Shown in pieces: positions 1-64,000 of a DNA stretch of 64,000 nt; positions within the stretch are counted from its first letter, which is position 1; each line of letters opens with the position of its first letter. The position numbers and the translations under genes were made by a program. The DNA comes from an uncultured Bacteroidales bacterium (GTDB taxonomy: Bacteria > Bacteroidota > Bacteroidia > Bacteroidales > CAYTAU01), in NCBI GenBank assembly GCA_964435855.1, contig CAYTAU010000004.1:15297-79296 (forward strand), given 5' to 3'. The notes below the pieces were generated by a model. It was not told where the DNA came from. It saw only the letters and a program-made list of their open reading frames with translations, and did not search any database.

Positions 1-461
1 GTTTTATCTCCACATAATTCTAATGATTTTGATAAATAACCGTAAGCTACTTCTAATTCTTTTTCTTTTCGAAATTTAAAAATATCAACTCCTTTTCTTC
101 CAATAACTTTTCCTTCTTCACCAAAATATTTAATTCGTTTATCATAAATCATCATTAAGGTGTCAATTAATGCTTCTTTAATTGCTTCATTTTTTTCTTT
201 TTTTATAAGATTTTGATACATTTTTGCTCCATGCAAATAAATGTTTTTTGTTGACCTTGGACATTCATTATAAACATAACGCCATCCCAGTTGTAATGCA
301 TCTATGTAGTTTTTTTGTTTGTAAAATGTAGAATATAACGAAAGTTTTTGTTTGCATTTTAATGTGTCGTTTCCATATTTTGGAATACTCTTATCTTGTG
401 CATAAAAATTTGTAGTAATTAATAAAATACCTAATAATAAAATTGAAGTTCTTTTTTTCAT
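1..461 (-). CDS. hypothetical secreted protein, N-terminal part (gene runs off the window start)
   Basis: Not in the ORF track because no stop lies inside the window. The reverse strand from the ATG (complement of 459-461) reads MKKRTSILLLGILLITTNFYAQDKSIPKYGNDTLKCKQKLSLYSTFYKQKNY... with no stop down to position 1. The N-terminus looks like a signal peptide. The start lies 1 nt after the stop (463-465) of the upstream OMP gene, so it is probably co-transcribed. Function not recognised. Confidence 0.55.
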   Translation of the reverse strand, partial: MKKRTSILLLGILLITTNFYAQDKSIPKYGNDTLKCKQKLSLYSTFYKQKNYIDALQLGWRYVYNECPRSTKNIYLHGAKMYQNLIKKEKNEAIKEALIDTLMMIYDKRIKYFGEEGKVIGRKGVDIFKFRKEKELEVAYGYLSKSLELCGDK

Positions 462-462
462 A

Positions 463-1797
463 TTAATCATATTTACGTTTAACAAACCATATATCGTACA
501 TTGTAAAATTAACACCAATAGTACCAAATGTTTCTTTTATAAGATCCTTCTCTGTTGTTCCTCGTTGTTTAAATTCAAAAAACAGATTTATTGATGATTT
601 ACTTTTTCTTATTGGAATACCCAATCCAAAACTTATGCCAAATTCTTTTAGCTGTTCATCTTTTGAAATAAATTGTAAATAAGTATTTGAATAATGTGCA
701 CCAAATCTATAACTAACTCTTTTTGTGAAATTAGAAAATCCATTTAAAATATTATATTTTTTGGGAGTATATTCAATGCCCGCAGATATTCTATTGCTGT
801 TTGATAAAGAATCGTTTATTCCAAAAATTGTAACATCTGACCAGTTTTGCATTGAATAATCTGCTGCAACTGTTAATTTATTGTCATAAATATAGCTAAA
901 TCCAACTCCAATATTTCTTGGCAAAACAATTGTGCCCTTTACATTATTAGCATACCTTAAAGTATCAATTATTGAATTGTAATTTATAGATTCATTATTA
1001 TAGCCCATGATTGTTCCTGCAAGGGTATCGCGTTTGGCTGACAGATTGGTTTTGTTGTCAAAAATAAGCCCAAAATTAAAACGGTGTTTCTTTTCTGTTA
1101 CAGAATTAATGAAAGTATGGTGGAACTGAATACCGAAATTATAAAAGAAATCACTAATTCTTGTGCTCTTTTCAATTTGATAATTAAATGCACTATTATC
1201 GTTATCTGAAAATGTTAAAGTATTTGTTTGTTTAATAAATCCATACAAATAATTTGCATTAAATCCTATTGATAAAAATTTGAATGGCTTAAAAGAATTG
1301 CCAATATATACATTATTAATTCCTCCTGAGCCATTGTAACAATATTCAATATTCCCAATATTAGGATTATTCTCAGTTGTAATTATTTTATAACCTACAT
1401 TACTATACGGTTTAAGCCCTATGTTTCCAAACCACCATTTTGTATAAGGGTATCCAATAGACAAGTAATTTAAATTAGTATTATTACCAATATAAGTATC
1501 ATTTGAAGAAGAAAGATTTGTTATTACATTAGAAAATCCAAATTCAAAAATAAAAGGAGCTCCAATTAAAGTAGAATCAAATGAGCTGTATGATGCAGGG
1601 TTATTCGGGTTTAAATGGTCAGGATCACGCATTCCGATAGAAGTTCCACCCATTGCATAATTTTGTCCAAAAACATTTGAAGCTATTTCTCCTATGCCAA
1701 ATCTCGAATAAGGCGAATTCGTATTACTATTTTGAGCTTTTGCCGATATAACTATCAACAAAAGAAATATTTGCATGTATATTTTTAATCTACACAT
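463..1797 (-). CDS. outer-membrane beta-barrel protein (porin/FadL-like, family not pinned down)
   Basis: Signal peptide MQIFLLLIVISAKAQ; the likelier start is the internal Met at 1776. The sequence has alternating aromatic/Gly-rich beta-strand character throughout, an N-terminal SPYSRFGIGE motif, and an aromatic-rich C-terminus. It is tightly packed between coaX and the next gene. Confidence 0.65.
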   Translation of the reverse strand: MCRLKIYMQIFLLLIVISAKAQNSNTNSPYSRFGIGEIASNVFGQNYAMGGTSIGMRDPDHLNPNNPASYSSFDSTLIGAPFIFEFGFSNVITNLSSSNDTYIGNNTNLNYLSIGYPYTKWWFGNIGLKPYSNVGYKIITTENNPNIGNIEYCYNGSGGINNVYIGNSFKPFKFLSIGFNANYLYGFIKQTNTLTFSDNDNSAFNYQIEKSTRISDFFYNFGIQFHHTFINSVTEKKHRFNFGLIFDNKTNLSAKRDTLAGTIMGYNNESINYNSIIDTLRYANNVKGTIVLPRNIGVGFSYIYDNKLTVAADYSMQNWSDVTIFGINDSLSNSNRISAGIEYTPKKYNILNGFSNFTKRVSYRFGAHYSNTYLQFISKDEQLKEFGISFGLGIPIRKSKSSINLFFEFKQRGTTEKDLIKETFGTIGVNFTMYDIWFVKRKYD

Positions 1798-2515
1798 TAA
1801 ATTCTAATATTTTATTTAAACCGTTTATCAATAAATTTGGTTCTGCAAAGATGGGCTTTTTTAATTTTTTATCAAAGAAAAAGCAATCTCCTCCTGTTAA
1901 AATAATTTTGTCGCTATTATATAGCGATTTAAAATTATTAATGTATTGATCTATTTCATAAATTATACCATTTTGAACTCCTGAAACAATTGCAGAATTT
2001 GTATCATTCCCAATAAAATCAAAAAAATCATTTTTTGTAACTAAAGGTAATTTTTCCGTAAAATAATTTAATGCTTTATATCTCATATTTAATCCGGGAG
2101 ATATATTCCCTCCAATGTAAATATTTTTATTTGTTACAATGTCATAAGTAATGGCTGTACCTGTATCAACGACTAAAACGTAAGTGTTAGGGAAAATATT
2201 GTTTGCTCCTATAACTCCTGCAATTCTGTCATTTCCAAGAGTTTTTTTTGTATTATATTTTATTTTAATCGGTAAACTTGTTTTATATGTTAACTCTATT
2301 ACCGTACTAATGTTTTGTTTTAAAAAATTCAAAATTTCAAAATCGACATTAATAACAGAGGATATTATAACATTTTTTATTTTTGGAAATTTAAACAAAA
2401 TATCAATTAAATGCTTTTTTTGAAGAATTTTGAAATGAAATAACTTTTTTATTGAGTTTTTTTGATAAATTGCGAGCTTTGCAGAAGTATTGCCTAAATC
2501 TATGATTAAGTTCAT
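1790..2515 (-). CDS. coaX: type III pantothenate kinase
   Basis: N-terminal IIDLGNTSAKLAIY, GNDRIAGVIGA, VVDTGTAITYD and GGNISPGLNMRYKALNYFTEKLP are the ASKHA-fold signatures of CoaX. The length of 241 aa fits. Confidence 0.9.
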   Translation of the reverse strand: MNLIIDLGNTSAKLAIYQKNSIKKLFHFKILQKKHLIDILFKFPKIKNVIISSVINVDFEILNFLKQNISTVIELTYKTSLPIKIKYNTKKTLGNDRIAGVIGANNIFPNTYVLVVDTGTAITYDIVTNKNIYIGGNISPGLNMRYKALNYFTEKLPLVTKNDFFDFIGNDTNSAIVSGVQNGIIYEIDQYINNFKSLYNSDKIILTGGDCFFFDKKLKKPIFAEPNLLINGLNKILEFNV

Positions 2516-2615
2516 ATTGAGAAAAAATGTTAATTTGATGAATATTTTTTAAATTGAAAATGGTAAAAATAGTAAAGATTATTACTAATTTTAAGGGAAA
2601 TTTAATTTTTAAATA

Positions 2616-5600
2616 ATGGGGATTAAAAAAGTACTTATTGTTGAAGATGACACTCTTTTGGCAACTACTTTTAGCATGTTTGTTGAAGATTTGGGGTATA
2701 AAGTGGCGGGAATTGTTTCTAACGGAAAAGAATCAATAGAACTTTGTAAGAAAAATAAACCGGATATTGTATTAATGGATATTCATTTACCCGGTAAAAT
2801 TGATGGAATAAAAGCTGCTGAAGAAATTCAAGAGAATTTAAATATTCCAATAATATTTATTACAAGTGATGAGCAAGAATCTACAGTAAAAAGAGCGTTA
2901 GCATCAAATAGTTATGGCTATTTGTTAAAGCCTGTTAGTAAAAATTCTTTAAAAGTTACAATTGAATTAGCTTTAGAAAAACATAAGAATGATAATCAAA
3001 TTAAAATTAGCAGGACTCGTTATAAAACTCTTGTTGAAGATTCACCGGATACTGTATTAGTAATTAATGCCGATTATATAGTTCAATATATTAATTTTTC
3101 AGGTTTAAAGTTATTTGGGACTATTCATATTGAGGAAATTGTAGGTAAAAGCCTAATGAATTTTTTTATAGCAGAAGATAAAACTATTTTAAAAGAAAAA
3201 GTTGAATCAGCCCTTAAAAACAATAAGAAAATTAAATATTTTCCACTTCATTTTAAATCATTTCAAGAAAAAGAATTTCAAGTTGGTATTTCTGGTTCGG
3301 TTATAGAATTCAACAAACAAGTATCTATTCAATTAGTTATAACAGACCATACAGAAAAAATAACAAGTCAGCAGTTAATTAATAAACAAATAAATATAAT
3401 TGAAAATATTGATAATGCTATTATTATTATTAATACAGATGGCACAATAAATTATTGTAATAAAGTGGCATGTGATATATTTGGTTTTGAAAAAAATGAA
3501 ATTACAGGAAAGAACATAGCTTATTTATGTCAATCTGATGATAATTTTTATAATAATACAATTTTATTGCCACTTAAAAATTCTGACCAGCATTCGTTTG
3601 ATATGAAACTTGTTCATAATAACACAGGGCAACCGTTTCATGTAAAGTTTTCATTAACTGCACTTAAAAATGAAGATGATAATATTTTCAATATTGTTTG
3701 TTATTGTCATAATATATCGTTTGAAGAGAAATTGGAAACAATCTGTATTCATGCCGAAGCTAATTTTAAAGCAATACTTCATGGTAGTTCAGAGGCAATA
3801 TTTATAATTAATAAAGAGTTTCAAATTATTAATTATAATAAAACTGCAATTAAATATTCAAAAAACATTTTTAACAAACCTTTACAATATAATATTTCTG
3901 TTTTTGATGTAATTTTCTTTTTAAACAAAGGAGAATTAATAGGTCTGTTTAATAATGCTTTTGATGGCGTATCACATTATTTGGAAAGATTAATTAGATT
4001 TGAAAAACACAAAAAGTTTTTTATAATTAATCTTCATCCGATACTTAATGTAAAGGATGAAAATGTTGAAAATATTTATATTTCATTTTTAGATATATCT
4101 GAAAAAAAGTTAATTGAAAAAGAACTAGAAGATACAAAAAGTGAATTAAAACCAATGTTTGACAGTAGTATTCAAAGGTTTTATCTGGTTGGTATTAACT
4201 ATAAATTAATAGCATTTAATAAATCTGCTTATGATACTATTCAACGAGGATTTAATAGATCGTTAAAAAAAGGAGATTACATTGTAGATTTTATTTCTTC
4301 TGATATTACATCTGAAGAATTTATTGAATATTTTGAATCTGCTAAAAAAGGAAATCATGTAATTTTCAAGGAAAAACAGGAAGTGAAAAATGATTTTAAT
4401 TATTCTGAAGTCCATTTAGAACCTATTGTAAATGATAAAGGAGATATTTCAAGAATTCTTTTATGGACCTTGGATATTACAAAAAGTGAAAAAACAATAT
4501 TGGCATTAAAAGAAAGTGAAGATAGATATTCACTTGTTGCTAAAGGAGGAAATGACGGGCTTTGGGATTGGAATTTGAAAACTGATGAATTGTTTTTATC
4601 ACCAAGATGGAAATCTGTATTAGGATATGATGAAAATGAATTTATTAGTCGGGATGATGCTCGTGAATTGCTTATTTATCCCGATGATATTGAGCATACT
4701 AAATCAAATATTAAAAAGCATTTAAAAGGCGAATCAGAAATATATATTAATGAATACAGATTGCGTCATAAAAACGGCGAATTTTTATGGATACATGAAA
4801 GAGGGCTTGCCTTAAGAGATGAAAATGGTAAGCCATATAGAATGGCTGGAACTATTACTGATATTTCTGAAAGAAAAAAGAATGAAGAAGAATTACAATT
4901 GTTGAATAAAGCATTGCTTCAAGAACGAAGCATGTTTATGAAAGGAAATGTGGTAGTTTTCAGATTAAATACTGATGGATTTATTATTGAATACCTTTCA
5001 AGTAACATAGATGAAGTACTCGGGTATTCTGCTGATGAATTGATAGCAAATAAAACTTCTTTATTAACCTTAATTGTTGATGAAGACAAAGATATATATA
5101 TAAAAGAACGTGATATTATTTTAATGCAAAAGGAACTGCATACTGAATTTTCTATATATAGATTAAAACATAAAAATGGCAATTTTATTCATGTAAAAGA
5201 TTTTATTTCAGTAATTAAAAATGAAGATAATAATAATATTGAACTTTTAGGTTATTTTATAGATGTAACATCGGAGAAAAAAATTGAAGAAAAAATAGTT
5301 GAAAATCAAAAAAAATATTTTAATCTTTTTTCGCAGGCAAATGATGCAATTTTATTAATTGATCAGCAACGAATTATTGATTGTAATGTTAAGGCTGAAG
5401 AATTATTTGGATATTTAAAAGAAGAATTGTTAAAAATGAATATAATAAAACTTTCACCAAAAGTTCAGCCTAATGGTGAAACCAGTGATGAAAGAAGAAC
5501 TAAAAAAATAAACGAAGCCTATGATGGCATATCCGATACTTTTTATTGGCAGTATAAACATAGCGAAGGTAAATTATTTGATGCTGAAGTTAGTTTGTCT

Positions 5601-6038
5601 ACCGTTGAATTTGATAGGAGAAATTATTTACAAGCAATAATAAGAGATATTTCAGAGAGAAAGCAAATTGAAAAAGATTTGCGTATTAGTGAAGAACGTT
5701 ATCGTAGTTTACTTGAATCAATGCCAGATACTATATTTATTCTTGATAAAAATGGCAATTATTTTGATTATAAACAGGATTATCAATTTCGTTCTGAAGA
5801 ACAACAGGATAAGGTAATAGGCAAAAATTTGAAAGATTTCTTTGACAAAGAAAAGGAAAAAGAGTTTTTGGAAAAAATAAATAATATTATGCAAGACTCC
5901 GGGGTACAGCATATTTGTTATGATTTAGATACTTCTAAAGGCACCCGAAATTTTGAGGCAAGATTATCAAAATTAAATTCTGATGAAATATTTGTACAGG
6001 TAAGAGATTTTACCGGAAATAATAATTCTAAGAATTAA
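2616..6038 (+). CDS. response-regulator receiver domain fused to multiple PAS domains (no recognisable output domain)
   Basis: N-terminal REC (VLIVEDD..., DIVLMDIHLPGKIDG, YGYLLKP) is followed only by PAS-like modules, for example GLWDWNLKTDELFLSPRWKSVLGYDENEF...YRLRHKNGEFLWIHERGLALRDENGKPYRMAGTITDISERKK. Confidence 0.85.
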   Translation: MGIKKVLIVEDDTLLATTFSMFVEDLGYKVAGIVSNGKESIELCKKNKPDIVLMDIHLPGKIDGIKAAEEIQENLNIPIIFITSDEQESTVKRALASNSYGYLLKPVSKNSLKVTIELALEKHKNDNQIKISRTRYKTLVEDSPDTVLVINADYIVQYINFSGLKLFGTIHIEEIVGKSLMNFFIAEDKTILKEKVESALKNNKKIKYFPLHFKSFQEKEFQVGISGSVIEFNKQVSIQLVITDHTEKITSQQLINKQINIIENIDNAIIIINTDGTINYCNKVACDIFGFEKNEITGKNIAYLCQSDDNFYNNTILLPLKNSDQHSFDMKLVHNNTGQPFHVKFSLTALKNEDDNIFNIVCYCHNISFEEKLETICIHAEANFKAILHGSSEAIFIINKEFQIINYNKTAIKYSKNIFNKPLQYNISVFDVIFFLNKGELIGLFNNAFDGVSHYLERLIRFEKHKKFFIINLHPILNVKDENVENIYISFLDISEKKLIEKELEDTKSELKPMFDSSIQRFYLVGINYKLIAFNKSAYDTIQRGFNRSLKKGDYIVDFISSDITSEEFIEYFESAKKGNHVIFKEKQEVKNDFNYSEVHLEPIVNDKGDISRILLWTLDITKSEKTILALKESEDRYSLVAKGGNDGLWDWNLKTDELFLSPRWKSVLGYDENEFISRDDARELLIYPDDIEHTKSNIKKHLKGESEIYINEYRLRHKNGEFLWIHERGLALRDENGKPYRMAGTITDISERKKNEEELQLLNKALLQERSMFMKGNVVVFRLNTDGFIIEYLSSNIDEVLGYSADELIANKTSLLTLIVDEDKDIYIKERDIILMQKELHTEFSIYRLKHKNGNFIHVKDFISVIKNEDNNNIELLGYFIDVTSEKKIEEKIVENQKKYFNLFSQANDAILLIDQQRIIDCNVKAEELFGYLKEELLKMNIIKLSPKVQPNGETSDERRTKKINEAYDGISDTFYWQYKHSEGKLFDAEVSLSTVEFDRRNYLQAIIRDISERKQIEKDLRISEERYRSLLESMPDTIFILDKNGNYFDYKQDYQFRSEEQQDKVIGKNLKDFFDKEKEKEFLEKINNIMQDSGVQHICYDLDTSKGTRNFEARLSKLNSDEIFVQVRDFTGNNNSKN

Positions 6039-6068
6039 GAAGCTCACAAACTTATTGATAGTTATTAC

Positions 6069-7340
6069 TTATATTTTTTCAAACTGAGTATAATCTACAA
6101 GAACTTTTGGAATAATAATACCATCTTCAGTTTGGTTGTTTTCTAATAGTGCTGCAATTATTCGTGGTAATGCAAGTGCACTCCCATTTAATGTATGTGC
6201 TAATTTTGTCTTTTTTTCTCCTTTTTCTCGAAATCGTAATTTTAAACGATTTGATTGATATGTTTCAAAATTTGAAACAGAGCTTACTTCGAGCCATTTT
6301 TTTTGTGCAATTGAATATACTTCAAAATCATAAGTTAATGATGATGTAAAACTAAGGTCACCTCCACAAAGTATTGTAATCCTGTATGGTAATTCAAGTT
6401 TTTGTATTAAGGATTCAACATATGTAACCATTTCATTAAGGGAATTATATGAATTGTCGGGGTGTTCAATTCTAACAATTTCTACTTTGTCAAATTGATG
6501 TAATCTGTTTAGTCCTCTTACATCTTTTCCATATGAGCCGGCTTCTCTGCGAAAACAAGGTGTATAAGCTGTATTTTTTATTGGAAATTGGTCTGCATTT
6601 AATAATATATTTCTATAAATATTTGTTACAGGAACTTCTGCTGTTGGTATAAGGTAAAGGTTATCTTCTTGTATGTGATACATTTGACCTTCTTTATCGG
6701 GTAGTTGTCCTGTGCCAAAACCTGATTCTTCATTAACTAAGTATGGCGGAATAATTTCTTTATATCCTGCTTTTTGAGCTTCGTCAAGGAAAAAATTTAT
6801 CAACGCTCTTTGTAGTTTAGCACCTTTTCCCAAATAAACAGGAAATCCTGCACCTGTTATCTTATTTCCTAATTGAAAATCAATAATATTATATTTTTCA
6901 GCAAGTTCCCAGTGGGGGAGTGCATTTTGCCCAAGTTCTTTTATATCCCCATCTTGTTTTATAATTTTATTATCTTTTTCACCTTTGCCTTTTGGAACTA
7001 ATTTGTGAGGAATATTAGGTATTTGTATTAATAGATCTGTAATTTGTTTTTCAATTTCAGATAATTTTGTTGATAGTGATTTAATATTATTTTTAAGTTC
7101 TGTAGTTTTTGCTTTTGCTTTATTTGCTTCATCTATTTTGCCATTTTTAAAAAGCTGCCCAATTTGTTTAGCAATAATATTCATCTGAGCTTGAATATCT
7201 TCAAGTTCGGATAGAGCAGAACGTCGTTCTTTATCGAAATTTATTATGTCATTAATAATTTTTGATGCATCAAAGTTTTTTATTGTCAGACGCTCAATAA
7301 TTTCTTCCTTTTTATCAATTATATATTTAATGGTAAGCAT
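6069..7340 (-). CDS. serS: serine--tRNA ligase
   Basis: N-terminal coiled-coil arm, then class II motifs: TAEVPVTNIYRN, CFRREAGSYGKDVRGLNRLHQFDKVE, GSALALPRIIAALLENNQ. 423 aa. Confidence 0.95.
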   Translation of the reverse strand: MLTIKYIIDKKEEIIERLTIKNFDASKIINDIINFDKERRSALSELEDIQAQMNIIAKQIGQLFKNGKIDEANKAKAKTTELKNNIKSLSTKLSEIEKQITDLLIQIPNIPHKLVPKGKGEKDNKIIKQDGDIKELGQNALPHWELAEKYNIIDFQLGNKITGAGFPVYLGKGAKLQRALINFFLDEAQKAGYKEIIPPYLVNEESGFGTGQLPDKEGQMYHIQEDNLYLIPTAEVPVTNIYRNILLNADQFPIKNTAYTPCFRREAGSYGKDVRGLNRLHQFDKVEIVRIEHPDNSYNSLNEMVTYVESLIQKLELPYRITILCGGDLSFTSSLTYDFEVYSIAQKKWLEVSSVSNFETYQSNRLKLRFREKGEKKTKLAHTLNGSALALPRIIAALLENNQTEDGIIIPKVLVDYTQFEKI

Positions 7341-7367
7341 AATATTATTGTTTTTTTAAGACTTGTA

Positions 7368-7416
7368 TAAAATAAAAATCTCCTAAATTAACCTATTTAG
7401 ATCAACGCAGGAGATT
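7368..7416 (-). terminator. possible terminator after rpmA
   Basis: On the minus strand AATCTCCT (7409-7416 complement) pairs with AGGAGATT (7377-7384 complement). This is an 8-bp stem with a long 24-nt loop, followed by TTTATTTTAT. The long loop weakens the call. Confidence 0.35.
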
Positions 7417-7436
7417 AATAATATTTTTTATTTTTA

Positions 7437-7700
7437 TTATTCAGCCTTAACAGGGTCAATAGAAATATATGAACGATTATTTTGTCTTTTTCTAAAAACA
7501 ACTGTTCCATTGCAAAGTGCAAATAAGGTATGATCTTTACCTAATCCAACATTATTTCCCGGATGATGTTTTGTCCCTCTTTGTCTAACAAGTATATTAC
7601 CTGCTTTTGCATATTGTCCCCCGAATATTTTAATGCCAAGTCTTTTACTTTCCGATTCTCTACCGTTTCTTGAACTACCGGCTCCTTTCTTATGTGCCAT
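7437..7700 (-). CDS. rpmA: 50S ribosomal protein L27
   Basis: [29 protein letters not shown]... is the canonical bL27 N-terminus. 87 aa. Confidence 0.95.
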
Positions 7701-7723
7701 TTTTCTATATTTTTAAAATTATA

Positions 7724-8290
7724 TTATTTTTTTTCTTCAGGTTTAGCTTTTTTTGCTTTAGGTTTTGCGTCAGAGCTTTTTGCAACTTTTTTTACTACTG
7801 GTTTTGTTGCTGGTTTTGCCTTTGCTTTTACTTCTGCTTTTGGAGTTTCTTTTACTTTAGCTTTGCTTACAACTTTTTCTGGTTTTTCTTCTTTTACAGG
7901 AGTTTCTTTTACTTTGGCTTTTGTTGCAACTTTTTCTGGTTTTTCTTCTTTTGCAGGAGTTTCTTTTTTTGTACTGCCTTTTTCAAGAATATCTTCAATT
8001 AATATTTCAGTAAAAAATTGTCTGTGACCATTCAATACTTTATACCCTTTTCGTCTTTTCTTTTTAAAAACTTTTACTTTATCTCCTTTAAGGTGAGTTA
8101 TCACTTTTGCTTTTATACTAGCGTTTTTTATAATTGGCTCGCCAACAATTACATCTTTATCATTATCAATTAGCAAAACTTTGTCAAAATTAAGTTTTGA
8201 ACCTTCATCATTGTTTAAACGATGAACAAATATTTTTTGTGATTTCTCAACTTTAAACTGTTGTCCTGCTATTTCTACTATTGCGTACAT
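7724..8290 (-). CDS. rplU: 50S ribosomal protein L21 with a Lys/Glu/Pro/Ala-rich C-terminal extension
   Basis: MYAIVEIAGQQFKVEKSQKIFVHRL...GHRQFFTEILIEDI is the bL21 core (about 100 aa). It is followed by about 85 aa of KETP.KEEKPEKV..KAKV repeats. It lies immediately upstream of rpmA, as in the usual rplU-rpmA operon. Confidence 0.9.
   Translation of the reverse strand: MYAIVEIAGQQFKVEKSQKIFVHRLNNDEGSKLNFDKVLLIDNDKDVIVGEPIIKNASIKAKVITHLKGDKVKVFKKKRRKGYKVLNGHRQFFTEILIEDILEKGSTKKETPAKEEKPEKVATKAKVKETPVKEEKPEKVVSKAKVKETPKAEVKAKAKPATKPVVKKVAKSSDAKPKAKKAKPEEKK
7842..7970. repeat. 57-nt tandem repeat (about 2.2 copies) inside the rplU 3' extension
   Basis: Units start at 7842, 7899 and 7956 (GGAGTTTCTTTTACTTT...). 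Each encodes 19 aa, KETP(V/A)KEEKPEKV(V/A)(S/T)KAKV. The repeat also creates the spurious plus-strand ORFs 7670-8002 and 7692-8027. Confidence 0.85.
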
Positions 8291-8384
8291 GTTTATATAA
8301 AATTTTACAAAATTTAGGACTGCAAAAGTATAAAAACTTTATTTCTTAAACAATATTATATTTTATTTATTAATTAGAGATTGC

Positions 8385-10124
8385 CTAAAACCTGTTTACA
8401 AATCCAAAATGAATTTTTGCAGAACGAAATTCTATTGGATTATCAAATTGTTTTCCAAGTGCATAGTTTATAGTGAAAATTCCTGCTTTTGTTTCAAAAT
8501 CTAATCCGAATCCAAATCCAAATGGCGTATCTGAAACGTATTCATTTATCTTTTTTTCATAAAACCCTCCATCAATAAAAGCATATATAGTACTGTTTTG
8601 TTCTATAATAAGACGATATTCAATTGTGCTTATTGAAAAAGCCGATGCAAAAACAGATTCTTCATCAAATCCACGAAGTGTTTTTAATCCCCCGATTTTA
8701 AATAATTCATTTTCAAATAATGTATTACTATACATGTATCCTGAATGATTTCTAAATTTAATTACCGTATTTTGAGAAAGAGGTAAAAAAACTGATGCAT
8801 CAATTTGTCCTTCTAATTGTTGTGTGTTTAGGTCAATATCTTCATAAATTTCAGGATTGATATTATTATTTTTCTTAATTTCTTTATTTCCTGCGCCAAT
8901 ATTCATAATAAGTGAAAATCCTTTGCGAGGATTGAATTTATAATCAAGATATTCAGTATAGATGCCAATTCCATATAAAACGGTATTTATGTCAGCATAT
9001 TGAGGCAGGGTAGTGGTGTATTCTAATCCGGTAGTTGAAATTAATGATGAGTTTTTGTTTTCAATATATCCTTTTATATAATTTGTTCCATCTATTAAAA
9101 ATAGTAATCCTAAATTACTGTTTACATTTAAATAACTAGTATCCTTTTTTAATAAAGTAAATGTTGCATCAATGCCAATTGGTTTTTCAAATAAAAAAGG
9201 ATACATAAATTTTGCATCTAGATTTTGTGATAATGACTCAAGTTTTTTCCAATTGAAAGAAATAATTTCACCTTTTTTAAAGGAGTTAATTAAAAACAAT
9301 CTTAATTCTCCTGTTAACAGCAATTTGCCTGTTGTTTTGTCATTCGGAACTATACCAAGTATGCCATTGAATTGATTTGCTTTTTTATCATCTATATATA
9401 AATATATTTTAGAATTTTCTGTGCCAAAACCAACTTCGGAACTTCTTATTTGTTTTATAAATATGAGTTCTTTTAATTTATTTTCTACAGCAATTATTTT
9501 TTTTTCGTTATAAAAATCTCCTTGCTTAATTCCAATATGCTTTTGAATATAATTGTCAGATATTTTTGCGTTTCCTTTTATTATTATGCTGTCAATTTTT
9601 ATTAAATTATTTTTTAAAATTTGCAAATCAGCAAATACACTATCGTTTTTTATTTTTACATTTTCCAAATAAATCTCAGAAAAAGGGTATCCATTATTTT
9701 CATAATACTGAAGCAATTTTTCAATAGTGATGTTCAGTTTGTTGATATTAATAGTTTTCTTGTTTATTTTTTTATAATTGATATTTAATTTTCGCAATAT
9801 AAAATTCTCGAAATTTAGCAAAGAAAAATTACCCCATTTATATTGTTCCCCAACATGAAAATACGCTCTTATTATTGTAGAATCAGTAATAATACTATCA
9901 AGAGATGCTAAAATATAAGCATCGTTAATTAACTCGTTTCTGATTGAATTAATTTCTTTATAAGTTTCAAGAGTATCGTTAAAAGTTTTATTTAAATATT
10001 TTTTATTAAAATCAATTTCTTGATTGTTAGTAATAATTTGTAAATGTATTTTATTTTTTTGAGCGGTGATATTATGTGATATCAGAAGAAATAAAATTAA
10101 TATTTTAATGTTTTTTTTACTCAA
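8385..10124 (-). CDS. Omp85-superfamily outer-membrane protein (POTRA domain + beta-barrel; BamA/ShlB-like)
   Basis: Signal peptide MSKKNIKILILFLLISHNITAQ. POTRA-like segment IIIKGNAKISDNYIQKHIGIKQGDFYNEKKI. C-terminal barrel with GGLKTLRGFDEESV and terminal ...IHFGFVNRF ending in Phe. Confidence 0.7.
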   Translation of the reverse strand: MSKKNIKILILFLLISHNITAQKNKIHLQIITNNQEIDFNKKYLNKTFNDTLETYKEINSIRNELINDAYILASLDSIITDSTIIRAYFHVGEQYKWGNFSLLNFENFILRKLNINYKKINKKTININKLNITIEKLLQYYENNGYPFSEIYLENVKIKNDSVFADLQILKNNLIKIDSIIIKGNAKISDNYIQKHIGIKQGDFYNEKKIIAVENKLKELIFIKQIRSSEVGFGTENSKIYLYIDDKKANQFNGILGIVPNDKTTGKLLLTGELRLFLINSFKKGEIISFNWKKLESLSQNLDAKFMYPFLFEKPIGIDATFTLLKKDTSYLNVNSNLGLLFLIDGTNYIKGYIENKNSSLISTTGLEYTTTLPQYADINTVLYGIGIYTEYLDYKFNPRKGFSLIMNIGAGNKEIKKNNNINPEIYEDIDLNTQQLEGQIDASVFLPLSQNTVIKFRNHSGYMYSNTLFENELFKIGGLKTLRGFDEESVFASAFSISTIEYRLIIEQNSTIYAFIDGGFYEKKINEYVSDTPFGFGFGLDFETKAGIFTINYALGKQFDNPIEFRSAKIHFGFVNRF

Positions 10125-10257
10125 AAGGCAATGTTTTAAATACTAAAGTTTCGCATTAATATCTGTTAATTACATTATAAGCTATTTACGGATAATCACA
10201 AATCTAATATGTTTGTATATCAATATTATATGATTTCCATTTTTACATTTCATAAAC

Positions 10258-10337
10258 TTTTGTGTGTACTTTGGGCTACTTTGTGGTTTAATTTTACCAC
10301 TAAGGTTCACAAAGTATTTTCACAAAGATACTCAAAG
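10258..10337. repeat. dyad-symmetric intergenic repeat built from TACTTTG / CACAAAG units
   Basis: TACTTTG occurs at 10267 and 10277, then a GTGGT..ACCAC hairpin (10283-10300). The inverse unit CACAAAG occurs at 10308 and 10321, plus CTCAAAG at 10331. Confidence 0.4.
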
Positions 10338-10458
10338 AAAAATTAAATATGTACATCCTTTTATATCAAAAACTTAATTGTGGACAATTAAGTGCGAAAC
10401 TTGAGTTAAATACAAAATCAGTATATATAATATTATTAGAAACTGCATAAGCAATTTT

Positions 10459-10974
10459 TTATTCTAAACTTTTGTAATTATTTACCCATTCTAAATTCAT
10501 CATATCTTTTAATAAACGAAAAGCATTGTCTCCATATATAAAACTGTCGATATGCTTAAATCCATATTTCTTCAAGAAATTTATTTGAGCTTCTGATGGT
10601 CCATATGTTTTTTTTGCCCAGCCAAATTCATAATCCTGACTTCTATATGGATATTCAGAATATCTAAGCATCCACAAATTATTCATTATGAGATAATTGA
10701 TCTTGTGTTCTTCAAAAAAATCTTTTTTGTCAGGATTGGCGTCAGAAATTTGTTGACCGGTAATTTGAAGCAAGAAATTTCTTCTGGTAAGATATGTAAT
10801 TTCAACTTCTCCATCTGTAAAAACACGGGCAATTCCATAATGCACCATTTCACCATACATGGTTTGTACAAGATTAAATCCTAAATAATATTTACTTTTA
10901 TCTTCCTGGCTTTTTAATGAAATGATATTGAAAAAAAAGAATAGAGATATGAAAAAAGTTAAGAAAAGTTTCAT
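10459..10974 (-). CDS. hypothetical secreted protein
   Basis: 171-aa ORF with signal peptide MKLFLTFFISLFFFFNIISLKSQ. No motif I recognise. Confidence 0.55.
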   Translation of the reverse strand: MKLFLTFFISLFFFFNIISLKSQEDKSKYYLGFNLVQTMYGEMVHYGIARVFTDGEVEITYLTRRNFLLQITGQQISDANPDKKDFFEEHKINYLIMNNLWMLRYSEYPYRSQDYEFGWAKKTYGPSEAQINFLKKYGFKHIDSFIYGDNAFRLLKDMMNLEWVNNYKSLE

Positions 10975-11023
10975 TTGTAATCGTAATATCGGGTTTTTAT
11001 GATATTATATTTAATGATTATCC

Positions 11024-11153
11024 GTAAGTATACCCAAGAAGTTGCTATCATTCCGAACTTGATGCGGAATCCAGTTGTATTTTGCAATATAATTTTGGAT
11101 TCCTGCTTTCGCAGGAATGATAAGCATTTTAACCATTTGTTAGGTAAGTATAC
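11024..11153. repeat. about 120-bp hairpin-bearing element flanked by 10-bp direct repeats (MITE-like)
   Basis: GTAAGTATAC occurs at 11024-11033 and again at 11144-11153. Between them lie two related hairpins: ATTCCG/CGGAAT (11050-11070) and ATTCCTGC-tttc-GCAGGAAT (11099-11118). The track ORFs 10971-11159 and 10999-11205 are translations of this element. Confidence 0.45.
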
Positions 11154-11205
11154 GGACATTCATATTTTATTTTATACAATTTACTATCAAAGAGATTTTG
11201 AATAA

Positions 11206-11904
11206 TTATCCTAACTCACTTATTTTTTCAAGTTCTTCAATATTATTTATTGATATTTTTCTTCCATCAATACTTATAACTTTTTCGTTTGCAAAAATTG
11301 AAAGAGTTCTAATTGCATTTGCAGTTGTCATATTAGATAAATTTGCAATATCTTCTCGTGAAAGATAAATTTTTATTGTTTTACCGTTTTCTTCTAATCC
11401 ATAAGTATCTTTCAGAAATAATAATGATTCGGCTAATCTTCCGCGAATATGTTTTTGAGTTAGAGTAATGGTTCTGCTGTTTGAAAATCCTAATTCTCTT
11501 GCAAGAGAGCGAATCATTACCAAAGAAAATTCCGAATTTGATTTTAATATTTTAAAAAGACTGTTTTTTTCTATGATACATGCAATAGAATCTTCAATTG
11601 CTATTGCTGATGCTATATGTTTTTCCTCAGCAAATAATGCTCTATAGCCAATAAAGCCAACAGGTTTTGCCATGCGCACTATTTGATCTCTACCACCTAC
11701 ACCTTCTTTAAATATTTTTACCTTTCCTTCCGAAAGACATATTAAACCACTTGGTTTGTCCCCTTCTTTAAATATTACTTCATTTTTTTTATAAGAAGTA
11801 ATTATTAGTTTTTTTGATAATTCATTTTTTTCTTCTTCAGATAAGACATTAAAAACAGATTTTGGTTCGTAAACGCAATTTCTTGATTTATTGTTATTTA
11901 CCAT
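11206..11904 (-). CDS. Crp/Fnr-family transcriptional regulator
   Basis: cNMP-binding-like beta-roll (FKEGDKPSGLICLSEGKVKIFKEG..GRDQIVR) plus a C-terminal HTH (SREDIANLSNMTTANAIRTLSIFANEKVI). 232 aa. Confidence 0.85.
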   Translation of the reverse strand: MVNNNKSRNCVYEPKSVFNVLSEEEKNELSKKLIITSYKKNEVIFKEGDKPSGLICLSEGKVKIFKEGVGGRDQIVRMAKPVGFIGYRALFAEEKHIASAIAIEDSIACIIEKNSLFKILKSNSEFSLVMIRSLARELGFSNSRTITLTQKHIRGRLAESLLFLKDTYGLEENGKTIKIYLSREDIANLSNMTTANAIRTLSIFANEKVISIDGRKISINNIEELEKISELG

Positions 11905-12000
11905 GATAATAATTTTTGTTTATATTTATAAACATTATGTTTGAAAACATGCAAAAATAAGAAAATACTTAATATTACCCAATTTTTTTAAAAAGAAACT

Positions 12001-12028
12001 GCAACCTTATTATAAAAAGTTGCGTCAT
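12001..12028 (+). promoter_or_regulatory. candidate ECF-type promoter (GCAACC-N16-CGTCAT)
   Basis: Weaker relative of the motif at 36369 and 45799: AAC core, 17-nt spacer, then CGTC. It lies about 80 nt upstream of the 12107 ATG, and a TACTTTTG -7 box sits at 12066-12073. Confidence 0.25.
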
Positions 12029-12106
12029 TAAATTAAATAGTATTTTTTTTTAAATAAAAAAATTATACTTTTGTTTTTTAAATTAATAACTAAAATTATA
12101 TGAATT

Positions 12107-14089
12107 ATGAAAAAAATTACTTTTATTATAGCTATGGTTTTAATAGCTAGTTTTACTTATGCTCAACAGGTTAATAATTTTCCTGCTGAAAAAGTTGTGA
12201 AAAATCTTAACAAAGAAAATGTTAAAATTCATACGAGCATGTCAGCACCACAGCCAAGAGCTCCGGGTGATGTAATTATATCTTATGATTTTGATGGTGC
12301 TTTACCTACAGGTTGGACAACAACAGACAATACATTGAATAATTATGTATGGATTTGGTCTGATATCGGTCCTATTGGTGCTTATACAGGATATCCAGAT
12401 TGGGACGACCCAATTGGTGCTATAGCATCAACAACAAGCGCAAATGGTTTTATGTTATTTCAGGCAGATAACTATAATACCGATCAGGGAACAGGTTTAA
12501 TAGTTACTTCTCCTGTAGATCAGGATTCTTATATTGAAACTGAATCTATTGATTTTACAGGTGAACCATCAGTTCTTTTAACTTTTCAGCAAAGATTTAG
12601 AATTTGTTGTATGTGGGATACAAATGCAGATTTGTATGTTGAAGTTACCAATAATGGTGGTGCTACATGGACAGCTTATGAAGTAGGTTCAATTTTTGCT
12701 GAAATAAATGATCATTCTTGTGGTTTTACAGAAGTTAATCAGGTTGAATTAAATATTTCTGATATTGCAGGTAACCAATCAGCTGTTTCTGTTAGATTTC
12801 ATATGCTTGGAGTTAGTCATTATTACTGGATGATTGATGATGTTGAATTTATTGAAGGATATGCTAATGATATTATTTTAGTAAAAGATTATGCTCATGT
12901 TTTTATGTTATCAAATGGTTTTTACGGACAAATACCATTAACACAAAGCAGATATATGCCAATAGCATTTGAAACCGCAATTTATAATAATGGTGCTAAT
13001 GCAGCAACAAATGTAGCTTTAAATGTAGATATTACAAGATCAGGAGATTCTTGTTATTCGGAAAACAGTCATGCAGAGTATCCCTTACCTAGCTTACTAA
13101 CTTTAGGAAGAGATTCAATAACTCTTGGTGTAGATATACCAGGTTCTGTTTGGTTACCAACAGCATTTAGTGCTGATAATTTTGGCACTTATGAATTTAC
13201 GTATAGCCTTTTAATGGATTCTGTTGACCAAAATACTGCAAATGAAACCGCATCCCGTAGTATTTTGATAACAGAAAACACTTATGCACGTGATGGTGGT
13301 ATTTTAACAGGTAGAGTTAGTCCATCAGGCTGGGTAAGTGGAGGAACTGATGGTGATATGTTCGCTGCTTCTTATGATATAAACAATGATACAGCAGAAG
13401 TATGTACAATAAGTGGGGGTGGAACACCAAGTGAAATAAATTCACTTACATTCTATGTTCATCCAAAAACTACTGTTACTGCACCAACGCCATCAATTAG
13501 GGGTGCAATCTGGATGTATGATGGAGCGGGAAATTCTTTCAGTGAAATTCTTACTACCGATTTTTATGATATTCAGGCAGCAGATACATCAAAATGGGTA
13601 ACTCTTGATATACAAAAAGATGGATTTTCAGAATTTTTAATTAACGGATTTTATTTGGCAGTTCTTGAAATAACTTCATATAATGGTGGTGATTTCTATA
13701 TTGGTGAAGATGGTGAATCTCCACAAGGTACAATGGGAACTTTCTGGAAAATGGCAGCAGATGCAGATTTTGCACAATTTGCAAATTATGCAAAAAGCAT
13801 AATGTTGCGAGCTGTTTTCGAGCCTTGTATTGAAAATAGTATAAATACAATTTTAAAATTAGAAAATGTAAAAATGTTTCCAAATCCAACAACAGGTATG
13901 TTAAATATTAGCAATGCAGATGGCGCTACTGTTTATATTTATAATATTATGGGAGATATTGTAAAAACAGTTGAGCAAATTAATAATACCAGTAGAATTG
14001 ATATTTCTGGTTTATCTAATGGTAATTACATTGTAAAAGTTGTTGCAGACCAAGGCATTTCAACACAAAAAATTACTTTAGTTAAGTAA
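12107..14089 (+). CDS. T9SS cargo protein (secreted; type-A C-terminal sorting domain; N-terminal domain possibly MAM/choice-of-anchor-like)
   Basis: Signal peptide MKKITFIIAMVLIASFTYAQQ. The C-terminus MFPNPTTGMLNISNADGATVYIYNIMGDIVKTVE...GLSNGNYIVKVVADQGISTQKITLVK is a typical Por secretion tail. YWMIDDVEFIE suggests a MAM/choice-of-anchor-like domain (tentative). Confidence 0.85.
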   Translation: MKKITFIIAMVLIASFTYAQQVNNFPAEKVVKNLNKENVKIHTSMSAPQPRAPGDVIISYDFDGALPTGWTTTDNTLNNYVWIWSDIGPIGAYTGYPDWDDPIGAIASTTSANGFMLFQADNYNTDQGTGLIVTSPVDQDSYIETESIDFTGEPSVLLTFQQRFRICCMWDTNADLYVEVTNNGGATWTAYEVGSIFAEINDHSCGFTEVNQVELNISDIAGNQSAVSVRFHMLGVSHYYWMIDDVEFIEGYANDIILVKDYAHVFMLSNGFYGQIPLTQSRYMPIAFETAIYNNGANAATNVALNVDITRSGDSCYSENSHAEYPLPSLLTLGRDSITLGVDIPGSVWLPTAFSADNFGTYEFTYSLLMDSVDQNTANETASRSILITENTYARDGGILTGRVSPSGWVSGGTDGDMFAASYDINNDTAEVCTISGGGTPSEINSLTFYVHPKTTVTAPTPSIRGAIWMYDGAGNSFSEILTTDFYDIQAADTSKWVTLDIQKDGFSEFLINGFYLAVLEITSYNGGDFYIGEDGESPQGTMGTFWKMAADADFAQFANYAKSIMLRAVFEPCIENSINTILKLENVKMFPNPTTGMLNISNADGATVYIYNIMGDIVKTVEQINNTSRIDISGLSNGNYIVKVVADQGISTQKITLVK

Positions 14090-14113
14090 AATATAATTGA
14101 TTGTATTAAAAAA

Positions 14114-14140
14114 AGCTCCGAAATTCGGAGCTTTTTTTTT
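14114..14140 (+). terminator. rho-independent terminator
   Basis: AGCTCCGAAATTCGGAGCT hairpin followed by T9, 25 nt after the stop codon at 14087-14089. Confidence 0.8.
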
Positions 14141-14161
14141 GAAAATAAAATCATAAAAAAC

Positions 14162-14225
14162 CAGCGTTAATCAGCGTAAAAAAAAAGAAAAATAAACCAT
14201 AAAGATCAGTGTTAATCAGTATCTG
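14162..14225. repeat. short intergenic direct repeats CAG(C/T)GTTAATCAG(C/T)
   Basis: CAGCGTTAATCAGCGT occurs at 14162 and CAGTGTTAATCAGTAT at 14208, separated by an A-rich spacer. Confidence 0.4.
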
Positions 14226-14240
14226 AAATTTAATAGGAAA

Positions 14241-14867
14241 ATGATAATTAAAACAGCAGAATTTGTTATTAGTAATACCGACTTAAAAAAATTACCTGAG
14301 TCTGTTATGCACGAATATGCTTTTATTGGCAGGTCAAATGTTGGTAAATCTTCTCTAATAAACATGCTCACAAATCATAAAAAACTTGCTAAAACATCTT
14401 CAACACCGGGAAAAACAAGATTAATAAATCATTTTCTTATAAATAAAAGCTGGTATATTGTTGATTTACCCGGTTACGGATATGCAAAAGTATCAAAAGT
14501 TGAAAGAGCAAAATGGCAGAAGTTTATTAATACATATATTAATAGAAGAAAAAATTTAATAAATGTTTTTCTTTTAATTGATATTAGACATAAGCCAATT
14601 GAAAGTGATTTGGAATTTATAAACCGGTTAGGTGAAATGGAAATTCCATTTATAATAGTTTTTACAAAATCAGATAAATTAACTTTTTCAGAACTTGAAA
14701 AAAATATTAGTATTTATAAAAATAAATTATTGGAAACCTGGCAGGAACATCCACGCATGATTGTAACATCTTCTATGAAAAAAGTAGGAAAAGACGAAAT
14801 TCTTGATTTTATTGAAGAAACAAATAAAATTGATAACCTTTTACTATCGGGTACTCAGGATCAATAA
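14241..14867 (+). CDS. engB: ribosome-biogenesis GTPase YsxC/EngB
   Basis: FIGRSNVGKSSLINMLT (G1), DLPGYGYAKVSK (G3 region) and TKSDKL (G4). 208 aa. Confidence 0.9.
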   Translation: MIIKTAEFVISNTDLKKLPESVMHEYAFIGRSNVGKSSLINMLTNHKKLAKTSSTPGKTRLINHFLINKSWYIVDLPGYGYAKVSKVERAKWQKFINTYINRRKNLINVFLLIDIRHKPIESDLEFINRLGEMEIPFIIVFTKSDKLTFSELEKNISIYKNKLLETWQEHPRMIVTSSMKKVGKDEILDFIEETNKIDNLLLSGTQDQ

Positions 14868-14902
14868 AGAACATAACATAGTAAATTGATTGAAAAATTT
14901 TT

Positions 14903-14962
14903 AAGTTGACAGTAGGCAATTGATAGTTGACAATTTTGCCTATTGTTAATTGTCAACTTTTT
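14903..14962 (+). terminator. palindromic repeat (GTTGACAG/GGCAATT family, copy A) acting as the likely engB terminator
   Basis: AAGTTGACA (14903-14911) pairs with TGTCAACTT (14951-14959), and an inner TAGGCAA pairs with TTGCCTA. The hairpin is followed by TTTTT. The sequence is related to the copy at 20293-20363. Confidence 0.55.
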
Positions 14963-15133
14963 ACTTCAATATTTAAATCACAGTGTATGAAAAACGTAAT
15001 CAGCCATTTAGGGCTTGCGGGCAATTGCTGGAATTGTTGAAACATAGTGCATAAAAATCTAGATCATTTTTTTTTAATTAATATTATTATTTGTTAATTT
15101 ATACCTTTGTAAATAAATAAAAAATATTAAACA

Positions 15134-16072
15134 ATGTCAGTAAATTCCCCAATTAAGGTTTTTGCATGTTCTGCTTCAAAAAATATTGGAGAGAAGATAA
15201 CTGAAAATTATGGTATTAAATTAGGCAAGACTTCATTTTTGAAATTTATGGATGGTGAATTTCAGCCTTCTTATGATGAATCTGTTAGGGGAGCAACAGT
15301 TTTTATTATTCAATCTACTTTTCCTCCAACTGAAAACCTTTTTGAATTGCTTTTATTAATTGATGCGGCAAGAAGAGCATCTGCGTATAAAATTGTAGCA
15401 GTGATTCCTTATTTTGGTTTTGCCAGACAAGACAGGAAAGATAAACCAAGAGTTTCTATTGGTGCAAAATTGATTGCAAATTTACTTTGTGCCGCAGGAG
15501 TTGACAGGGTTATGACAATGGATTTACATGCCGATCAGATACAAGGATTTTTTGATGTTCCGGTTGATCATTTGTATGCATCATCAATTTTTGTTCCATA
15601 TATTAAAAGTTTAAATTTAGAAACCTTATCAATGGCATCACCCGATATGGGAGGAGCAAAAAGAGTAAATGCATACTCTAAATATTTTAATACCCCAATG
15701 ATATTTTGTCATAAATCTCGTAAAAAGGCTAATGTTGTTGGTGAAATGACTGCAATTGGTGATGTTGAGGGCAGGAACATTATTATATTAGATGATATGA
15801 TAGATACTGGAGGAACAATTACCAAAGCTGCTGATATGATGATGGATAAAGGAGCCAAAAGTGTAAGGGCAATAATAACTCATCCTATATTATCAGGACC
15901 TGCTTATGAAAGAATTGAAAAATCATCTTTAAAAGAATTAGTAGTTGCCGATACTATACCACTTAAGCAAAAGTGTGATAAAATAAAAGTTTTATCTATT
16001 GCAAAAATATTTTCGGAAGTAATAAACAATGTATATAATTATAAATCAATAAGTGATAAATTTGTAATTTGA
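15134..16072 (+). CDS. prs: ribose-phosphate pyrophosphokinase
   Basis: YFGFARQDRKDKPR, DLHADQIQGFFDVPVDHL and IIILDDMIDTGGTI (PRPP-binding loop). 312 aa. A TACCTTTG -7 box sits at 15102-15109. Confidence 0.95.
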   Translation: MSVNSPIKVFACSASKNIGEKITENYGIKLGKTSFLKFMDGEFQPSYDESVRGATVFIIQSTFPPTENLFELLLLIDAARRASAYKIVAVIPYFGFARQDRKDKPRVSIGAKLIANLLCAAGVDRVMTMDLHADQIQGFFDVPVDHLYASSIFVPYIKSLNLETLSMASPDMGGAKRVNAYSKYFNTPMIFCHKSRKKANVVGEMTAIGDVEGRNIIILDDMIDTGGTITKAADMMMDKGAKSVRAIITHPILSGPAYERIEKSSLKELVVADTIPLKQKCDKIKVLSIAKIFSEVINNVYNYKSISDKFVI

Positions 16073-16171
16073 TTATATTAAAATAAAATCAGGTTTGTAA
16101 ATAATAATCGCATTAAACCATTGTAAAAGATGATTTTGGAATTTTAATAATTATAAATTATTTTTTTAATA

Positions 16172-16705
16172 ATGTTTAAAAAAAAAGAAAAAAAAGTTGT
16201 TCTATATTTTGTTGATGATGATGAATTACACTTAAAAATTATTCAGGGAAAATTTAATACATCCTCAAATTATGAATTTTATTCATATAAAACAGGTGAA
16301 GAGTTTCTTGATAACCTTATAAAAAAGAAAATCCAAAAAAATATTTATCAAATTGTTATTCTTGATTATTACTTAAATAGCAATGAAAATAGTGATGCCA
16401 AAAACGGCATTGAAATTTTAAAAATAGTTAAAGAAATAAAACCTTCTATTGAGGTAATTATGTTATCTGCGATGGATGATGTCAACATAGTTACAACAGC
16501 AATGCATTATGGTGCAATTACATTTGTAAAAAAAAATGAGAACTGTTTTACCAGAATTCAGAATAATATAAATTGGATAATTAGCCAAAAAGACCTTGAA
16601 AGCAAAAAACGCTCTCATAGAATAACAAGATATTTCTTTTTTGTAGTTTTATCAGTTATTATTGTTGCTTCATTATTGTATATTATGGTAGAGTATTCCC
16701 GTTAA
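16172..16705 (+). CDS. stand-alone receiver domain with a C-terminal transmembrane anchor
   Basis: REC signatures are LYFVDDDELH, QIVILDYYLN (acceptor Asp), VIMLSAMDD and ITFVKK. The C-terminal hydrophobic helix is YFFFVVLSVIIVASLLYIMV. Confidence 0.75.
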   Translation: MFKKKEKKVVLYFVDDDELHLKIIQGKFNTSSNYEFYSYKTGEEFLDNLIKKKIQKNIYQIVILDYYLNSNENSDAKNGIEILKIVKEIKPSIEVIMLSAMDDVNIVTTAMHYGAITFVKKNENCFTRIQNNINWIISQKDLESKKRSHRITRYFFFVVLSVIIVASLLYIMVEYSR

Positions 16706-18897
16706 TTTATTTTTAGTCCAATTATTAAAATGTCGTCAAGTTGTGCTAAATTGCCTTTCCATGTATTAAAATTATTTTCAAGAATCTTTTTTTGTTTCTT
16801 CATATTTTCGTTATGAATTTCTAAAAGTAGTTTTTTGAAATTTTTCGATTTTAATTTATGACCATATTCTCCTCCAAATTGGTCAATATAACCATCTGAA
16901 AATAAGTATAAAATATCATCTTTATTAATTTTTATTTTGTGGTTTGTAAAAGGCACATCTTGTTTTGGCGATACACTAACAGGCATTCTGTCTGCTTTAA
17001 ATATTTCTAATTCATTGTTTCTTATTATGTATAAATGATTGTGTGCTCCTGCAAATTCTACCATGTTATTATCAGTATCTATAGTGCAAACAGAAATATC
17101 CATTCCGTCTTTAACTATTTGTGACATATTTTCAATTTTATTATAATCAATTTTAGTTTGATGAAGAGAATCAATTATATTCTTTCTTAAAAGGTCAAGA
17201 ATATCAGAAGGTTTTAAGATGTTTTTTTCAATAACAATTTCGTTTAAAAATGTAATTCCTATCAAGCTCATAAAAGCACCGGGTACTCCATGTCCTGTAC
17301 AATCTGCTGCAGCAATAATAATTTTATTATTAAACTTATGAAACCAGTAAAAATCACCACTTACAATATCGCGGGGAAGAAATAAAATAAAACTTTCCGG
17401 TAAAATGTTATGCAAATCGTTCTCGACAGGCAGCATTGCAGTTTGAATACGCTTTGCATATTCAATACTATCTGTTATGTCTTTATTCTGATCAAAAATT
17501 GCATCTCTTTGTGATTCAATTTCATCTTTTTGAGTTTCTATTTCTTCTTTTTGTTGTGATATTTCTTCATTTCTTAAAGCAAGTTGTATATTTTTTTTCT
17601 TTTTATCGCAAAATTGCTTGTAAAAAACAATGAAAAATATAAGAATAAGTATTATTCCAATTATAATTACATAAATAATAATTCGTTGTTTATTGATTTG
17701 TGCCTGATTTTTTTCAATTTCTAATTTTTGTAATTTTTTATCTTTATTTAACAGTTCAATTTTTTTTTCTTTTTTTTCTGTTTCAAATTGTGTTATTAAC
17801 TCAGATAATTTTTCCTGTTCAGCAATATCGTATATAGAATCGTGAATTAGCAAATATTCTTCATGCGATAATAGAGCATTTTTATAATCTCCAATATCTT
17901 TATATGTCGAGTACATGTGATAATTTGCACCCTCTTCATATTTAATTGAATTTAATTCTTTGGATAATTGCAATGTTTCTTTAAAAAATTCAAGTGCTAA
18001 TTTTGGTTTATTAAGTTTATTATAAGCTTTACCAATACCGGAAATACAAAGAATAATATCTTCTTTAAAATCATATTCTTTAAAAATTGCTAAAGCACGG
18101 CTATATTCATTAATTGCATCGTTGTAATCTTCTTGGTATAAATAAATATCTCCAATATTTGCAAGACATTGTGCAAAATGTCTTTTATATCCTAACTCTT
18201 TAAAGGTTTTATAGGCTTTTGAAAAATATAAAATTGCATTCTCATATAGTTTTTTTCTTTTGTAAATAATACCTATATTCATTGATGTTGTAGCGTAAAC
18301 ACCTTTTTTCCCCAATTTTTTGAATATTTTATAAGCCATTTTGTAATATTCTAATGCTTCATCATATTTATCTAACATTAAATATAAATTTCCAATTGTA
18401 GCATGTATCATTGCAATTCCATTTTCATTATTTAAAGCTTCAAATATATTTAGCGCTTTCCAATAATTTTCCAGAGCTTTGTCTTCTACAACTTCACGAT
18501 AGTAAGTATTACCAATATTACCATAAGCACGTGCAATATTAATAGAATCTTGTTTTTTTATTGAATATTCTAAAAATTCGTTATAATATTTTCTGGCAAT
18601 TTTATAATTCCCTTTTTCAATTTGTAGTATGCCAAGATTACTAGCCGCTGTATTTTTTCTTTTTATATCATTAAGGCTATCAGCTAATAAATAGGCTTCT
18701 TCAGACCATTTAATACTGTTTGCAGGATCTGAATACATTTCATCATAAGTAAGTTGATTTAATACGTCAATTCTTAAGGTGTCTTTTGCTTTGACTAGCA
18801 ATTGTTTTAAACTGTCAATTTTAGAATTTTGAGAAAATGATATAAAACTTACTAAAAATAAGAAAATAAAAGGTATATACTTTTTTATTGAAATCAA
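16702..18897 (-). CDS. TPR-repeat / transmembrane / coiled-coil / PP2C-type (SpoIIE) serine phosphatase
   Basis: Signal peptide, then many TPR units (Y..A...Y.KAL.I) and a TM helix IIIYVIIIGIILILIFFIVF. A Q/E-rich coiled coil follows. SpoIIE motifs are VSGDFYWF, AAADCTGHGVPGAFMS, DGMDISV and LFSDGYIDQFGG. Confidence 0.85.
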   Translation of the reverse strand: MISIKKYIPFIFLFLVSFISFSQNSKIDSLKQLLVKAKDTLRIDVLNQLTYDEMYSDPANSIKWSEEAYLLADSLNDIKRKNTAASNLGILQIEKGNYKIARKYYNEFLEYSIKKQDSINIARAYGNIGNTYYREVVEDKALENYWKALNIFEALNNENGIAMIHATIGNLYLMLDKYDEALEYYKMAYKIFKKLGKKGVYATTSMNIGIIYKRKKLYENAILYFSKAYKTFKELGYKRHFAQCLANIGDIYLYQEDYNDAINEYSRALAIFKEYDFKEDIILCISGIGKAYNKLNKPKLALEFFKETLQLSKELNSIKYEEGANYHMYSTYKDIGDYKNALLSHEEYLLIHDSIYDIAEQEKLSELITQFETEKKEKKIELLNKDKKLQKLEIEKNQAQINKQRIIIYVIIIGIILILIFFIVFYKQFCDKKKKNIQLALRNEEISQQKEEIETQKDEIESQRDAIFDQNKDITDSIEYAKRIQTAMLPVENDLHNILPESFILFLPRDIVSGDFYWFHKFNNKIIIAAADCTGHGVPGAFMSLIGITFLNEIVIEKNILKPSDILDLLRKNIIDSLHQTKIDYNKIENMSQIVKDGMDISVCTIDTDNNMVEFAGAHNHLYIIRNNELEIFKADRMPVSVSPKQDVPFTNHKIKINKDDILYLFSDGYIDQFGGEYGHKLKSKNFKKLLLEIHNENMKKQKKILENNFNTWKGNLAQLDDILIIGLKIN

Positions 18898-19040
18898 TTG
18901 TATAGAAATTTTTATTTTGCAAAATTGTTAAAAATAAATAACTATAAAAAATGAGAAAGGGTATATCGTGAATGTTTTTTATATTGTCGGTATTATGATT
19001 TAAGAATTTTATGTAATTTTGCATACTAGTTTAAAACAAT

Positions 19041-19116
19041 CGGGGTGTAGCTCAGCATGGTTTAGAGTACTGGTCTGGGGGACCAGGGGTCGAAAGTTCA
19101 AATCTTTTCACCCCGA
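19041..19116 (+). tRNA. tRNA-Pro (anticodon GGG)
   Basis: A 76-nt cloverleaf folded by hand. Acceptor CGGGGTG/CACCCCG, D arm GCTC..GAGT, anticodon stem CTGGT/ACCAG with loop CTGGGGG (anticodon GGG, G37). T arm GAAAG-TTCAAAT-CTTTT, discriminator A. CCA is not encoded. A TAATTTTG -7 box sits at 19014-19021. Confidence 0.92.
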
Positions 19117-19124
19117 CAAAGCCA

Positions 19125-19156
19125 AAGCCTGTCTAAAAAGTGATAGGCTTTTTTTG
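19125..19156 (+). terminator. terminator after tRNA-Pro
   Basis: AAGCCTGTC ... GATAGGCTT forms a 9-bp stem with one G-T pair, followed by TTTTTTTG. Confidence 0.7.
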
Positions 19157-19231
19157 TTGGCAGAAACCGAATATCCTCTATGGTTCTGATACTCATGAGA
19201 TAAACAAAAAAAGTCAGAGTCACCGTATTTA

Positions 19232-19261
19232 TTGAATAAAACCACGTCCTGAGGACGTGGT
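19232..19261 (-). terminator. rho-independent terminator on the minus strand downstream of folD
   Basis: The minus strand reads ACCACGTCC-TCAG-GGACGTGGT followed by TTTTATTC. Confidence 0.65.
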
Positions 19262-19381
19262 CATATTCTTTTGGCTATGCCTTCTGATAAGCGACATGCC
19301 ACCTTCTTAGAAGGTGGTGGTTGACTACCAAATTTAACATCCCAACAGGTCTGTATTAGTACAAACAAATTGGTATAGTAA

Positions 19382-20263
19382 TTAGGAATAAATTTCTTTT
19401 TTAGCAGATAATAAAGTATTTTTCAGTAATGAAACAATTGTCATTGGTCCCACTCCACCAGGAACAGGTGTTATGTAACTGCATTTTGGAGCAACCTCAT
19501 CAAATTTTGCATCACCTATTAATTTCCATCCTGATTTTGTTTTGTCTGATTTTACTCTTGTAATACCTACATCAATAACAACAGCTCCTTGCTTAACCAT
19601 ATCGCCAGTTAGAAATTCCGGACTTCCCAGAGCTGCAATAATAATATCAGCATTCTTAGTAATTTCGCCTAAATTTTTTGTTCTGCTATGACAAACAGTA
19701 ACAGTGCAATTACCAGGATATGCTTTTCTTGACATTAATACATTCATAGGTTTTCCCACGATATTACTGCGTCCAATAATTACACAACTTTTACCTTCAG
19801 TTTCAATATTATAACGCTTAATAAGGTCTATAATTCCAGCAGGAGTAGCAGAAACAAAACAAGGCAAGCCTATCATCATTCTTCCCACATTAACAGGGTG
19901 AAAACCATCAACATCTTTTTCAGGAGCAATAGTTTCAATAACTTTATGTTCGGAAATATGCTTTGGCAAAGGCAACTGAACTATAAGTCCGTCAATATCA
20001 TCATCTTTGTTAATTTCTATTACTTTTTCAAGCAATTCTTCTTCTGTAATATTATCTTCAAATCGTAATACCGTTGAAATAAAACCAGCATTTGCACAAG
20101 CCTTTTCTTTGTGTCCAACATAGGTTTCACTGGCACCATCGTGCCCAACTAGAATTGCAACAAGATTAGGAGTTTTTCCTCCTTGTTCTTTAAATTTTTT
20201 CACTTCTTCTGCGATTTCCAGTTTAATTTCTTTTGAAATTTGTTTACCGTCAATTAGTTCCAT
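19382..20263 (-). CDS. folD: bifunctional methylenetetrahydrofolate dehydrogenase / methenyl-THF cyclohydrolase
   Basis: [14 protein letters not shown]...[53 protein letters not shown] and [11 protein letters not shown]. 293 aa. Confidence 0.95.
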
Positions 20264-20292
20264 AATTATATAATTTTAAAAATTAAAATAAA

Positions 20293-20363
20293 AAGTTGAC
20301 AGCAGGCAATTAACAGTAGGCTCCGAGTGTTCTGGGTCAACTGTTAATTGTCAATTGTCAATT
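20293..20363. repeat. palindromic repeat (GTTGACAG/GGCAATT family, copy B) between fhs and folD
   Basis: AAGTTGACAGCAGGCAATTAACAGT here matches AAGTTGACAGTAGGCAATTGATAGT at 14903. It shares the ...TGTTAATTGTCAA... tail. AGTTGAC (20294-20300) pairs with GTCAACT (20336-20342). On the minus strand the stem is followed by TTTTATTTTAATT. Confidence 0.5.
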
Positions 20364-20370
20364 TATAGGC

Positions 20371-22143
20371 TTAGAATAAACCTTTTACTTTTCCTGTTTC
20401 TACATCAACATCAATATTTCTGAAAGCTGCATTTGACCCTGTTCCAGGCATTAATTTAATATCACCTGCAACTGGTACAACAAACCCTGCTCCCTGATAT
20501 GTAAGAATATCTTTTATTGGTAAAGTCCAGCCTTTTGGTCTTCCTTTAAGTGCAGGATTGTGAGTTAAGCTTAGATGTGTTTTTGCCATACAAGGTCCTA
20601 AATCTTTAAGATTTGGATCAGATTCTATTTTGGTGATTTTATCCTGTGCTAATTTTGAATATGTAACTCCATCAGCACCATAAATTTCAGTGGCAATTTT
20701 TTCTACTTTTTTACTAAATGGAATTTCTATATCATATAAAAATTTGAAATTCGGTTCTTCATTAGTAGCTTCAATAACTTTTTCAGCAAGTTCAATAGCT
20801 CCTTCGCCTCCTTTTTCCCAATGTTTACTAACAGCAAATCTTGCACCTTTAGCTTCAACAGCTTTTCTAATTAAATCAATTTCTTCATCTGTATCAGTAT
20901 AAAAATGATTTAAACAAACTACCGGAGGAATACCGCTTTTCTGAACTGTTTCAATATGAGAATAAAGATTTTCCAGTCCTTTTTCAACAAGTTCAGTATT
21001 TTTTTCAATATATACTTTATCCAAATCTTTTCCAGGCACAACAGAAGGACCTCCGCCATGCATTTTTAAAGCTCTTATAGTAGCAACAATAACAACACAA
21101 TTAGGTTTTAATTTACTGAAACGTGTTTTAAGATTCCAAAATTTTTCAAAACCAATATCTGCACCAAATCCACTTTCTGTAATATGATAATCAGAAAGTT
21201 TCAATCCAACATAATCTGCAATAATTGATGATTGTCCGATTGCAATATTAGCAAATGGACCTGCATGAACAAATACAGGTTGACCTTCAATTGTTTGTAA
21301 AAGCGATGGATTTATTGCTTTAGCCATAATAGCAGTCATTGCACCATCAACTTCTATATCTGCAGTAGTAACAGGTGTAGCAGCTTTAGATTTTTCATAT
21401 CCAACAACAATCTTACCCATTCTTTCTCTCATATCTTTTAAGCTTGTAGAGACAGCAAGGATAGCCATAATTTCGGATGAAACAGTAATTCTAAATCCGC
21501 TTTTCATCATAAAACCATCCATTTTACTGCCAAGAGCAATAATAATCTCTCTTAATGCCTGTGCTGAAAAATCAAGAACCCATGATATTGGAACTGTACG
21601 TGGGTCAATATTTAGTCTTTTCCAACCTCTTTTTTCAAGAAAATTATCAGAATAATTAAATTCATGTTGTAATCTGCTGGTAAGAGCAACCATAGAAAGG
21701 TTATGAGCATTAGTTATAGCATCAATATCTCCGGTTAAACCAAGACTAAATTCTGTTAATGGAATACATTGAGCCAGTCCGCCACCTGCAGCCGAACCTT
21801 TAATGTTAAATGTAGGACCACCGGATGGTTGTCTTATTGCTCCACTAACTTTTTTATTTAGCTTTCCTAAACCCTGAACAAGTCCCATTGTTGTAGTAGT
21901 TTTACCTTCGCCTAAGGGTGTTGGTGTTATAGCAGTAACATCAATATACTTGCCATCTGGTTTATTTTGAAGACGATTCAAAATATTCATGAAATCCACT
22001 TTCCCAATATAATGTCCGTAAGGAAGAAGTTCCATTTTTTCTAAACCAATTTCTTCGGCTAACTGGTAAATCGTTTTCATACCTTCTTCTGCGGCTTCGG
22101 CTATTTGCCAATCTTTAAGTTTTGTAGGATCTAATTTTTCCAT
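20371..22143 (-). CDS. fhs: formate--tetrahydrofolate ligase
   Basis: [17 protein letters not shown] (P-loop), [26 protein letters not shown] and [15 protein letters not shown]. 590 aa. Confidence 0.95.
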
Positions 22144-22253
22144 AATCTAATTTTATTTATTTTCAGTTAAATAATAATTTTTTTTCAAAAATAATACTTT
22201 AATTCAGATATTAAAAAATATTTTAGTAATAATTTTATTACACTGGAAAGAAG

Positions 22254-22373
22254 TTATACCAAACTTGACAACAAGTAGGGAAAAATAAATATTTCCAAAC
22301 TTGTTGTATGTCGGCATTAACCAAATCAATGTCATCAACCTATTTTCAATATCTTGATGGTGGTTTGGTATAA
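22254..22373. repeat. 120-bp element with 11-bp terminal inverted repeats and two internal hairpins (MITE or structured RNA candidate)
   Basis: TTATACCAAAC (22254-22264) is the inverse of GTTTGGTATAA (22363-22373). An inner ACAACAAGT (22268-22276) pairs with ACTTGTTGT (22299-22307), and CATCAA pairs with TTGATG (about 22333-22358). CCAAACTTG occurs twice. Confidence 0.4.
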
Positions 22374-22478
22374 GTTTCATCGGAACGACTTATTAAAATA
22401 GGTGAAAAATTTTATGTTTGTCTTGGTTCTTATGTTGTTAATACTTTTCACTAATTTTACAAACTCTAATAAAGATTA

Positions 22479-24503
22479 ATGGATTTTAAATTAACATCAG
22501 AATATAAACCCACAGGTGATCAACCTGAAGCAATTCAGCAACTTGTAGAAGGTGTAAATAATGGTGATAAATTCCAAACACTGCTTGGTGTTACAGGTTC
22601 GGGTAAAACATTTACTGTTGCAAACGTAATTCAGCAAGTTCAAAAACCGGTATTGGTATTAAGTCATAATAAAACTCTTGCAGCACAGCTTTATGGTGAG
22701 TTTAAACAATTTTTCCCTAATAATGCAGTAGAATATTTTGTTTCGTATTATGATTATTATCAACCTGAAGCATATATGCCTGTAACAGGTACTTATATAG
22801 AAAAAGATCTTTCTATCAACGATGAAATTGAAAAACTCCGATTAAGCACAACATCATCTTTGCTTTCGGGCAGGAGCGATGTTATTGTTGTTTCGTCGGT
22901 TTCATGTATATACGGTATTGGAAACCCTGATGATTTTCATGAAAATCTGATAAAGATAAAACAAGGGAATGTAATCAGCAGGAATCAATTTTTAAGAAGC
23001 TTAGTTGACGCTCTTTATTCAAGGACAGAAATGGAGTTGAAAAGAGGACAATTTCGTGTGCGTGGCGATACAGTTGATATTTACCTTGCTTATGATGACA
23101 TTGCTTTCAGGGTAGTTTTTTGGGGCGATGAAATTGAAGAAATTTCAATTATTGATCCGCATAATGGAAACACTATTGAAGTAGTACAGCAAGCTATAAT
23201 ATTTCCTGCAACAATTTTTATAACTTCAAAGCACAGAATGAATACTGCAATAAAGCAGATACAAGACGATCTGTTTGATCAAATAGAGTTTTTTAAGAAT
23301 ACAGAAAGGAGCTTGGAAGCTAAAAGGATTGAAGACCGTGTAACTTTTGATATTGAAATGATAAAAGAACTTGGACATTGTTCAGGTATTGAAAATTATT
23401 CAAGATATTTTGACGGAAGAAAACAAGGTGCCAGACCTTTTTGTTTGTTAGATTATTTTCCAAAAGATTATCTTTTTATTGTTGATGAAAGCCATGTTGC
23501 TATGCCACAGGTAAGGGCAATGTATGGTGGTGACAGGTCTCGTAAAGAAAATCTGATAGATTATGGTTTTCGTTTGCCTGCTGCAATGGATAACAGGCCT
23601 TTACGTTTTGATGAATTTGAGACAATAATGAATCAAACAATATTTGTTAGCGCCACACCTGCCGACTACGAAATGCAAAAGTGCGATGGAGTAGTTGTTG
23701 ATCAGGTAATTCGCCCTACAGGTTTGCTCGATCCTGAAATAGATGTAAGGCCAAGTATAAACCAGATTGATGATTTGCTTGCAGAAGTAAATAAAAGAGC
23801 AGAAATTGATGAGCGGGTTTTGGTAACAACTCTTACAAAACGTATGGCAGAAGAGTTGACCAAATATTTTACCAAATTAAATGTTCGTTGCCGATATATC
23901 CATTCTGATATTGATACCCTTGAACGTGTAGAAATTATGGAGCAGTTACGCAAAGGTATGTTTGATGTTCTAATAGGCATAAACTTGCTTCGTGAGGGTT
24001 TGGATTTACCAGAAGTATCGCTTGTAGCCATATTAGATGCCGATAAAGAGGGATTTTTAAGAGATGCACGTTCATTAACGCAGACATCGGGCAGGGCTGC
24101 GAGAAACATTAATGGTAAAGTAATAATGTATGCCGATAAGATTACTCGTTCAATGCAAATTACTATTAATGAAACCAATCGTCGCAGAGAAAAACAATTT
24201 AAATATAATCAGGAAAACAATATTACACCTAGTCAGATAGTTAAAGCATCTAAAAATGTAATGGACAAAACTATTGATAAACTAAAACAAGGTAGAGAAT
24301 ACGTTGAAAACAGTATTGTAAATATTGCTGCTGATCCTGTTGTGCAGTATATGAATAACGATGCTTTGTTAAAAGCTATTGAGAAGTCAGAAAGGTTAAT
24401 GAAAAAAGCCTCTAAGGAACTCAATTTTATTGATGCAGCACGTTATAGAGATGAAATTATTGTATTACAAGATTTGTTGAAAAACAAACAAGAAATTGAT
24501 TAA
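22479..24503 (+). CDS. uvrB: excinuclease ABC subunit B
   Basis: F.L.S.Y.P.GDQP.AI, LLGVTGSGKTFT, YYDYYQPEAY, VDESHV, helicase motifs, and a C-terminal UVR domain (AARYRDEI). 674 aa. Confidence 0.97.
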   Translation: MDFKLTSEYKPTGDQPEAIQQLVEGVNNGDKFQTLLGVTGSGKTFTVANVIQQVQKPVLVLSHNKTLAAQLYGEFKQFFPNNAVEYFVSYYDYYQPEAYMPVTGTYIEKDLSINDEIEKLRLSTTSSLLSGRSDVIVVSSVSCIYGIGNPDDFHENLIKIKQGNVISRNQFLRSLVDALYSRTEMELKRGQFRVRGDTVDIYLAYDDIAFRVVFWGDEIEEISIIDPHNGNTIEVVQQAIIFPATIFITSKHRMNTAIKQIQDDLFDQIEFFKNTERSLEAKRIEDRVTFDIEMIKELGHCSGIENYSRYFDGRKQGARPFCLLDYFPKDYLFIVDESHVAMPQVRAMYGGDRSRKENLIDYGFRLPAAMDNRPLRFDEFETIMNQTIFVSATPADYEMQKCDGVVVDQVIRPTGLLDPEIDVRPSINQIDDLLAEVNKRAEIDERVLVTTLTKRMAEELTKYFTKLNVRCRYIHSDIDTLERVEIMEQLRKGMFDVLIGINLLREGLDLPEVSLVAILDADKEGFLRDARSLTQTSGRAARNINGKVIMYADKITRSMQITINETNRRREKQFKYNQENNITPSQIVKASKNVMDKTIDKLKQGREYVENSIVNIAADPVVQYMNNDALLKAIEKSERLMKKASKELNFIDAARYRDEIIVLQDLLKNKQEID

Positions 24504-24516
24504 TGTGCAAATTGTT

Positions 24517-27357
24517 TTATTTCAAAGTTCTTTTAAATTCTTTTTCTTCGTAGCCTTCTATTATATCTCCAACTTTAATATCGTTATATTTCTCAATATT
24601 AAGACCGCATTCATAACCTGTTGCTACTTCTTTTGCATCGTCTTTAAAACGCTTAAGTGAACCAAGTTCACCTGTATAAACAATAATGCCGTCTCTTATA
24701 ACGCGAACTTTAGTATTACGTTTTATTTTACCATCAAGAACCATACAGCCGGCAACAGATCCTACTTTTGTGATTTTAAATACCTCACGTACTTCAACAG
24801 AACAAACAATTTCTTCTTTTATACCAGGAGAAAGCATACCTTCAAGGGCATCTTTAAGTTCATTTACAGCGTCATATATAATTGAATAAAGTCTGATATC
24901 TATTTCTTCTTTTTCTGCAAGTTTTCTAGCGCTAATAGAAGCTCTAACTTGGAATCCAATAATTATGGCATCAGATGCAGATGCAAGCAAAACATCAGAT
25001 TCTGAAATCTGTCCAACTGCTTTATGTATAACATTTATTTGAATTTCTTCTGTAGATAGCTTTATGAGTGAATCGGTAAGTGCTTCAATAGAGCCATCAA
25101 CATCTCCTTTGATAATTATATTAAGTTCTTGGAAATTACCAATTGCAATTCTTCTTCCAATTTCATCTAAAGTAATATGTTTTTGAGTTCTTAAACCTTG
25201 TTCTCTGGCAAGATGTATACGTCTGTTTGTAATTTCTTTAGCTTCGCTGAAGCTTTCCATTACATTAAATTTATCTCCAGCTTGCGGTGCTCCGTTCAAT
25301 CCTAATATTTGTACAGGTGTTGCTGGTCCTACTTCTTTTAATTTCATTTCTCGTTCATTGTACAGAGCTTTAATGTGTCCTGTGTAGTTCCCTGCAAGTA
25401 CAATATCTCCAATTTTTAGTGTTCCTGCTTCAACTAGTAATGTAGAAATATATCCTCTTCCTTTATCAAGTTCCGATTCTAATATAGTTCCAATAGCACG
25501 TTTGTTAGGGTTTGCTTTTAGTTCAAGCATTTCAGCCTCTAAAAGAATTTTTTCTAATAATTCATCAATATTTAAACCTTGTTTTGCAGATATTTCTTGT
25601 GATTGATATTTTCCACCCCAATCTTCAACCAAATAGTTCATTTTACTAAGTTCTTCTTTTATTTTTTCGGGACTTGCACTTGGTTTATCTATTTTATTAA
25701 TAGCAAAAATTATTGGCACACCTGCAGCAGATGCATGATTTATTGCTTCAATAGTTTGTGGCATAACACCATCATCTGCAGCAATAACAATAACAACTAT
25801 ATCAGTAATTTGCGCTCCCCTTGCCCTCATAGCAGTAAATGCTTCATGACCCGGAGTGTCAAGAAAAGTTATCTTTTTATCATCTTCTACATTAACGCTA
25901 TATGCTCCAATATGTTGAGTGATACCACCTGCCTCGCCTGCAATTACATTTGTATTTCTAATGTGGTCAAGCAGTCTTGTTTTACCATGGTCAACATGTC
26001 CCATTATAGTAACAATTGGAGAACGATGTACAAGGTCTTTGGGTTTGTCTTCTTCTGTTTTTATATTTTCAAGAATTTCAATACTTACAAATTCTACTAT
26101 AAAATCAAACTCATCTGCAACTAATGACATCGTTTCGGCATCTAACCTTTGATTAATAGAAACAAATAAACCTAAATTCATGCAAGTAGCAATAATTTCG
26201 TTAACAGGCACATTCATCATTGTAGATAACTCGTTTACAGAAACAAATTCTGTAACTTTTAAAATATTCTTTTCTTTTTCTTGTTTTTCTGCATCAGCTA
26301 TAACTTTTTCTTTATCTGCATCACGTTTTTCTCTTCTGTATTTCGCCCCTTTCGATTTACTTTTTGAAGTAAGTTTTTCAAGAGTTTCTTTTATATGCTT
26401 TTGTACATCTTCCTGATCAACTTCTTTTCTGAAATGTTTCTTCTTCCCTTTTGTAAATTGTTTCTTGCCCTTTTTGTCATCTTCCTGTTTTGCTTTTTCG
26501 TTAATAACAGTTACAGGTTTTTTTATACGTTTACGTTTTCTCTTTTTATTATATTCTGTTTGTTTATGAGTTTTTCCTTCTTTATCTTTTTTATCTTCTT
26601 CTTTTTTCTTTTCTTCTTTTTTAGGTAGTTCAATTTTCCCAACAACAGTTGGTCCTGTTAATTTTTCAGCTTCTGCCTTAATAACTTCTTTTTCTGCCGT
26701 TTCAGTAGATGTTTCCTGTGTTCCTTCTGTTTGCAATTCGCTTGTACCTTTTACTCTTTTTTTAGTTTTAAACTTTGCTTGTCGTTCTGTTTCTTTTTCT
26801 TTTTTGGTTTTTTTTGCAGGTCTGGTTTTTTGATTCATAGACTCCAGGTCAATTTTCCCAACTACTGTAATGTCATCTTTAGTTTTTGGAGTATCAGGTT
26901 CAAGTACTTTATCTTCTTCAACATCTTCAGTTTTCTGTTCTTGACTTTCTTCTGTTTTTTTAGTTCTTAGTTTTTTGTCCGAATCAATATCTATTTTATC
27001 AACAACCGTTAGTTTTTCATTTTGGGTTTCTGATACAATATTAGAACTGCTAAGATCTTTGATAATTAATTGGTCTTCTTCCTCATCAATTTCCTGTTCA
27101 TCAATATCGTCAGTTGGAGTAATTTCGTGTTTTTCCTGATGAATTTTTTGACTCAATTCTTCCGATTTCTTTTTAATAGAAATATCTGAACTGTATTCGT
27201 CGAAGAGCATATCATATACCTCTGAAGAAATTTTAGTATTCGGATTAGATTCTATTTCAATCCCTTTATTGTTAAGAAATTCAATAATAGTTGAAATCCC
27301 AACATTAAATTCTTTTGCAGCTTTACTTAGCCTTGTTCCTTTGCCTTCTTTTGCCAT
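24517..27357 (-). CDS. infB: translation initiation factor IF-2
   Basis: Lys/Glu-rich N-terminal region, then the GTPase domain [24 protein letters not shown] and NKIDK. C-terminal domains end ...[12 protein letters not shown]. 946 aa, in rimP-nusA-infB order. Confidence 0.97.
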
Positions 27358-27415
27358 ATACTGATTAAAATCTTATCGAATAATTAATCTAATTGAAAAA
27401 TATATAAATAATTCT

Positions 27416-28654
27416 CTATTCAAATTCAGCTTTAATAACATTTAAAACATTATTTATTGTTTCTTCTTCAAAATCGGTACGTTTCATCAATTCTTCAACT
27501 GATAATTCTAAAACACTTTTTGCTGTATCACAACCAATTGCTTTTAATCCATCAATTACCCAATCTTCAATTTCATCAACAAATTCATCAAGATTTACAT
27601 CATCTTCGTCACTTTCTTCAATATCTCTATAAACATCTAATTCATATCCACTCAATAAACTTGCTAATTTAATGTTTAATCCACCTTTCCCAATTGCCAG
27701 AGAAACTTGATCTGGGTCTAAAAAAACCTCTGCTTTCATTTCTTCTTCATTAAATTTAATTGAAGTAACTTTTGCAGGACTTAATGATCTTGTAATATAC
27801 AAGTGCATATTGTTTGTATAATTTATTACATCAATGTTTTCATTTCTCAATTCTCTTACAATACCATGAATTCTTGAGCCTTTCATTCCAACACATGCTC
27901 CAACAGGATCTATTCTTTCATCATAAGATTCAACGGCCACTTTAGCTCTTTCTCCGGGAATTCTTACAATTTTTTTAATTGTAATTAATCCATCAAATAT
28001 TTCCGGTACTTCCAACTCAAAAAGTCTCTCAATTAAAATAGGAGTGGTGCGTGATAAAGTAATTAATGGAACATTGTTTTTCATTTCAACATTTATCACA
28101 ATAGCTCTTAATGTATCTCCTTTTCTGAAAAAATCAGTAGGTATTTGTTCTGTCTTTGGCAAAATAAGTTCGTTACCCTCGTCATCTAACAATAATATCT
28201 CTTTTTTCCATATCTGATATACTTCTGCTGTAACAATATCTCCTATTTTGTCTTTGTATTTTGAAAAAACATTATTTTTTTCCAGTTCAAGTATTTTTGA
28301 TGCTAAATTTTGTCTTAACGAAAGAATTGCTCTTCTTCCAAAATCAGCGAGTTTTACCTCATCTGTAAAATCTTCACCTATTTCATAATCATCATCAACT
28401 TTAATAGCATCAGATAAAGCAATTTGTAAGTTTTTATCCTCAATTTTATCATCTTCTACGACTTCACGATTTCTCCAAATTTCAAAATCACCCTTATCAA
28501 TATTTATAATAATATCAAAATTCTCATCGGTACCATATCGTCTTTCTAAAATACTTCTAAATACATCTTCCAACACTGTCATCATTGTTGCACGATCAAT
28601 ATTTTTCAACTCTTTAAATTCAGAAAAAGTTTCTATTAAATTTAAATTTTCCAT
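27416..28654 (-). CDS. nusA: transcription termination/antitermination factor NusA
   Basis: N-terminal domain, S1 (GDIVTAEVYQ...) and KH domains (DPVGACVGMKGSRIHGIVREL, SLAIGKGGLNIKLASLL). 412 aa. Confidence 0.95.
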   Translation of the reverse strand: MENLNLIETFSEFKELKNIDRATMMTVLEDVFRSILERRYGTDENFDIIINIDKGDFEIWRNREVVEDDKIEDKNLQIALSDAIKVDDDYEIGEDFTDEVKLADFGRRAILSLRQNLASKILELEKNNVFSKYKDKIGDIVTAEVYQIWKKEILLLDDEGNELILPKTEQIPTDFFRKGDTLRAIVINVEMKNNVPLITLSRTTPILIERLFELEVPEIFDGLITIKKIVRIPGERAKVAVESYDERIDPVGACVGMKGSRIHGIVRELRNENIDVINYTNNMHLYITRSLSPAKVTSIKFNEEEMKAEVFLDPDQVSLAIGKGGLNIKLASLLSGYELDVYRDIEESDEDDVNLDEFVDEIEDWVIDGLKAIGCDTAKSVLELSVEELMKRTDFEEETINNVLNVIKAEFE

Positions 28655-28660
28655 TTTTTT

Positions 28661-29125
28661 CTATTTAAACTTTACAACTAATTTTGTTGATTTTATAATT
28701 TTTTCATCAAATTCAATAGCCTTGATTACTGTTTCTTTTTTTTTGCTATTTTTATTTTGAACCTTTTTACTCTCTTCAATTTTTATAATATTATTTTCAA
28801 ATCCTATCAATTTCCCAAATTGTTTTTCTCCATTATTTAATAATAACTCAACATCATTTCCCACATTCTTAAAATACTGTTCTTCAACCATAAATGCTTG
28901 CCCTATTCCCGGTGAAGAAACATTGATCTCATATTCATCAAGTTTTTCTTCAAAGCTTTTTAAAATATGCCTGCTTATTTTGGAACAGTCTTTTATTGTA
29001 ATTCCTTTATCACTATCAATTAGTAATGTTATTTTTTTAGCAGAACTAATTGTAAGATCAACAATAAAAATATCTTGCTCTTTAAAGTCAATAACCAATT
29101 TTAATATTTCTTCCTGCAAATTCAT
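28661..29125 (-). CDS. rimP: ribosome maturation factor RimP
   Basis: 154 aa immediately upstream of nusA. SSPGIGQAF matches the RimP EVSSPG-type motif. Confidence 0.85.
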   Translation of the reverse strand: MNLQEEILKLVIDFKEQDIFIVDLTISSAKKITLLIDSDKGITIKDCSKISRHILKSFEEKLDEYEINVSSPGIGQAFMVEEQYFKNVGNDVELLLNNGEKQFGKLIGFENNIIKIEESKKVQNKNSKKKETVIKAIEFDEKIIKSTKLVVKFK

Positions 29126-29138
29126 TAAATTATTATTT

Positions 29139-29165
29139 CAATAAAATAGGGGACTTTTGTCCCCT
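29139..29165 (-). terminator. intrinsic-terminator-like hairpin inside the rimP-nusA-infB leader (candidate attenuator)
   Basis: The minus strand reads AGGGGAC-AAAA-GTCCCCT followed by ATTTTATTG, 13 nt before the rimP ATG (29123-29125). A TAGTTTTG -7 box (complement of 29193-29200) lies upstream of the hairpin. Confidence 0.55.
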
Positions 29166-29343
29166 TAAAATCAAACCCTACTATTAAGCGTGCAAAACTA
29201 TGTAAAAAAAAGTTAAAATAAAAATAAATACATAATTGATTATTAGGCAATAAGGGATTGCGCCTGTGTTTCAGCCAATTACTGTGTGAAAAATAAAGCT
29301 GGAAAATTGCAATATAGCTTGTTTTTTACACAAAATATGAATA

Positions 29344-30351
29344 TCAATGCATGATTTTAAAAACTAATTCCTTTAATAATTCACCACCTTCTGTTGAGCT
29401 GTTTCCAACTCCAACAAGCTTCATGTTGTAGTCGCGCAATAAGGACATTATTTGAATAAGTTTTGAGGGAGAATAATTACGAGTTGCAATTTTAAAATCT
29501 TTAACAAAGTATGGATTAGTTTTTATTATGCTTGCAACAATCCTGTTATCAGACTTATTTTCTATCTGATGAAAAAGAATTAATTTTACAAAGTAAAGAT
29601 ATAGAACTGCCAATGTTACTATTGCAGGATTGTTTTTAGGATTTTTTATAAAATAATCAATTATTCTGTTTGCTTTAAATGTGTTTTTAATCCCAATGGC
29701 ATTCTGTAACTCAAAACTATTGAAATCCTTGCTAATTCCAATGTTTTTTTCAATGTGTTCCGGATTAATAGTAAATACATCTTTTGGCAATGTAATTATC
29801 AATTTTTCAATTTCATTTACTAATTTACTTAAGTCTGCCCCTAAGTATTCGGCAAGTAAAGAAGATGCTTTTGGTGAAATTCTTACATTTTTATTTTTCA
29901 AGTATTCGTCTATCCATTTTGTAATCTCATAATCTCGCAGTTTATTTGATTCAAAAACAACACCATTGTCTTTTACGTTTTTATAAAATTTTGTTCTTTT
30001 ATCAATTTTTTTATACTTATAGTTTAATACGAGAATTGTTGACTTTAAAGGATTTTTGGAATATTTTTCTAAACTTTCAAGTTTTTTCAAATTTTGAGCT
30101 TCTTTAACAATAATTACCTGATGATTTGCCATCATTGGAAACCTTAAAGCCATTTCAACAATTGTAGAATCTTTTGTTTCTTCTGTAGCATAAATTATAC
30201 TTTGATTAAAGCCTTTTTCTGACTCTGTAAGAATATTTTCTATAATATAATCGGTAATAATATCAATATTGTACGGTTCTTCACCCGATAATAAATAAAT
30301 AGGTTTATAGATTTTATTTGCTAGGTCTTTAATAATACTGTTATGATCCAT
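29344..30351 (-). CDS. holA: DNA polymerase III subunit delta
   Basis: N-terminal ...KPIYLLSGEEPYNIDIITDYI is typical of HolA. 335 aa, helical C-terminal domain. Confidence 0.85.
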   Translation of the reverse strand: MDHNSIIKDLANKIYKPIYLLSGEEPYNIDIITDYIIENILTESEKGFNQSIIYATEETKDSTIVEMALRFPMMANHQVIIVKEAQNLKKLESLEKYSKNPLKSTILVLNYKYKKIDKRTKFYKNVKDNGVVFESNKLRDYEITKWIDEYLKNKNVRISPKASSLLAEYLGADLSKLVNEIEKLIITLPKDVFTINPEHIEKNIGISKDFNSFELQNAIGIKNTFKANRIIDYFIKNPKNNPAIVTLAVLYLYFVKLILFHQIENKSDNRIVASIIKTNPYFVKDFKIATRNYSPSKLIQIMSLLRDYNMKLVGVGNSSTEGGELLKELVFKIMH

Positions 30352-30473
30352 TGCTTGTTGAAAAAATTAAATACACCAATATTTTTTTTATTCTAAAGGC
30401 AAACAAAATTAATAAGTTTATATTTGATTTTTTAAATTTATCATTATTATTATTGATAAATTTACGCTTTATT

Positions 30474-31223
30474 TTGACTTATAAGAATTTCACATATCAG
30501 GAAAAAGATATTAGAGGAGAAAAAACGCTTGATGTTATATCAAAAGCCGATAAATTTAATTTTTGGATGTTTAACACCATATTGCCTTATACAAAAGGTG
30601 AAATTTTAGAAATTGGAAGTGGTATTGGTAATATTTCTTTGTTTTTTCTTGAAAATGGAAGTAAAATTGCTTTAAGTGATATTAGAAATAATTATTGCCA
30701 AAATCTTGAAACGAATTTTAATAAATACAGTAATTTGAATTCTGTAATTCAGCTTGATATTGTTGATAAAGAATTTGATAAAAAATATTCTCAATATTTC
30801 AATAAATTTGATTCTGTATTTTCTCTAAATGTGATGGAGCACATTGAAAATGAGCAAGAGGCAATTACTAATTGTAAAAAATTATTAAAACATAATGGTG
30901 TACTAATAACACTGGTGCCTGCATATAAAACATTATATTGTAAATTTGATGAAGAGCTTAAGCATTTTAGAAGGTATACAAAAAAGAGTTTGAAAAATGT
31001 GCTAATAAAAGAGGGTTTTGCAATTACTCGTTCTTTTTATTTTAACACAATTGGTATTATTGGCTGGTTTATTTCGGGTAAAATTTTAAGAAAAAAAACA
31101 ATTCCTGAAAATCAGATGAAATTTTACAATAAATTAGTACCTTTATTCAAAATCATTGATAAACTTTTGTTTAATAGTATGGGTTTAAGTGTGATTTGCA
31201 TTGCAAAACCAAATAAAAATTAA
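30474..31223 (+). CDS. class I SAM-dependent methyltransferase
   Basis: Motif I ILEIGSGIGNIS, an acidic loop ALSDI and VFSLNVMEHIENE. The ORF is open from 30351, but the first about 40 codons read like AT-rich promoter sequence. The first ATG would leave only 13 residues before motif I, so a TTG start at 30474 is my best guess. Confidence 0.8.
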   Translation: MTYKNFTYQEKDIRGEKTLDVISKADKFNFWMFNTILPYTKGEILEIGSGIGNISLFFLENGSKIALSDIRNNYCQNLETNFNKYSNLNSVIQLDIVDKEFDKKYSQYFNKFDSVFSLNVMEHIENEQEAITNCKKLLKHNGVLITLVPAYKTLYCKFDEELKHFRRYTKKSLKNVLIKEGFAITRSFYFNTIGIIGWFISGKILRKKTIPENQMKFYNKLVPLFKIIDKLLFNSMGLSVICIAKPNKN

Positions 31224-31227
31224 GATT

Positions 31228-31950
31228 TTGGAAAATTTTAAAAAATTATCAATTATAATTCCTGTGTTTAATGAAGAAGCAACAATAGTTGAGATATTAA
31301 AACTTGTTTTAAATGTTAAATTGATAAATGATATTAAAAAAGAAATTATAATAATAGATGATTTTTCTACTGACGATACTGCTTTTTTGGTAAAAAACTT
31401 TAAAAAAGAAAATCCCGATTATGACATAAATTTAATTCAGCAATCAAAAAATCAGGGAAAAGGAGCTGCAATTCATACAGGAATTAAAGAAGCAACAGGC
31501 GAACTAATTATTATACAAGACGCAGATCTTGAATACGATCCCGAGGAATACAATATATTGTTAAATCCTTTTGTTAAAGGTTTTGCTGATGTTGTGTACG
31601 GCTCAAGGTTTGCAGGAGGAGAAGCACATAGAATACTTTTTTATTGGCACTCAATTGGGAATAAATTACTGACAAAAATGTCTAATATGTTTACAAATCT
31701 TAATTTAACGGATATGGAAACATGCTACAAACTTTTCAGATCGGATATTATTAAAAATATAAAGCTAAAGGAAAAGCGATTTGGCTTTGAACCTGAAGTA
31801 ACTGCTAAAATTTCTAAAATAAAAAATATTAGAATATATGAAGTTGGCATTTCGTACTATGGCAGAACATATAAAGAAGGTAAAAAAATAAAAATGATAG
31901 ATGGGTTTAGAGCCTTTTGGTGTATTATTAAATATAATTTGTTTGCTTAA
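31228..31950 (+). CDS. family 2 glycosyltransferase (polyprenol-phosphate sugar transferase-like)
   Basis: LSIIIPVFNEE, IIIDDFSTDDT and IIQDADLEYDPEEY (DXD). The ORF is open from TTG 31201, overlapping the methyltransferase stop. TTG 31228 sits just after that stop. No ATG is available. Confidence 0.85.
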   Translation: MENFKKLSIIIPVFNEEATIVEILKLVLNVKLINDIKKEIIIIDDFSTDDTAFLVKNFKKENPDYDINLIQQSKNQGKGAAIHTGIKEATGELIIIQDADLEYDPEEYNILLNPFVKGFADVVYGSRFAGGEAHRILFYWHSIGNKLLTKMSNMFTNLNLTDMETCYKLFRSDIIKNIKLKEKRFGFEPEVTAKISKIKNIRIYEVGISYYGRTYKEGKKIKMIDGFRAFWCIIKYNLFA

Positions 31951-31952
31951 AA

Positions 31953-33908
31953 TTATTGCTTAACAACCTTCTTGCTTATTTTTCCATAACCGGTAATTAT
32001 TTCAACACAATAACTTCCCGCTTTCATGTTTGATAAGTCAATAACAATATTTTGTGTAAAATCTGTTATGGATACTTCTTTTATTAATTTCCCGTTAATA
32101 TCAATTATGTTTATTTTGTTAATATTGAGGTTTTTTGGTGCATGAATTATTAACTCATCTTTAACAGGGTTAGGATAAATTATTAATTTTTCATCATCTT
32201 TTTCAATTGTTTTAATATGTTCAATTAAAGGGTTTTTAGTAATAATCCACATTTCAGGATCAAATACAATTGAATCTACCATAAAAGGAGCTTTAAAGCT
32301 GAAGTTTTCTCCCGAAGAATTGTGCATGAACTTGATAATAGTATCAACAGAATTGCCCCAAAATTGCAGAGGAACATGCATCTCAAAAAATGAAACAGAA
32401 GTATGAGATTGAGTTTGTTCTATTGTAAGGTTTACAATACTATCAGAGTTTTGGCTCCACAAAATTGAATAATAAGGAAATCCTTCGCTATAAAACCAAT
32501 CGTTAAAAAATTCTGTAAGATTTGTATCGCCAACTGTTTCAAAATGATATATCAGGTCATTTGTTCTTGCAAAATTATTGCTTAATAGAGTATCGTTTAA
32601 ATAGTTTTTTACAGATTCGAAAAATAATGAATCGCCAAGTTCCCATCTCAACATGTGTAATACGTATGCCCCTTTTGAATAAGATAATCTGCTGCTAAAA
32701 ATTCTTTCAACACTTGTTGTGTCCTCACAAAATACCGAACCATCAGGCTCATCTGTTATTTTATCAAGTAAGTCAATTTTCCAGTAGGGCCAATAATAGC
32801 CATTTAAAAGATGTTCGTAGCTAAGACCGTTGCAATATGTAGCAAAACCTTCGTTAAGCCATATATCTTGCCAACTGCCACAGGTTATATAATCGCCAAA
32901 CCATTGATGAGCAACTTCATGAGCTACAAGATGAAAACCGAAATTGTACATAAAACTCATTGTTTGATGTTCCATTCCACCCATCCATGAAAATTGTGCA
33001 TGCCCATATCTTTCTTCTTTAAATGGGTATTCAATAAACAGGTTATTATACAATTGAATTATATCAATAATATCCTTTTTTGTAGATAGTGTTGCCGAGT
33101 CTTCAGGATAAACATAGTTTAGCACCTCGAGAGAGTCGTTAGCAGAAAAAGGAACATAATCAGAATAAACAGCATAATTGGTAACGGCAAAAGCAATGAG
33201 ATATGCAGTAATTGGATATTTGTGTTTCCAATGATAACTTGTATATCCTGCATTTAAAGTTTCCGAAATTAACAATCCATTTGATGCAACCCTGTATTCG
33301 GAAGGAGTAGTAACAATTACGTCAATTGAATCAATTTTATCATTCAGATCTTGCTTGCAAGGCCACCATTCTTTAGCGCTGTATGGTTGCGATAATGTCC
33401 ATATAATTGGTACAGGATTAATTGTGTCGTGCATTGCTTGTCCAAATGCCCTGTTGCCATCATATCTGGGAATACCATGATAATAAACACATACAGAATC
33501 AAAATCGTTTAAATTTAAGCTAACAGGAAGGTCAATAGTGAGAATATCGTTATTTGTATTATAAAAAACGGTATTGTTATTATAAATTACAGAGTCAACA
33601 AATAATGTATCTGAAAAATCAAAAGTTATTTGAGAAACACCATTTTGATTAACAAGAAAATATGTGCTTATTGAACCTGAAATAAAACGAACATTTGGAT
33701 CTACATTAATATTTAAGCAGTGATATTTAATATCGTAATTATCTCCAACACTGTTTAATTGTTTATAATTTAATGTATGTTTATAAGTTTTTTGTTTAGA
33801 TAAAGCAATCTGCTCAATAATATCTGCGGGGAATTTCGTTTGAGCATTAATATTAAAATTACATAATAAATATAATACAGGTAAAACTAATAATTGCAGG
33901 AATTTCAT
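31953..33908 (-). CDS. M1-family zinc aminopeptidase with T9SS C-terminal sorting domain
   Basis: GGMEHQTM, HEVAHQWFGD and WLNEGFATY (HEXXH-18-E). Signal peptide present. C-terminal tail IIYPNPVKDELIIH...GSYCVEIITGYGKISKKVVKQ. Confidence 0.9.
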   Translation of the reverse strand: MKFLQLLVLPVLYLLCNFNINAQTKFPADIIEQIALSKQKTYKHTLNYKQLNSVGDNYDIKYHCLNINVDPNVRFISGSISTYFLVNQNGVSQITFDFSDTLFVDSVIYNNNTVFYNTNNDILTIDLPVSLNLNDFDSVCVYYHGIPRYDGNRAFGQAMHDTINPVPIIWTLSQPYSAKEWWPCKQDLNDKIDSIDVIVTTPSEYRVASNGLLISETLNAGYTSYHWKHKYPITAYLIAFAVTNYAVYSDYVPFSANDSLEVLNYVYPEDSATLSTKKDIIDIIQLYNNLFIEYPFKEERYGHAQFSWMGGMEHQTMSFMYNFGFHLVAHEVAHQWFGDYITCGSWQDIWLNEGFATYCNGLSYEHLLNGYYWPYWKIDLLDKITDEPDGSVFCEDTTSVERIFSSRLSYSKGAYVLHMLRWELGDSLFFESVKNYLNDTLLSNNFARTNDLIYHFETVGDTNLTEFFNDWFYSEGFPYYSILWSQNSDSIVNLTIEQTQSHTSVSFFEMHVPLQFWGNSVDTIIKFMHNSSGENFSFKAPFMVDSIVFDPEMWIITKNPLIEHIKTIEKDDEKLIIYPNPVKDELIIHAPKNLNINKINIIDINGKLIKEVSITDFTQNIVIDLSNMKAGSYCVEIITGYGKISKKVVKQ

Positions 33909-33989
33909 ACTTGGTCAAGATTTTAATTAATTTTGCAACATAAATTTTATTTTTGTAAAAATACGAAAAAATCTTTTTATAATATATTA

Positions 33990-34418
33990 ATGAATAAAAT
34001 TGATTCAAGAATTATTAATTTCATAAAAGAACACCATGTATTAACAATTGCTACTAGTATTAAAAATGTGCCTTATTGTGCAAATTGTTTTTATGTTTAT
34101 CTTGAAAAAGAAAATGTGTTTATCTTTACTTCAGATATTGACACAAAACATGCGCAAGATTTTTTTAAAAACAAAAATGTAGCAGGTTCAATTGTGTTAG
34201 AAACTAAAACTATTGGTAAAATTCAAGGTATTCAGTTTAATGGTATAATATCAAAATTAGAAAATGAAAAATTAAAAATTGTTAGAAAAGCATACATAAA
34301 ACGATTCCCTTATGTTGTTTTGATGAAAACAACTCTTTGGTCCGTTAATATTAATTTTTTGAAAATGACACATAATAAGTTGGGTTTTGGGAAAAAACTA
34401 ATCTGGAATGGAAAGTAA
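33990..34418 (+). CDS. pyridoxamine 5'-phosphate oxidase-like FMN-binding family protein (YhbP-like)
   Basis: IINFIKEHHVLTIATSIKNVPYCANCFYVY...FIFTSD..TKH resembles the split-barrel YhbP/PNPOx-like family. I start it at ATG 33990 rather than the track start 33933. Confidence 0.65.
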   Translation: MNKIDSRIINFIKEHHVLTIATSIKNVPYCANCFYVYLEKENVFIFTSDIDTKHAQDFFKNKNVAGSIVLETKTIGKIQGIQFNGIISKLENEKLKIVRKAYIKRFPYVVLMKTTLWSVNINFLKMTHNKLGFGKKLIWNGK

Positions 34419-36156
34419 ATATAAAAACCAAATTGTAAAAATTGGCAATGTTAAAATTGGGAGAGATAATCCTGTTCTTATTCAATCAATGACCAATACA
34501 AACACAATTGATACAATTGAAACTGTTGAGCAAATAATTAGAATTGTTGATGCAGGAGCTAATATTGTCAGGATATCAACACCTACAATAAAAGATGCTG
34601 AAAATTTAAAAGACATTAAGGAACATCTTTTACAAAAAGGGTATAATATTCCTTTAGTGGCAGATATTCATTTTAATCCTAAAATTGCTAAAATTGCTGC
34701 AAAAATAGTTGATAAAATTAGAATTAATCCGGGAAATTTTGTTGATAAGAAAAAAGAATATACAACAGAGTTTTTACCTCCTCAATATCAGGAAGAGTTG
34801 GAAAAAATCAAAAAACAATTTATTCCCTTATTGCAAATTTGTAAACAACATAATACGGCTATCAGAATTGGTGTAAATCACGGTTCATTGTCGGAAAGAA
34901 TAATAAACAAATATGGCGATACACCTGTTGGGATGGTTGAATCGGCAATGGAATATATTCAGATTTGTAAAGATGAGGATTTCCACAACATTGTTCTTTC
35001 GCTAAAATCGAGCAATACTCGTGTAATGGTTTATGCAAACCGTTTGCTGTTTGAGAAAATGAAGCAAACAGGCATTGTTTATCCGCTTCATATTGGGGTA
35101 ACCGAGGCAGGTTTTGGCGAAGATGGCCGATTAAAATCAGCAGTGGGTATTGGAGCATTATTGTCCGATGGGATTGGTAATACTATTAGGGTTTCTTTAA
35201 CAGAAGCGCCAGAGAATGAGATTCCTGTTGCCGAACTAATTCTTGAATATTCAGATAATTATAAATCAAGCGATACTAAAAAAAGTGCTACGGAATTTAT
35301 TAAAAGAAAAACCAATAGTGTTGGTAAAATTGGAGGCAATAATAAGTTTTCGGTAATTACAAAATCGCGTTCCGAGCTTGTTCCTAATAACCATTCTACT
35401 GATGATTTTGTTTATTTAGATACAAATACTGATGATTTATATCCGATGTTCGATTTTAATGATTTTTTATTGGCTTCAGTCAAATCAGATATCCTGAATT
35501 TTGTGGACATATGGGTAAGTAAATTTTCGCAAAAACATATCGACACATTAAAAGAGCTGAATAATGTTGCATTGATTTTATCGAGCTATGGCTATGATGA
35601 CATTAATGATTATTATAACAGTTTTGAGCTAATTGAGCAGAATAATTTGCAAACGCCTGTAGTAATTAAGAGAACATACTTTGAAGAGCAGATTGAGAAT
35701 TTGCAAATTGATTGTGCTGCGGAACTGGGCGGACTGCTGATTGATGGATATGGCGAAGGTTTGTGGCTGGAAACCGAAGAGGATTTTCCTCAAAGCAAAA
35801 TAAATAAATTGGCTTACGGATTGCTGCAAGCCAGCAGAGTTAGGTTTTCGAAACCCGAGTATATTTCGTGTCCTACATGCAGTAGAACGCTGTTTGATAT
35901 TGAAAAAATATGCAAAGAAATTAAAGAAAGAACCAGTAATATTAAAAATATTAAGATTGGCATAATGGGCTGCATTGTAAATGGTCCCGGAGAAATGGCT
36001 GATGCCGATTATGGATATGTAGGTTCGGGAATAGGTAAAATTTCTTTATACAAAGGTAAAGAAGTAATTAAAAAAAATATTCCCGAAAATAATGCAATTA
36101 ATGAACTTATTGAGCTTATAAAAGCAAATGGTGATTGGAAAACTACGGAGAATTAA
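34408..36156 (+). CDS. ispG: 4-hydroxy-3-methylbut-2-en-1-yl diphosphate synthase (long, insert-containing form)
   Basis: IGNVKIGRDNPVLIQSMTNT, VRISTPT, IPLVADIHF, RINPGN, CPTCSRT and GCIVNGPGEMADADYGYVG. A large insertion between the TIM barrel and the 4Fe-4S domain gives 582 aa. Confidence 0.95.
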   Translation: MESKYKNQIVKIGNVKIGRDNPVLIQSMTNTNTIDTIETVEQIIRIVDAGANIVRISTPTIKDAENLKDIKEHLLQKGYNIPLVADIHFNPKIAKIAAKIVDKIRINPGNFVDKKKEYTTEFLPPQYQEELEKIKKQFIPLLQICKQHNTAIRIGVNHGSLSERIINKYGDTPVGMVESAMEYIQICKDEDFHNIVLSLKSSNTRVMVYANRLLFEKMKQTGIVYPLHIGVTEAGFGEDGRLKSAVGIGALLSDGIGNTIRVSLTEAPENEIPVAELILEYSDNYKSSDTKKSATEFIKRKTNSVGKIGGNNKFSVITKSRSELVPNNHSTDDFVYLDTNTDDLYPMFDFNDFLLASVKSDILNFVDIWVSKFSQKHIDTLKELNNVALILSSYGYDDINDYYNSFELIEQNNLQTPVVIKRTYFEEQIENLQIDCAAELGGLLIDGYGEGLWLETEEDFPQSKINKLAYGLLQASRVRFSKPEYISCPTCSRTLFDIEKICKEIKERTSNIKNIKIGIMGCIVNGPGEMADADYGYVGSGIGKISLYKGKEVIKKNIPENNAINELIELIKANGDWKTTEN

Positions 36157-36368
36157 TCAAACTGACATAATAATTTTTACAGAGGAAATATTTATAAATA
36201 ATTTCATAGCTTTTCTAAAAACTATATTTATCTCTTAATTGCCTGAAAGGTTGTTTTTTACAGTCAGGGCAAGCTATATTTACTTATAATCAACACATAA
36301 ATGTTAATATCAACAATCTAATTTCTTGATAAAATCGACTTTATTTATTAATTTTACAATATATTTTA

Positions 36369-36397
36369 GGCAACCTTTATTTATTTTTTACGTCTAA
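36369..36397 (+). promoter_or_regulatory. candidate ECF-type promoter (GGCAACC-N15-CGTCTAA) within a conserved 17-mer
   Basis: The 17-mer TTTTAGGCAACCTTTAT (36364-36380) is identical to 45794-45810. GTCTAA lies 11 nt downstream here (12 nt at the other locus). No TAnnTTTG box lies between it and the ATG at 36430. Confidence 0.4.
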
Positions 36398-36429
36398 ACA
36401 GTAAATATTAAAACTTAAAACATACAATT

Positions 36430-37086
36430 ATGAAAAAAATGTTATTAAAGCAGTTTGTTACAATAGTTTTGTTATTGTTAACCTTTGTTAGTTTTTCACA
36501 AGTTTCAAACACAATATTAAGCTTTGAATTAAAAGATAATAGTCTATTTAGTAGGGATGCGGCCAATAATTTGCATTGTGCTTTTATTATAAAAAATTTA
36601 GATGAAAGTCAATTGACAGAGTTTATTACAGCTTTCACTCAAAGTACCGGTGTTTTAAAATTCAATACAACAGAAAATGAAAATTCTGAAATTCAGGCAG
36701 ATGCTACATTTGAAAAAGCAGACATTAACTATTTTTATAATCTTTTTAAAGATAATGGAGTTTCTGCCATAGAAGTAAATGGCAAAACAACAAAAATACA
36801 ATATATGGAGTATAAAACAGATCCATTACCTTCTTCCGCTATTTCTAAAAATACTTTAGACAAATTATCTTCTCCAGTTGTTTTTCAAAATGCTTCAGAC
36901 CCAAATTCATTAGATTATTATGATAAGCGAATTGCTGATGCAGAATATAAAATATTATGGGTACAGCACGATAAGAAAGAAATTAATAAGGCAATTAAAA
37001 GCGGTTGGTTCGAAAATGCTGATAAAACACTTATGCAACTAAAAACTGATAAAGAAAAATTTATTAAAAATTATGAAAAAAAATAA
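36430..37086 (+). CDS. hypothetical secreted protein (coupled to the downstream adhesin gene)
   Basis: Signal peptide MKKMLLKQFVTIVLLLLTFVSFSQ. 218 aa with no recognised motif. The stop overlaps, or lies 4 nt before, the start of the next gene. Confidence 0.6.
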   Translation: MKKMLLKQFVTIVLLLLTFVSFSQVSNTILSFELKDNSLFSRDAANNLHCAFIIKNLDESQLTEFITAFTQSTGVLKFNTTENENSEIQADATFEKADINYFYNLFKDNGVSAIEVNGKTTKIQYMEYKTDPLPSSAISKNTLDKLSSPVVFQNASDPNSLDYYDKRIADAEYKILWVQHDKKEINKAIKSGWFENADKTLMQLKTDKEKFIKNYEKK

Positions 37087-40000
37087 AACTATGAAACGTT
37101 TATTTTTAATTATTTTATTATTCGGATTATTTTTTCAAAATATTTATGCACAACAACCATTTTGTGCAGATGCGGAACCATTTTGCACAGGAACAGTTTA
37201 TAACTATCCTTTAGCAACCGGAACATCTTCAGAAACAGGACCAGACTATGGTTGTTTGTTAACACAACCAAATCCGGTTTGGTATTTCCTTCAAATTTCT
37301 GTTGCCGGAGATATTAACATTCATATGGAATCTACACCGGGTTCATATGATATTGATTTTATATGTTGGGGACCATTTACTACTGCAACAGGTGCATGTA
37401 CAGCAGGATTAACAGCTGGTAACACTGTAGATTGTAGCTATAGCACAGCGTCTGTGGAAGATTGTTATATTCCAAATGCCCAAGTTGGTGAATTTTATAT
37501 GTTTCTTTTAACAAATTATTCTAATAGTACAACTGATGTGGAGTTTTCATCTGGAACAAGTACCGGCGAAACCGATTGCAGTATTGTTGTTCCTTGTACA
37601 ATGACAAATATTACAGTAAATGTAGGTCTATGTGATCCTGCTACAAACACTTATGATATTACAGGCACGATTGTATATATTGATCCACCTGCAACAGGAA
37701 GTTTAATTATTGAGGATGACGCAGGTTTTAGTGATTCTTTTTTACCTACTCCAAACTTTTTTAGTCCTACTAATTTTAGTATAACAGGTATTCCCGCAGA
37801 TGGTCTTACACATACCCTATATGCTTATTTTACTGATGATGGTTGTAATTATACTATAACATATACTGCTCCGGTGTCCTGTACATGTGTAACTCCCCCC
37901 GGTACTATAACTGTATCTACACCTGATTGTCATGATTCTCCGGTAACATTTACATATGTTCCAGGTACTGTTGATCCCGGAGCTACCTATGCATGGAATT
38001 TTGGTGCAGGAGCTACTCCTGCTACAGCAAATACTGTTGGACCTCATGTAGTAACATATTCAACTCCTGGCACTACTCCAAATATTAGTTTAACAGTAAC
38101 TGATCCCGGTGTTTGTGCTCCTGATGTTATTAACACTTCTGTTACAATTCCAACTGAAATTACGGTTACAAACTCAAGTTCTACACCAGAAGTATGTGGA
38201 GCATTGGATGGTGCAATATCTGTTACAGCAGCAGGAGGAACAGGAGCTTTAAGTTATAATATTGGCTCAGGTGGACAAGCAACAGGTAATTTTACAAATC
38301 TTCCTGCCGGTCCATATACCATTACAATTACTGATGCCAATGGCTGTACTATTACAGAATTAGTAACAGTAGGTACAAGTGGTACTGTTACTTCAGGTTT
38401 TACTGCAAGTGCAGACCAGTGTTTAACAGGTAATTCATTTGACTTTACTAATACAGGAGATACTGGTGGCGGAATTACATGGACATGGTCATTTCCTGGT
38501 GGAACACCAGCATTTTCAGCAAATGAAAATCCAACAGGAATAACATGGACTATTCCCGGACAATACGATGTAACACAAACAACACATCTTGGAGGTTGTA
38601 ATACTACTACTACAATAACAATTGAAGTGTTTGCAGAACCTATTCCAACATTAAGTTCTACAAATGTTACCTGTAATGGGGCATGTGACGGAACAGCAAG
38701 TGTAGATTTAGTTTATACCGATTATTCATGGGATAATGGTGCTAACACACAATTAATAACAAATTTATGCGATGGACAATATTGTGTTACTGTTACCGAT
38801 GTTAATGGATGTACCGGAACAGCTTGTGTTACAATAATCCAAACATCAGGAATTACCATAAATTCTGAAACAGCAAGTGATGTTACTTGTTTTGGTGATA
38901 ATGATGGTTCTGTAGTTGTAAGTGCAACGGGAGGTACTCCTCCTTTAACTTATACTGATGGAACAAGCTCAAATCAAACAGGAAGTTTTCTCGGACTTGG
39001 TGGTGGTACTTATATTGTTACTATAACTGATGGAAATGGATGTACAACAACAAGCAGTGCATTAGTTGTTATTGAACCTGCTGCTATTGTAATTGATTCT
39101 CAATCGTCAACTGATGTTTCGTGTTATGGCTATAATGATGGTAGTATTACAGTTACAGCGTCAGGAGGTGCAGGAGGATTGACTTATTCAATTGATGGTA
39201 ATCAGCAATCAGCAGGAGATTTTACAAATTTATCTGCCAATATTTATACTGTTACAGTTACAGACATTAATGCTTGTACAAATACGGCAGGATTTACAAT
39301 AACAGAACCTGCTGAAATTATTATATCCATTACATCGGGTCAAATTGTATGTAATGGACAAACAGCAAATATTAATGTTACAATAGTTGGTGGAAACCAA
39401 CCATATACATATCATTGGAGTCATGATGCATCTATAAATTCATCTTCTATTTTTGTAGCTCCTACAACAGAAACGGTATATAGTGTGTATGTTATGGATG
39501 CAAATGGTTGTGCTACTTCAACTGTAACTTCAACAGTTAGTGTTTCTCCACCGGTTCAATTGGACCTTAATACACAAAATGATTCTGTTTGTCCCGGAGA
39601 ACCTGCTGTTATTACAATTACACCATCTTCAGGAATAGGACCTCCATACTTAACTTATGTTAATGGAAATGTACAAGATTCTCCTTTTACTGTATATCCA
39701 TCAGAAGCAACAACATATATCGTTACCGCAATGGATGCATGTGGCTCGGTTGCAACGGAATCTATTACAATTAACGTTTACGAACTTCCTCCTATTAGTT
39801 TTGCTCCCAATATTTCTAGTGGATGTCAGCCATTAGAAGTTCATTTTGTTGAGACCAGTCCTGATGAAGGACAAACATTTGTTTGGAATTTTGGAGATAT
39901 TGATAACAATAATCTTGCTTACGACAAATCTCCTGTACATACTTATGATGATCCGGGTATTTATGATGTTACATTAACAGTTACTTCAGTAGATGGATGT

Positions 40001-40576
40001 GTTAATACTGATACGAAACTCAATTTGATAACAGTATATCCACAGCCTATTGCAAAATTTATTGCAGACCCTGAAGTTGTAAGTATCATCAAACCGATGA
40101 TCAATTTTATTAATCATTCGTCATTAAATGATATAAATTTCTGGTTCTTTGGTGATGGAGATTCTTCTAGTGCAGAAAACCCTTGTCATATTTATCCAAC
40201 ATATCCAACAGGTACTTATAATGTTGAATTAATTGTATCAACTATTCACGGATGTAAAGATACTACATTCATAATAGTACAAGTTCAAAATGAATATACT
40301 TTTTATGCTCCTACAGCATTTTCACCTGATTTTGATGGAATAAATGATTATTTTATTGTTAAAGGAAATGGTATTGACAAAAGAAATTTTCATTTGATAA
40401 TTTACGACAGGTGGGGAGAAGTTATTTTTGAAACAAACGACATTGATGAAGGCTGGGATGGCAGAGTAAAAGGTGGTGATATTGGTAAAAATGCTACTTA
40501 TACATGGCTTGCTATTTATAAAGATCTTAGAAGTGTTGAACATCAAGAAGCCGGTGCTGTTACTATAATTCGATAA
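37073..40576 (+). CDS. large secreted adhesin-like protein: PKD domains, SprB-type repeats and a T9SS type-B (gliding-motility-associated) C-terminal domain
   Basis: Signal peptide (MKRLFLIILLFGLFFQNIYAQ from the second ATG at 37091). PKD-like FDFTNTGDTGG...W.F and NFGDIDNNN...H.Y. SprB-type repeats (C.G..DG...V.A.GG..PLTYS). Type-B CTD YTFYAPTAFSPDFDGINDYFIVKG...LIIYDRWGEVIFE...GWDGRVKGG...YTWLAIYKD. Confidence 0.9.
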   Translation: MKKNKTMKRLFLIILLFGLFFQNIYAQQPFCADAEPFCTGTVYNYPLATGTSSETGPDYGCLLTQPNPVWYFLQISVAGDINIHMESTPGSYDIDFICWGPFTTATGACTAGLTAGNTVDCSYSTASVEDCYIPNAQVGEFYMFLLTNYSNSTTDVEFSSGTSTGETDCSIVVPCTMTNITVNVGLCDPATNTYDITGTIVYIDPPATGSLIIEDDAGFSDSFLPTPNFFSPTNFSITGIPADGLTHTLYAYFTDDGCNYTITYTAPVSCTCVTPPGTITVSTPDCHDSPVTFTYVPGTVDPGATYAWNFGAGATPATANTVGPHVVTYSTPGTTPNISLTVTDPGVCAPDVINTSVTIPTEITVTNSSSTPEVCGALDGAISVTAAGGTGALSYNIGSGGQATGNFTNLPAGPYTITITDANGCTITELVTVGTSGTVTSGFTASADQCLTGNSFDFTNTGDTGGGITWTWSFPGGTPAFSANENPTGITWTIPGQYDVTQTTHLGGCNTTTTITIEVFAEPIPTLSSTNVTCNGACDGTASVDLVYTDYSWDNGANTQLITNLCDGQYCVTVTDVNGCTGTACVTIIQTSGITINSETASDVTCFGDNDGSVVVSATGGTPPLTYTDGTSSNQTGSFLGLGGGTYIVTITDGNGCTTTSSALVVIEPAAIVIDSQSSTDVSCYGYNDGSITVTASGGAGGLTYSIDGNQQSAGDFTNLSANIYTVTVTDINACTNTAGFTITEPAEIIISITSGQIVCNGQTANINVTIVGGNQPYTYHWSHDASINSSSIFVAPTTETVYSVYVMDANGCATSTVTSTVSVSPPVQLDLNTQNDSVCPGEPAVITITPSSGIGPPYLTYVNGNVQDSPFTVYPSEATTYIVTAMDACGSVATESITINVYELPPISFAPNISSGCQPLEVHFVETSPDEGQTFVWNFGDIDNNNLAYDKSPVHTYDDPGIYDVTLTVTSVDGCVNTDTKLNLITVYPQPIAKFIADPEVVSIIKPMINFINHSSLNDINFWFFGDGDSSSAENPCHIYPTYPTGTYNVELIVSTIHGCKDTTFIIVQVQNEYTFYAPTAFSPDFDGINDYFIVKGNGIDKRNFHLIIYDRWGEVIFETNDIDEGWDGRVKGGDIGKNATYTWLAIYKDLRSVEHQEAGAVTIIR

Positions 40577-40628
40577 TTGTTTTATTCAGATTTTTTGGTA
40601 TTAAGAAATTAGTGAATCTTGTATAAAT

Positions 40629-41768
40629 TTATACTTTTCCTACAAAGCGTTTAATACCTTGTATTCCTTTTTTAATCTCTTGCTCTTCTCGTGCAATGTT
40701 AAAACGAATATATCTTTTGCCTTTTTCAGAAAAATGTATGCCTGGTATTACGGCAACTTTTTCTTTTTCGTAAAGTTCAATTGCAAAATCAAATCCATCT
40801 GCAAACTTATGAGGGAGTTCTGACCAAATAAAATAACCCCCGTCTGTGTCAGGCACTCTAAATCCAAGATTTACAAGGGCTTCAGACATCAGCTTATAAG
40901 ATGTGTTAAGTTTTTTTCTTATTTCTTTCAAATAATTTTCGGCATAATTGTATTTATCAAGATATTGAGCTATTGCTTCCTGTAATAGTGAAGGAGCACA
41001 TAATCCAATATAATCGTGTATTTTTTGAATATTAGACATGTGTTTTTTGTGAGCAATCAAATATCCTACACGCCAGCCTGTTATTGAAAGCATTTTGCTA
41101 AAACTATTTACATAAAATAAATTTTCGTCAAGATTCTTAAGAGGAATAAATGGCTTTTCGTGATAATACAGATCTTTATAAACGGCATCAAATATTACAT
41201 AAACATTAATTTTTTTGGCAAGCTGTAGAATTTTTTTCTGTTCATCTTTTGTAAACACCTTACCATAAGGATTTCCCGGGGAACTAATAAAAATTATCTT
41301 AACATTATTTATTATTATTGCTCTACGTAAAAGTTCAAAATCAATTGTACCGTCATTATTTAGATGAAATGCAATAAAGTTATTATTGAAAATTTTCGGG
41401 AGATTATTATACGATTCGTACACAGGATTAATTGCTAAAACAGAATATTTTTTACCAATTTTATTATGCAAATATGTAAATACCAACGAAATTGCTTCTG
41501 TTGCACCTTGAAGAATTAAAAAATCATCTTTTTTGGCAGAATAATACTCTTTATAATGTTCTGTTAAAAGTTCCAGTAAAAGATTGTTACCTTTTCCCGG
41601 AGCGTATTGATGAATATCGGTATCAATAACTTCGTGAAGAATGTTCAGTAACTCTTGTGGTGGTTTATATCCGGGAATACCTTGTGCAAAATTAATTCCG
41701 CCATCTTGTTTTACCTTATTGCTAAAAAAACTTATAAGAGAGCCTTCAGGCATTTTATATTTTTCCAT
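40629..41768 (-). CDS. PLP-dependent aminotransferase, class I/II (YbdL/methionine-aminotransferase-like)
   Basis: INFAQGIPGYKPP, PGNPYGKVF and NSFSKMLSITGWRVGYL (PLP lysine). 379 aa. Confidence 0.85.
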   Translation of the reverse strand: MEKYKMPEGSLISFFSNKVKQDGGINFAQGIPGYKPPQELLNILHEVIDTDIHQYAPGKGNNLLLELLTEHYKEYYSAKKDDFLILQGATEAISLVFTYLHNKIGKKYSVLAINPVYESYNNLPKIFNNNFIAFHLNNDGTIDFELLRRAIIINNVKIIFISSPGNPYGKVFTKDEQKKILQLAKKINVYVIFDAVYKDLYYHEKPFIPLKNLDENLFYVNSFSKMLSITGWRVGYLIAHKKHMSNIQKIHDYIGLCAPSLLQEAIAQYLDKYNYAENYLKEIRKKLNTSYKLMSEALVNLGFRVPDTDGGYFIWSELPHKFADGFDFAIELYEKEKVAVIPGIHFSEKGKRYIRFNIAREEQEIKKGIQGIKRFVGKV

Positions 41769-41839
41769 AACAAAAATTTGGTTTATGAATTTTAAATATA
41801 AAATTTAAAATAATAAATGAAAAAGTAAAGATATAACTG

Positions 41840-42184
41840 TTAGTTAATAGGCTGTTCTTCCGATGGAGGTGGAGGAGGTGCCCAATTATTAGTAGGAGTT
41901 TCGTCGGGTATCGATATGGCTTTATCTTCTATTAATGATCTTTGTTCTATTTCTTCGTCTGTTCGTTGAATAGTTAAGCTTGCAAGTAATGAGAATGCCA
42001 ATAAAGCAATTGCCAGTGTCCATGTTGCTTTTTCAAGAAAATCGGTAGTTTTTCTGGCTCCTAACACCTGATTTGAAGAAGCAAAGTTTGAAGCTAATCC
42101 ACCACCTTTAGAGTTCTGAACCAACACAATTAATATTAATAAAATACACGTAATTAAAATTAAGACTGATAATAAATAATACAT
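41840..42184 (-). CDS. secG: preprotein translocase subunit SecG
   Basis: MYYLLSVLILITCILLILIVLVQNSKGGGLASNF is the SecG signature, and a second TM helix is present. 114 aa with a Pro-rich tail. Confidence 0.85.
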   Translation of the reverse strand: MYYLLSVLILITCILLILIVLVQNSKGGGLASNFASSNQVLGARKTTDFLEKATWTLAIALLAFSLLASLTIQRTDEEIEQRSLIEDKAISIPDETPTNNWAPPPPPSEEQPIN

Positions 42185-42192
42185 AGCTTGCT

Positions 42193-43524
42193 TTATTTGT
42201 TTTTAATTAATTCTTTAATCTTTTTAATTTGGTTTGCAAAGTAAATGTTTTTTTCAGGATATTTCAAAATTAATTTTTTATAAACACTAATTGCTTTGTC
42301 ATAAAATTTTTGTTTTATATAAATTCCTGCTAATGTTTCTGTAATAAATTCTTCATCATTATCATTTTCAGAGTCTGTAATGTCTTGCTGATACTTATAA
42401 TCAAGCTTATCTCTTAGTGGCTGTATACTTGGGTCAGAACTTATAAAACGATTAATTATATCAAGATCTTTTTCTTCTTTAAAAGTTTTAGTTTCATCTT
42501 TTTTAAATTTTGTGCTTTTTATTTGTTCCAACCATTCTGTAAATAAAAATTTGTTGGTATCAATATCATTTTTTGTTTCAGCAGTATCTAATTCAAAAAA
42601 ATTATTGATATGATAAGGCTTTGTAATTATTTGCTCTTCAATTTTCAAATCTTCTTCCTTAAACTCTTTTGTGTCTTTCTCAAAATCAAAATGCAGTAAT
42701 TCTTTCTTTTTTTCTTTTATTACTGATTTAGTAAGTGTTTTTTCAGGAATTTTATCTTCTTTTTTAGTTTCTTCAAGCTGAACTTTTTTCTTTTGTTTGC
42801 TTACAATTGGCTTTTTACTTGCTTTGTCTGTTGACGATGTCTTATTATTATATTTTTTTAATATGATATCTGCAATACTTTCTTTTTCAGTAGTGGGATA
42901 TTTTGTTGTTCTTGTTTTTTGTATTTCTGTAACTTTGTTTAATATTTCATCGGCAAGTGTTCTTTTTGTTTCATCTGTTTTTGGTTTTTCTGCAACAATT
43001 TTTTCCGTAGGTTTAGGTTCAACTTTTACTGCTTTCTCTATTTTTTCAGTTTCTGTTACCTTAATAACAGGTTTAATTTCGGGTTTACTTTCTTTTTTAG
43101 TTAGTGGGGGCGGGCTTACAGTTTCCTTTTCTTCTTTAATTGGAAGTTTTGGCTTTTCTTCAACAATTATTTTTTCAATTTTTTCTACAGGCAGGGGTTT
43201 TTCCTCTATTATTTCTTCCTTTTCTATTGTTGGTTTTTTACTTATTTGTTCGTTTTCTAAGAAAAAAGGATCGTTAAGTAATCGGTATAATATTTTTCTG
43301 TCGTTAACATAAGATGCTGTAATTTTTAGCTCTTCTTCAAATTTTATATTTTTTTGATTATGTAAGCTTTTAAGATATAGTATTCTTGCAGTTTGAAAAT
43401 ACGGATATTGCGATATCAGCTCATTTAAAAGAACAGAACTGTTAGAGTCAAGCTTATTAATATCTGACAGATATTTATTGAATTGTTCAATATTCATTAT
43501 ATTTTCAGAGCTGTTGTTTACCAT
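42193..43524 (-). CDS. hypothetical protein with a Lys/Glu/Pro-rich central region and a C-terminal TPR-like motif
   Basis: N-terminal YPYFQTARILYLKSLH, a low-complexity centre, and C-terminal AGIYIKQKFYDKAISVYKKLILKYPEKNIYF. It is packed between the lptE-like gene and secG. An alternative start lies at 43497. Confidence 0.65.
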   Translation of the reverse strand: MVNNSSENIMNIEQFNKYLSDINKLDSNSSVLLNELISQYPYFQTARILYLKSLHNQKNIKFEEELKITASYVNDRKILYRLLNDPFFLENEQISKKPTIEKEEIIEEKPLPVEKIEKIIVEEKPKLPIKEEKETVSPPPLTKKESKPEIKPVIKVTETEKIEKAVKVEPKPTEKIVAEKPKTDETKRTLADEILNKVTEIQKTRTTKYPTTEKESIADIILKKYNNKTSSTDKASKKPIVSKQKKKVQLEETKKEDKIPEKTLTKSVIKEKKKELLHFDFEKDTKEFKEEDLKIEEQIITKPYHINNFFELDTAETKNDIDTNKFLFTEWLEQIKSTKFKKDETKTFKEEKDLDIINRFISSDPSIQPLRDKLDYKYQQDITDSENDNDEEFITETLAGIYIKQKFYDKAISVYKKLILKYPEKNIYFANQIKKIKELIKNK

Positions 43525-44033
43525 TTAGCAACAGATTTATTGAATATATCTTCTGTTAATTTTTCAAGAATTTGAGGAATAAGAGTTCCTTCTACATCAT
43601 CTAAACTCTGACTACTGTCGTAATCTTCGAAAGCCGAAAAACTTGAATCAAAATCATTTTCGGGTTCAATAGCATTCGAAAATTTAACCCTTATATTTAC
43701 TGTTAACCTATTCATTGCAGCTGTTTCATTGCCCTGAATACTTGTAGGTCTTGTACTATATCCTGTAATTTCGCCTTCAAAATTCAGGTCGCCAACATCA
43801 TTTGTTAGTTCAAGGCTTGTTTGAGAAGTAAATTTATCTTTTAGAGCTTCAGTAAAATCCTGACTTAATGAAGGATTTACAAGGTCTGCCTTATTCTGAA
43901 AAAATTGTATGGAAATAGTTTTAATTTCAGGCGAAATAGCAGCTCCTGTAAATGAATATTTTATTGTACATCCGCAAAGTAGAACAAACAATGCTGATAT
44001 TAATAAAATTTTTGTATGTCCAATTATGTTCAA
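43518..44033 (-). CDS. LptE-like lipoprotein (tentative)
   Basis: Lipobox-like LLCGC followed by TIKYSFTGA. 171 aa. The position between a sigma54 activator and secG is one I recall for Bacteroidota LptE-family genes, but this was not verified. Confidence 0.55.
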   Translation of the reverse strand: MNIIGHTKILLISALFVLLCGCTIKYSFTGAAISPEIKTISIQFFQNKADLVNPSLSQDFTEALKDKFTSQTSLELTNDVGDLNFEGEITGYSTRPTSIQGNETAAMNRLTVNIRVKFSNAIEPENDFDSSFSAFEDYDSSQSLDDVEGTLIPQILEKLTEDIFNKSVAKW

Positions 44034-44067
44034 AATAAATACTTATTTGTGAATAATTCAGATTCAA

Positions 44068-45303
44068 CTAAATATCATATTCTTTAATTTTTCTGTAAAG
44101 CGTCCGTTCAGAAATCCCAAGTTCTTTTGCCGCCTTTTTTCTTTTATTATTGTACTTCTCTAATGCTTTTATTATTAATTCTTTTTCTTTCTTTTCGAGC
44201 GATAATGATTCTTCAACATATTCTTCGGTATCTTGTATATTTGAATTTTCTGATTCTTCAATTTTTATTTTTTCTTTGTCTTCTGTTTTTGTTTCAAATT
44301 CATAAGATTTTGATTCCTTATATAATTTATTTATAAGAACCTCTTTATTTTCCCCAATATTATATTTATCCGTTTCATCTTGAATTATATCATAAACCAT
44401 TTTTTTCAATTCATTTACGTCATTTTTCATGTCGAAAAGTATTTTATAAAGTATTTCTCTTTCCGAATTGAAAGTCTTTTCGTCAATACCCTTATTATAA
44501 AGCACTGGCAAATAAGATCCTTCATTTAAAGGTAAATATTTTTTTATTGTTTCTGCATTTATTTCTCTGGGTTTTTCTATAACGGATATTTGTTCAGTTA
44601 TATTTTTTAATTGCCGTATATTTCCTGACCAATTAAATTTTGTTAAAATTTGTTGAGCTTCCTCATCAAGTTTTAATACAGGCATGCGGTTTTTTTCGGC
44701 AAAATCCTGTGCAAATTTTCTAAAAAGTAAATAAATATCGTCTTTTCTATTTCGTAATGCAGGAATAAAAATTGGAACAGTATTTAATCTGTAAAACAGA
44801 TCTTCGCGAAATGTTCCATTACGAATTGCTTGCTGAATATCAACATTTGTAGCAGCAATAACTCTTACATTTGTTTTTTGTGTTTCAGAAGAACCAACCT
44901 TTAAAAATTCTCCCGATTCAAGAACTCTAAGTAATCTAACCTGAGTTGATAAAGGTAATTCTGCAACTTCATCAAGAAAAATAGTTCCGTTATTGGCAAC
45001 TTCAAAATATCCTTTTCTTTTGTCATGTGCTCCGGTAAATGAACCTTTTTCATGTCCGAAAAGTTCAGAATCGATTGTGCCTTCTGGAATTGCCCCACAG
45101 TTAACAGCAATGTATTTTCCATGTTTTCTTGAACCGAATTGATGAATCAACTGAGGGAATACTTCTTTTCCTGTACCACTTTCACCCGAAATAAAAACAG
45201 ACAAATCGGTAGGAGCAACTTGTATAGCTATATCTATTGCTCTGTTTAACTCACTTGAATTCCCAATAATTCCAAATCTTTGTTTTATTTGTTGTCTATC
45301 CAT
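44068..45303 (-). CDS. sigma-54-dependent transcriptional activator (AAA+ and Fis-type HTH, no receiver or sensor domain)
   Basis: ISGESGTGKEVF (Walker A), ELFGHEKGSFTGA (GAFTGA-type loop), TIFLDEV, RVIAATN, FREDLFYRL and a C-terminal AAKELGISERTLYRKIKEY. The AAA+ core begins within about 10 residues of the N-terminus. Confidence 0.9.
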   Translation of the reverse strand: MDRQQIKQRFGIIGNSSELNRAIDIAIQVAPTDLSVFISGESGTGKEVFPQLIHQFGSRKHGKYIAVNCGAIPEGTIDSELFGHEKGSFTGAHDKRKGYFEVANNGTIFLDEVAELPLSTQVRLLRVLESGEFLKVGSSETQKTNVRVIAATNVDIQQAIRNGTFREDLFYRLNTVPIFIPALRNRKDDIYLLFRKFAQDFAEKNRMPVLKLDEEAQQILTKFNWSGNIRQLKNITEQISVIEKPREINAETIKKYLPLNEGSYLPVLYNKGIDEKTFNSEREILYKILFDMKNDVNELKKMVYDIIQDETDKYNIGENKEVLINKLYKESKSYEFETKTEDKEKIKIEESENSNIQDTEEYVEESLSLEKKEKELIIKALEKYNNKRKKAAKELGISERTLYRKIKEYDI

Positions 45304-45411
45304 ACTTGCACAAAGTTCATCAAAAATAATTTATGCAAAAATATAAATTATTACTGACATTTTGTCAATATATTTTATATTTCCTTAAATATTATTGTTC
45401 TGTGTTTATTT

Positions 45412-45572
45412 TATATTTCGCTCTTACAGAGCTTAGAGTCGTGGTTATTAGTATGTTTTATAAATATTTAACTCATGACGGAATTTAAAAGAGTAGTACG
45501 TTTTAGGCGGACAAAATGTTTATAGCAAAATGTATTCATTAAAATCATGGCCCCGTTATGTGCGAAATATTT
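45412..45572. repeat. inverted pair of about 75-nt intergenic repeat units
   Basis: ATATTTCGC (45413-45421) is the inverse of GCGAAATAT (45562-45570). Each arm carries a ...TTT(T/G)(A/C)TATAAA(T/C)AT... core, and the arms read FYKYL.. and CYKHF.. when translated. Confidence 0.5.
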
Positions 45573-45798
45573 ATCAAAGTATTATCAATAGTGAGTTTTT
45601 ATAATACCGTAGTTGTTTTTAGTTTAACATTAATAATTTCTACTGTTTTATGCAAGGGAAAAACCACAAAACAGAGAAATCCGATTTTTCGGGATTAAAG
45701 AATTTTGAAAAAACCGTTTAGCTATTCGAACCCATTTAACGGATAAATATAAAAAAATCTAAAATAAAATTGGGAATTTCCTTTTTTTGTTACTTTTA

Positions 45799-45828
45799 GG
45801 CAACCTTTATCAAACATTTTGAGTCTAA
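45799..45828 (+). promoter_or_regulatory. candidate ECF-type promoter (GGCAACC-N16-AGTCTAA) within a conserved 17-mer
   Basis: TTTTAGGCAACCTTTAT (45794-45810) is identical to 36364-36380. GTCTAA sits at 45823-45828, 16 nt before the ATG at 45845. Confidence 0.4.
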
Positions 45829-45844
45829 TAAGAAACTAAAAGCC

Positions 45845-46771
45845 ATGAAAAAACTTATACTACTATCAGCATTACTATTATTAGTGCTATTTACAAATGC
45901 ACAAATAGTAAATATCCCAGATACTAATTTTAAAGCAGCATTAATAGCACATAACCCTGTTATTGATACCAACAGTGATGGAGAAATACAAGTTAGCGAA
46001 GCAAGTTCTTTTACAGGAATGATTTATATTAATAATCCAATTATTTCGGACCTTACAGGAATTGAGGCTTTTATTTCTCTTACTCAATTATATTGTAATT
46101 TTACTCAAATAATATCCTTAGATCTAAGCAATAATACTGCTCTTTCTGTTTTAAATTGTGAATTTAACCATTTAACTACATTAGATGTAAGCAATTGCAC
46201 GGCTCTCACTAATTTAGTTTGCTATGATAATCAAATAAGCTCTTTAGACTTAAGCAACTGTACGGTTCTTACTAATTTAGAATGTTGTGTTAATCAGTTA
46301 ACCACATTAGATGTAAGCAATAGTACGGCTTTTACTGCTTTACAGTGTTGTAATAATCAATTAACATCCTTAAATGTAAAAAATGGGAATAATACCAATT
46401 TCACTTATTTTCATGCTCCTGGCAATCCCAATCTATTTTGCATTGAGGTAGATAATGCTGTGTGGTCAACAGCTAACTGGACTGATATAGATACTGTAGC
46501 TTCATTTAGTGAAGATTGTTCTTTAAGTGTTCCAAATGAATTACAAATTGCAGAACTAAAGGTTTTTCCTAATCCAACAATAGGAAAAATAAGCGTGCAG
46601 GTAGAGGGAGTTGTAGGAATTGAGGTAATGGATATCACAGGGAAAAACCTTCAAGGTTTTGAAAACCTTGAAGGTTTGGATGTTGATTTAAGCCATCAGC
46701 CAAAAGGCATCTATATAATAAAAGTAACCACAAACAATGGCGTGGCGGTTGAGAAGGTTATTTTGGAGTAG
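45845..46771 (+). CDS. leucine-rich-repeat protein with T9SS C-terminal sorting domain
   Basis: Signal peptide MKKLILLSALLLLVLFTNAQ. About 22-aa LRR units (LDLSNNTALSVLNCEFNHLTTLDVSNCTALTNLVCYDNQISS...). C-terminal tail VFPNPTIGKISVQ...KGIYIIKVTTNNGVAVEKVILE. Confidence 0.85.
   Translation: MKKLILLSALLLLVLFTNAQIVNIPDTNFKAALIAHNPVIDTNSDGEIQVSEASSFTGMIYINNPIISDLTGIEAFISLTQLYCNFTQIISLDLSNNTALSVLNCEFNHLTTLDVSNCTALTNLVCYDNQISSLDLSNCTVLTNLECCVNQLTTLDVSNSTAFTALQCCNNQLTSLNVKNGNNTNFTYFHAPGNPNLFCIEVDNAVWSTANWTDIDTVASFSEDCSLSVPNELQIAELKVFPNPTIGKISVQVEGVVGIEVMDITGKNLQGFENLEGLDVDLSHQPKGIYIIKVTTNNGVAVEKVILE
46645..46677. repeat. perfect 33-nt palindrome inside the LRR-protein coding sequence
   Basis: AAACCTTCAAGGTTTT-G-AAAACCTTGAAGGTTT has 16-nt arms around a central G. 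Each arm is itself a 7+1+7 palindrome (AAACCTT/AAGGTTT). It encodes ..LQGFENLEGL.. in the sorting domain. Confidence 0.9.
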
Positions 46772-46782
46772 AATTTAAAGCC

Positions 46783-46823
46783 AAAAAAAAAGTGTCGGCG
46801 TGGCTTTAAGCCACACCGACACT
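46783..46823. terminator. bidirectional terminator between convergent genes
   Basis: A8 tract, then AGTGTCGGCGTGGC-tttaa-GCCACACCGACACT (14-bp stem, one mismatch). On the minus strand the stem is followed by T8, which serves the S8 protease gene. Confidence 0.75.
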
Positions 46824-46863
46824 ATACTGCGTTACCAAAGTAGTGAGGGTTTCACTTTATAAT

Positions 46864-49800
46864 TTATTCAATAACAATTTTCTCTCTTATAGTTCCTTTG
46901 TTAGTTTCAACTTTAATAATATAAATTCCCTTGCTTAGTTTAGTAAGGTCAATAGTTTTATTAAATGCTCCGTTAATATTTTCATATTTGTAAACATTAA
47001 TTGTTTTACCCATAATATCGTAAATATTAATTATCATTTTATCCTTAGCAAGTTCACAATTATATTTAATATTTAAATAACCGCTACTTGGATTTGGAAA
47101 AATATTAATTGATGAAACTAATGAAATATCATTAATGCCTGAAGCAGGTTTAACCAAAAGAGTCCATGTCTGATGAACCGTATCTGTTACATCTGTGATC
47201 CAAATATCAAAATATTTGTAACCTGCAGAATCTGCAATGCCATATAAAGTTGCAGTATTATCATCATGATCAGTCAGTGTTGTAAATGATGCAAGTTCAT
47301 CGTATCCAAAAGTTAAAATAGTCCCGCTATTATCTTCTGCTGTAACAAAATAGTTAACTGTATCGCCAACATAAATAAAACTAATAGAAGGCATTGATGT
47401 AAAATATGGAATACCGGATAATACTTCAATTGTAAATGGTTGATTTGTTGAATAAAAACCATTGTCGGCAGTAAGTTCAACATCATGAAATCCTATATGT
47501 CCGAAATTAGGAGTTCCTGATAATATTGCAGTACTGTCTGTTAATTGAGTAAATGTTAGCCATGATGGCAAAATAGCGGCATCGAAATTTATAGCTAATT
47601 GATTTGGGTCTGTAGCAGTAACGTTATATACATAATTTGAATCAACCAGGATAGTTAATGGAGGAATTGATGTAAATACAGGTGCATCAGTAACAGGTAT
47701 TTCTATCCATTTCCAAATTCCTTCTATGGTTTCACTTAGATTAAATCCACCTGCCCATCCGGTAGTATCATCATAAAAATCTACCATAGTGTATTGAATA
47801 GAATCATCAAGCATTGTCCATGTATCTCCATAATCTAAACTATAGGCGGAACCACATTCTGTTGGGTCTTGTGAAACTCCTGTAGATATAATTTTTCCGG
47901 GAACTCCCGGAACTGCAGCCATATCTGATTTATAGTATGGCCCAACAGGATTTACTGTAGTCCATATTTCTCCGCCATCATTTGTTTTCATCATAGCCCA
48001 ACTAATTAATGAACCATTTGTTTGATCGTAAACAGCTGCTATCAAAATTCCATTTGTGTTGTCGTGCATAGATATTTCACTAACATTGTCTTCGCCTGTA
48101 TCAAAAACTGACCAAGTTGCACCTTTATCGGTAGTTTTAAAAACTCTTCCTGTATTTGAACCAAACCATGCTATATCTCCTACAGCATCATATACGGCAG
48201 TCCAGCCCATTTCTCCGCTTTCAGGGTCGGGTATATTTGCTCCGTCAACTAATGTCCATGTTGTGCCTCCATCAGTTGTTGTATAAATTTCAAATTCATT
48301 ATTAATAGGGTCGCCCATACAAAATCCATCATTAGCATTGAAAAAATGAATTACATTGGTAAAACTAGCTGCATCAGTGTACATTGTTGTATCCTGATTT
48401 GTCCAGCTTGTACCGCCGTCAGTAGTTTTGTAAATACCACCACCACCATTTGCATCGTACATTGCTACCCATGCAGTTTGATCATTAATTGCAGAAACAT
48501 TTGCAATATCGTGATTAGTGGCAGCATCAATAAGTCCAGGAACCCATGTGTTTCCTCCATCAATAGTTTTTGCAAAATCTTTAGTCATTGTTCCTGCTGT
48601 ACCATCATAAGTTACTGCCCATGCAGTTAATGGGTCAACAATAGACATATCTAAAATTCCTCTAAATTGAGTAGTAAAACCAGTTGCTTGAGTAAGCCAT
48701 GCACTATTTGCACCCGATGTAGCTCCAACAATAATGAAGTATGTTTTTATTTCTATATCACTATTTGTTCCATCGCTTATTTCCAGTGTTACTGAAAATA
48801 CTCCGGCGATATCATACTGAATAGTTAAAGGGTTTTGATCTGTACTTGTTCCTGGTATTCCTCCTTCAAATGTCCAATCCCAAGAAGTTGGACTTCCTAT
48901 TGAAAGATCTGTGAAATCGACTGTTCCTCCTTCCGGGATAGAAATAGTGCTGGCTTCAAAGTCGGCAGTTAACGGACTTGTAAGCATTGAATCTTGAACA
49001 GCACTTAGAGCAGTAGCAGCATTTATTCTCCCGGCACCAATACTATCAATAAAAGCAGTGTTTAGTGCATCAATATCATCACAAGTAGCTTTCATAATAG
49101 CTGTTAATTCTTCGGGTGTTAGGTTTGGATTTACTGATAACATTAATCCTGCAAGACCTGAAGTTACGGGACATGCCATAGAAGTTCCCTGCATACAATC
49201 ATATTTTCCTGAAATTCCCCAGGATGCTGCTCCACCACCTGCTCCTGTTAGCATACTTAGAACGTCTCCTGCATCGCTGTATGTTGTACTTAAAACTGAA
49301 AATATTCCAGTTTGAGTATCAAATCCTCCGGGAGAGCAAACATCTATCCAAGTTCCGTATTCTGAAAAACTTGATTTTGAATCATCAGAATCTGTAGATG
49401 CAACAGCAATTACATGTTCTAATGCTGCAGGATAACCAACGTAGTTAACAGGTATTGCAGGGTTTTGATTTGTTTCTGCGCCATCACCATTATTTCCTGC
49501 TGCAGCAAGTAAAACGCATCCTTTATTATAAGCATAATTAACGGTATTTTGCATAGTTATAAAAAATTGAGGTGAACCCCACGACATACTAATAACATCT
49601 GCACCATTATCTGCTGCCCAAACTATACCTTCAAATCCTGCTGTCATTGCTTGTCCGTTACCGCCATCTTCTGCAAGTTTAATAGCCATTATGCTAACAT
49701 TATAGCCAATAGACGCTACACCAATACTATTATCTGATTCCGCTGCAATTAAACCAGCACAATGAGTACCATGTGACCAGAGATATTCAGCAACAGGTGG

Positions 49801-50451
49801 ATTTGCATCAGAGTCATCATCTCCAAGATCTGTCTGAATAACAATTTTATTTTGAAGATCGGGATGGTCTGTCCAAATAGCGTTATCTAATACTGCAACT
49901 ACAATGTTTGTATCTCCTTTTGAAATATCCCATGCAGGTTCAGCATTAATAACATCTAAATGCCATCTTGTATTAGCATCGCCAAGCCAGTAATTAACAT
50001 TATTATTTACATAATAGTCATCATTAGGGATATATGATGTATAGTATATTGGAGCATGTTCAGCATACTCAATTAATGGATTATTGCTTAACTCTTTTAT
50101 AAGTTCTTCAACCATATTTATGTTATCAAATGACAATTTATAGGTGTTTTGCAATTTAATGTCATCGGCAGCATAAAAGGATTTTTCAATCTTTTTAATT
50201 TGGTATTTATCTTTTATGTCTTGTAAAAATAGGACATCATCAAGATTGACTTGTTTCCCGTTTGATGGTATGTAAAGATTTTTTTCATCTTTAATTTTAA
50301 AATAAATTTTACCATCCTGAAACCATTTGTTTATTGATTGGGCAAATGAAATGTTTGTTATAAAAACAAATATTAAAACATTAACTAACAGCTTAAAACT
50401 GCTCTTGAAGTAAACTTTTTTCATAGTAGTATTTTTAATAAGGGTTAACAA
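46864..50451 (-). CDS. secreted multidomain subtilisin-like (S8) serine protease with PKD, six-Asp-box beta-propeller, cadherin-like domains and a T9SS C-terminal sorting domain
   Basis: Catalytic triad contexts VAVLDNAIW..HPDL (Asp), HGTHCAGLIAA (His) and GTSMACPVTSGLAGL (Ser). Six S/T-x-D-x-G-x-(T/S/I)-W motifs (TIDGGNTW, TTDGGTSW, TTDGGTTW, TTDKGATW, TNDGGEIW, SLDYGDTW). C-terminal tail IFPNPSSGYLNIKY...KGIYIIKVETNKGTIREKIVIE. Confidence 0.9.
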   Translation of the reverse strand: MLTLIKNTTMKKVYFKSSFKLLVNVLIFVFITNISFAQSINKWFQDGKIYFKIKDEKNLYIPSNGKQVNLDDVLFLQDIKDKYQIKKIEKSFYAADDIKLQNTYKLSFDNINMVEELIKELSNNPLIEYAEHAPIYYTSYIPNDDYYVNNNVNYWLGDANTRWHLDVINAEPAWDISKGDTNIVVAVLDNAIWTDHPDLQNKIVIQTDLGDDDSDANPPVAEYLWSHGTHCAGLIAAESDNSIGVASIGYNVSIMAIKLAEDGGNGQAMTAGFEGIVWAADNGADVISMSWGSPQFFITMQNTVNYAYNKGCVLLAAAGNNGDGAETNQNPAIPVNYVGYPAALEHVIAVASTDSDDSKSSFSEYGTWIDVCSPGGFDTQTGIFSVLSTTYSDAGDVLSMLTGAGGGAASWGISGKYDCMQGTSMACPVTSGLAGLMLSVNPNLTPEELTAIMKATCDDIDALNTAFIDSIGAGRINAATALSAVQDSMLTSPLTADFEASTISIPEGGTVDFTDLSIGSPTSWDWTFEGGIPGTSTDQNPLTIQYDIAGVFSVTLEISDGTNSDIEIKTYFIIVGATSGANSAWLTQATGFTTQFRGILDMSIVDPLTAWAVTYDGTAGTMTKDFAKTIDGGNTWVPGLIDAATNHDIANVSAINDQTAWVAMYDANGGGGIYKTTDGGTSWTNQDTTMYTDAASFTNVIHFFNANDGFCMGDPINNEFEIYTTTDGGTTWTLVDGANIPDPESGEMGWTAVYDAVGDIAWFGSNTGRVFKTTDKGATWSVFDTGEDNVSEISMHDNTNGILIAAVYDQTNGSLISWAMMKTNDGGEIWTTVNPVGPYYKSDMAAVPGVPGKIISTGVSQDPTECGSAYSLDYGDTWTMLDDSIQYTMVDFYDDTTGWAGGFNLSETIEGIWKWIEIPVTDAPVFTSIPPLTILVDSNYVYNVTATDPNQLAINFDAAILPSWLTFTQLTDSTAILSGTPNFGHIGFHDVELTADNGFYSTNQPFTIEVLSGIPYFTSMPSISFIYVGDTVNYFVTAEDNSGTILTFGYDELASFTTLTDHDDNTATLYGIADSAGYKYFDIWITDVTDTVHQTWTLLVKPASGINDISLVSSINIFPNPSSGYLNIKYNCELAKDKMIINIYDIMGKTINVYKYENINGAFNKTIDLTKLSKGIYIIKVETNKGTIREKIVIE

Positions 50452-50517
50452 TTATTGAATTTCACGAAGTTAAAAAAAAGATTTTAATTAAAAAAGACTT
50501 TTGTTTTAGTTTTAATT

Positions 50518-51837
50518 TTAAACAATCTTTCCTATTAATGTTGCAGATGTGCATTTTTCAACTTTAGCATTTACATAATCACCAATTTTGAAATTTTTCA
50601 TTGGAAAGACTACAACTTTATTTTGTGAATTTCTGCCAAAAAATTCATCGTCAGATTTTTTTGATATTCCTTCAATTAAAACTTCAAAAGTTTTTCCTAT
50701 ATCTTTTTCTTTACTTTCTTTAGATAGCTTGTTTTGTAATAACACAACTTCGCTTAGTCTTTTTGCTTTTATTTCTTCAGGAACGTTATCTTCAAATTTT
50801 CTGGCAGCATAAGTTTTTGGTCTAACAGAATATTTGAACATAAATGATAGATCATACTCAACTTCTTTCATTAGTGATAATGTTTCAAGTTGATCTTTTT
50901 CTGTTTCATCGCAAAATCCAACCATAATATCAGTTGAAATTGAACATTCGGGAACAATTTTCTTTATTGCAGAAACTCTGTCAAGATACCATTCGCGAGT
51001 ATAGCCTCTATTCATTTTATTTAGCACATTGGTGCTTCCTGATTGCACCGGCAAGTGAATGTTTTTACATATATTATTATATTCAGCCATTGCATAAAGC
51101 ACTTCATCAGTCATATCTTTTGGGTGTGAAGTTGAAAATCTAATTCTTAACTTAGGACTAATTTCAGCAACTAATTTAAGTAATTTAGCAAAGTTTAATT
51201 TTTTATTATCAACCCAATTGTATGAATCAACATTTTGCCCTATTAGTATAATTTCTTTATATCCTTCTTTAAATAAATTGCTAGCTTCATTAACAATTGT
51301 TTGAGGATTTCTGCTGCGTTCAACACCTCTTGTGTAGGGTACTATGCAATAAGTACACATATTTTCACAACCTCGCATTATAGAAATAAATGCAGAGATT
51401 TTATTTTTCCTAAGGCGTATTGGATTGATGTCGGCATAAGTTTCTTCATTTGATAAGATCACATTAACAGCCTTTTGTCCTGTTCCTGCTTTTTTAATAA
51501 GTTTTGGCAAACTTCGGTATGCATCCGGTCCTACAATAATGTCTAGCATTTTCTCTTCTTCAAGAAGCTGTTTTTTAAGACGTTCTGCCATACATCCTAT
51601 TATACCTATTAAAATTTCAGGTTTATTTGTTTTTATTGTATTAAAAACCTGTAATCTTCCTCTTATTCTTTGTTCTGCATTTTCGCGTACAGAGCATGTG
51701 TTAACAAGTATTAGATCTGCTTCTTCCATTATATCAGTACTCTGAAAACCATTATTTTTCAAAATTGAAATAACAATTTCGGTATCGGCAATATTCATTT
51801 GACAGCCGTAAGTTTCTATATAAACTTTTTTTGACAT
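50518..51837 (-). CDS. miaB: tRNA-2-methylthio-N6-dimethylallyladenosine synthase
   Basis: KVYIETYGCQMNIADTE, NTCSVRENAE, MRGCENMCTYCIVPYTRG (radical SAM CX3CX2C) and a C-terminal TRAM domain. 439 aa. Confidence 0.92.
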   Translation of the reverse strand: MSKKVYIETYGCQMNIADTEIVISILKNNGFQSTDIMEEADLILVNTCSVRENAEQRIRGRLQVFNTIKTNKPEILIGIIGCMAERLKKQLLEEEKMLDIIVGPDAYRSLPKLIKKAGTGQKAVNVILSNEETYADINPIRLRKNKISAFISIMRGCENMCTYCIVPYTRGVERSRNPQTIVNEASNLFKEGYKEIILIGQNVDSYNWVDNKKLNFAKLLKLVAEISPKLRIRFSTSHPKDMTDEVLYAMAEYNNICKNIHLPVQSGSTNVLNKMNRGYTREWYLDRVSAIKKIVPECSISTDIMVGFCDETEKDQLETLSLMKEVEYDLSFMFKYSVRPKTYAARKFEDNVPEEIKAKRLSEVVLLQNKLSKESKEKDIGKTFEVLIEGISKKSDDEFFGRNSQNKVVVFPMKNFKIGDYVNAKVEKCTSATLIGKIV

Positions 51838-51976
51838 TTTTGTAAAATAATTTTTTGTAAAATTAGAATATTAAGGCTTGTTTTACAAGCATAATATTAA
51901 TAATGATTAACTAAAATACATGTTAATATAATTTATTTTTTTATCTTTGTCTTGTAATTTAAAAAAAAACAATTTT

Positions 51977-52705
51977 ATGAATTGTATTATTATTGATGAT
52001 GATAAGCTTTCGAGAAAAGTTGTTAAGGAGTTTGTTGAAAGAACAGATACATTAAATTTGATTGATTCATATGAAAGTGCGGTTGAAGCAATAAATGCTT
52101 TAGAAAATATTGATGAAAAGATAGAACTTGTATTTTTAGATATAGAAATGCCCGATATGTCAGGTATGGAATTCATGCAAAGTCTTGATGATTATCCTCA
52201 AATAATAATAATTTCTGCAAAAGAAAATTATGCATTAGAGGCATTTGAGTATGATGTTATAGATTATTTATTAAAACCTGTTTCTTATTCAAGGTTTTTT
52301 AAAGCAATTACAAAAGCTATAAAACGCACTAATGAAAGTATTGGATTTCGTTATACACCACAAGGCGTTAATAGTGATGATGAGATATTTATTAAGAAAA
52401 ACTCAACCTTGGTACGTTTAAAATATAATGATATTTTATTTATTGAGGCATTAGAAAATTATATTACAGTAGCTACGTTTGATGAAAAATATACTATACA
52501 TTTTACAATGAAGGCTATTGAGAAAAAATTACCTTTTGTAAAATTTAAAAGAGTACATAGGTCTTACATTGTTAATGTTAATACTATTAAAGGGATTGAG
52601 GATAATTCTGTAATAATTCAACTTAAGAATGGTACAAAACTTATACCTATTGGAAAATCATACAAAGAAAATCTAATGAAAGATTTAAATTTGATAAATA
52701 AATAA
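51977..52705 (+). CDS. LytTR-family two-component response regulator
   Basis: REC (MNCIIIDDD..., VFLDIEMPDMSG, DYLLKP) plus a C-terminal LytTR DNA-binding domain (FIEALENYITV...RVHRSYIVN). I use ATG 51977 rather than TTG 51947. Confidence 0.88.
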   Translation: MNCIIIDDDKLSRKVVKEFVERTDTLNLIDSYESAVEAINALENIDEKIELVFLDIEMPDMSGMEFMQSLDDYPQIIIISAKENYALEAFEYDVIDYLLKPVSYSRFFKAITKAIKRTNESIGFRYTPQGVNSDDEIFIKKNSTLVRLKYNDILFIEALENYITVATFDEKYTIHFTMKAIEKKLPFVKFKRVHRSYIVNVNTIKGIEDNSVIIQLKNGTKLIPIGKSYKENLMKDLNLINK

Positions 52706-52909
52706 TAAGTATGATTGATATTATTATTTAATCCCATACTCCTGACCAACCACAAAATTTATTGTTTTCTTAATTTATTATGAATTATTTTTAATACAGA
52801 TAGATTATTACATCAGTATAAAATTGTATAACATATTGTAAAATCATTTTATAATTATTAAATTCGCAAAGCAATTTTCATTAATTTATTAAGTAAAAAC
52901 TATTAAATT

Positions 52910-53236
52910 ATGCCATTTATTGACCTTGAAAACATTGAAGAAAAAGAAATTGTGCAGGGTTACAATGCTCGTTTTATACATTCCGAAAATATGACAATTG
53001 CACATTGGAATATTAAAAAAGGATGTACATTGCCGGAACATTCGCATATCCACGAACAATTATCGTGTGTTACACAAGGAGATTTTGAATTATGTATTGA
53101 TGGCGAAAAAAAGGTGCTTAATTCGAATAATGTTGCAGTAATACCTGCAAATGCTGTACATTCGGGCATAGCAATTACAGATTGTGTAATTATTGATATT
53201 TTTTATCCGATTAGAGAAGATTATAAAAATAAATAA
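52910..53236 (+). CDS. cupin-domain protein
   Basis: 108 aa. G.TLPEHSHIHEQLSCVTQG...IPANAVHSG matches the two-motif cupin His pattern. Confidence 0.75.
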   Translation: MPFIDLENIEEKEIVQGYNARFIHSENMTIAHWNIKKGCTLPEHSHIHEQLSCVTQGDFELCIDGEKKVLNSNNVAVIPANAVHSGIAITDCVIIDIFYPIREDYKNK

Positions 53237-53263
53237 AATGTTTAACATGTAAATTTTAAAAAT

Positions 53264-54508
53264 ATGAAGTATAAACTATTATCAAACACAGACCTAAAAG
53301 CAATTGATGCTTTGATTGAACACCATGGCGGAGCTAATGAGATTAACAAAGCTATGATGAACATGAGAAATTTTGAAACAAGAAAAAAGATTCTTGCTGA
53401 CAAAGGTTTTGGCGATATGATTGCTGATGCCGAACAACTTATAACAAAGTTCCCAAAAGTGACTGATTTTGAAAATCAAAACAATATTAGTTCTTATAAC
53501 AACAATTTTGGAATTGCCACAAGTCAGGTTTCAGGATTTCAGGGTGCTTATGTAACTCACAATTACATGAAAAAAGTAGCCGAAACAGCACAAACTGCAC
53601 CTGTTTTCACTTCTGCAGAAATGATATCAGTTGTTGCATTCTCTGATTATTATCTATATAGTGGTGACCTTATGGCAACACTTACAATGGCAGAAAATAT
53701 TATGCAAACATCAAAGTTTTGCAGCACAAACTTAATTGGTATTCCACACCCCGAAACAAGATTTGCAGAATTAGAAAAAATAACAGGCAAAACTTTTCAC
53801 AGAAGTGATTTAGGAGAAGGCTTATCAGCGTTAATACTAAAGAATCAAGGTACACCATTTGGAAACTTTGGCGGAATTGAAATCGCCGATGATAATCATT
53901 TATTCTACCTTGATGGTGTTATTCGTGCAGCAAAAGAAAACGGAGCAGATTTTTTCTTAAATCCAAGTTGGAGTTCAATTATTGCAGCATGTTATATGGG
54001 ACGCAATATTCCTGATTTAACATTTAAAATTTCAATGTTACTTGCAACACAAAATTTAATGCAGTTCAGAATGTTGTTAAATATTATGAACGAGTATATC
54101 AGAGAAGATGGAACAAGCCCTCTTTACGAAATAAATATTGGCAATGCAGTTAGCCCTCACAATTTTATTCAGTGTGCAAAAGAATTAGACGAAAGCGGAA
54201 TTAAGGGTATTAGCCTTGCAGCTCATATTCGCATTAATCCTGATCTTGGAATTGAAAATTTCAACTGGACTGAAAATGCTTTTAAAGTTCTTGAAAGCGG
54301 AACAAATATGACTTTCAAATACGAAAGTGATGGAAATGCAAGAGAATTTGATACAATGGGTGCTTATTTTATGCCAGAGGATGAAAGAAAAGAAAATGCA
54401 GAGAAAATAGGAGAAGTTATATATTACAAAGCTCTTCGTGCTACCAACGATGGTAAAGATATGATGAAAAAAGGTATCAAAGCTGTATTTGGTAAAAGTG
54501 CTTATTAA
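53264..54508 (+). CDS. hypothetical protein, family not recognised
   Basis: Clean 414-aa ORF starting 27 nt after the cupin gene and followed by a strong terminator. No signal peptide and no motif I can assign. Confidence 0.75.
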   Translation: MKYKLLSNTDLKAIDALIEHHGGANEINKAMMNMRNFETRKKILADKGFGDMIADAEQLITKFPKVTDFENQNNISSYNNNFGIATSQVSGFQGAYVTHNYMKKVAETAQTAPVFTSAEMISVVAFSDYYLYSGDLMATLTMAENIMQTSKFCSTNLIGIPHPETRFAELEKITGKTFHRSDLGEGLSALILKNQGTPFGNFGGIEIADDNHLFYLDGVIRAAKENGADFFLNPSWSSIIAACYMGRNIPDLTFKISMLLATQNLMQFRMLLNIMNEYIREDGTSPLYEINIGNAVSPHNFIQCAKELDESGIKGISLAAHIRINPDLGIENFNWTENAFKVLESGTNMTFKYESDGNAREFDTMGAYFMPEDERKENAEKIGEVIYYKALRATNDGKDMMKKGIKAVFGKSAY

Positions 54509-54593
54509 TACATACTAAGTATTTATTGACATAAAATAAACAATGAGCAATAAATGAGTTCTAATCATTTTGGTCATTGTTATAAATTAAAAA

Positions 54594-54631
54594 CACCTCA
54601 ATAGATGTAAAATTATTGAGGTATTTTTTTT
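54594..54631. terminator. bidirectional rho-independent terminator
   Basis: CACCTCAATA ... TATTGAGGT hairpin followed by T-rich sequence on the plus strand (ATTTTTTTTATTTTTTT) and GTTTTT on the minus strand. Confidence 0.7.
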
Positions 54632-54646
54632 ATTTTTTTATAAATT

Positions 54647-54838
54647 TTACTTGCAATTAATGCTTGATAAAATATTTTCAACAATCTCTTTCGAGGGTTT
54701 TTGCTCTAATAATTTTAAGCCATCAAATAAAAAATATAAGTCATCATCAATTGAAAATACATCATCGGTATTAATTAAGTCTCCTTCAAAATTTTCAATT
54801 GTATCATACAAATAAATAAAAGTAGAAGTGTTTTCCAT
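54647..54838 (-). CDS. possible small acidic protein (63 aa)
   Basis: ORF MENTSTFIYLYDTIENFEGDLINTDDVFSIDDDLYFLFDGLKLLEQ..., bracketed by a terminator upstream (after the sigma gene) and a bidirectional terminator downstream. There is no homology evidence, so it could be spurious. Confidence 0.35.
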   Translation of the reverse strand: MENTSTFIYLYDTIENFEGDLINTDDVFSIDDDLYFLFDGLKLLEQKPSKEIVENILSSINCK

Positions 54839-54974
54839 TCACAATAATATTTTAAATTGTTTAACATAATTTTAACTCGTTTGATATTATAACGAGCATA
54901 AATATTATTTATTTCATAGTATTTATATTTTTTTAAATAATCGTTTATTTATAATTATTCTTAATAATGTCATA

Positions 54975-55010
54975 TAAATGAAAAAAGTCGAAATTATTAG
55001 TTCCGACTTT
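54975..55010 (-). terminator. terminator after the ECF sigma gene
   Basis: On the minus strand AAAGTCG...CGACTTT forms a 7-bp stem followed by TTTTTTCATTT. Confidence 0.5.
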
Positions 55011-55034
55011 CATTGAGAAATATTTTTATAATAT

Positions 55035-55625
55035 TTAATAATACATTAATGTCATATTATTTTCTTTTACCATTTTTCTCATATTTATCAATGCGTACCT
55101 CATTCTTCCAAGAGCAGTGTTAATACTCACATTGGTTTCTTCTGATATTTCTTTAAAACTCAAGCCGATATAATGTCTTAAAACAACCACTTCTCGTTGT
55201 TCATCAGGCAATTTATTTAATAATTTTTTTACATCATTTTCAATTTGATTCGTTATCAACTCATCTTCAATATTTTTTGAATCACCATTTTTATTGCAAT
55301 AATAATCGAAATCTTTTTCTTCATGAGTATAGGTTTTTGCATTAGAAGCCTTTCTGTAATAATCTATAATTAAATTATGAGCTATTCTAATAACCCATGA
55401 TAAAAACCTGCCATTATCAGTGTATTTTTTCGCTTGCAAGGATTTAATGACTTTCAAAAAAGTATCCTGAAAAATGTCTTCAGCCAGGTCGGGTTTTTTA
55501 ACTGTGATAAGAATATAAGTGTAAACTTTATTCTTGTAACGTTCCATTAGAACTTCGAAGCTCGAATTGTTTCCACCTTGAAACTGCTTTACGAGTTCAT
55601 AATCATCTAGATTACGATAATTCAT
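55035..55625 (-). CDS. ECF-type (sigma-70 family) RNA polymerase sigma factor
   Basis: Region 2 is DIFQDTFLKVIKSL...FLSWVIRIAHNLIIDYYRK. Region 4 is LPDEQREVVVLRHYIGLSFKEISEETNVSINTALGRMRYALINMRK. 196 aa. No anti-sigma gene follows it. Confidence 0.9.
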   Translation of the reverse strand: MNYRNLDDYELVKQFQGGNNSSFEVLMERYKNKVYTYILITVKKPDLAEDIFQDTFLKVIKSLQAKKYTDNGRFLSWVIRIAHNLIIDYYRKASNAKTYTHEEKDFDYYCNKNGDSKNIEDELITNQIENDVKKLLNKLPDEQREVVVLRHYIGLSFKEISEETNVSINTALGRMRYALINMRKMVKENNMTLMYY

Positions 55626-55629
55626 ATTA

Positions 55630-55637
55630 ACCTCCTT
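55630..55637 (-). promoter_or_regulatory. strong Shine-Dalgarno sequence AAGGAGGT upstream of the sigma-factor start
   Basis: The mRNA reads AAATTTAAGGAGGTTAAT-ATG, with 5 nt between GGAGG and the ATG. A second AGGAGG lies at the complement of 55675-55680. I saw no comparable SD at the other gene starts I inspected. Confidence 0.6.
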
Positions 55638-55762
55638 AAATTTGGTTAGCGTAGAATTTTACTCGATAAACAGTCCTCCTAATTTTAAATTGTTACTATC
55701 TTAACGTAAGATATTATTGTTTATTGTATTTTTAACAAATTTTTTTTTGTTAAACAATTTTT

Positions 55763-58558
55763 ATGCCAAGCCACAAAGATAATAAAAAATATATTATTAT
55801 AAAAAATGCTAAAACCAATAATCTAAAAAACATAGATATTGAGATTCAACGTAATAAATTTATTGTCATTACCGGCTTATCCGGCTCTGGTAAATCATCA
55901 CTTGCTTTCGACACTTTATATGCTGAAGGTCAACGCCGTTATGTTGAAAGCCTTTCAGCTTATGCTCGTCAATTTCTTGGCAGAATAAATAAACCTGATG
56001 TTGAATACATCAAAGGAATTCCACCTGCAATTGCAATTGAACAAAAAGTTAATTCTAAAAATTCCCGTTCAACTGTTGGCACATCCACAGAGATATACGA
56101 TTATTTGAAACTTTTGTTCGCAAAAATTGGAAAAACTTATTCTCCTGTATCAAATTCTATAGTAAAAAAGCATAGTATATCTGATGTTGTTGATTATATT
56201 TTCTCACATAAGGAAGGCGAAAAGTTCATCGTTTTAATATCTGTAAGAATAGATAATTTTGAAAATAAGGACAGGCTTTTTGAAATTCTTTTAAAACAAG
56301 GTTTTTCAAAAATTGAGATTAATAATAAAATAATAAATATTGAAACGATAAATGATTCCGATATAAAACAAATTAAGGACGAATTGTATGTAGTGATTGA
56401 CAGGCTGACAGTTAATGACTGTAAGGACAACAAAGAGAGGATAGCAGATTCTTTGCAAATTGCATTTAACGAAGGAAAAGGAGAATGTTACGTAAAATTT
56501 ATTGACAAAGAAAAAAAAATGTTTTCAAACCGATTTGAAGCTGATGGAATTATTTTTGAAGAGCCCACACTTCATATGTTCAGTTTTAATAATCCATTGG
56601 GAGCATGCAAAAATTGTGAAGGTTTTGGAAATTCTATTGGTATTGACCCTGATATTGTTATACCAAATAAAAATCTTTCTGTTTATGAGGATGCTATTGT
56701 TTGTTGGAGAGGGGAAAAAATGAGTAAATGGAAACAAAAATTAATTTTGGCAGCCGATAATTTTGATTTTCCTATTCATAAACCAATTTGTGAATTAACC
56801 CAATTGCAGCAAGACTTACTTTGGACAGGTAATAAATATTTTAAAGGTATTAATGCCTTTTTTAAATATGTAAAGCAAAAAGCATATAAAATTCAATATC
56901 GTGTTATGCTTTCACGATATACAGGGAAAACAGTATGTCCCGAATGTAACGGAACAAGGTTGAAAAAAGAAGTTTCTTATGTAAAAGTCAATAATACATC
57001 TATTCAGGAATTAGTTGAATTACCTATTGATAGATTGATAGTTTTTTTTAAGGAAATTAAATTATCTAAAACGGATTTAATTATTGCAAAACAAATTTTA
57101 AATGAGATTAAAAATCGATTGGAATTTTTAAAAAATGTGGGACTTGAATATTTAACATTAAATCGTCTTTCTTCAACACTTTCAGGAGGAGAATCGCAGA
57201 GAATAAATCTTGCAACATCAATTGGAAGTAGTTTGGTTGGTTCATTGTATATTTTGGATGAACCAAGTATTGGACTACATCCACGAGATACAGGATTATT
57301 AATAAAAGTTTTAAAGGAATTAAAAAAAATAGGAAATACAGTTATTGTAGTTGAGCATGATGAAGAAATTATCAGAGCATCGGATGAAATAATTGATATT
57401 GGACCCGGAGCGGGTATCTTAGGTGGTGAAATTGTTTTTCAGGGTGAACTAAATAGTATGTTTGAAAAAAACAATTCTTTAACAGCACAATATTTAACAG
57501 GTGAAAAATATATCTCTGTCCCCAAAATCAGAAGAAGTTGGAAAAACTATATTGAAGTTATTGGAGCATTAGAAAACAATTTGAATAATATTAATGTTAA
57601 ATTTCCATTAAATGTAATAACGGCTGTAACAGGTGTTAGTGGTTCGGGGAAAACTTCACTTGTAAACAATATATTGTTTAGAGGCTTAAAAAAGATGATA
57701 GGTTCTTATACATTAAAAACAGGTAAACATAAAACCATTGATGGTAATATTCAACTAATAGCAGATATTGAGTTGATTGATCAAAACCCAATTGGCAGGT
57801 CATCTAAATCAAATCCTGTTACTTACATTAAAGCTTATGATGATATAAGAATGTTGTTTTCAACACAAGCAATTGCAAAATATAGTGGATATAAGCCTTC
57901 TCATTTTTCATTTAATGTTGATGGTGGCAGATGTGATGAATGTCATGGAGAAGGAGTAATAAAAATAGAAATGCAATTTATGGCAGATGTTTATTTAACT
58001 TGCGAAAGCTGTAAAGGAAAACGTTTTAAAGATGAAATTCTTGATGTTAAATACAATGATAAAAATATTTATGATATTCTTGATATGAGTATTAACCAAG
58101 CAATAGAATTTTTCTCAATAGATGATAACAATTATGCAAAACGTATTACGGAAAAATTGTGTTCATTATATGATGTTGGTTTAGGATATATCAAATTAGG
58201 ACAATCGTCAAGTACTTTAAGTGGGGGAGAGAGTCAGAGAGTGAAACTGGCATCTTTTTTAAGTAAGGAAAAAAAACAGCCAACATTATTTATTTTTGAT
58301 GAACCTACTACAGGATTGCATTTTCATGATATCAATAAATTACTTAATTCAATTAATGCATTAATAGAAAAAGGACATACGGCAATTATTATTGAGCATA
58401 ATCTGGAAGTTATTAAATCAGCTGACTGGATAATTGACCTTGGTCCTGATGGAGGCGAAAAAGGTGGAAATGTAATATTTGAGGGGACTCCTGAAAAAAT
58501 TGTTAAATGTAAAAAATCATATACAGGGAAGTTTTTATCTGATAAGATTAAAAGTTAA
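55763..58558 (+). CDS. uvrA: excinuclease ABC subunit A
   Basis: NNLKNIDIEIQRNKFIVITGLSGSGKSSLAFDTLYAEGQRRYVESLSAYARQFLG, zinc-finger Cys pairs, two ABC signature LSGGESQR motifs and a second Walker A GVSGSGKTSL. 931 aa. Confidence 0.97.
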   Translation: MPSHKDNKKYIIIKNAKTNNLKNIDIEIQRNKFIVITGLSGSGKSSLAFDTLYAEGQRRYVESLSAYARQFLGRINKPDVEYIKGIPPAIAIEQKVNSKNSRSTVGTSTEIYDYLKLLFAKIGKTYSPVSNSIVKKHSISDVVDYIFSHKEGEKFIVLISVRIDNFENKDRLFEILLKQGFSKIEINNKIINIETINDSDIKQIKDELYVVIDRLTVNDCKDNKERIADSLQIAFNEGKGECYVKFIDKEKKMFSNRFEADGIIFEEPTLHMFSFNNPLGACKNCEGFGNSIGIDPDIVIPNKNLSVYEDAIVCWRGEKMSKWKQKLILAADNFDFPIHKPICELTQLQQDLLWTGNKYFKGINAFFKYVKQKAYKIQYRVMLSRYTGKTVCPECNGTRLKKEVSYVKVNNTSIQELVELPIDRLIVFFKEIKLSKTDLIIAKQILNEIKNRLEFLKNVGLEYLTLNRLSSTLSGGESQRINLATSIGSSLVGSLYILDEPSIGLHPRDTGLLIKVLKELKKIGNTVIVVEHDEEIIRASDEIIDIGPGAGILGGEIVFQGELNSMFEKNNSLTAQYLTGEKYISVPKIRRSWKNYIEVIGALENNLNNINVKFPLNVITAVTGVSGSGKTSLVNNILFRGLKKMIGSYTLKTGKHKTIDGNIQLIADIELIDQNPIGRSSKSNPVTYIKAYDDIRMLFSTQAIAKYSGYKPSHFSFNVDGGRCDECHGEGVIKIEMQFMADVYLTCESCKGKRFKDEILDVKYNDKNIYDILDMSINQAIEFFSIDDNNYAKRITEKLCSLYDVGLGYIKLGQSSSTLSGGESQRVKLASFLSKEKKQPTLFIFDEPTTGLHFHDINKLLNSINALIEKGHTAIIIEHNLEVIKSADWIIDLGPDGGEKGGNVIFEGTPEKIVKCKKSYTGKFLSDKIKS

Positions 58559-58591
58559 AAACTCATCTGCTTTTTTATTACAGCTGTGTTT

Positions 58592-59644
58592 CTATTTTTC
58601 TTTAATAAGGTATATTAACACAGGAAAATGGTCGCTATAACCACCTTTGTAAACTCCAAATGAATATGTTCTAAACGGATAGTTGGCATATTTTCCGTTT
58701 TTTTGAATTAGATATTTATTGTTAAAAATACTTGCTTTATGAAATTTCAATGTGCTTTTATCTTCACCAAGTAAATTTGGGGTAAGAATAATTTGATCAA
58801 TTACACTCCATACATCTCTGTAGGCTGATGTCCCAATGCCTTTTTTTTCGAATGTTTCCATTGGATTAAAAAGCGTACCTTCTGCCAAGTCTTGTTCATT
58901 ACCAACTGTATTTAAGTGTTTTTTCACACTAACACTAAATGGATTATCGTTAAGGTCACCCATTAATATTGTTTTTGTATTTGGGTTTATGCCCGATAAG
59001 GAATCAATAATATGTTTACCGAGGTCTGCTGCAGCAATTCTTTTAGGCATAGTTCTTTTTTCTCCTCCTCGTTTTGAAGGCCAGTGATTAACAATGAAGT
59101 TTATTTCCTCGCCATATAAAATACCGCTTACTAAAAGTTGGTCGCGGGTTTTAAAATCAGGGTCATCCATTACAAGTTCTACAGACCTTGAGCTTTTAAC
59201 AGTAAAATATTTTTCCTGATATAATAATCCTACATCAATACCACGTTTGTCGGGCGAATCGTAATGAACAATTTTATAATTTCTATCTTTTATAGCAGGA
59301 TCTTTAACCAGATCTTCCAAAACGGATATGTTCTCAATCTCAGAAACACCAAGTACAGTAACTCCATCTGGTGTAACATCTGTGCCAATTTCTGAAATTA
59401 CTTTTGCCATATTCCCAATTTTTTCCCAGTAATGTTCACCTGTCCAGGCATTTTTTCCTTTGGGAGTAAACTCTTCCTGTAATATTTTAGAAGTATCGGG
59501 GTCTATTATAGTATCAAAAAGGTTTTCTAAATTATAGAAGGCTACACAAACTATTTTATATTCACTTTTATCCTGAGAAGATAAATAGCTGTTAGCTGAT
59601 AATAAAACTATAACAAACAGTAAAACTATTTTAAACTTAAGCAT
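58592..59644 (-). CDS. secreted endonuclease/exonuclease/phosphatase (EEP) family protein
   Basis: Signal peptide MLKFKIVLLFVIVLLSANS. VAFYNLENLFD, VSEIEN, NHWPSKRGG, GDLND and a terminal SDHFPV are EEP catalytic motifs. Confidence 0.8.
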   Translation of the reverse strand: MLKFKIVLLFVIVLLSANSYLSSQDKSEYKIVCVAFYNLENLFDTIIDPDTSKILQEEFTPKGKNAWTGEHYWEKIGNMAKVISEIGTDVTPDGVTVLGVSEIENISVLEDLVKDPAIKDRNYKIVHYDSPDKRGIDVGLLYQEKYFTVKSSRSVELVMDDPDFKTRDQLLVSGILYGEEINFIVNHWPSKRGGEKRTMPKRIAAADLGKHIIDSLSGINPNTKTILMGDLNDNPFSVSVKKHLNTVGNEQDLAEGTLFNPMETFEKKGIGTSAYRDVWSVIDQIILTPNLLGEDKSTLKFHKASIFNNKYLIQKNGKYANYPFRTYSFGVYKGGYSDHFPVLIYLIKEK

Positions 59645-59730
59645 AGTGTCTTTTTTTTAATTATTTGCAAAATTAAGCATTGAAAATGATATGAAGTATG
59701 ATTTATTGAAATATTTTGTAAAGAAAAAAA

Positions 59731-60963
59731 TTATTGAATAATTATTTTACCTATTCCAATTATATTATCATGATTTAATATTTTGTAGAAATAAATACCT
59801 TGTGAAAGATTTTTCTTTTTTATCTCGAATTTATTAGTGTTTATATGTGTAATTCTTTTAACAACAGTACCAAGCATATTATACATTATAAATTCAAAGT
59901 TGTTAATTTTATTGTTTGTATAAATCTCAATTATAGCTGAGTAACTAAAAGGGTTTGGATAAACATTTAAAGAAGTATTATTTGAGTAAAATCTTTTTTG
60001 TGTTGTTGGTATTGAAATAGGATTGCTTACCAAAACAGATGAAGAATCAACGCTTATTATTCTATAACATCCATGAAGAGCAGCACCGGTTTGAATATAT
60101 CTTGTACTATCTGTCCAGTTTTCATTTACTATATTTCCATATCTGTTTACTACAACATTTTGATGAGCATGGCCAGTCAAAATAATATCAACAGTATTGG
60201 AATCACAAATATCTAAAAAAGTTATTCTGTTATATTTTATTGAACCGTCTGCATTATCAAGAATAGTACCCGAAAATGGGGAACCATCACACCATACACC
60301 AACTTCATTAACGGCGGGATGATGCATTGTAATAACTTTTTTCTTTGTACTGTTACTATCCAAAATTGCTCTTAACCAATTACATTGGTTATCGGTAAAA
60401 CCTGAACCTTCAGGTGACATATAATTTGTATCATCCCACAAAGGTCTGAGGTCATCATAACCTGAGTTCATGCAAATAATTACTGCATTTTGACAAGTTA
60501 CTGAATAATCGGAAACTGAACAAATAAGATTTTTATAGACAGTAAGGTCTTCATTACTTAATGGAGGAACATTTCCTGTTCGAAAATCATGATTTCCGGG
60601 AGTAAAATATATTGGAATTGTTTGTAAAGAATCAATAAAAAATACTCCTATTCCGGGATTTACAAGACTATCGGGATATAGATGTTGAGTAAATGCATAA
60701 TACATTCCATCATTGTCTGAATCTCCAACATGCGAAATATCTCCTGTTGCAACAATAAAAACAGGTTTAGGATTAAGATTATTAAGTTCATCTCTAAGTT
60801 GAACAAACATTTCTCCATCTAAATCATAACTGCCGGCGCAGTAACTGTCGGCAACATGCAAATCGGTAATATGAACAAATGTAAATTGTGCAATAAGATT
60901 ATTTTGTGCTATCAAAAAAAATAAAATAATTAAGAATGGTATTCCTGTAAATTTCCGTTTCAT
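59731..60963 (-). CDS. calcineurin-like metallophosphoesterase with T9SS C-terminal sorting domain
   Basis: FVHITDLHVAD, ATGDISHVGD, TPGNHDF, MHHP and TGHAHQN. C-terminal tail VYPNPFSYSAIIEIY...GIYFYKILNHDNIIGIGKIIIQ. Confidence 0.85.
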   Translation of the reverse strand: MKRKFTGIPFLIILFFLIAQNNLIAQFTFVHITDLHVADSYCAGSYDLDGEMFVQLRDELNNLNPKPVFIVATGDISHVGDSDNDGMYYAFTQHLYPDSLVNPGIGVFFIDSLQTIPIYFTPGNHDFRTGNVPPLSNEDLTVYKNLICSVSDYSVTCQNAVIICMNSGYDDLRPLWDDTNYMSPEGSGFTDNQCNWLRAILDSNSTKKKVITMHHPAVNEVGVWCDGSPFSGTILDNADGSIKYNRITFLDICDSNTVDIILTGHAHQNVVVNRYGNIVNENWTDSTRYIQTGAALHGCYRIISVDSSSVLVSNPISIPTTQKRFYSNNTSLNVYPNPFSYSAIIEIYTNNKINNFEFIMYNMLGTVVKRITHINTNKFEIKKKNLSQGIYFYKILNHDNIIGIGKIIIQ

Positions 60964-61033
60964 TAAATAAATTTTTTTAAATAATAAAAAAATACATATA
61001 AATTATTGTGAAACAATTATATTGAAAAAATGT

Positions 61034-61288
61034 TTAATGTTTAAAATGGATAAAGACTCTCCCAAAATTCTTACTGTCTTTTTCAAGTCTATGATAAAGA
61101 TTTTTAATTTTCTTTTTTTGCAGAAACCTTATAACCTTCTTTTTTAATTGTCCGCTTCCTTTACCGGGGATAATCTCAATTAGAGATATTTTCTTATCAA
61201 TAGCCTCATTAATAATATCGTTCAGGGCATTATCAATTAATGTACCCTTATTGTATATTTCGTGAAGGTCTAATTTTAGTTTTGCCAT
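61034..61288 (-). CDS. stand-alone Smr-domain protein
   Basis: 84 aa. KLDLHE... and IEIIPGKGSGQLKKKVIRFL match the Smr LDLHG / hGkG.G.L pattern. Confidence 0.7.
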   Translation of the reverse strand: MAKLKLDLHEIYNKGTLIDNALNDIINEAIDKKISLIEIIPGKGSGQLKKKVIRFLQKKKIKNLYHRLEKDSKNFGRVFIHFKH

Positions 61289-61289
61289 A

Positions 61290-62174
61290 TCATAATCCCC
61301 TCATCCATTCTTTTCTTAAAGAACGCGGGTTTTCAATTGCATAATCAATTTGTTTCAGAAATTTATCTTTATCACGTGACAAACCTCCTTTTAAAATGAG
61401 GTAGTTTGAAGCATGATCGCTTCTAAAAACAGTGCTATCCAATTCTGTGTGTTCAATAAATGTTTTTAATTCTTTCAATAATCCTTCTTTGTTTAGTTCA
61501 ATAAACTCATCGGGAAACCTTTTTTTGTAATGTTTAACTCCAAAAGGAAAACTCAATACAAGACATGAAGCAAATTCGGGTTGTATTTTATTTAATATTT
61601 CAGCAGAATTAATTGCATGTTGATTACTGTACTTCTTACCTCCCAATCCTGTTAATATCATTACTGAGCTTCTTATTCCTGCTTGTTTTGCTTTTAAAAT
61701 TCCATCGATAGTTGAATTAAATGTTTCTCCCTTATTAATTATTTTCAATAATTCATCATCGCCTGTTTCAACACCAACATATATTAGTTTTAATCCTGCT
61801 TCCTTAATTTCTTTTAATTCCTCTACACTTTTATTGTTAATGTTTTTTGGTAAAGCATAAGCTGATATTCTTTGGATTTTTGGAAATGCTTCGTTTAATT
61901 TCTTTAGTATTCTCAACAACTTATTCGATGATAAAACCATAGAATCGCCATCTGCAAGAAAAATTCTTCTGATATTATTATTTTCTAATGCTACTGTATC
62001 TATTTCATTAAAAACCTCTTCTTCGCTACGTATTTTGAATTTTTTTGTTGAATACATTTCGCAAAAGGCACACTTATTCCATGAGCAACCCAAAGTTACT
62101 TGCAATATTAAGGAATTGCCTTCGCTTGGCGGACGAAAAACCGGTTCGTCATAATCTATTGGTAAACTATACAT
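61290..62174 (-). CDS. radical SAM protein, subfamily not recognised
   Basis: LILQVTLGCSWNKCAFCEMY (Cys spacing C-x4-C-x2-C), FLADGDS, YVGVETGDDELL and a TIM-barrel-like periodicity. 294 aa. Confidence 0.85.
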   Translation of the reverse strand: MYSLPIDYDEPVFRPPSEGNSLILQVTLGCSWNKCAFCEMYSTKKFKIRSEEEVFNEIDTVALENNNIRRIFLADGDSMVLSSNKLLRILKKLNEAFPKIQRISAYALPKNINNKSVEELKEIKEAGLKLIYVGVETGDDELLKIINKGETFNSTIDGILKAKQAGIRSSVMILTGLGGKKYSNQHAINSAEILNKIQPEFASCLVLSFPFGVKHYKKRFPDEFIELNKEGLLKELKTFIEHTELDSTVFRSDHASNYLILKGGLSRDKDKFLKQIDYAIENPRSLRKEWMRGL

Positions 62175-62177
62175 AAT

Positions 62178-63506
62178 CTAACCATGATGCTCCATGAATT
62201 TTTTCAATCTGTACTCCAGGTCAGCAAATCTTTCTTTATCTGTTAGCGAAACACAGGCACGCATACCTTCGTGGTGTTCGCTTCCTGTTATTGATAATGA
62301 AATAGCACTTATTCCATAATAAATTAGTTCTTCCAGTAACTCTACTCCTGTCATTCCGGGGTATGAAAAAGTAAAATAAAATCCATCAGCCAAAGGTTTA
62401 TCCTCATCTTTATCGTAAACTATTTTAAAACCATTATCGGTAAATAGTTTTTTCATCACTTTTGCTCTTTCACCGTAAATTCTTACATCTTCAACAAAAT
62501 TAAATTCTCCATCATTAGCAGCTTTTAAAATTGCTGCCAGTGCGTATTGTGCAGAATGGCTACATCCCGCAGACAAAGAATATAAAGCTCCAAAAACCAT
62601 TGCATAACCAAATTCATCAGATTTAAAATAACGTTTCAAATCTGGATATTGACGTTTGAACAATTTATTGGAAATCACCATCATTCCTACCCTTTGACCT
62701 GCATAGCTAAATGCTTTTGAGCTTGATATCAGCAATAAATAATTATCTGTGTAATTTGCTACAGTAGGTTGATACGGTTCCTGTCCAGGTTTTGAAAGAT
62801 CTTTTCTAAAATCCATAGCAAAATAAGCCAAGTCCTCAACAACAATAACATCATATTTATCAGCCATTTCGGCAATTATCTTAAGCTCTGTTTCGGTAAA
62901 ACATATCCACGAAGGATTATTTGGGTTAGAATAAAGCATTATTGATATATTGCCTTTGCTTAAATGAGTTTCCAGTTTGTCTCGTAATTTTTCTCCACGA
63001 TAATCATATACATCAAAAGTATCATGCTTCATTCCCATTACATCAACCTGTTGCTTTTGAACAGGAAATCCCGGGTCAATAAAAAGTACGGTATCTTTTT
63101 TAACATCTCTTCTGCCTGCAACCATAAATGCAGCATAACCACCTTGCATTGAGCCTGCTGATGACAGGCAATGTGCAGGAGCAACATCAATATTCATAAA
63201 TGACTTTACAAAACGTGATATTTCCACTTTCAATTCAGCTACACCTTCTATCATAGGATATTCTGCCGCAACACCTTTTCTTAAAGCAGCAATTTCGGCT
63301 TCAGTGCCAATGTCAGAAGGTAATATTCCCGGTACTCCCATTTCCATTCTAATAAATTTTTCGCCACAAGCATTTTCTATTTCATTTACTAACTTTACTA
63401 TTTCTCTTATTGATGCTTTGCCTACCTGTTGCAAACCACTATCGATAATCTTTTGCTTAACTAATTCATAGTTAATAGGTGTATCATTTCTATATTGTAC
63501 ATCCAT
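62178..63506 (-). CDS. PLP-dependent aminotransferase, class I/II fold
   Basis: YSNPNNPSW, VVEDLAYF and SSSKAFSYAGQRVG (PLP lysine). 442 aa. Confidence 0.85.
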   Translation of the reverse strand: MDVQYRNDTPINYELVKQKIIDSGLQQVGKASIREIVKLVNEIENACGEKFIRMEMGVPGILPSDIGTEAEIAALRKGVAAEYPMIEGVAELKVEISRFVKSFMNIDVAPAHCLSSAGSMQGGYAAFMVAGRRDVKKDTVLFIDPGFPVQKQQVDVMGMKHDTFDVYDYRGEKLRDKLETHLSKGNISIMLYSNPNNPSWICFTETELKIIAEMADKYDVIVVEDLAYFAMDFRKDLSKPGQEPYQPTVANYTDNYLLLISSSKAFSYAGQRVGMMVISNKLFKRQYPDLKRYFKSDEFGYAMVFGALYSLSAGCSHSAQYALAAILKAANDGEFNFVEDVRIYGERAKVMKKLFTDNGFKIVYDKDEDKPLADGFYFTFSYPGMTGVELLEELIYYGISAISLSITGSEHHEGMRACVSLTDKERFADLEYRLKKFMEHHG

Positions 63507-63736
63507 ATCAAATAAAATTTATTTATGAATTACAATATTAATCAATATTAAAGTCATATAAAAAAAGCTTTGTATTTTTAATAACATTAAATTAAATTAA
63601 ATACAAATACTACTATTTGATATTCTGATAATTAACTATGTGTTAAATAATAAAATGTTAATTTTAGAAAACAAAGTTTTCAATATGTTTATAAAAGAAT
63701 TACTTTTGCGAATTATTAAAATAAATATCACAAGAT

Positions 63737-64000
63737 ATGGCAAAGAAAAAACCGGTGTCGGGTGTTGAGACAATAGAACAAACTTTAAGTAAGACCGAAC
63801 AGTATATTGAGAACAACCAAAAAATGTTAACAATAATTATTGTTGGTATTTTAATTATTATTGGAGGATATTTAGCATATATGAAACTATATCTTAAACC
63901 ATTAGATACTGAAGCAATTTCGCAAATGTTTGCCGCAGAGCAATATTTTGAAAAAGATTCTTTTCAGTTGGCAATTGATGGTGATGGTAATATGCCGGGG
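63737..64000 (+). CDS. membrane-anchored hypothetical protein, N-terminal part (runs off the window end)
   Basis: Not in the ORF track. From ATG 63737 it reads MAKKKPVSGVETIEQTLSKTEQYIENNQKMLTIIIVGILIIIGGYLAYMKLYLKPLDTEAISQMFAAEQYFEKDSFQLAIDGDGNMPG with no stop to the window end. It has one TM helix, and a TACTTTTG -7 box sits at 63701-63708. It replaces the implausible minus-strand ORF 63636-63833. Confidence 0.6.
   Translation, partial: MAKKKPVSGVETIEQTLSKTEQYIENNQKMLTIIIVGILIIIGGYLAYMKLYLKPLDTEAISQMFAAEQYFEKDSFQLAIDGDGNMPG

Follow-up and report, generated by a model that had tools for sequence, protein, structure and literature searches.

A probable ECF-type promoter motif upstream of T9SS cargo and adhesin genes in an uncultured Bacteroidota

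Two loci encoding secreted proteins in a metagenome contig from an uncultured Bacteroidota are preceded by the same 17 nucleotides, and the question raised is whether this identity reflects chance, a dispersed fragment or a shared promoter element. The window (the whole stretch of DNA analysed: 64,000 nt, 29.7% G+C) contained both copies. The two 17-mers are most probably (a probability of about 0.8) the -35 halves of ECF-type promoters, and the likeliest sigma factor would be one of the THC0290_0638 type, encoded outside the window. This -35/-10 promoter reading, already proposed in the initial annotation, was favored because homologues retain both boxes, and the distance between them, in front of their genes, because the motif recurs upstream of cargo genes, and because it sits at a sigma factor operon, in an autoregulatory position. 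The features of the two loci were as follows:

36364 to 36380, + strand: 17-mer copy 1, TTTTAGGCAACCTTTAT (exact match), T-tract plus extended -35 region
36369 to 36375, + strand: predicted promoter 1, -35 core GGCAACC, kept in the orthologous upstream regions L067, L069, L064 and L077
36391 to 36397, + strand: predicted promoter 1, -10 element CGTCTAA (AAC-N16-CGTC; GTCTAA at 36392 to 36397)
36402 to 36405, + strand: promoter 1, transcription start predicted by analogy with the F. psychrophilum SM6 promoters (5' UTR of about 27 nt)
36430 to 37086, + strand: 218-aa signal-peptide protein, first gene of the operon, with three homologues
37073 to 40576, + strand: 1167-aa SprB-repeat/PKD adhesin-like protein with a type B T9SS CTD (CHU_C), overlapping the 218-aa gene by 14 nt
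45794 to 45810, + strand: 17-mer copy 2, TTTTAGGCAACCTTTAT (exact match)
45799 to 45805, + strand: predicted promoter 2, -35 core GGCAACC, kept before a 50%-identical LRR gene in L070
45822 to 45828, + strand: predicted promoter 2, -10 element AGTCTAA (AAC-N17-AGTC; GTCTAA at 45823 to 45828)
45833 to 45836, + strand: promoter 2, transcription start predicted by the same SM6 analogy (5' UTR of about 11 nt)
45845 to 46771, + strand: 308-aa LRR protein with a type A T9SS CTD (Por_Secre_tail)

The initial annotation had described an identical 17-mer at two positions, a GTCTAA 11 to 12 nt beyond each copy, and ATGs of signal-peptide genes 16 to 32 nt further on. This description held in full: both copies matched exactly on the + strand, the gap to GTCTAA was 11 nt in copy 1 and 12 nt in copy 2, and the distance from GTCTAA to the ATG was 32 nt (36430) and 16 nt (45845), respectively, with gene descriptions that agreed. 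The AAC core lies at 36372 to 36374 in copy 1 and at 45802 to 45804 in copy 2, which deviates from copy 1 in having AGTC instead of CGTC and a spacer 1 nt longer.

The identity of the two 17-mers is by itself weak evidence, since repeated exact 17-mers with at least 5 G/C were present in 32% of Markov-simulated windows. A search for the exact 17-mer in 185,579 reference genomes gave 64 matches, which is about the chance frequency; the only informative matches were L064 (a close relative) and L018, and none of the 185,579 genomes was truly multi-copy (the sole contig set with two matches resembles duplicate contigs). The possibility of a larger dispersed repeat, also raised in the initial annotation, was not borne out: the flanks of copies 1 and 2 did not align beyond the 17-mer, so that the copies are not part of such a repeat. 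A dispersed repeat or mobile element fragment was rejected for lack of similarity beyond the core and of any multi-copy genome. Most of the repeated 17-mers in the window came from the gene for ribosomal protein L21 (7724 to 8290, - strand), a protein of 188 aa whose C-terminal extension derives from a 57-nt tandem repeat (7842 to 7936).

Unlike the bare 17-mer identity, a bipartite core, GGCAACC-N16/17-GTCT(A/T)A, has good support. GCAACC-N14-18-GTCWA was observed twice in the window (0.13 expected), and GCAACC-N15-17-GTC three times (0.37 expected, P ~0.003) in the 83-kb contig that results from adding 19 kb, in extensions on both sides, to the window. All three instances were intergenic, in sense orientation and followed by a T9SS cargo gene. 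There were no further motif instances in the added 19 kb, though two more cargo genes are located there, and five of the eight T9SS cargo loci of the 83-kb contig were without the motif.

The third of these instances precedes a gene for another T9SS cargo protein:

12000 to 12029, + strand: third, weaker motif instance, TGCAACC-N16-CGTCATT
12066 to 12073, + strand: predicted primary-sigma -7 box TACTTTTG (TAnnTTTG) of the third gene
12107 to 14089, + strand: 660-aa protein with a type A T9SS CTD, third motif-bearing gene

The looser instance that had been claimed at 12001 to 12028 thus corresponded to GCAACC-N16-CGTC starting at 12001, and the 660-aa cargo gene (12107) has a predicted dual promoter, formed by the weaker ECF-type motif and a TAnnTTTG box. 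An exact TAnnTTTG was absent from 36157 to 36429 and from 45304 to 45844, the upstream regions of the genes behind copies 1 and 2, as had been stated for both of them; about 15 other genes of the window had an exact TAnnTTTG within 150 nt upstream. The gldN gene of F. psychrophilum, with an ECF-type and a primary promoter, parallels the third gene. A Crp-family regulator (11206 to 11904) is divergent from this gene, and the regions 2616 to 6038 (+ strand) and 16172 to 18897 of the window were rich in genes for signalling, which encode a protein of 1140 aa (receiver plus multi-PAS), a second receiver that stands alone, and a TPR/SpoIIE phosphatase protein.

Homologues of the downstream genes allowed the extent of the conserved sequence to be delimited. 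The 218-aa protein had only three homologues in a collection of 5.8 billion proteins, and the two distant ones (50-52% identity) lead the same kind of operon. Their upstream regions contained TTAAGGCAACC-aaaaccctttaaaat-CGTCTATG in L067 (that is, TTAAGGCAACC-N15-CGTCTAT) and TTTTGGCAACC-aaaaattaaaaattt-CGTCTAAAT in L069 (TTTTGGCAACC-N15-CGTCTAAAT): both boxes and the N16 spacing were retained, the spacers were unrelated, and the CTTTAT part of the 17-mer was exchanged for CAAAA in the orthologues. A 308-aa LRR/CTD gene in L070, 50% identical to the copy 2 gene, was preceded by CAGGCAACC-N17-GTCTTA, 21 nt before the ATG and with a spacer unrelated to that of copy 2. Since the boxes and their spacing were kept in the homologues while the spacer changed, the conserved unit is, as judged from these upstream regions, GGCAACC plus (C)GTCT(A/T)A, narrower than the whole 17-mer. 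Short boxes at a fixed distance with a free spacer are what recognition by a sigma factor predicts.

A scan of metagenomes with the pattern TAGGCAACCTTTAT-N11/12-GTCT gave 22 loci, chosen by DNA motif alone. About seven were evident chance matches (coding or G+C-rich DNA) and the L081/L088 pair was doubtful. The remaining loci were AT-rich and intergenic, and most of them extended to GTCTAA or GTCTTA. The genes downstream encoded type A cargo (a 1992-aa protein, also present in L018 from the genome scan, and a 262-aa SprB-repeat protein), type B cargo (a 1266-aa PKD/CHU_C protein), a secreted protein of 503 aa that has no CTD, and a small lipoprotein; also downstream were the operon orthologous to that of copy 1 and one for an ECF sigma. 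In the sample that yielded the window, four additional transcription units for cargo, in a cluster next to porV, had the motif as well. L101 (7372 to 18270) and L103 (1 to 17376) of JGI Ga0307990_1000032 form a large T9SS cargo island adjoining porV, with tandemly duplicated modules (cargo, cargo, DUF4190) and the ECF-type motif at the module heads; the LRR/CTD paralogues of L103 were without the ECF-type motif and shared a conserved promoter region with TATTTTGC (TAnnTTGY, SM5-like).

Another motif copy in L067 (CAGGCAACC-N16-CGTCTTA; 632 to about 480, - strand) was followed by approximately 110 nt of non-coding sequence and a strong intrinsic terminator, as would be expected of a promoter. 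The non-coding stretch, with a folding z-score of -2.85, is a candidate ECF-dependent small RNA; a comparison with Rfam gave no family for it, and only a tRNA in the window. In the same locus, TAAGCAACC-N17-GTCTTA was located before a hydrophobic ORF of 34 aa, between genes that meet tail to tail (808 to 650, - strand). In L079 (144 to 545), which belongs to the L018 family, the motif was located some 400 nt before the gene for the 1992-aa cargo protein, and the long leader, which has a 50-aa ORF, may contain further regulatory elements. A relative of the 17-mer with three mismatches (TTTTAGGCAATCTCTAA; window 8374 to 8390, - strand) was present upstream of rplU, without a GTC box. In the L018 family (L018/L082) the true motif is intergenic beside rplU-rpmA-serS, on the opposite strand, and this proximity to rplU is probably a coincidence.

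The consensus was compiled from 17 collected instances. CAACC and GTC were invariant (17/17 each), G preceded CAACC in 15 of the 17, T followed GTC in 16, and C preceded GTC in nine; the spacing between CAACC and GTC was 17 nt in 11 instances, 16 nt in five and 15 nt in one. The search patterns had fixed parts of the motif in many of the 17, with the exception of the five derived from orthology, and for the instances retrieved by pattern the independent evidence consists of the unfixed positions and the gene contexts. The properties of ECF promoters (an AAC core at -35, a CGT/GTC core at -10, and a spacing of about 16-17 nt with a free spacer) were all present; the spacer was 1 nt shorter in one family and 1 nt longer in copy 2. 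Beyond T9SS cargo, the motif-bearing genes included the lipoprotein, the secreted protein without a CTD, the small RNA candidate and the sigma operon. The small regulon of secreted or T9SS proteins under an alternative sigma factor suggested in the initial annotation was therefore retained as far as the set includes T9SS cargo, but not as one restricted to T9SS: the regulon is wider than T9SS cargo, and many T9SS cargo genes were without the motif.

One ECF sigma factor is encoded in the window:

55035 to 55625, - strand: window ECF sigma factor

The initial annotation had named this protein as a candidate, and it proved a poor one: the motif was absent upstream of its gene, and it was only 26% identical to the Winogradskyella sigma factor whose operon bears the motif. 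It was not favored as the cognate sigma for both reasons. Its gene has AAGGAGG, a strong match to the Shine-Dalgarno type, 5 nt before the ATG and a second AGGAGG about 55 nt upstream (55626 to 55690, - strand). This is unusual in Bacteroidota, where initiation led by Shine-Dalgarno sequences is generally absent.

The motif was instead found at a sigma operon of Winogradskyella (L089), where GGCAACC-N16-CGTCTTT was located 47 nt upstream of three genes. The first encodes an ECF sigma of 187 aa, the second, which overlaps it, a membrane protein of 263 aa (putative anti-sigma), and the third a secreted protein of 369 aa. Two further Winogradskyella species had CCAGACAACC-N16-CGTCT(A/T)TATAAATAG before the orthologous operons, with different spacers, ACAACC-N16-CGTCT being the part kept there; among the matches listed, three Winogradskyella species had the motif in this autoregulatory placement. 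ECF autoregulation usually shows itself in this way, by a motif at what would be the promoter of the sigma gene itself, and published ECF promoter discovery rests on motif conservation at this position (PMC7776599). The Winogradskyella operon was syntenic with THC0290_0637-0640 of F. psychrophilum: both have a polyprenyl synthase directly upstream, sigma and anti-sigma genes that overlap by 14 nt, a third gene for a secreted protein, and gldB at a distance of a few genes. By synteny the Winogradskyella sigma is the counterpart of THC0290_0638, which ECFfinder placed in group ECF21; NCBIfam gave generic ECF matches for the Winogradskyella sigma, and its assignment to ECF21 is by synteny and not by sequence classification. 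The similarity of the motif to the Winogradskyella promoters suggests an ECF21-type sigma for the organism studied here, a link limited by the fact that AAC/CGT-type specificities can be common to different ECF groups. Searches (tblastn) with the sigma, the anti-sigma and the third protein against 0.9 Mb of collected loci detected no orthologue in the lineage of the window, and the T9SS cargo genes beside the Winogradskyella sigma were without the motif. A sigma 36% identical to that of Winogradskyella was encoded in L022 (1 to 613), with CCAACC-N16-GCTCTTTATAAAA upstream, possibly an autoregulatory promoter of a related type whose -10 box has changed.

The explanation that competes most directly is that a different ECF sigma reads the motif, either the one encoded within the window or a T9SS regulator resembling PorXY-SigP. 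Several observations lend it some weight: T9SS genes are under SigP control in P. gingivalis (PMC4800418), the motifs predicted for the seven ECF sigmas of F. psychrophilum overlap, and motifs of the AAC/CGT type are common to many ECF groups. We nevertheless consider it unlikely, although a serious competitor, given the missing upstream motif and low identity of the window sigma, the dissimilarity between GGCAACC/GTCT and the SigP motif of Kadowaki et al. (C(T)AAA(G/C/T)A(T)A(C)T(A/G)A), and the fact that, among the matches listed, only the ECF21-type operon carries the motif (in three species). It is improbable that the boxes are binding sites of a transcription factor, for instance a response regulator, with transcription starting from an unrecognised primary-sigma promoter. 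Strings with one mismatch to TAnnTTT are frequent in this AT-rich DNA and several regulators are encoded nearby, but a pair of short, asymmetric boxes held 16-17 nt apart, across a spacer of free sequence, marks recognition by a sigma factor and not binding by a dimeric factor; moreover, the motif lies 16-80 nt before most start codons in regions without an exact TAnnTTTG, and it holds the promoter position of an ECF sigma operon.

Copy 2 also adjoins the gene of an activator, which was considered and not linked to the motif:

44068 to 45303, - strand: sigma-54 enhancer-binding protein, divergent from the LRR gene

This neighborhood, together with the resemblance of AGGCAAC to the -24 box TGGCAC, might point to a sigma-54 promoter served by the divergent protein, but such a reading is very improbable. 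The obligatory -12 GC (GG-N10-GC) was absent from every instance (TT in copy 1, CA in copy 2); the -12 position was unconserved, whereas the GTCT box 16-17 nt away was conserved; and copy 1 and the other instances had no adjacent activator. The sigma-54 reading was rejected on the TGGCAC-N5-TTGC pattern, which did not fit, and on the missing -12 GC. Equally remote is the idea of a chance repeat, or of a dispersed or duplicated fragment without function. The simulated and genome-wide frequencies of the 17-mer are in its favor, and one pair of L101 instances lies inside tandemly duplicated modules; against it, the flanks of the two copies were unrelated while GTCTAA followed both, the core was kept at 50% protein identity, and it recurred in unrelated contigs at the same position relative to genes.

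The ECF-type promoter reading was compared with known systems. The nearest documented parallel is offered by the F. psychrophilum SM6 promoters (Guerin et al. 2021; PMC9723704), which are of the ECF type, with AAC-N16-CGT and a mapped transcription start 11 nt after the G; the G of CGT sits at -11 (CGT box -12 to -10), and the promoters are located upstream of gldN, porU, small RNAs and a sigma/anti-sigma operon. They share with the motif described here the AAC-type -35, the CGT-type -10, the N16 spacing, and the presence downstream of T9SS-related genes, small RNAs (here a candidate) and a sigma/anti-sigma operon. They differ in their looser boxes (GTAAC/ACAAC/ACAAT and CGTATA/CGTTTA, as against the sharper GGCAACC and GTCT(A/T)A), in the CGT box (here C is not invariant and T follows GTC), and in their targets, which are T9SS machinery (gldN, porU) instead of cargo and adhesin genes. 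Furthermore, SM6 is tied to THC0290_1774 and not to the ECF21 sigma THC0290_0638.

ECF promoters outside this phylum offered a more distant comparison, the E. coli RpoE promoter. Its consensus is GGAACTT-N16-TCAAA (with the preceding G, GTCAAA), reportedly from work by Rhodius in 2006 and Campagne in 2014, with an AAC-containing -35 followed by T-rich bases and an envelope-related regulon that includes small RNAs. The motif described here resembles it in the AAC of the -35, the 16-nt spacer and the GTC of the -10, but has GCAACC for GGAACTT and GTCTAA for GTCAAA, and belongs to another phylum and sigma group. PorXY-SigP of P. gingivalis is a case of an ECF sigma that governs T9SS-related genes (PMC4800418), but it differs in its unrelated motif, in its T9SS-component targets, and in an activity exerted via PorX and not via a membrane anti-sigma.

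According to passages of two papers (PMC10927553, PMC13088901), ECF21/Dma is a Bacteroidota-only group that includes Das1-Dma1 and Das2-Dma2 of B. thetaiotaomicron and EcfO-Reo of B. fragilis, and the known ECF21 regulons given there relate to vesiculation (NigD1) or to oxidative stress and not to cargo of the T9SS. Synteny connects the motif-bearing operon with the one that carries the ECF21 classification in F. psychrophilum. Unlike the Dma systems, those of flavobacteria have the anti-sigma and the putative outer-membrane part encoded by separate genes. No promoter motif appeared in the term-matched text of these two papers, and a literature search on GCAACC with ECF in Bacteroid lineages returned nothing relevant.

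The following mechanism is proposed. The functional unit would be bipartite: a -35 box, (T-rich)-A-G-GCAACC, and a -10 box, (C)GTCT(A/T)A, with AAC and (C)GT 16-17 nt apart and a spacer of free sequence. Transcripts made by RNA polymerase with the cognate ECF sigma would begin some 11 nt beyond the G of GTC (near 36403 and 45834), so that the 218-aa/type-B-adhesin operon and the LRR cargo gene would each have a short leader. The genes at 36430 and 45845 would both lack a primary-sigma promoter, and the regulon would be silent until the anti-sigma releases the sigma. The likeliest sigma would be an orthologue from a three-gene operon that Flavobacteriaceae conserve (sigma, membrane anti-sigma and secreted "sensor" protein), the counterpart of THC0290_0638-0640 of F. 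psychrophilum, of ECF21, the group of Bacteroides Das1/EcfO, and its operon would be located elsewhere in the genome of this organism, outside the window. What the analysis shows is the motif, with its enrichment, conservation, gene associations and place at a sigma operon; we infer that transcription begins from it, at which positions, and which sigma acts in this organism.

Most probably an ECF-type promoter, the motif is a real regulatory element of an ordinary kind, and the advance is incremental. Its modest novelty consists in a consensus that can be put to use and in the proposed connection with the ECF21 family of sigmas. Little is known about the regulation of T9SS cargo outside P. gingivalis, and the papers searched gave no promoter consensus for the Bacteroidota-only ECF21 group. 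The bipartite motif can be scanned for across genomes to predict the joint deployment of adhesins and enzymes, and it names a hypothesis on the controlling sigma/anti-sigma operon that can be checked in F. psychrophilum or F. johnsoniae. The anti-sigma partner in the ECF21 system senses the outer membrane, and the phenotypes known so far for this system are limited to vesiculation and oxidative stress in Bacteroides. We tentatively suggest, with more doubt than confidence, that an ECF21 system in flavobacteria-like lineages may switch on a subset of T9SS adhesins and cargo through GGCAACC-N16/17-GTCT(A/T)A. If true, this would be the first promoter consensus for the ECF21 family and would tie envelope sensing directly to the deployment of surface proteins.
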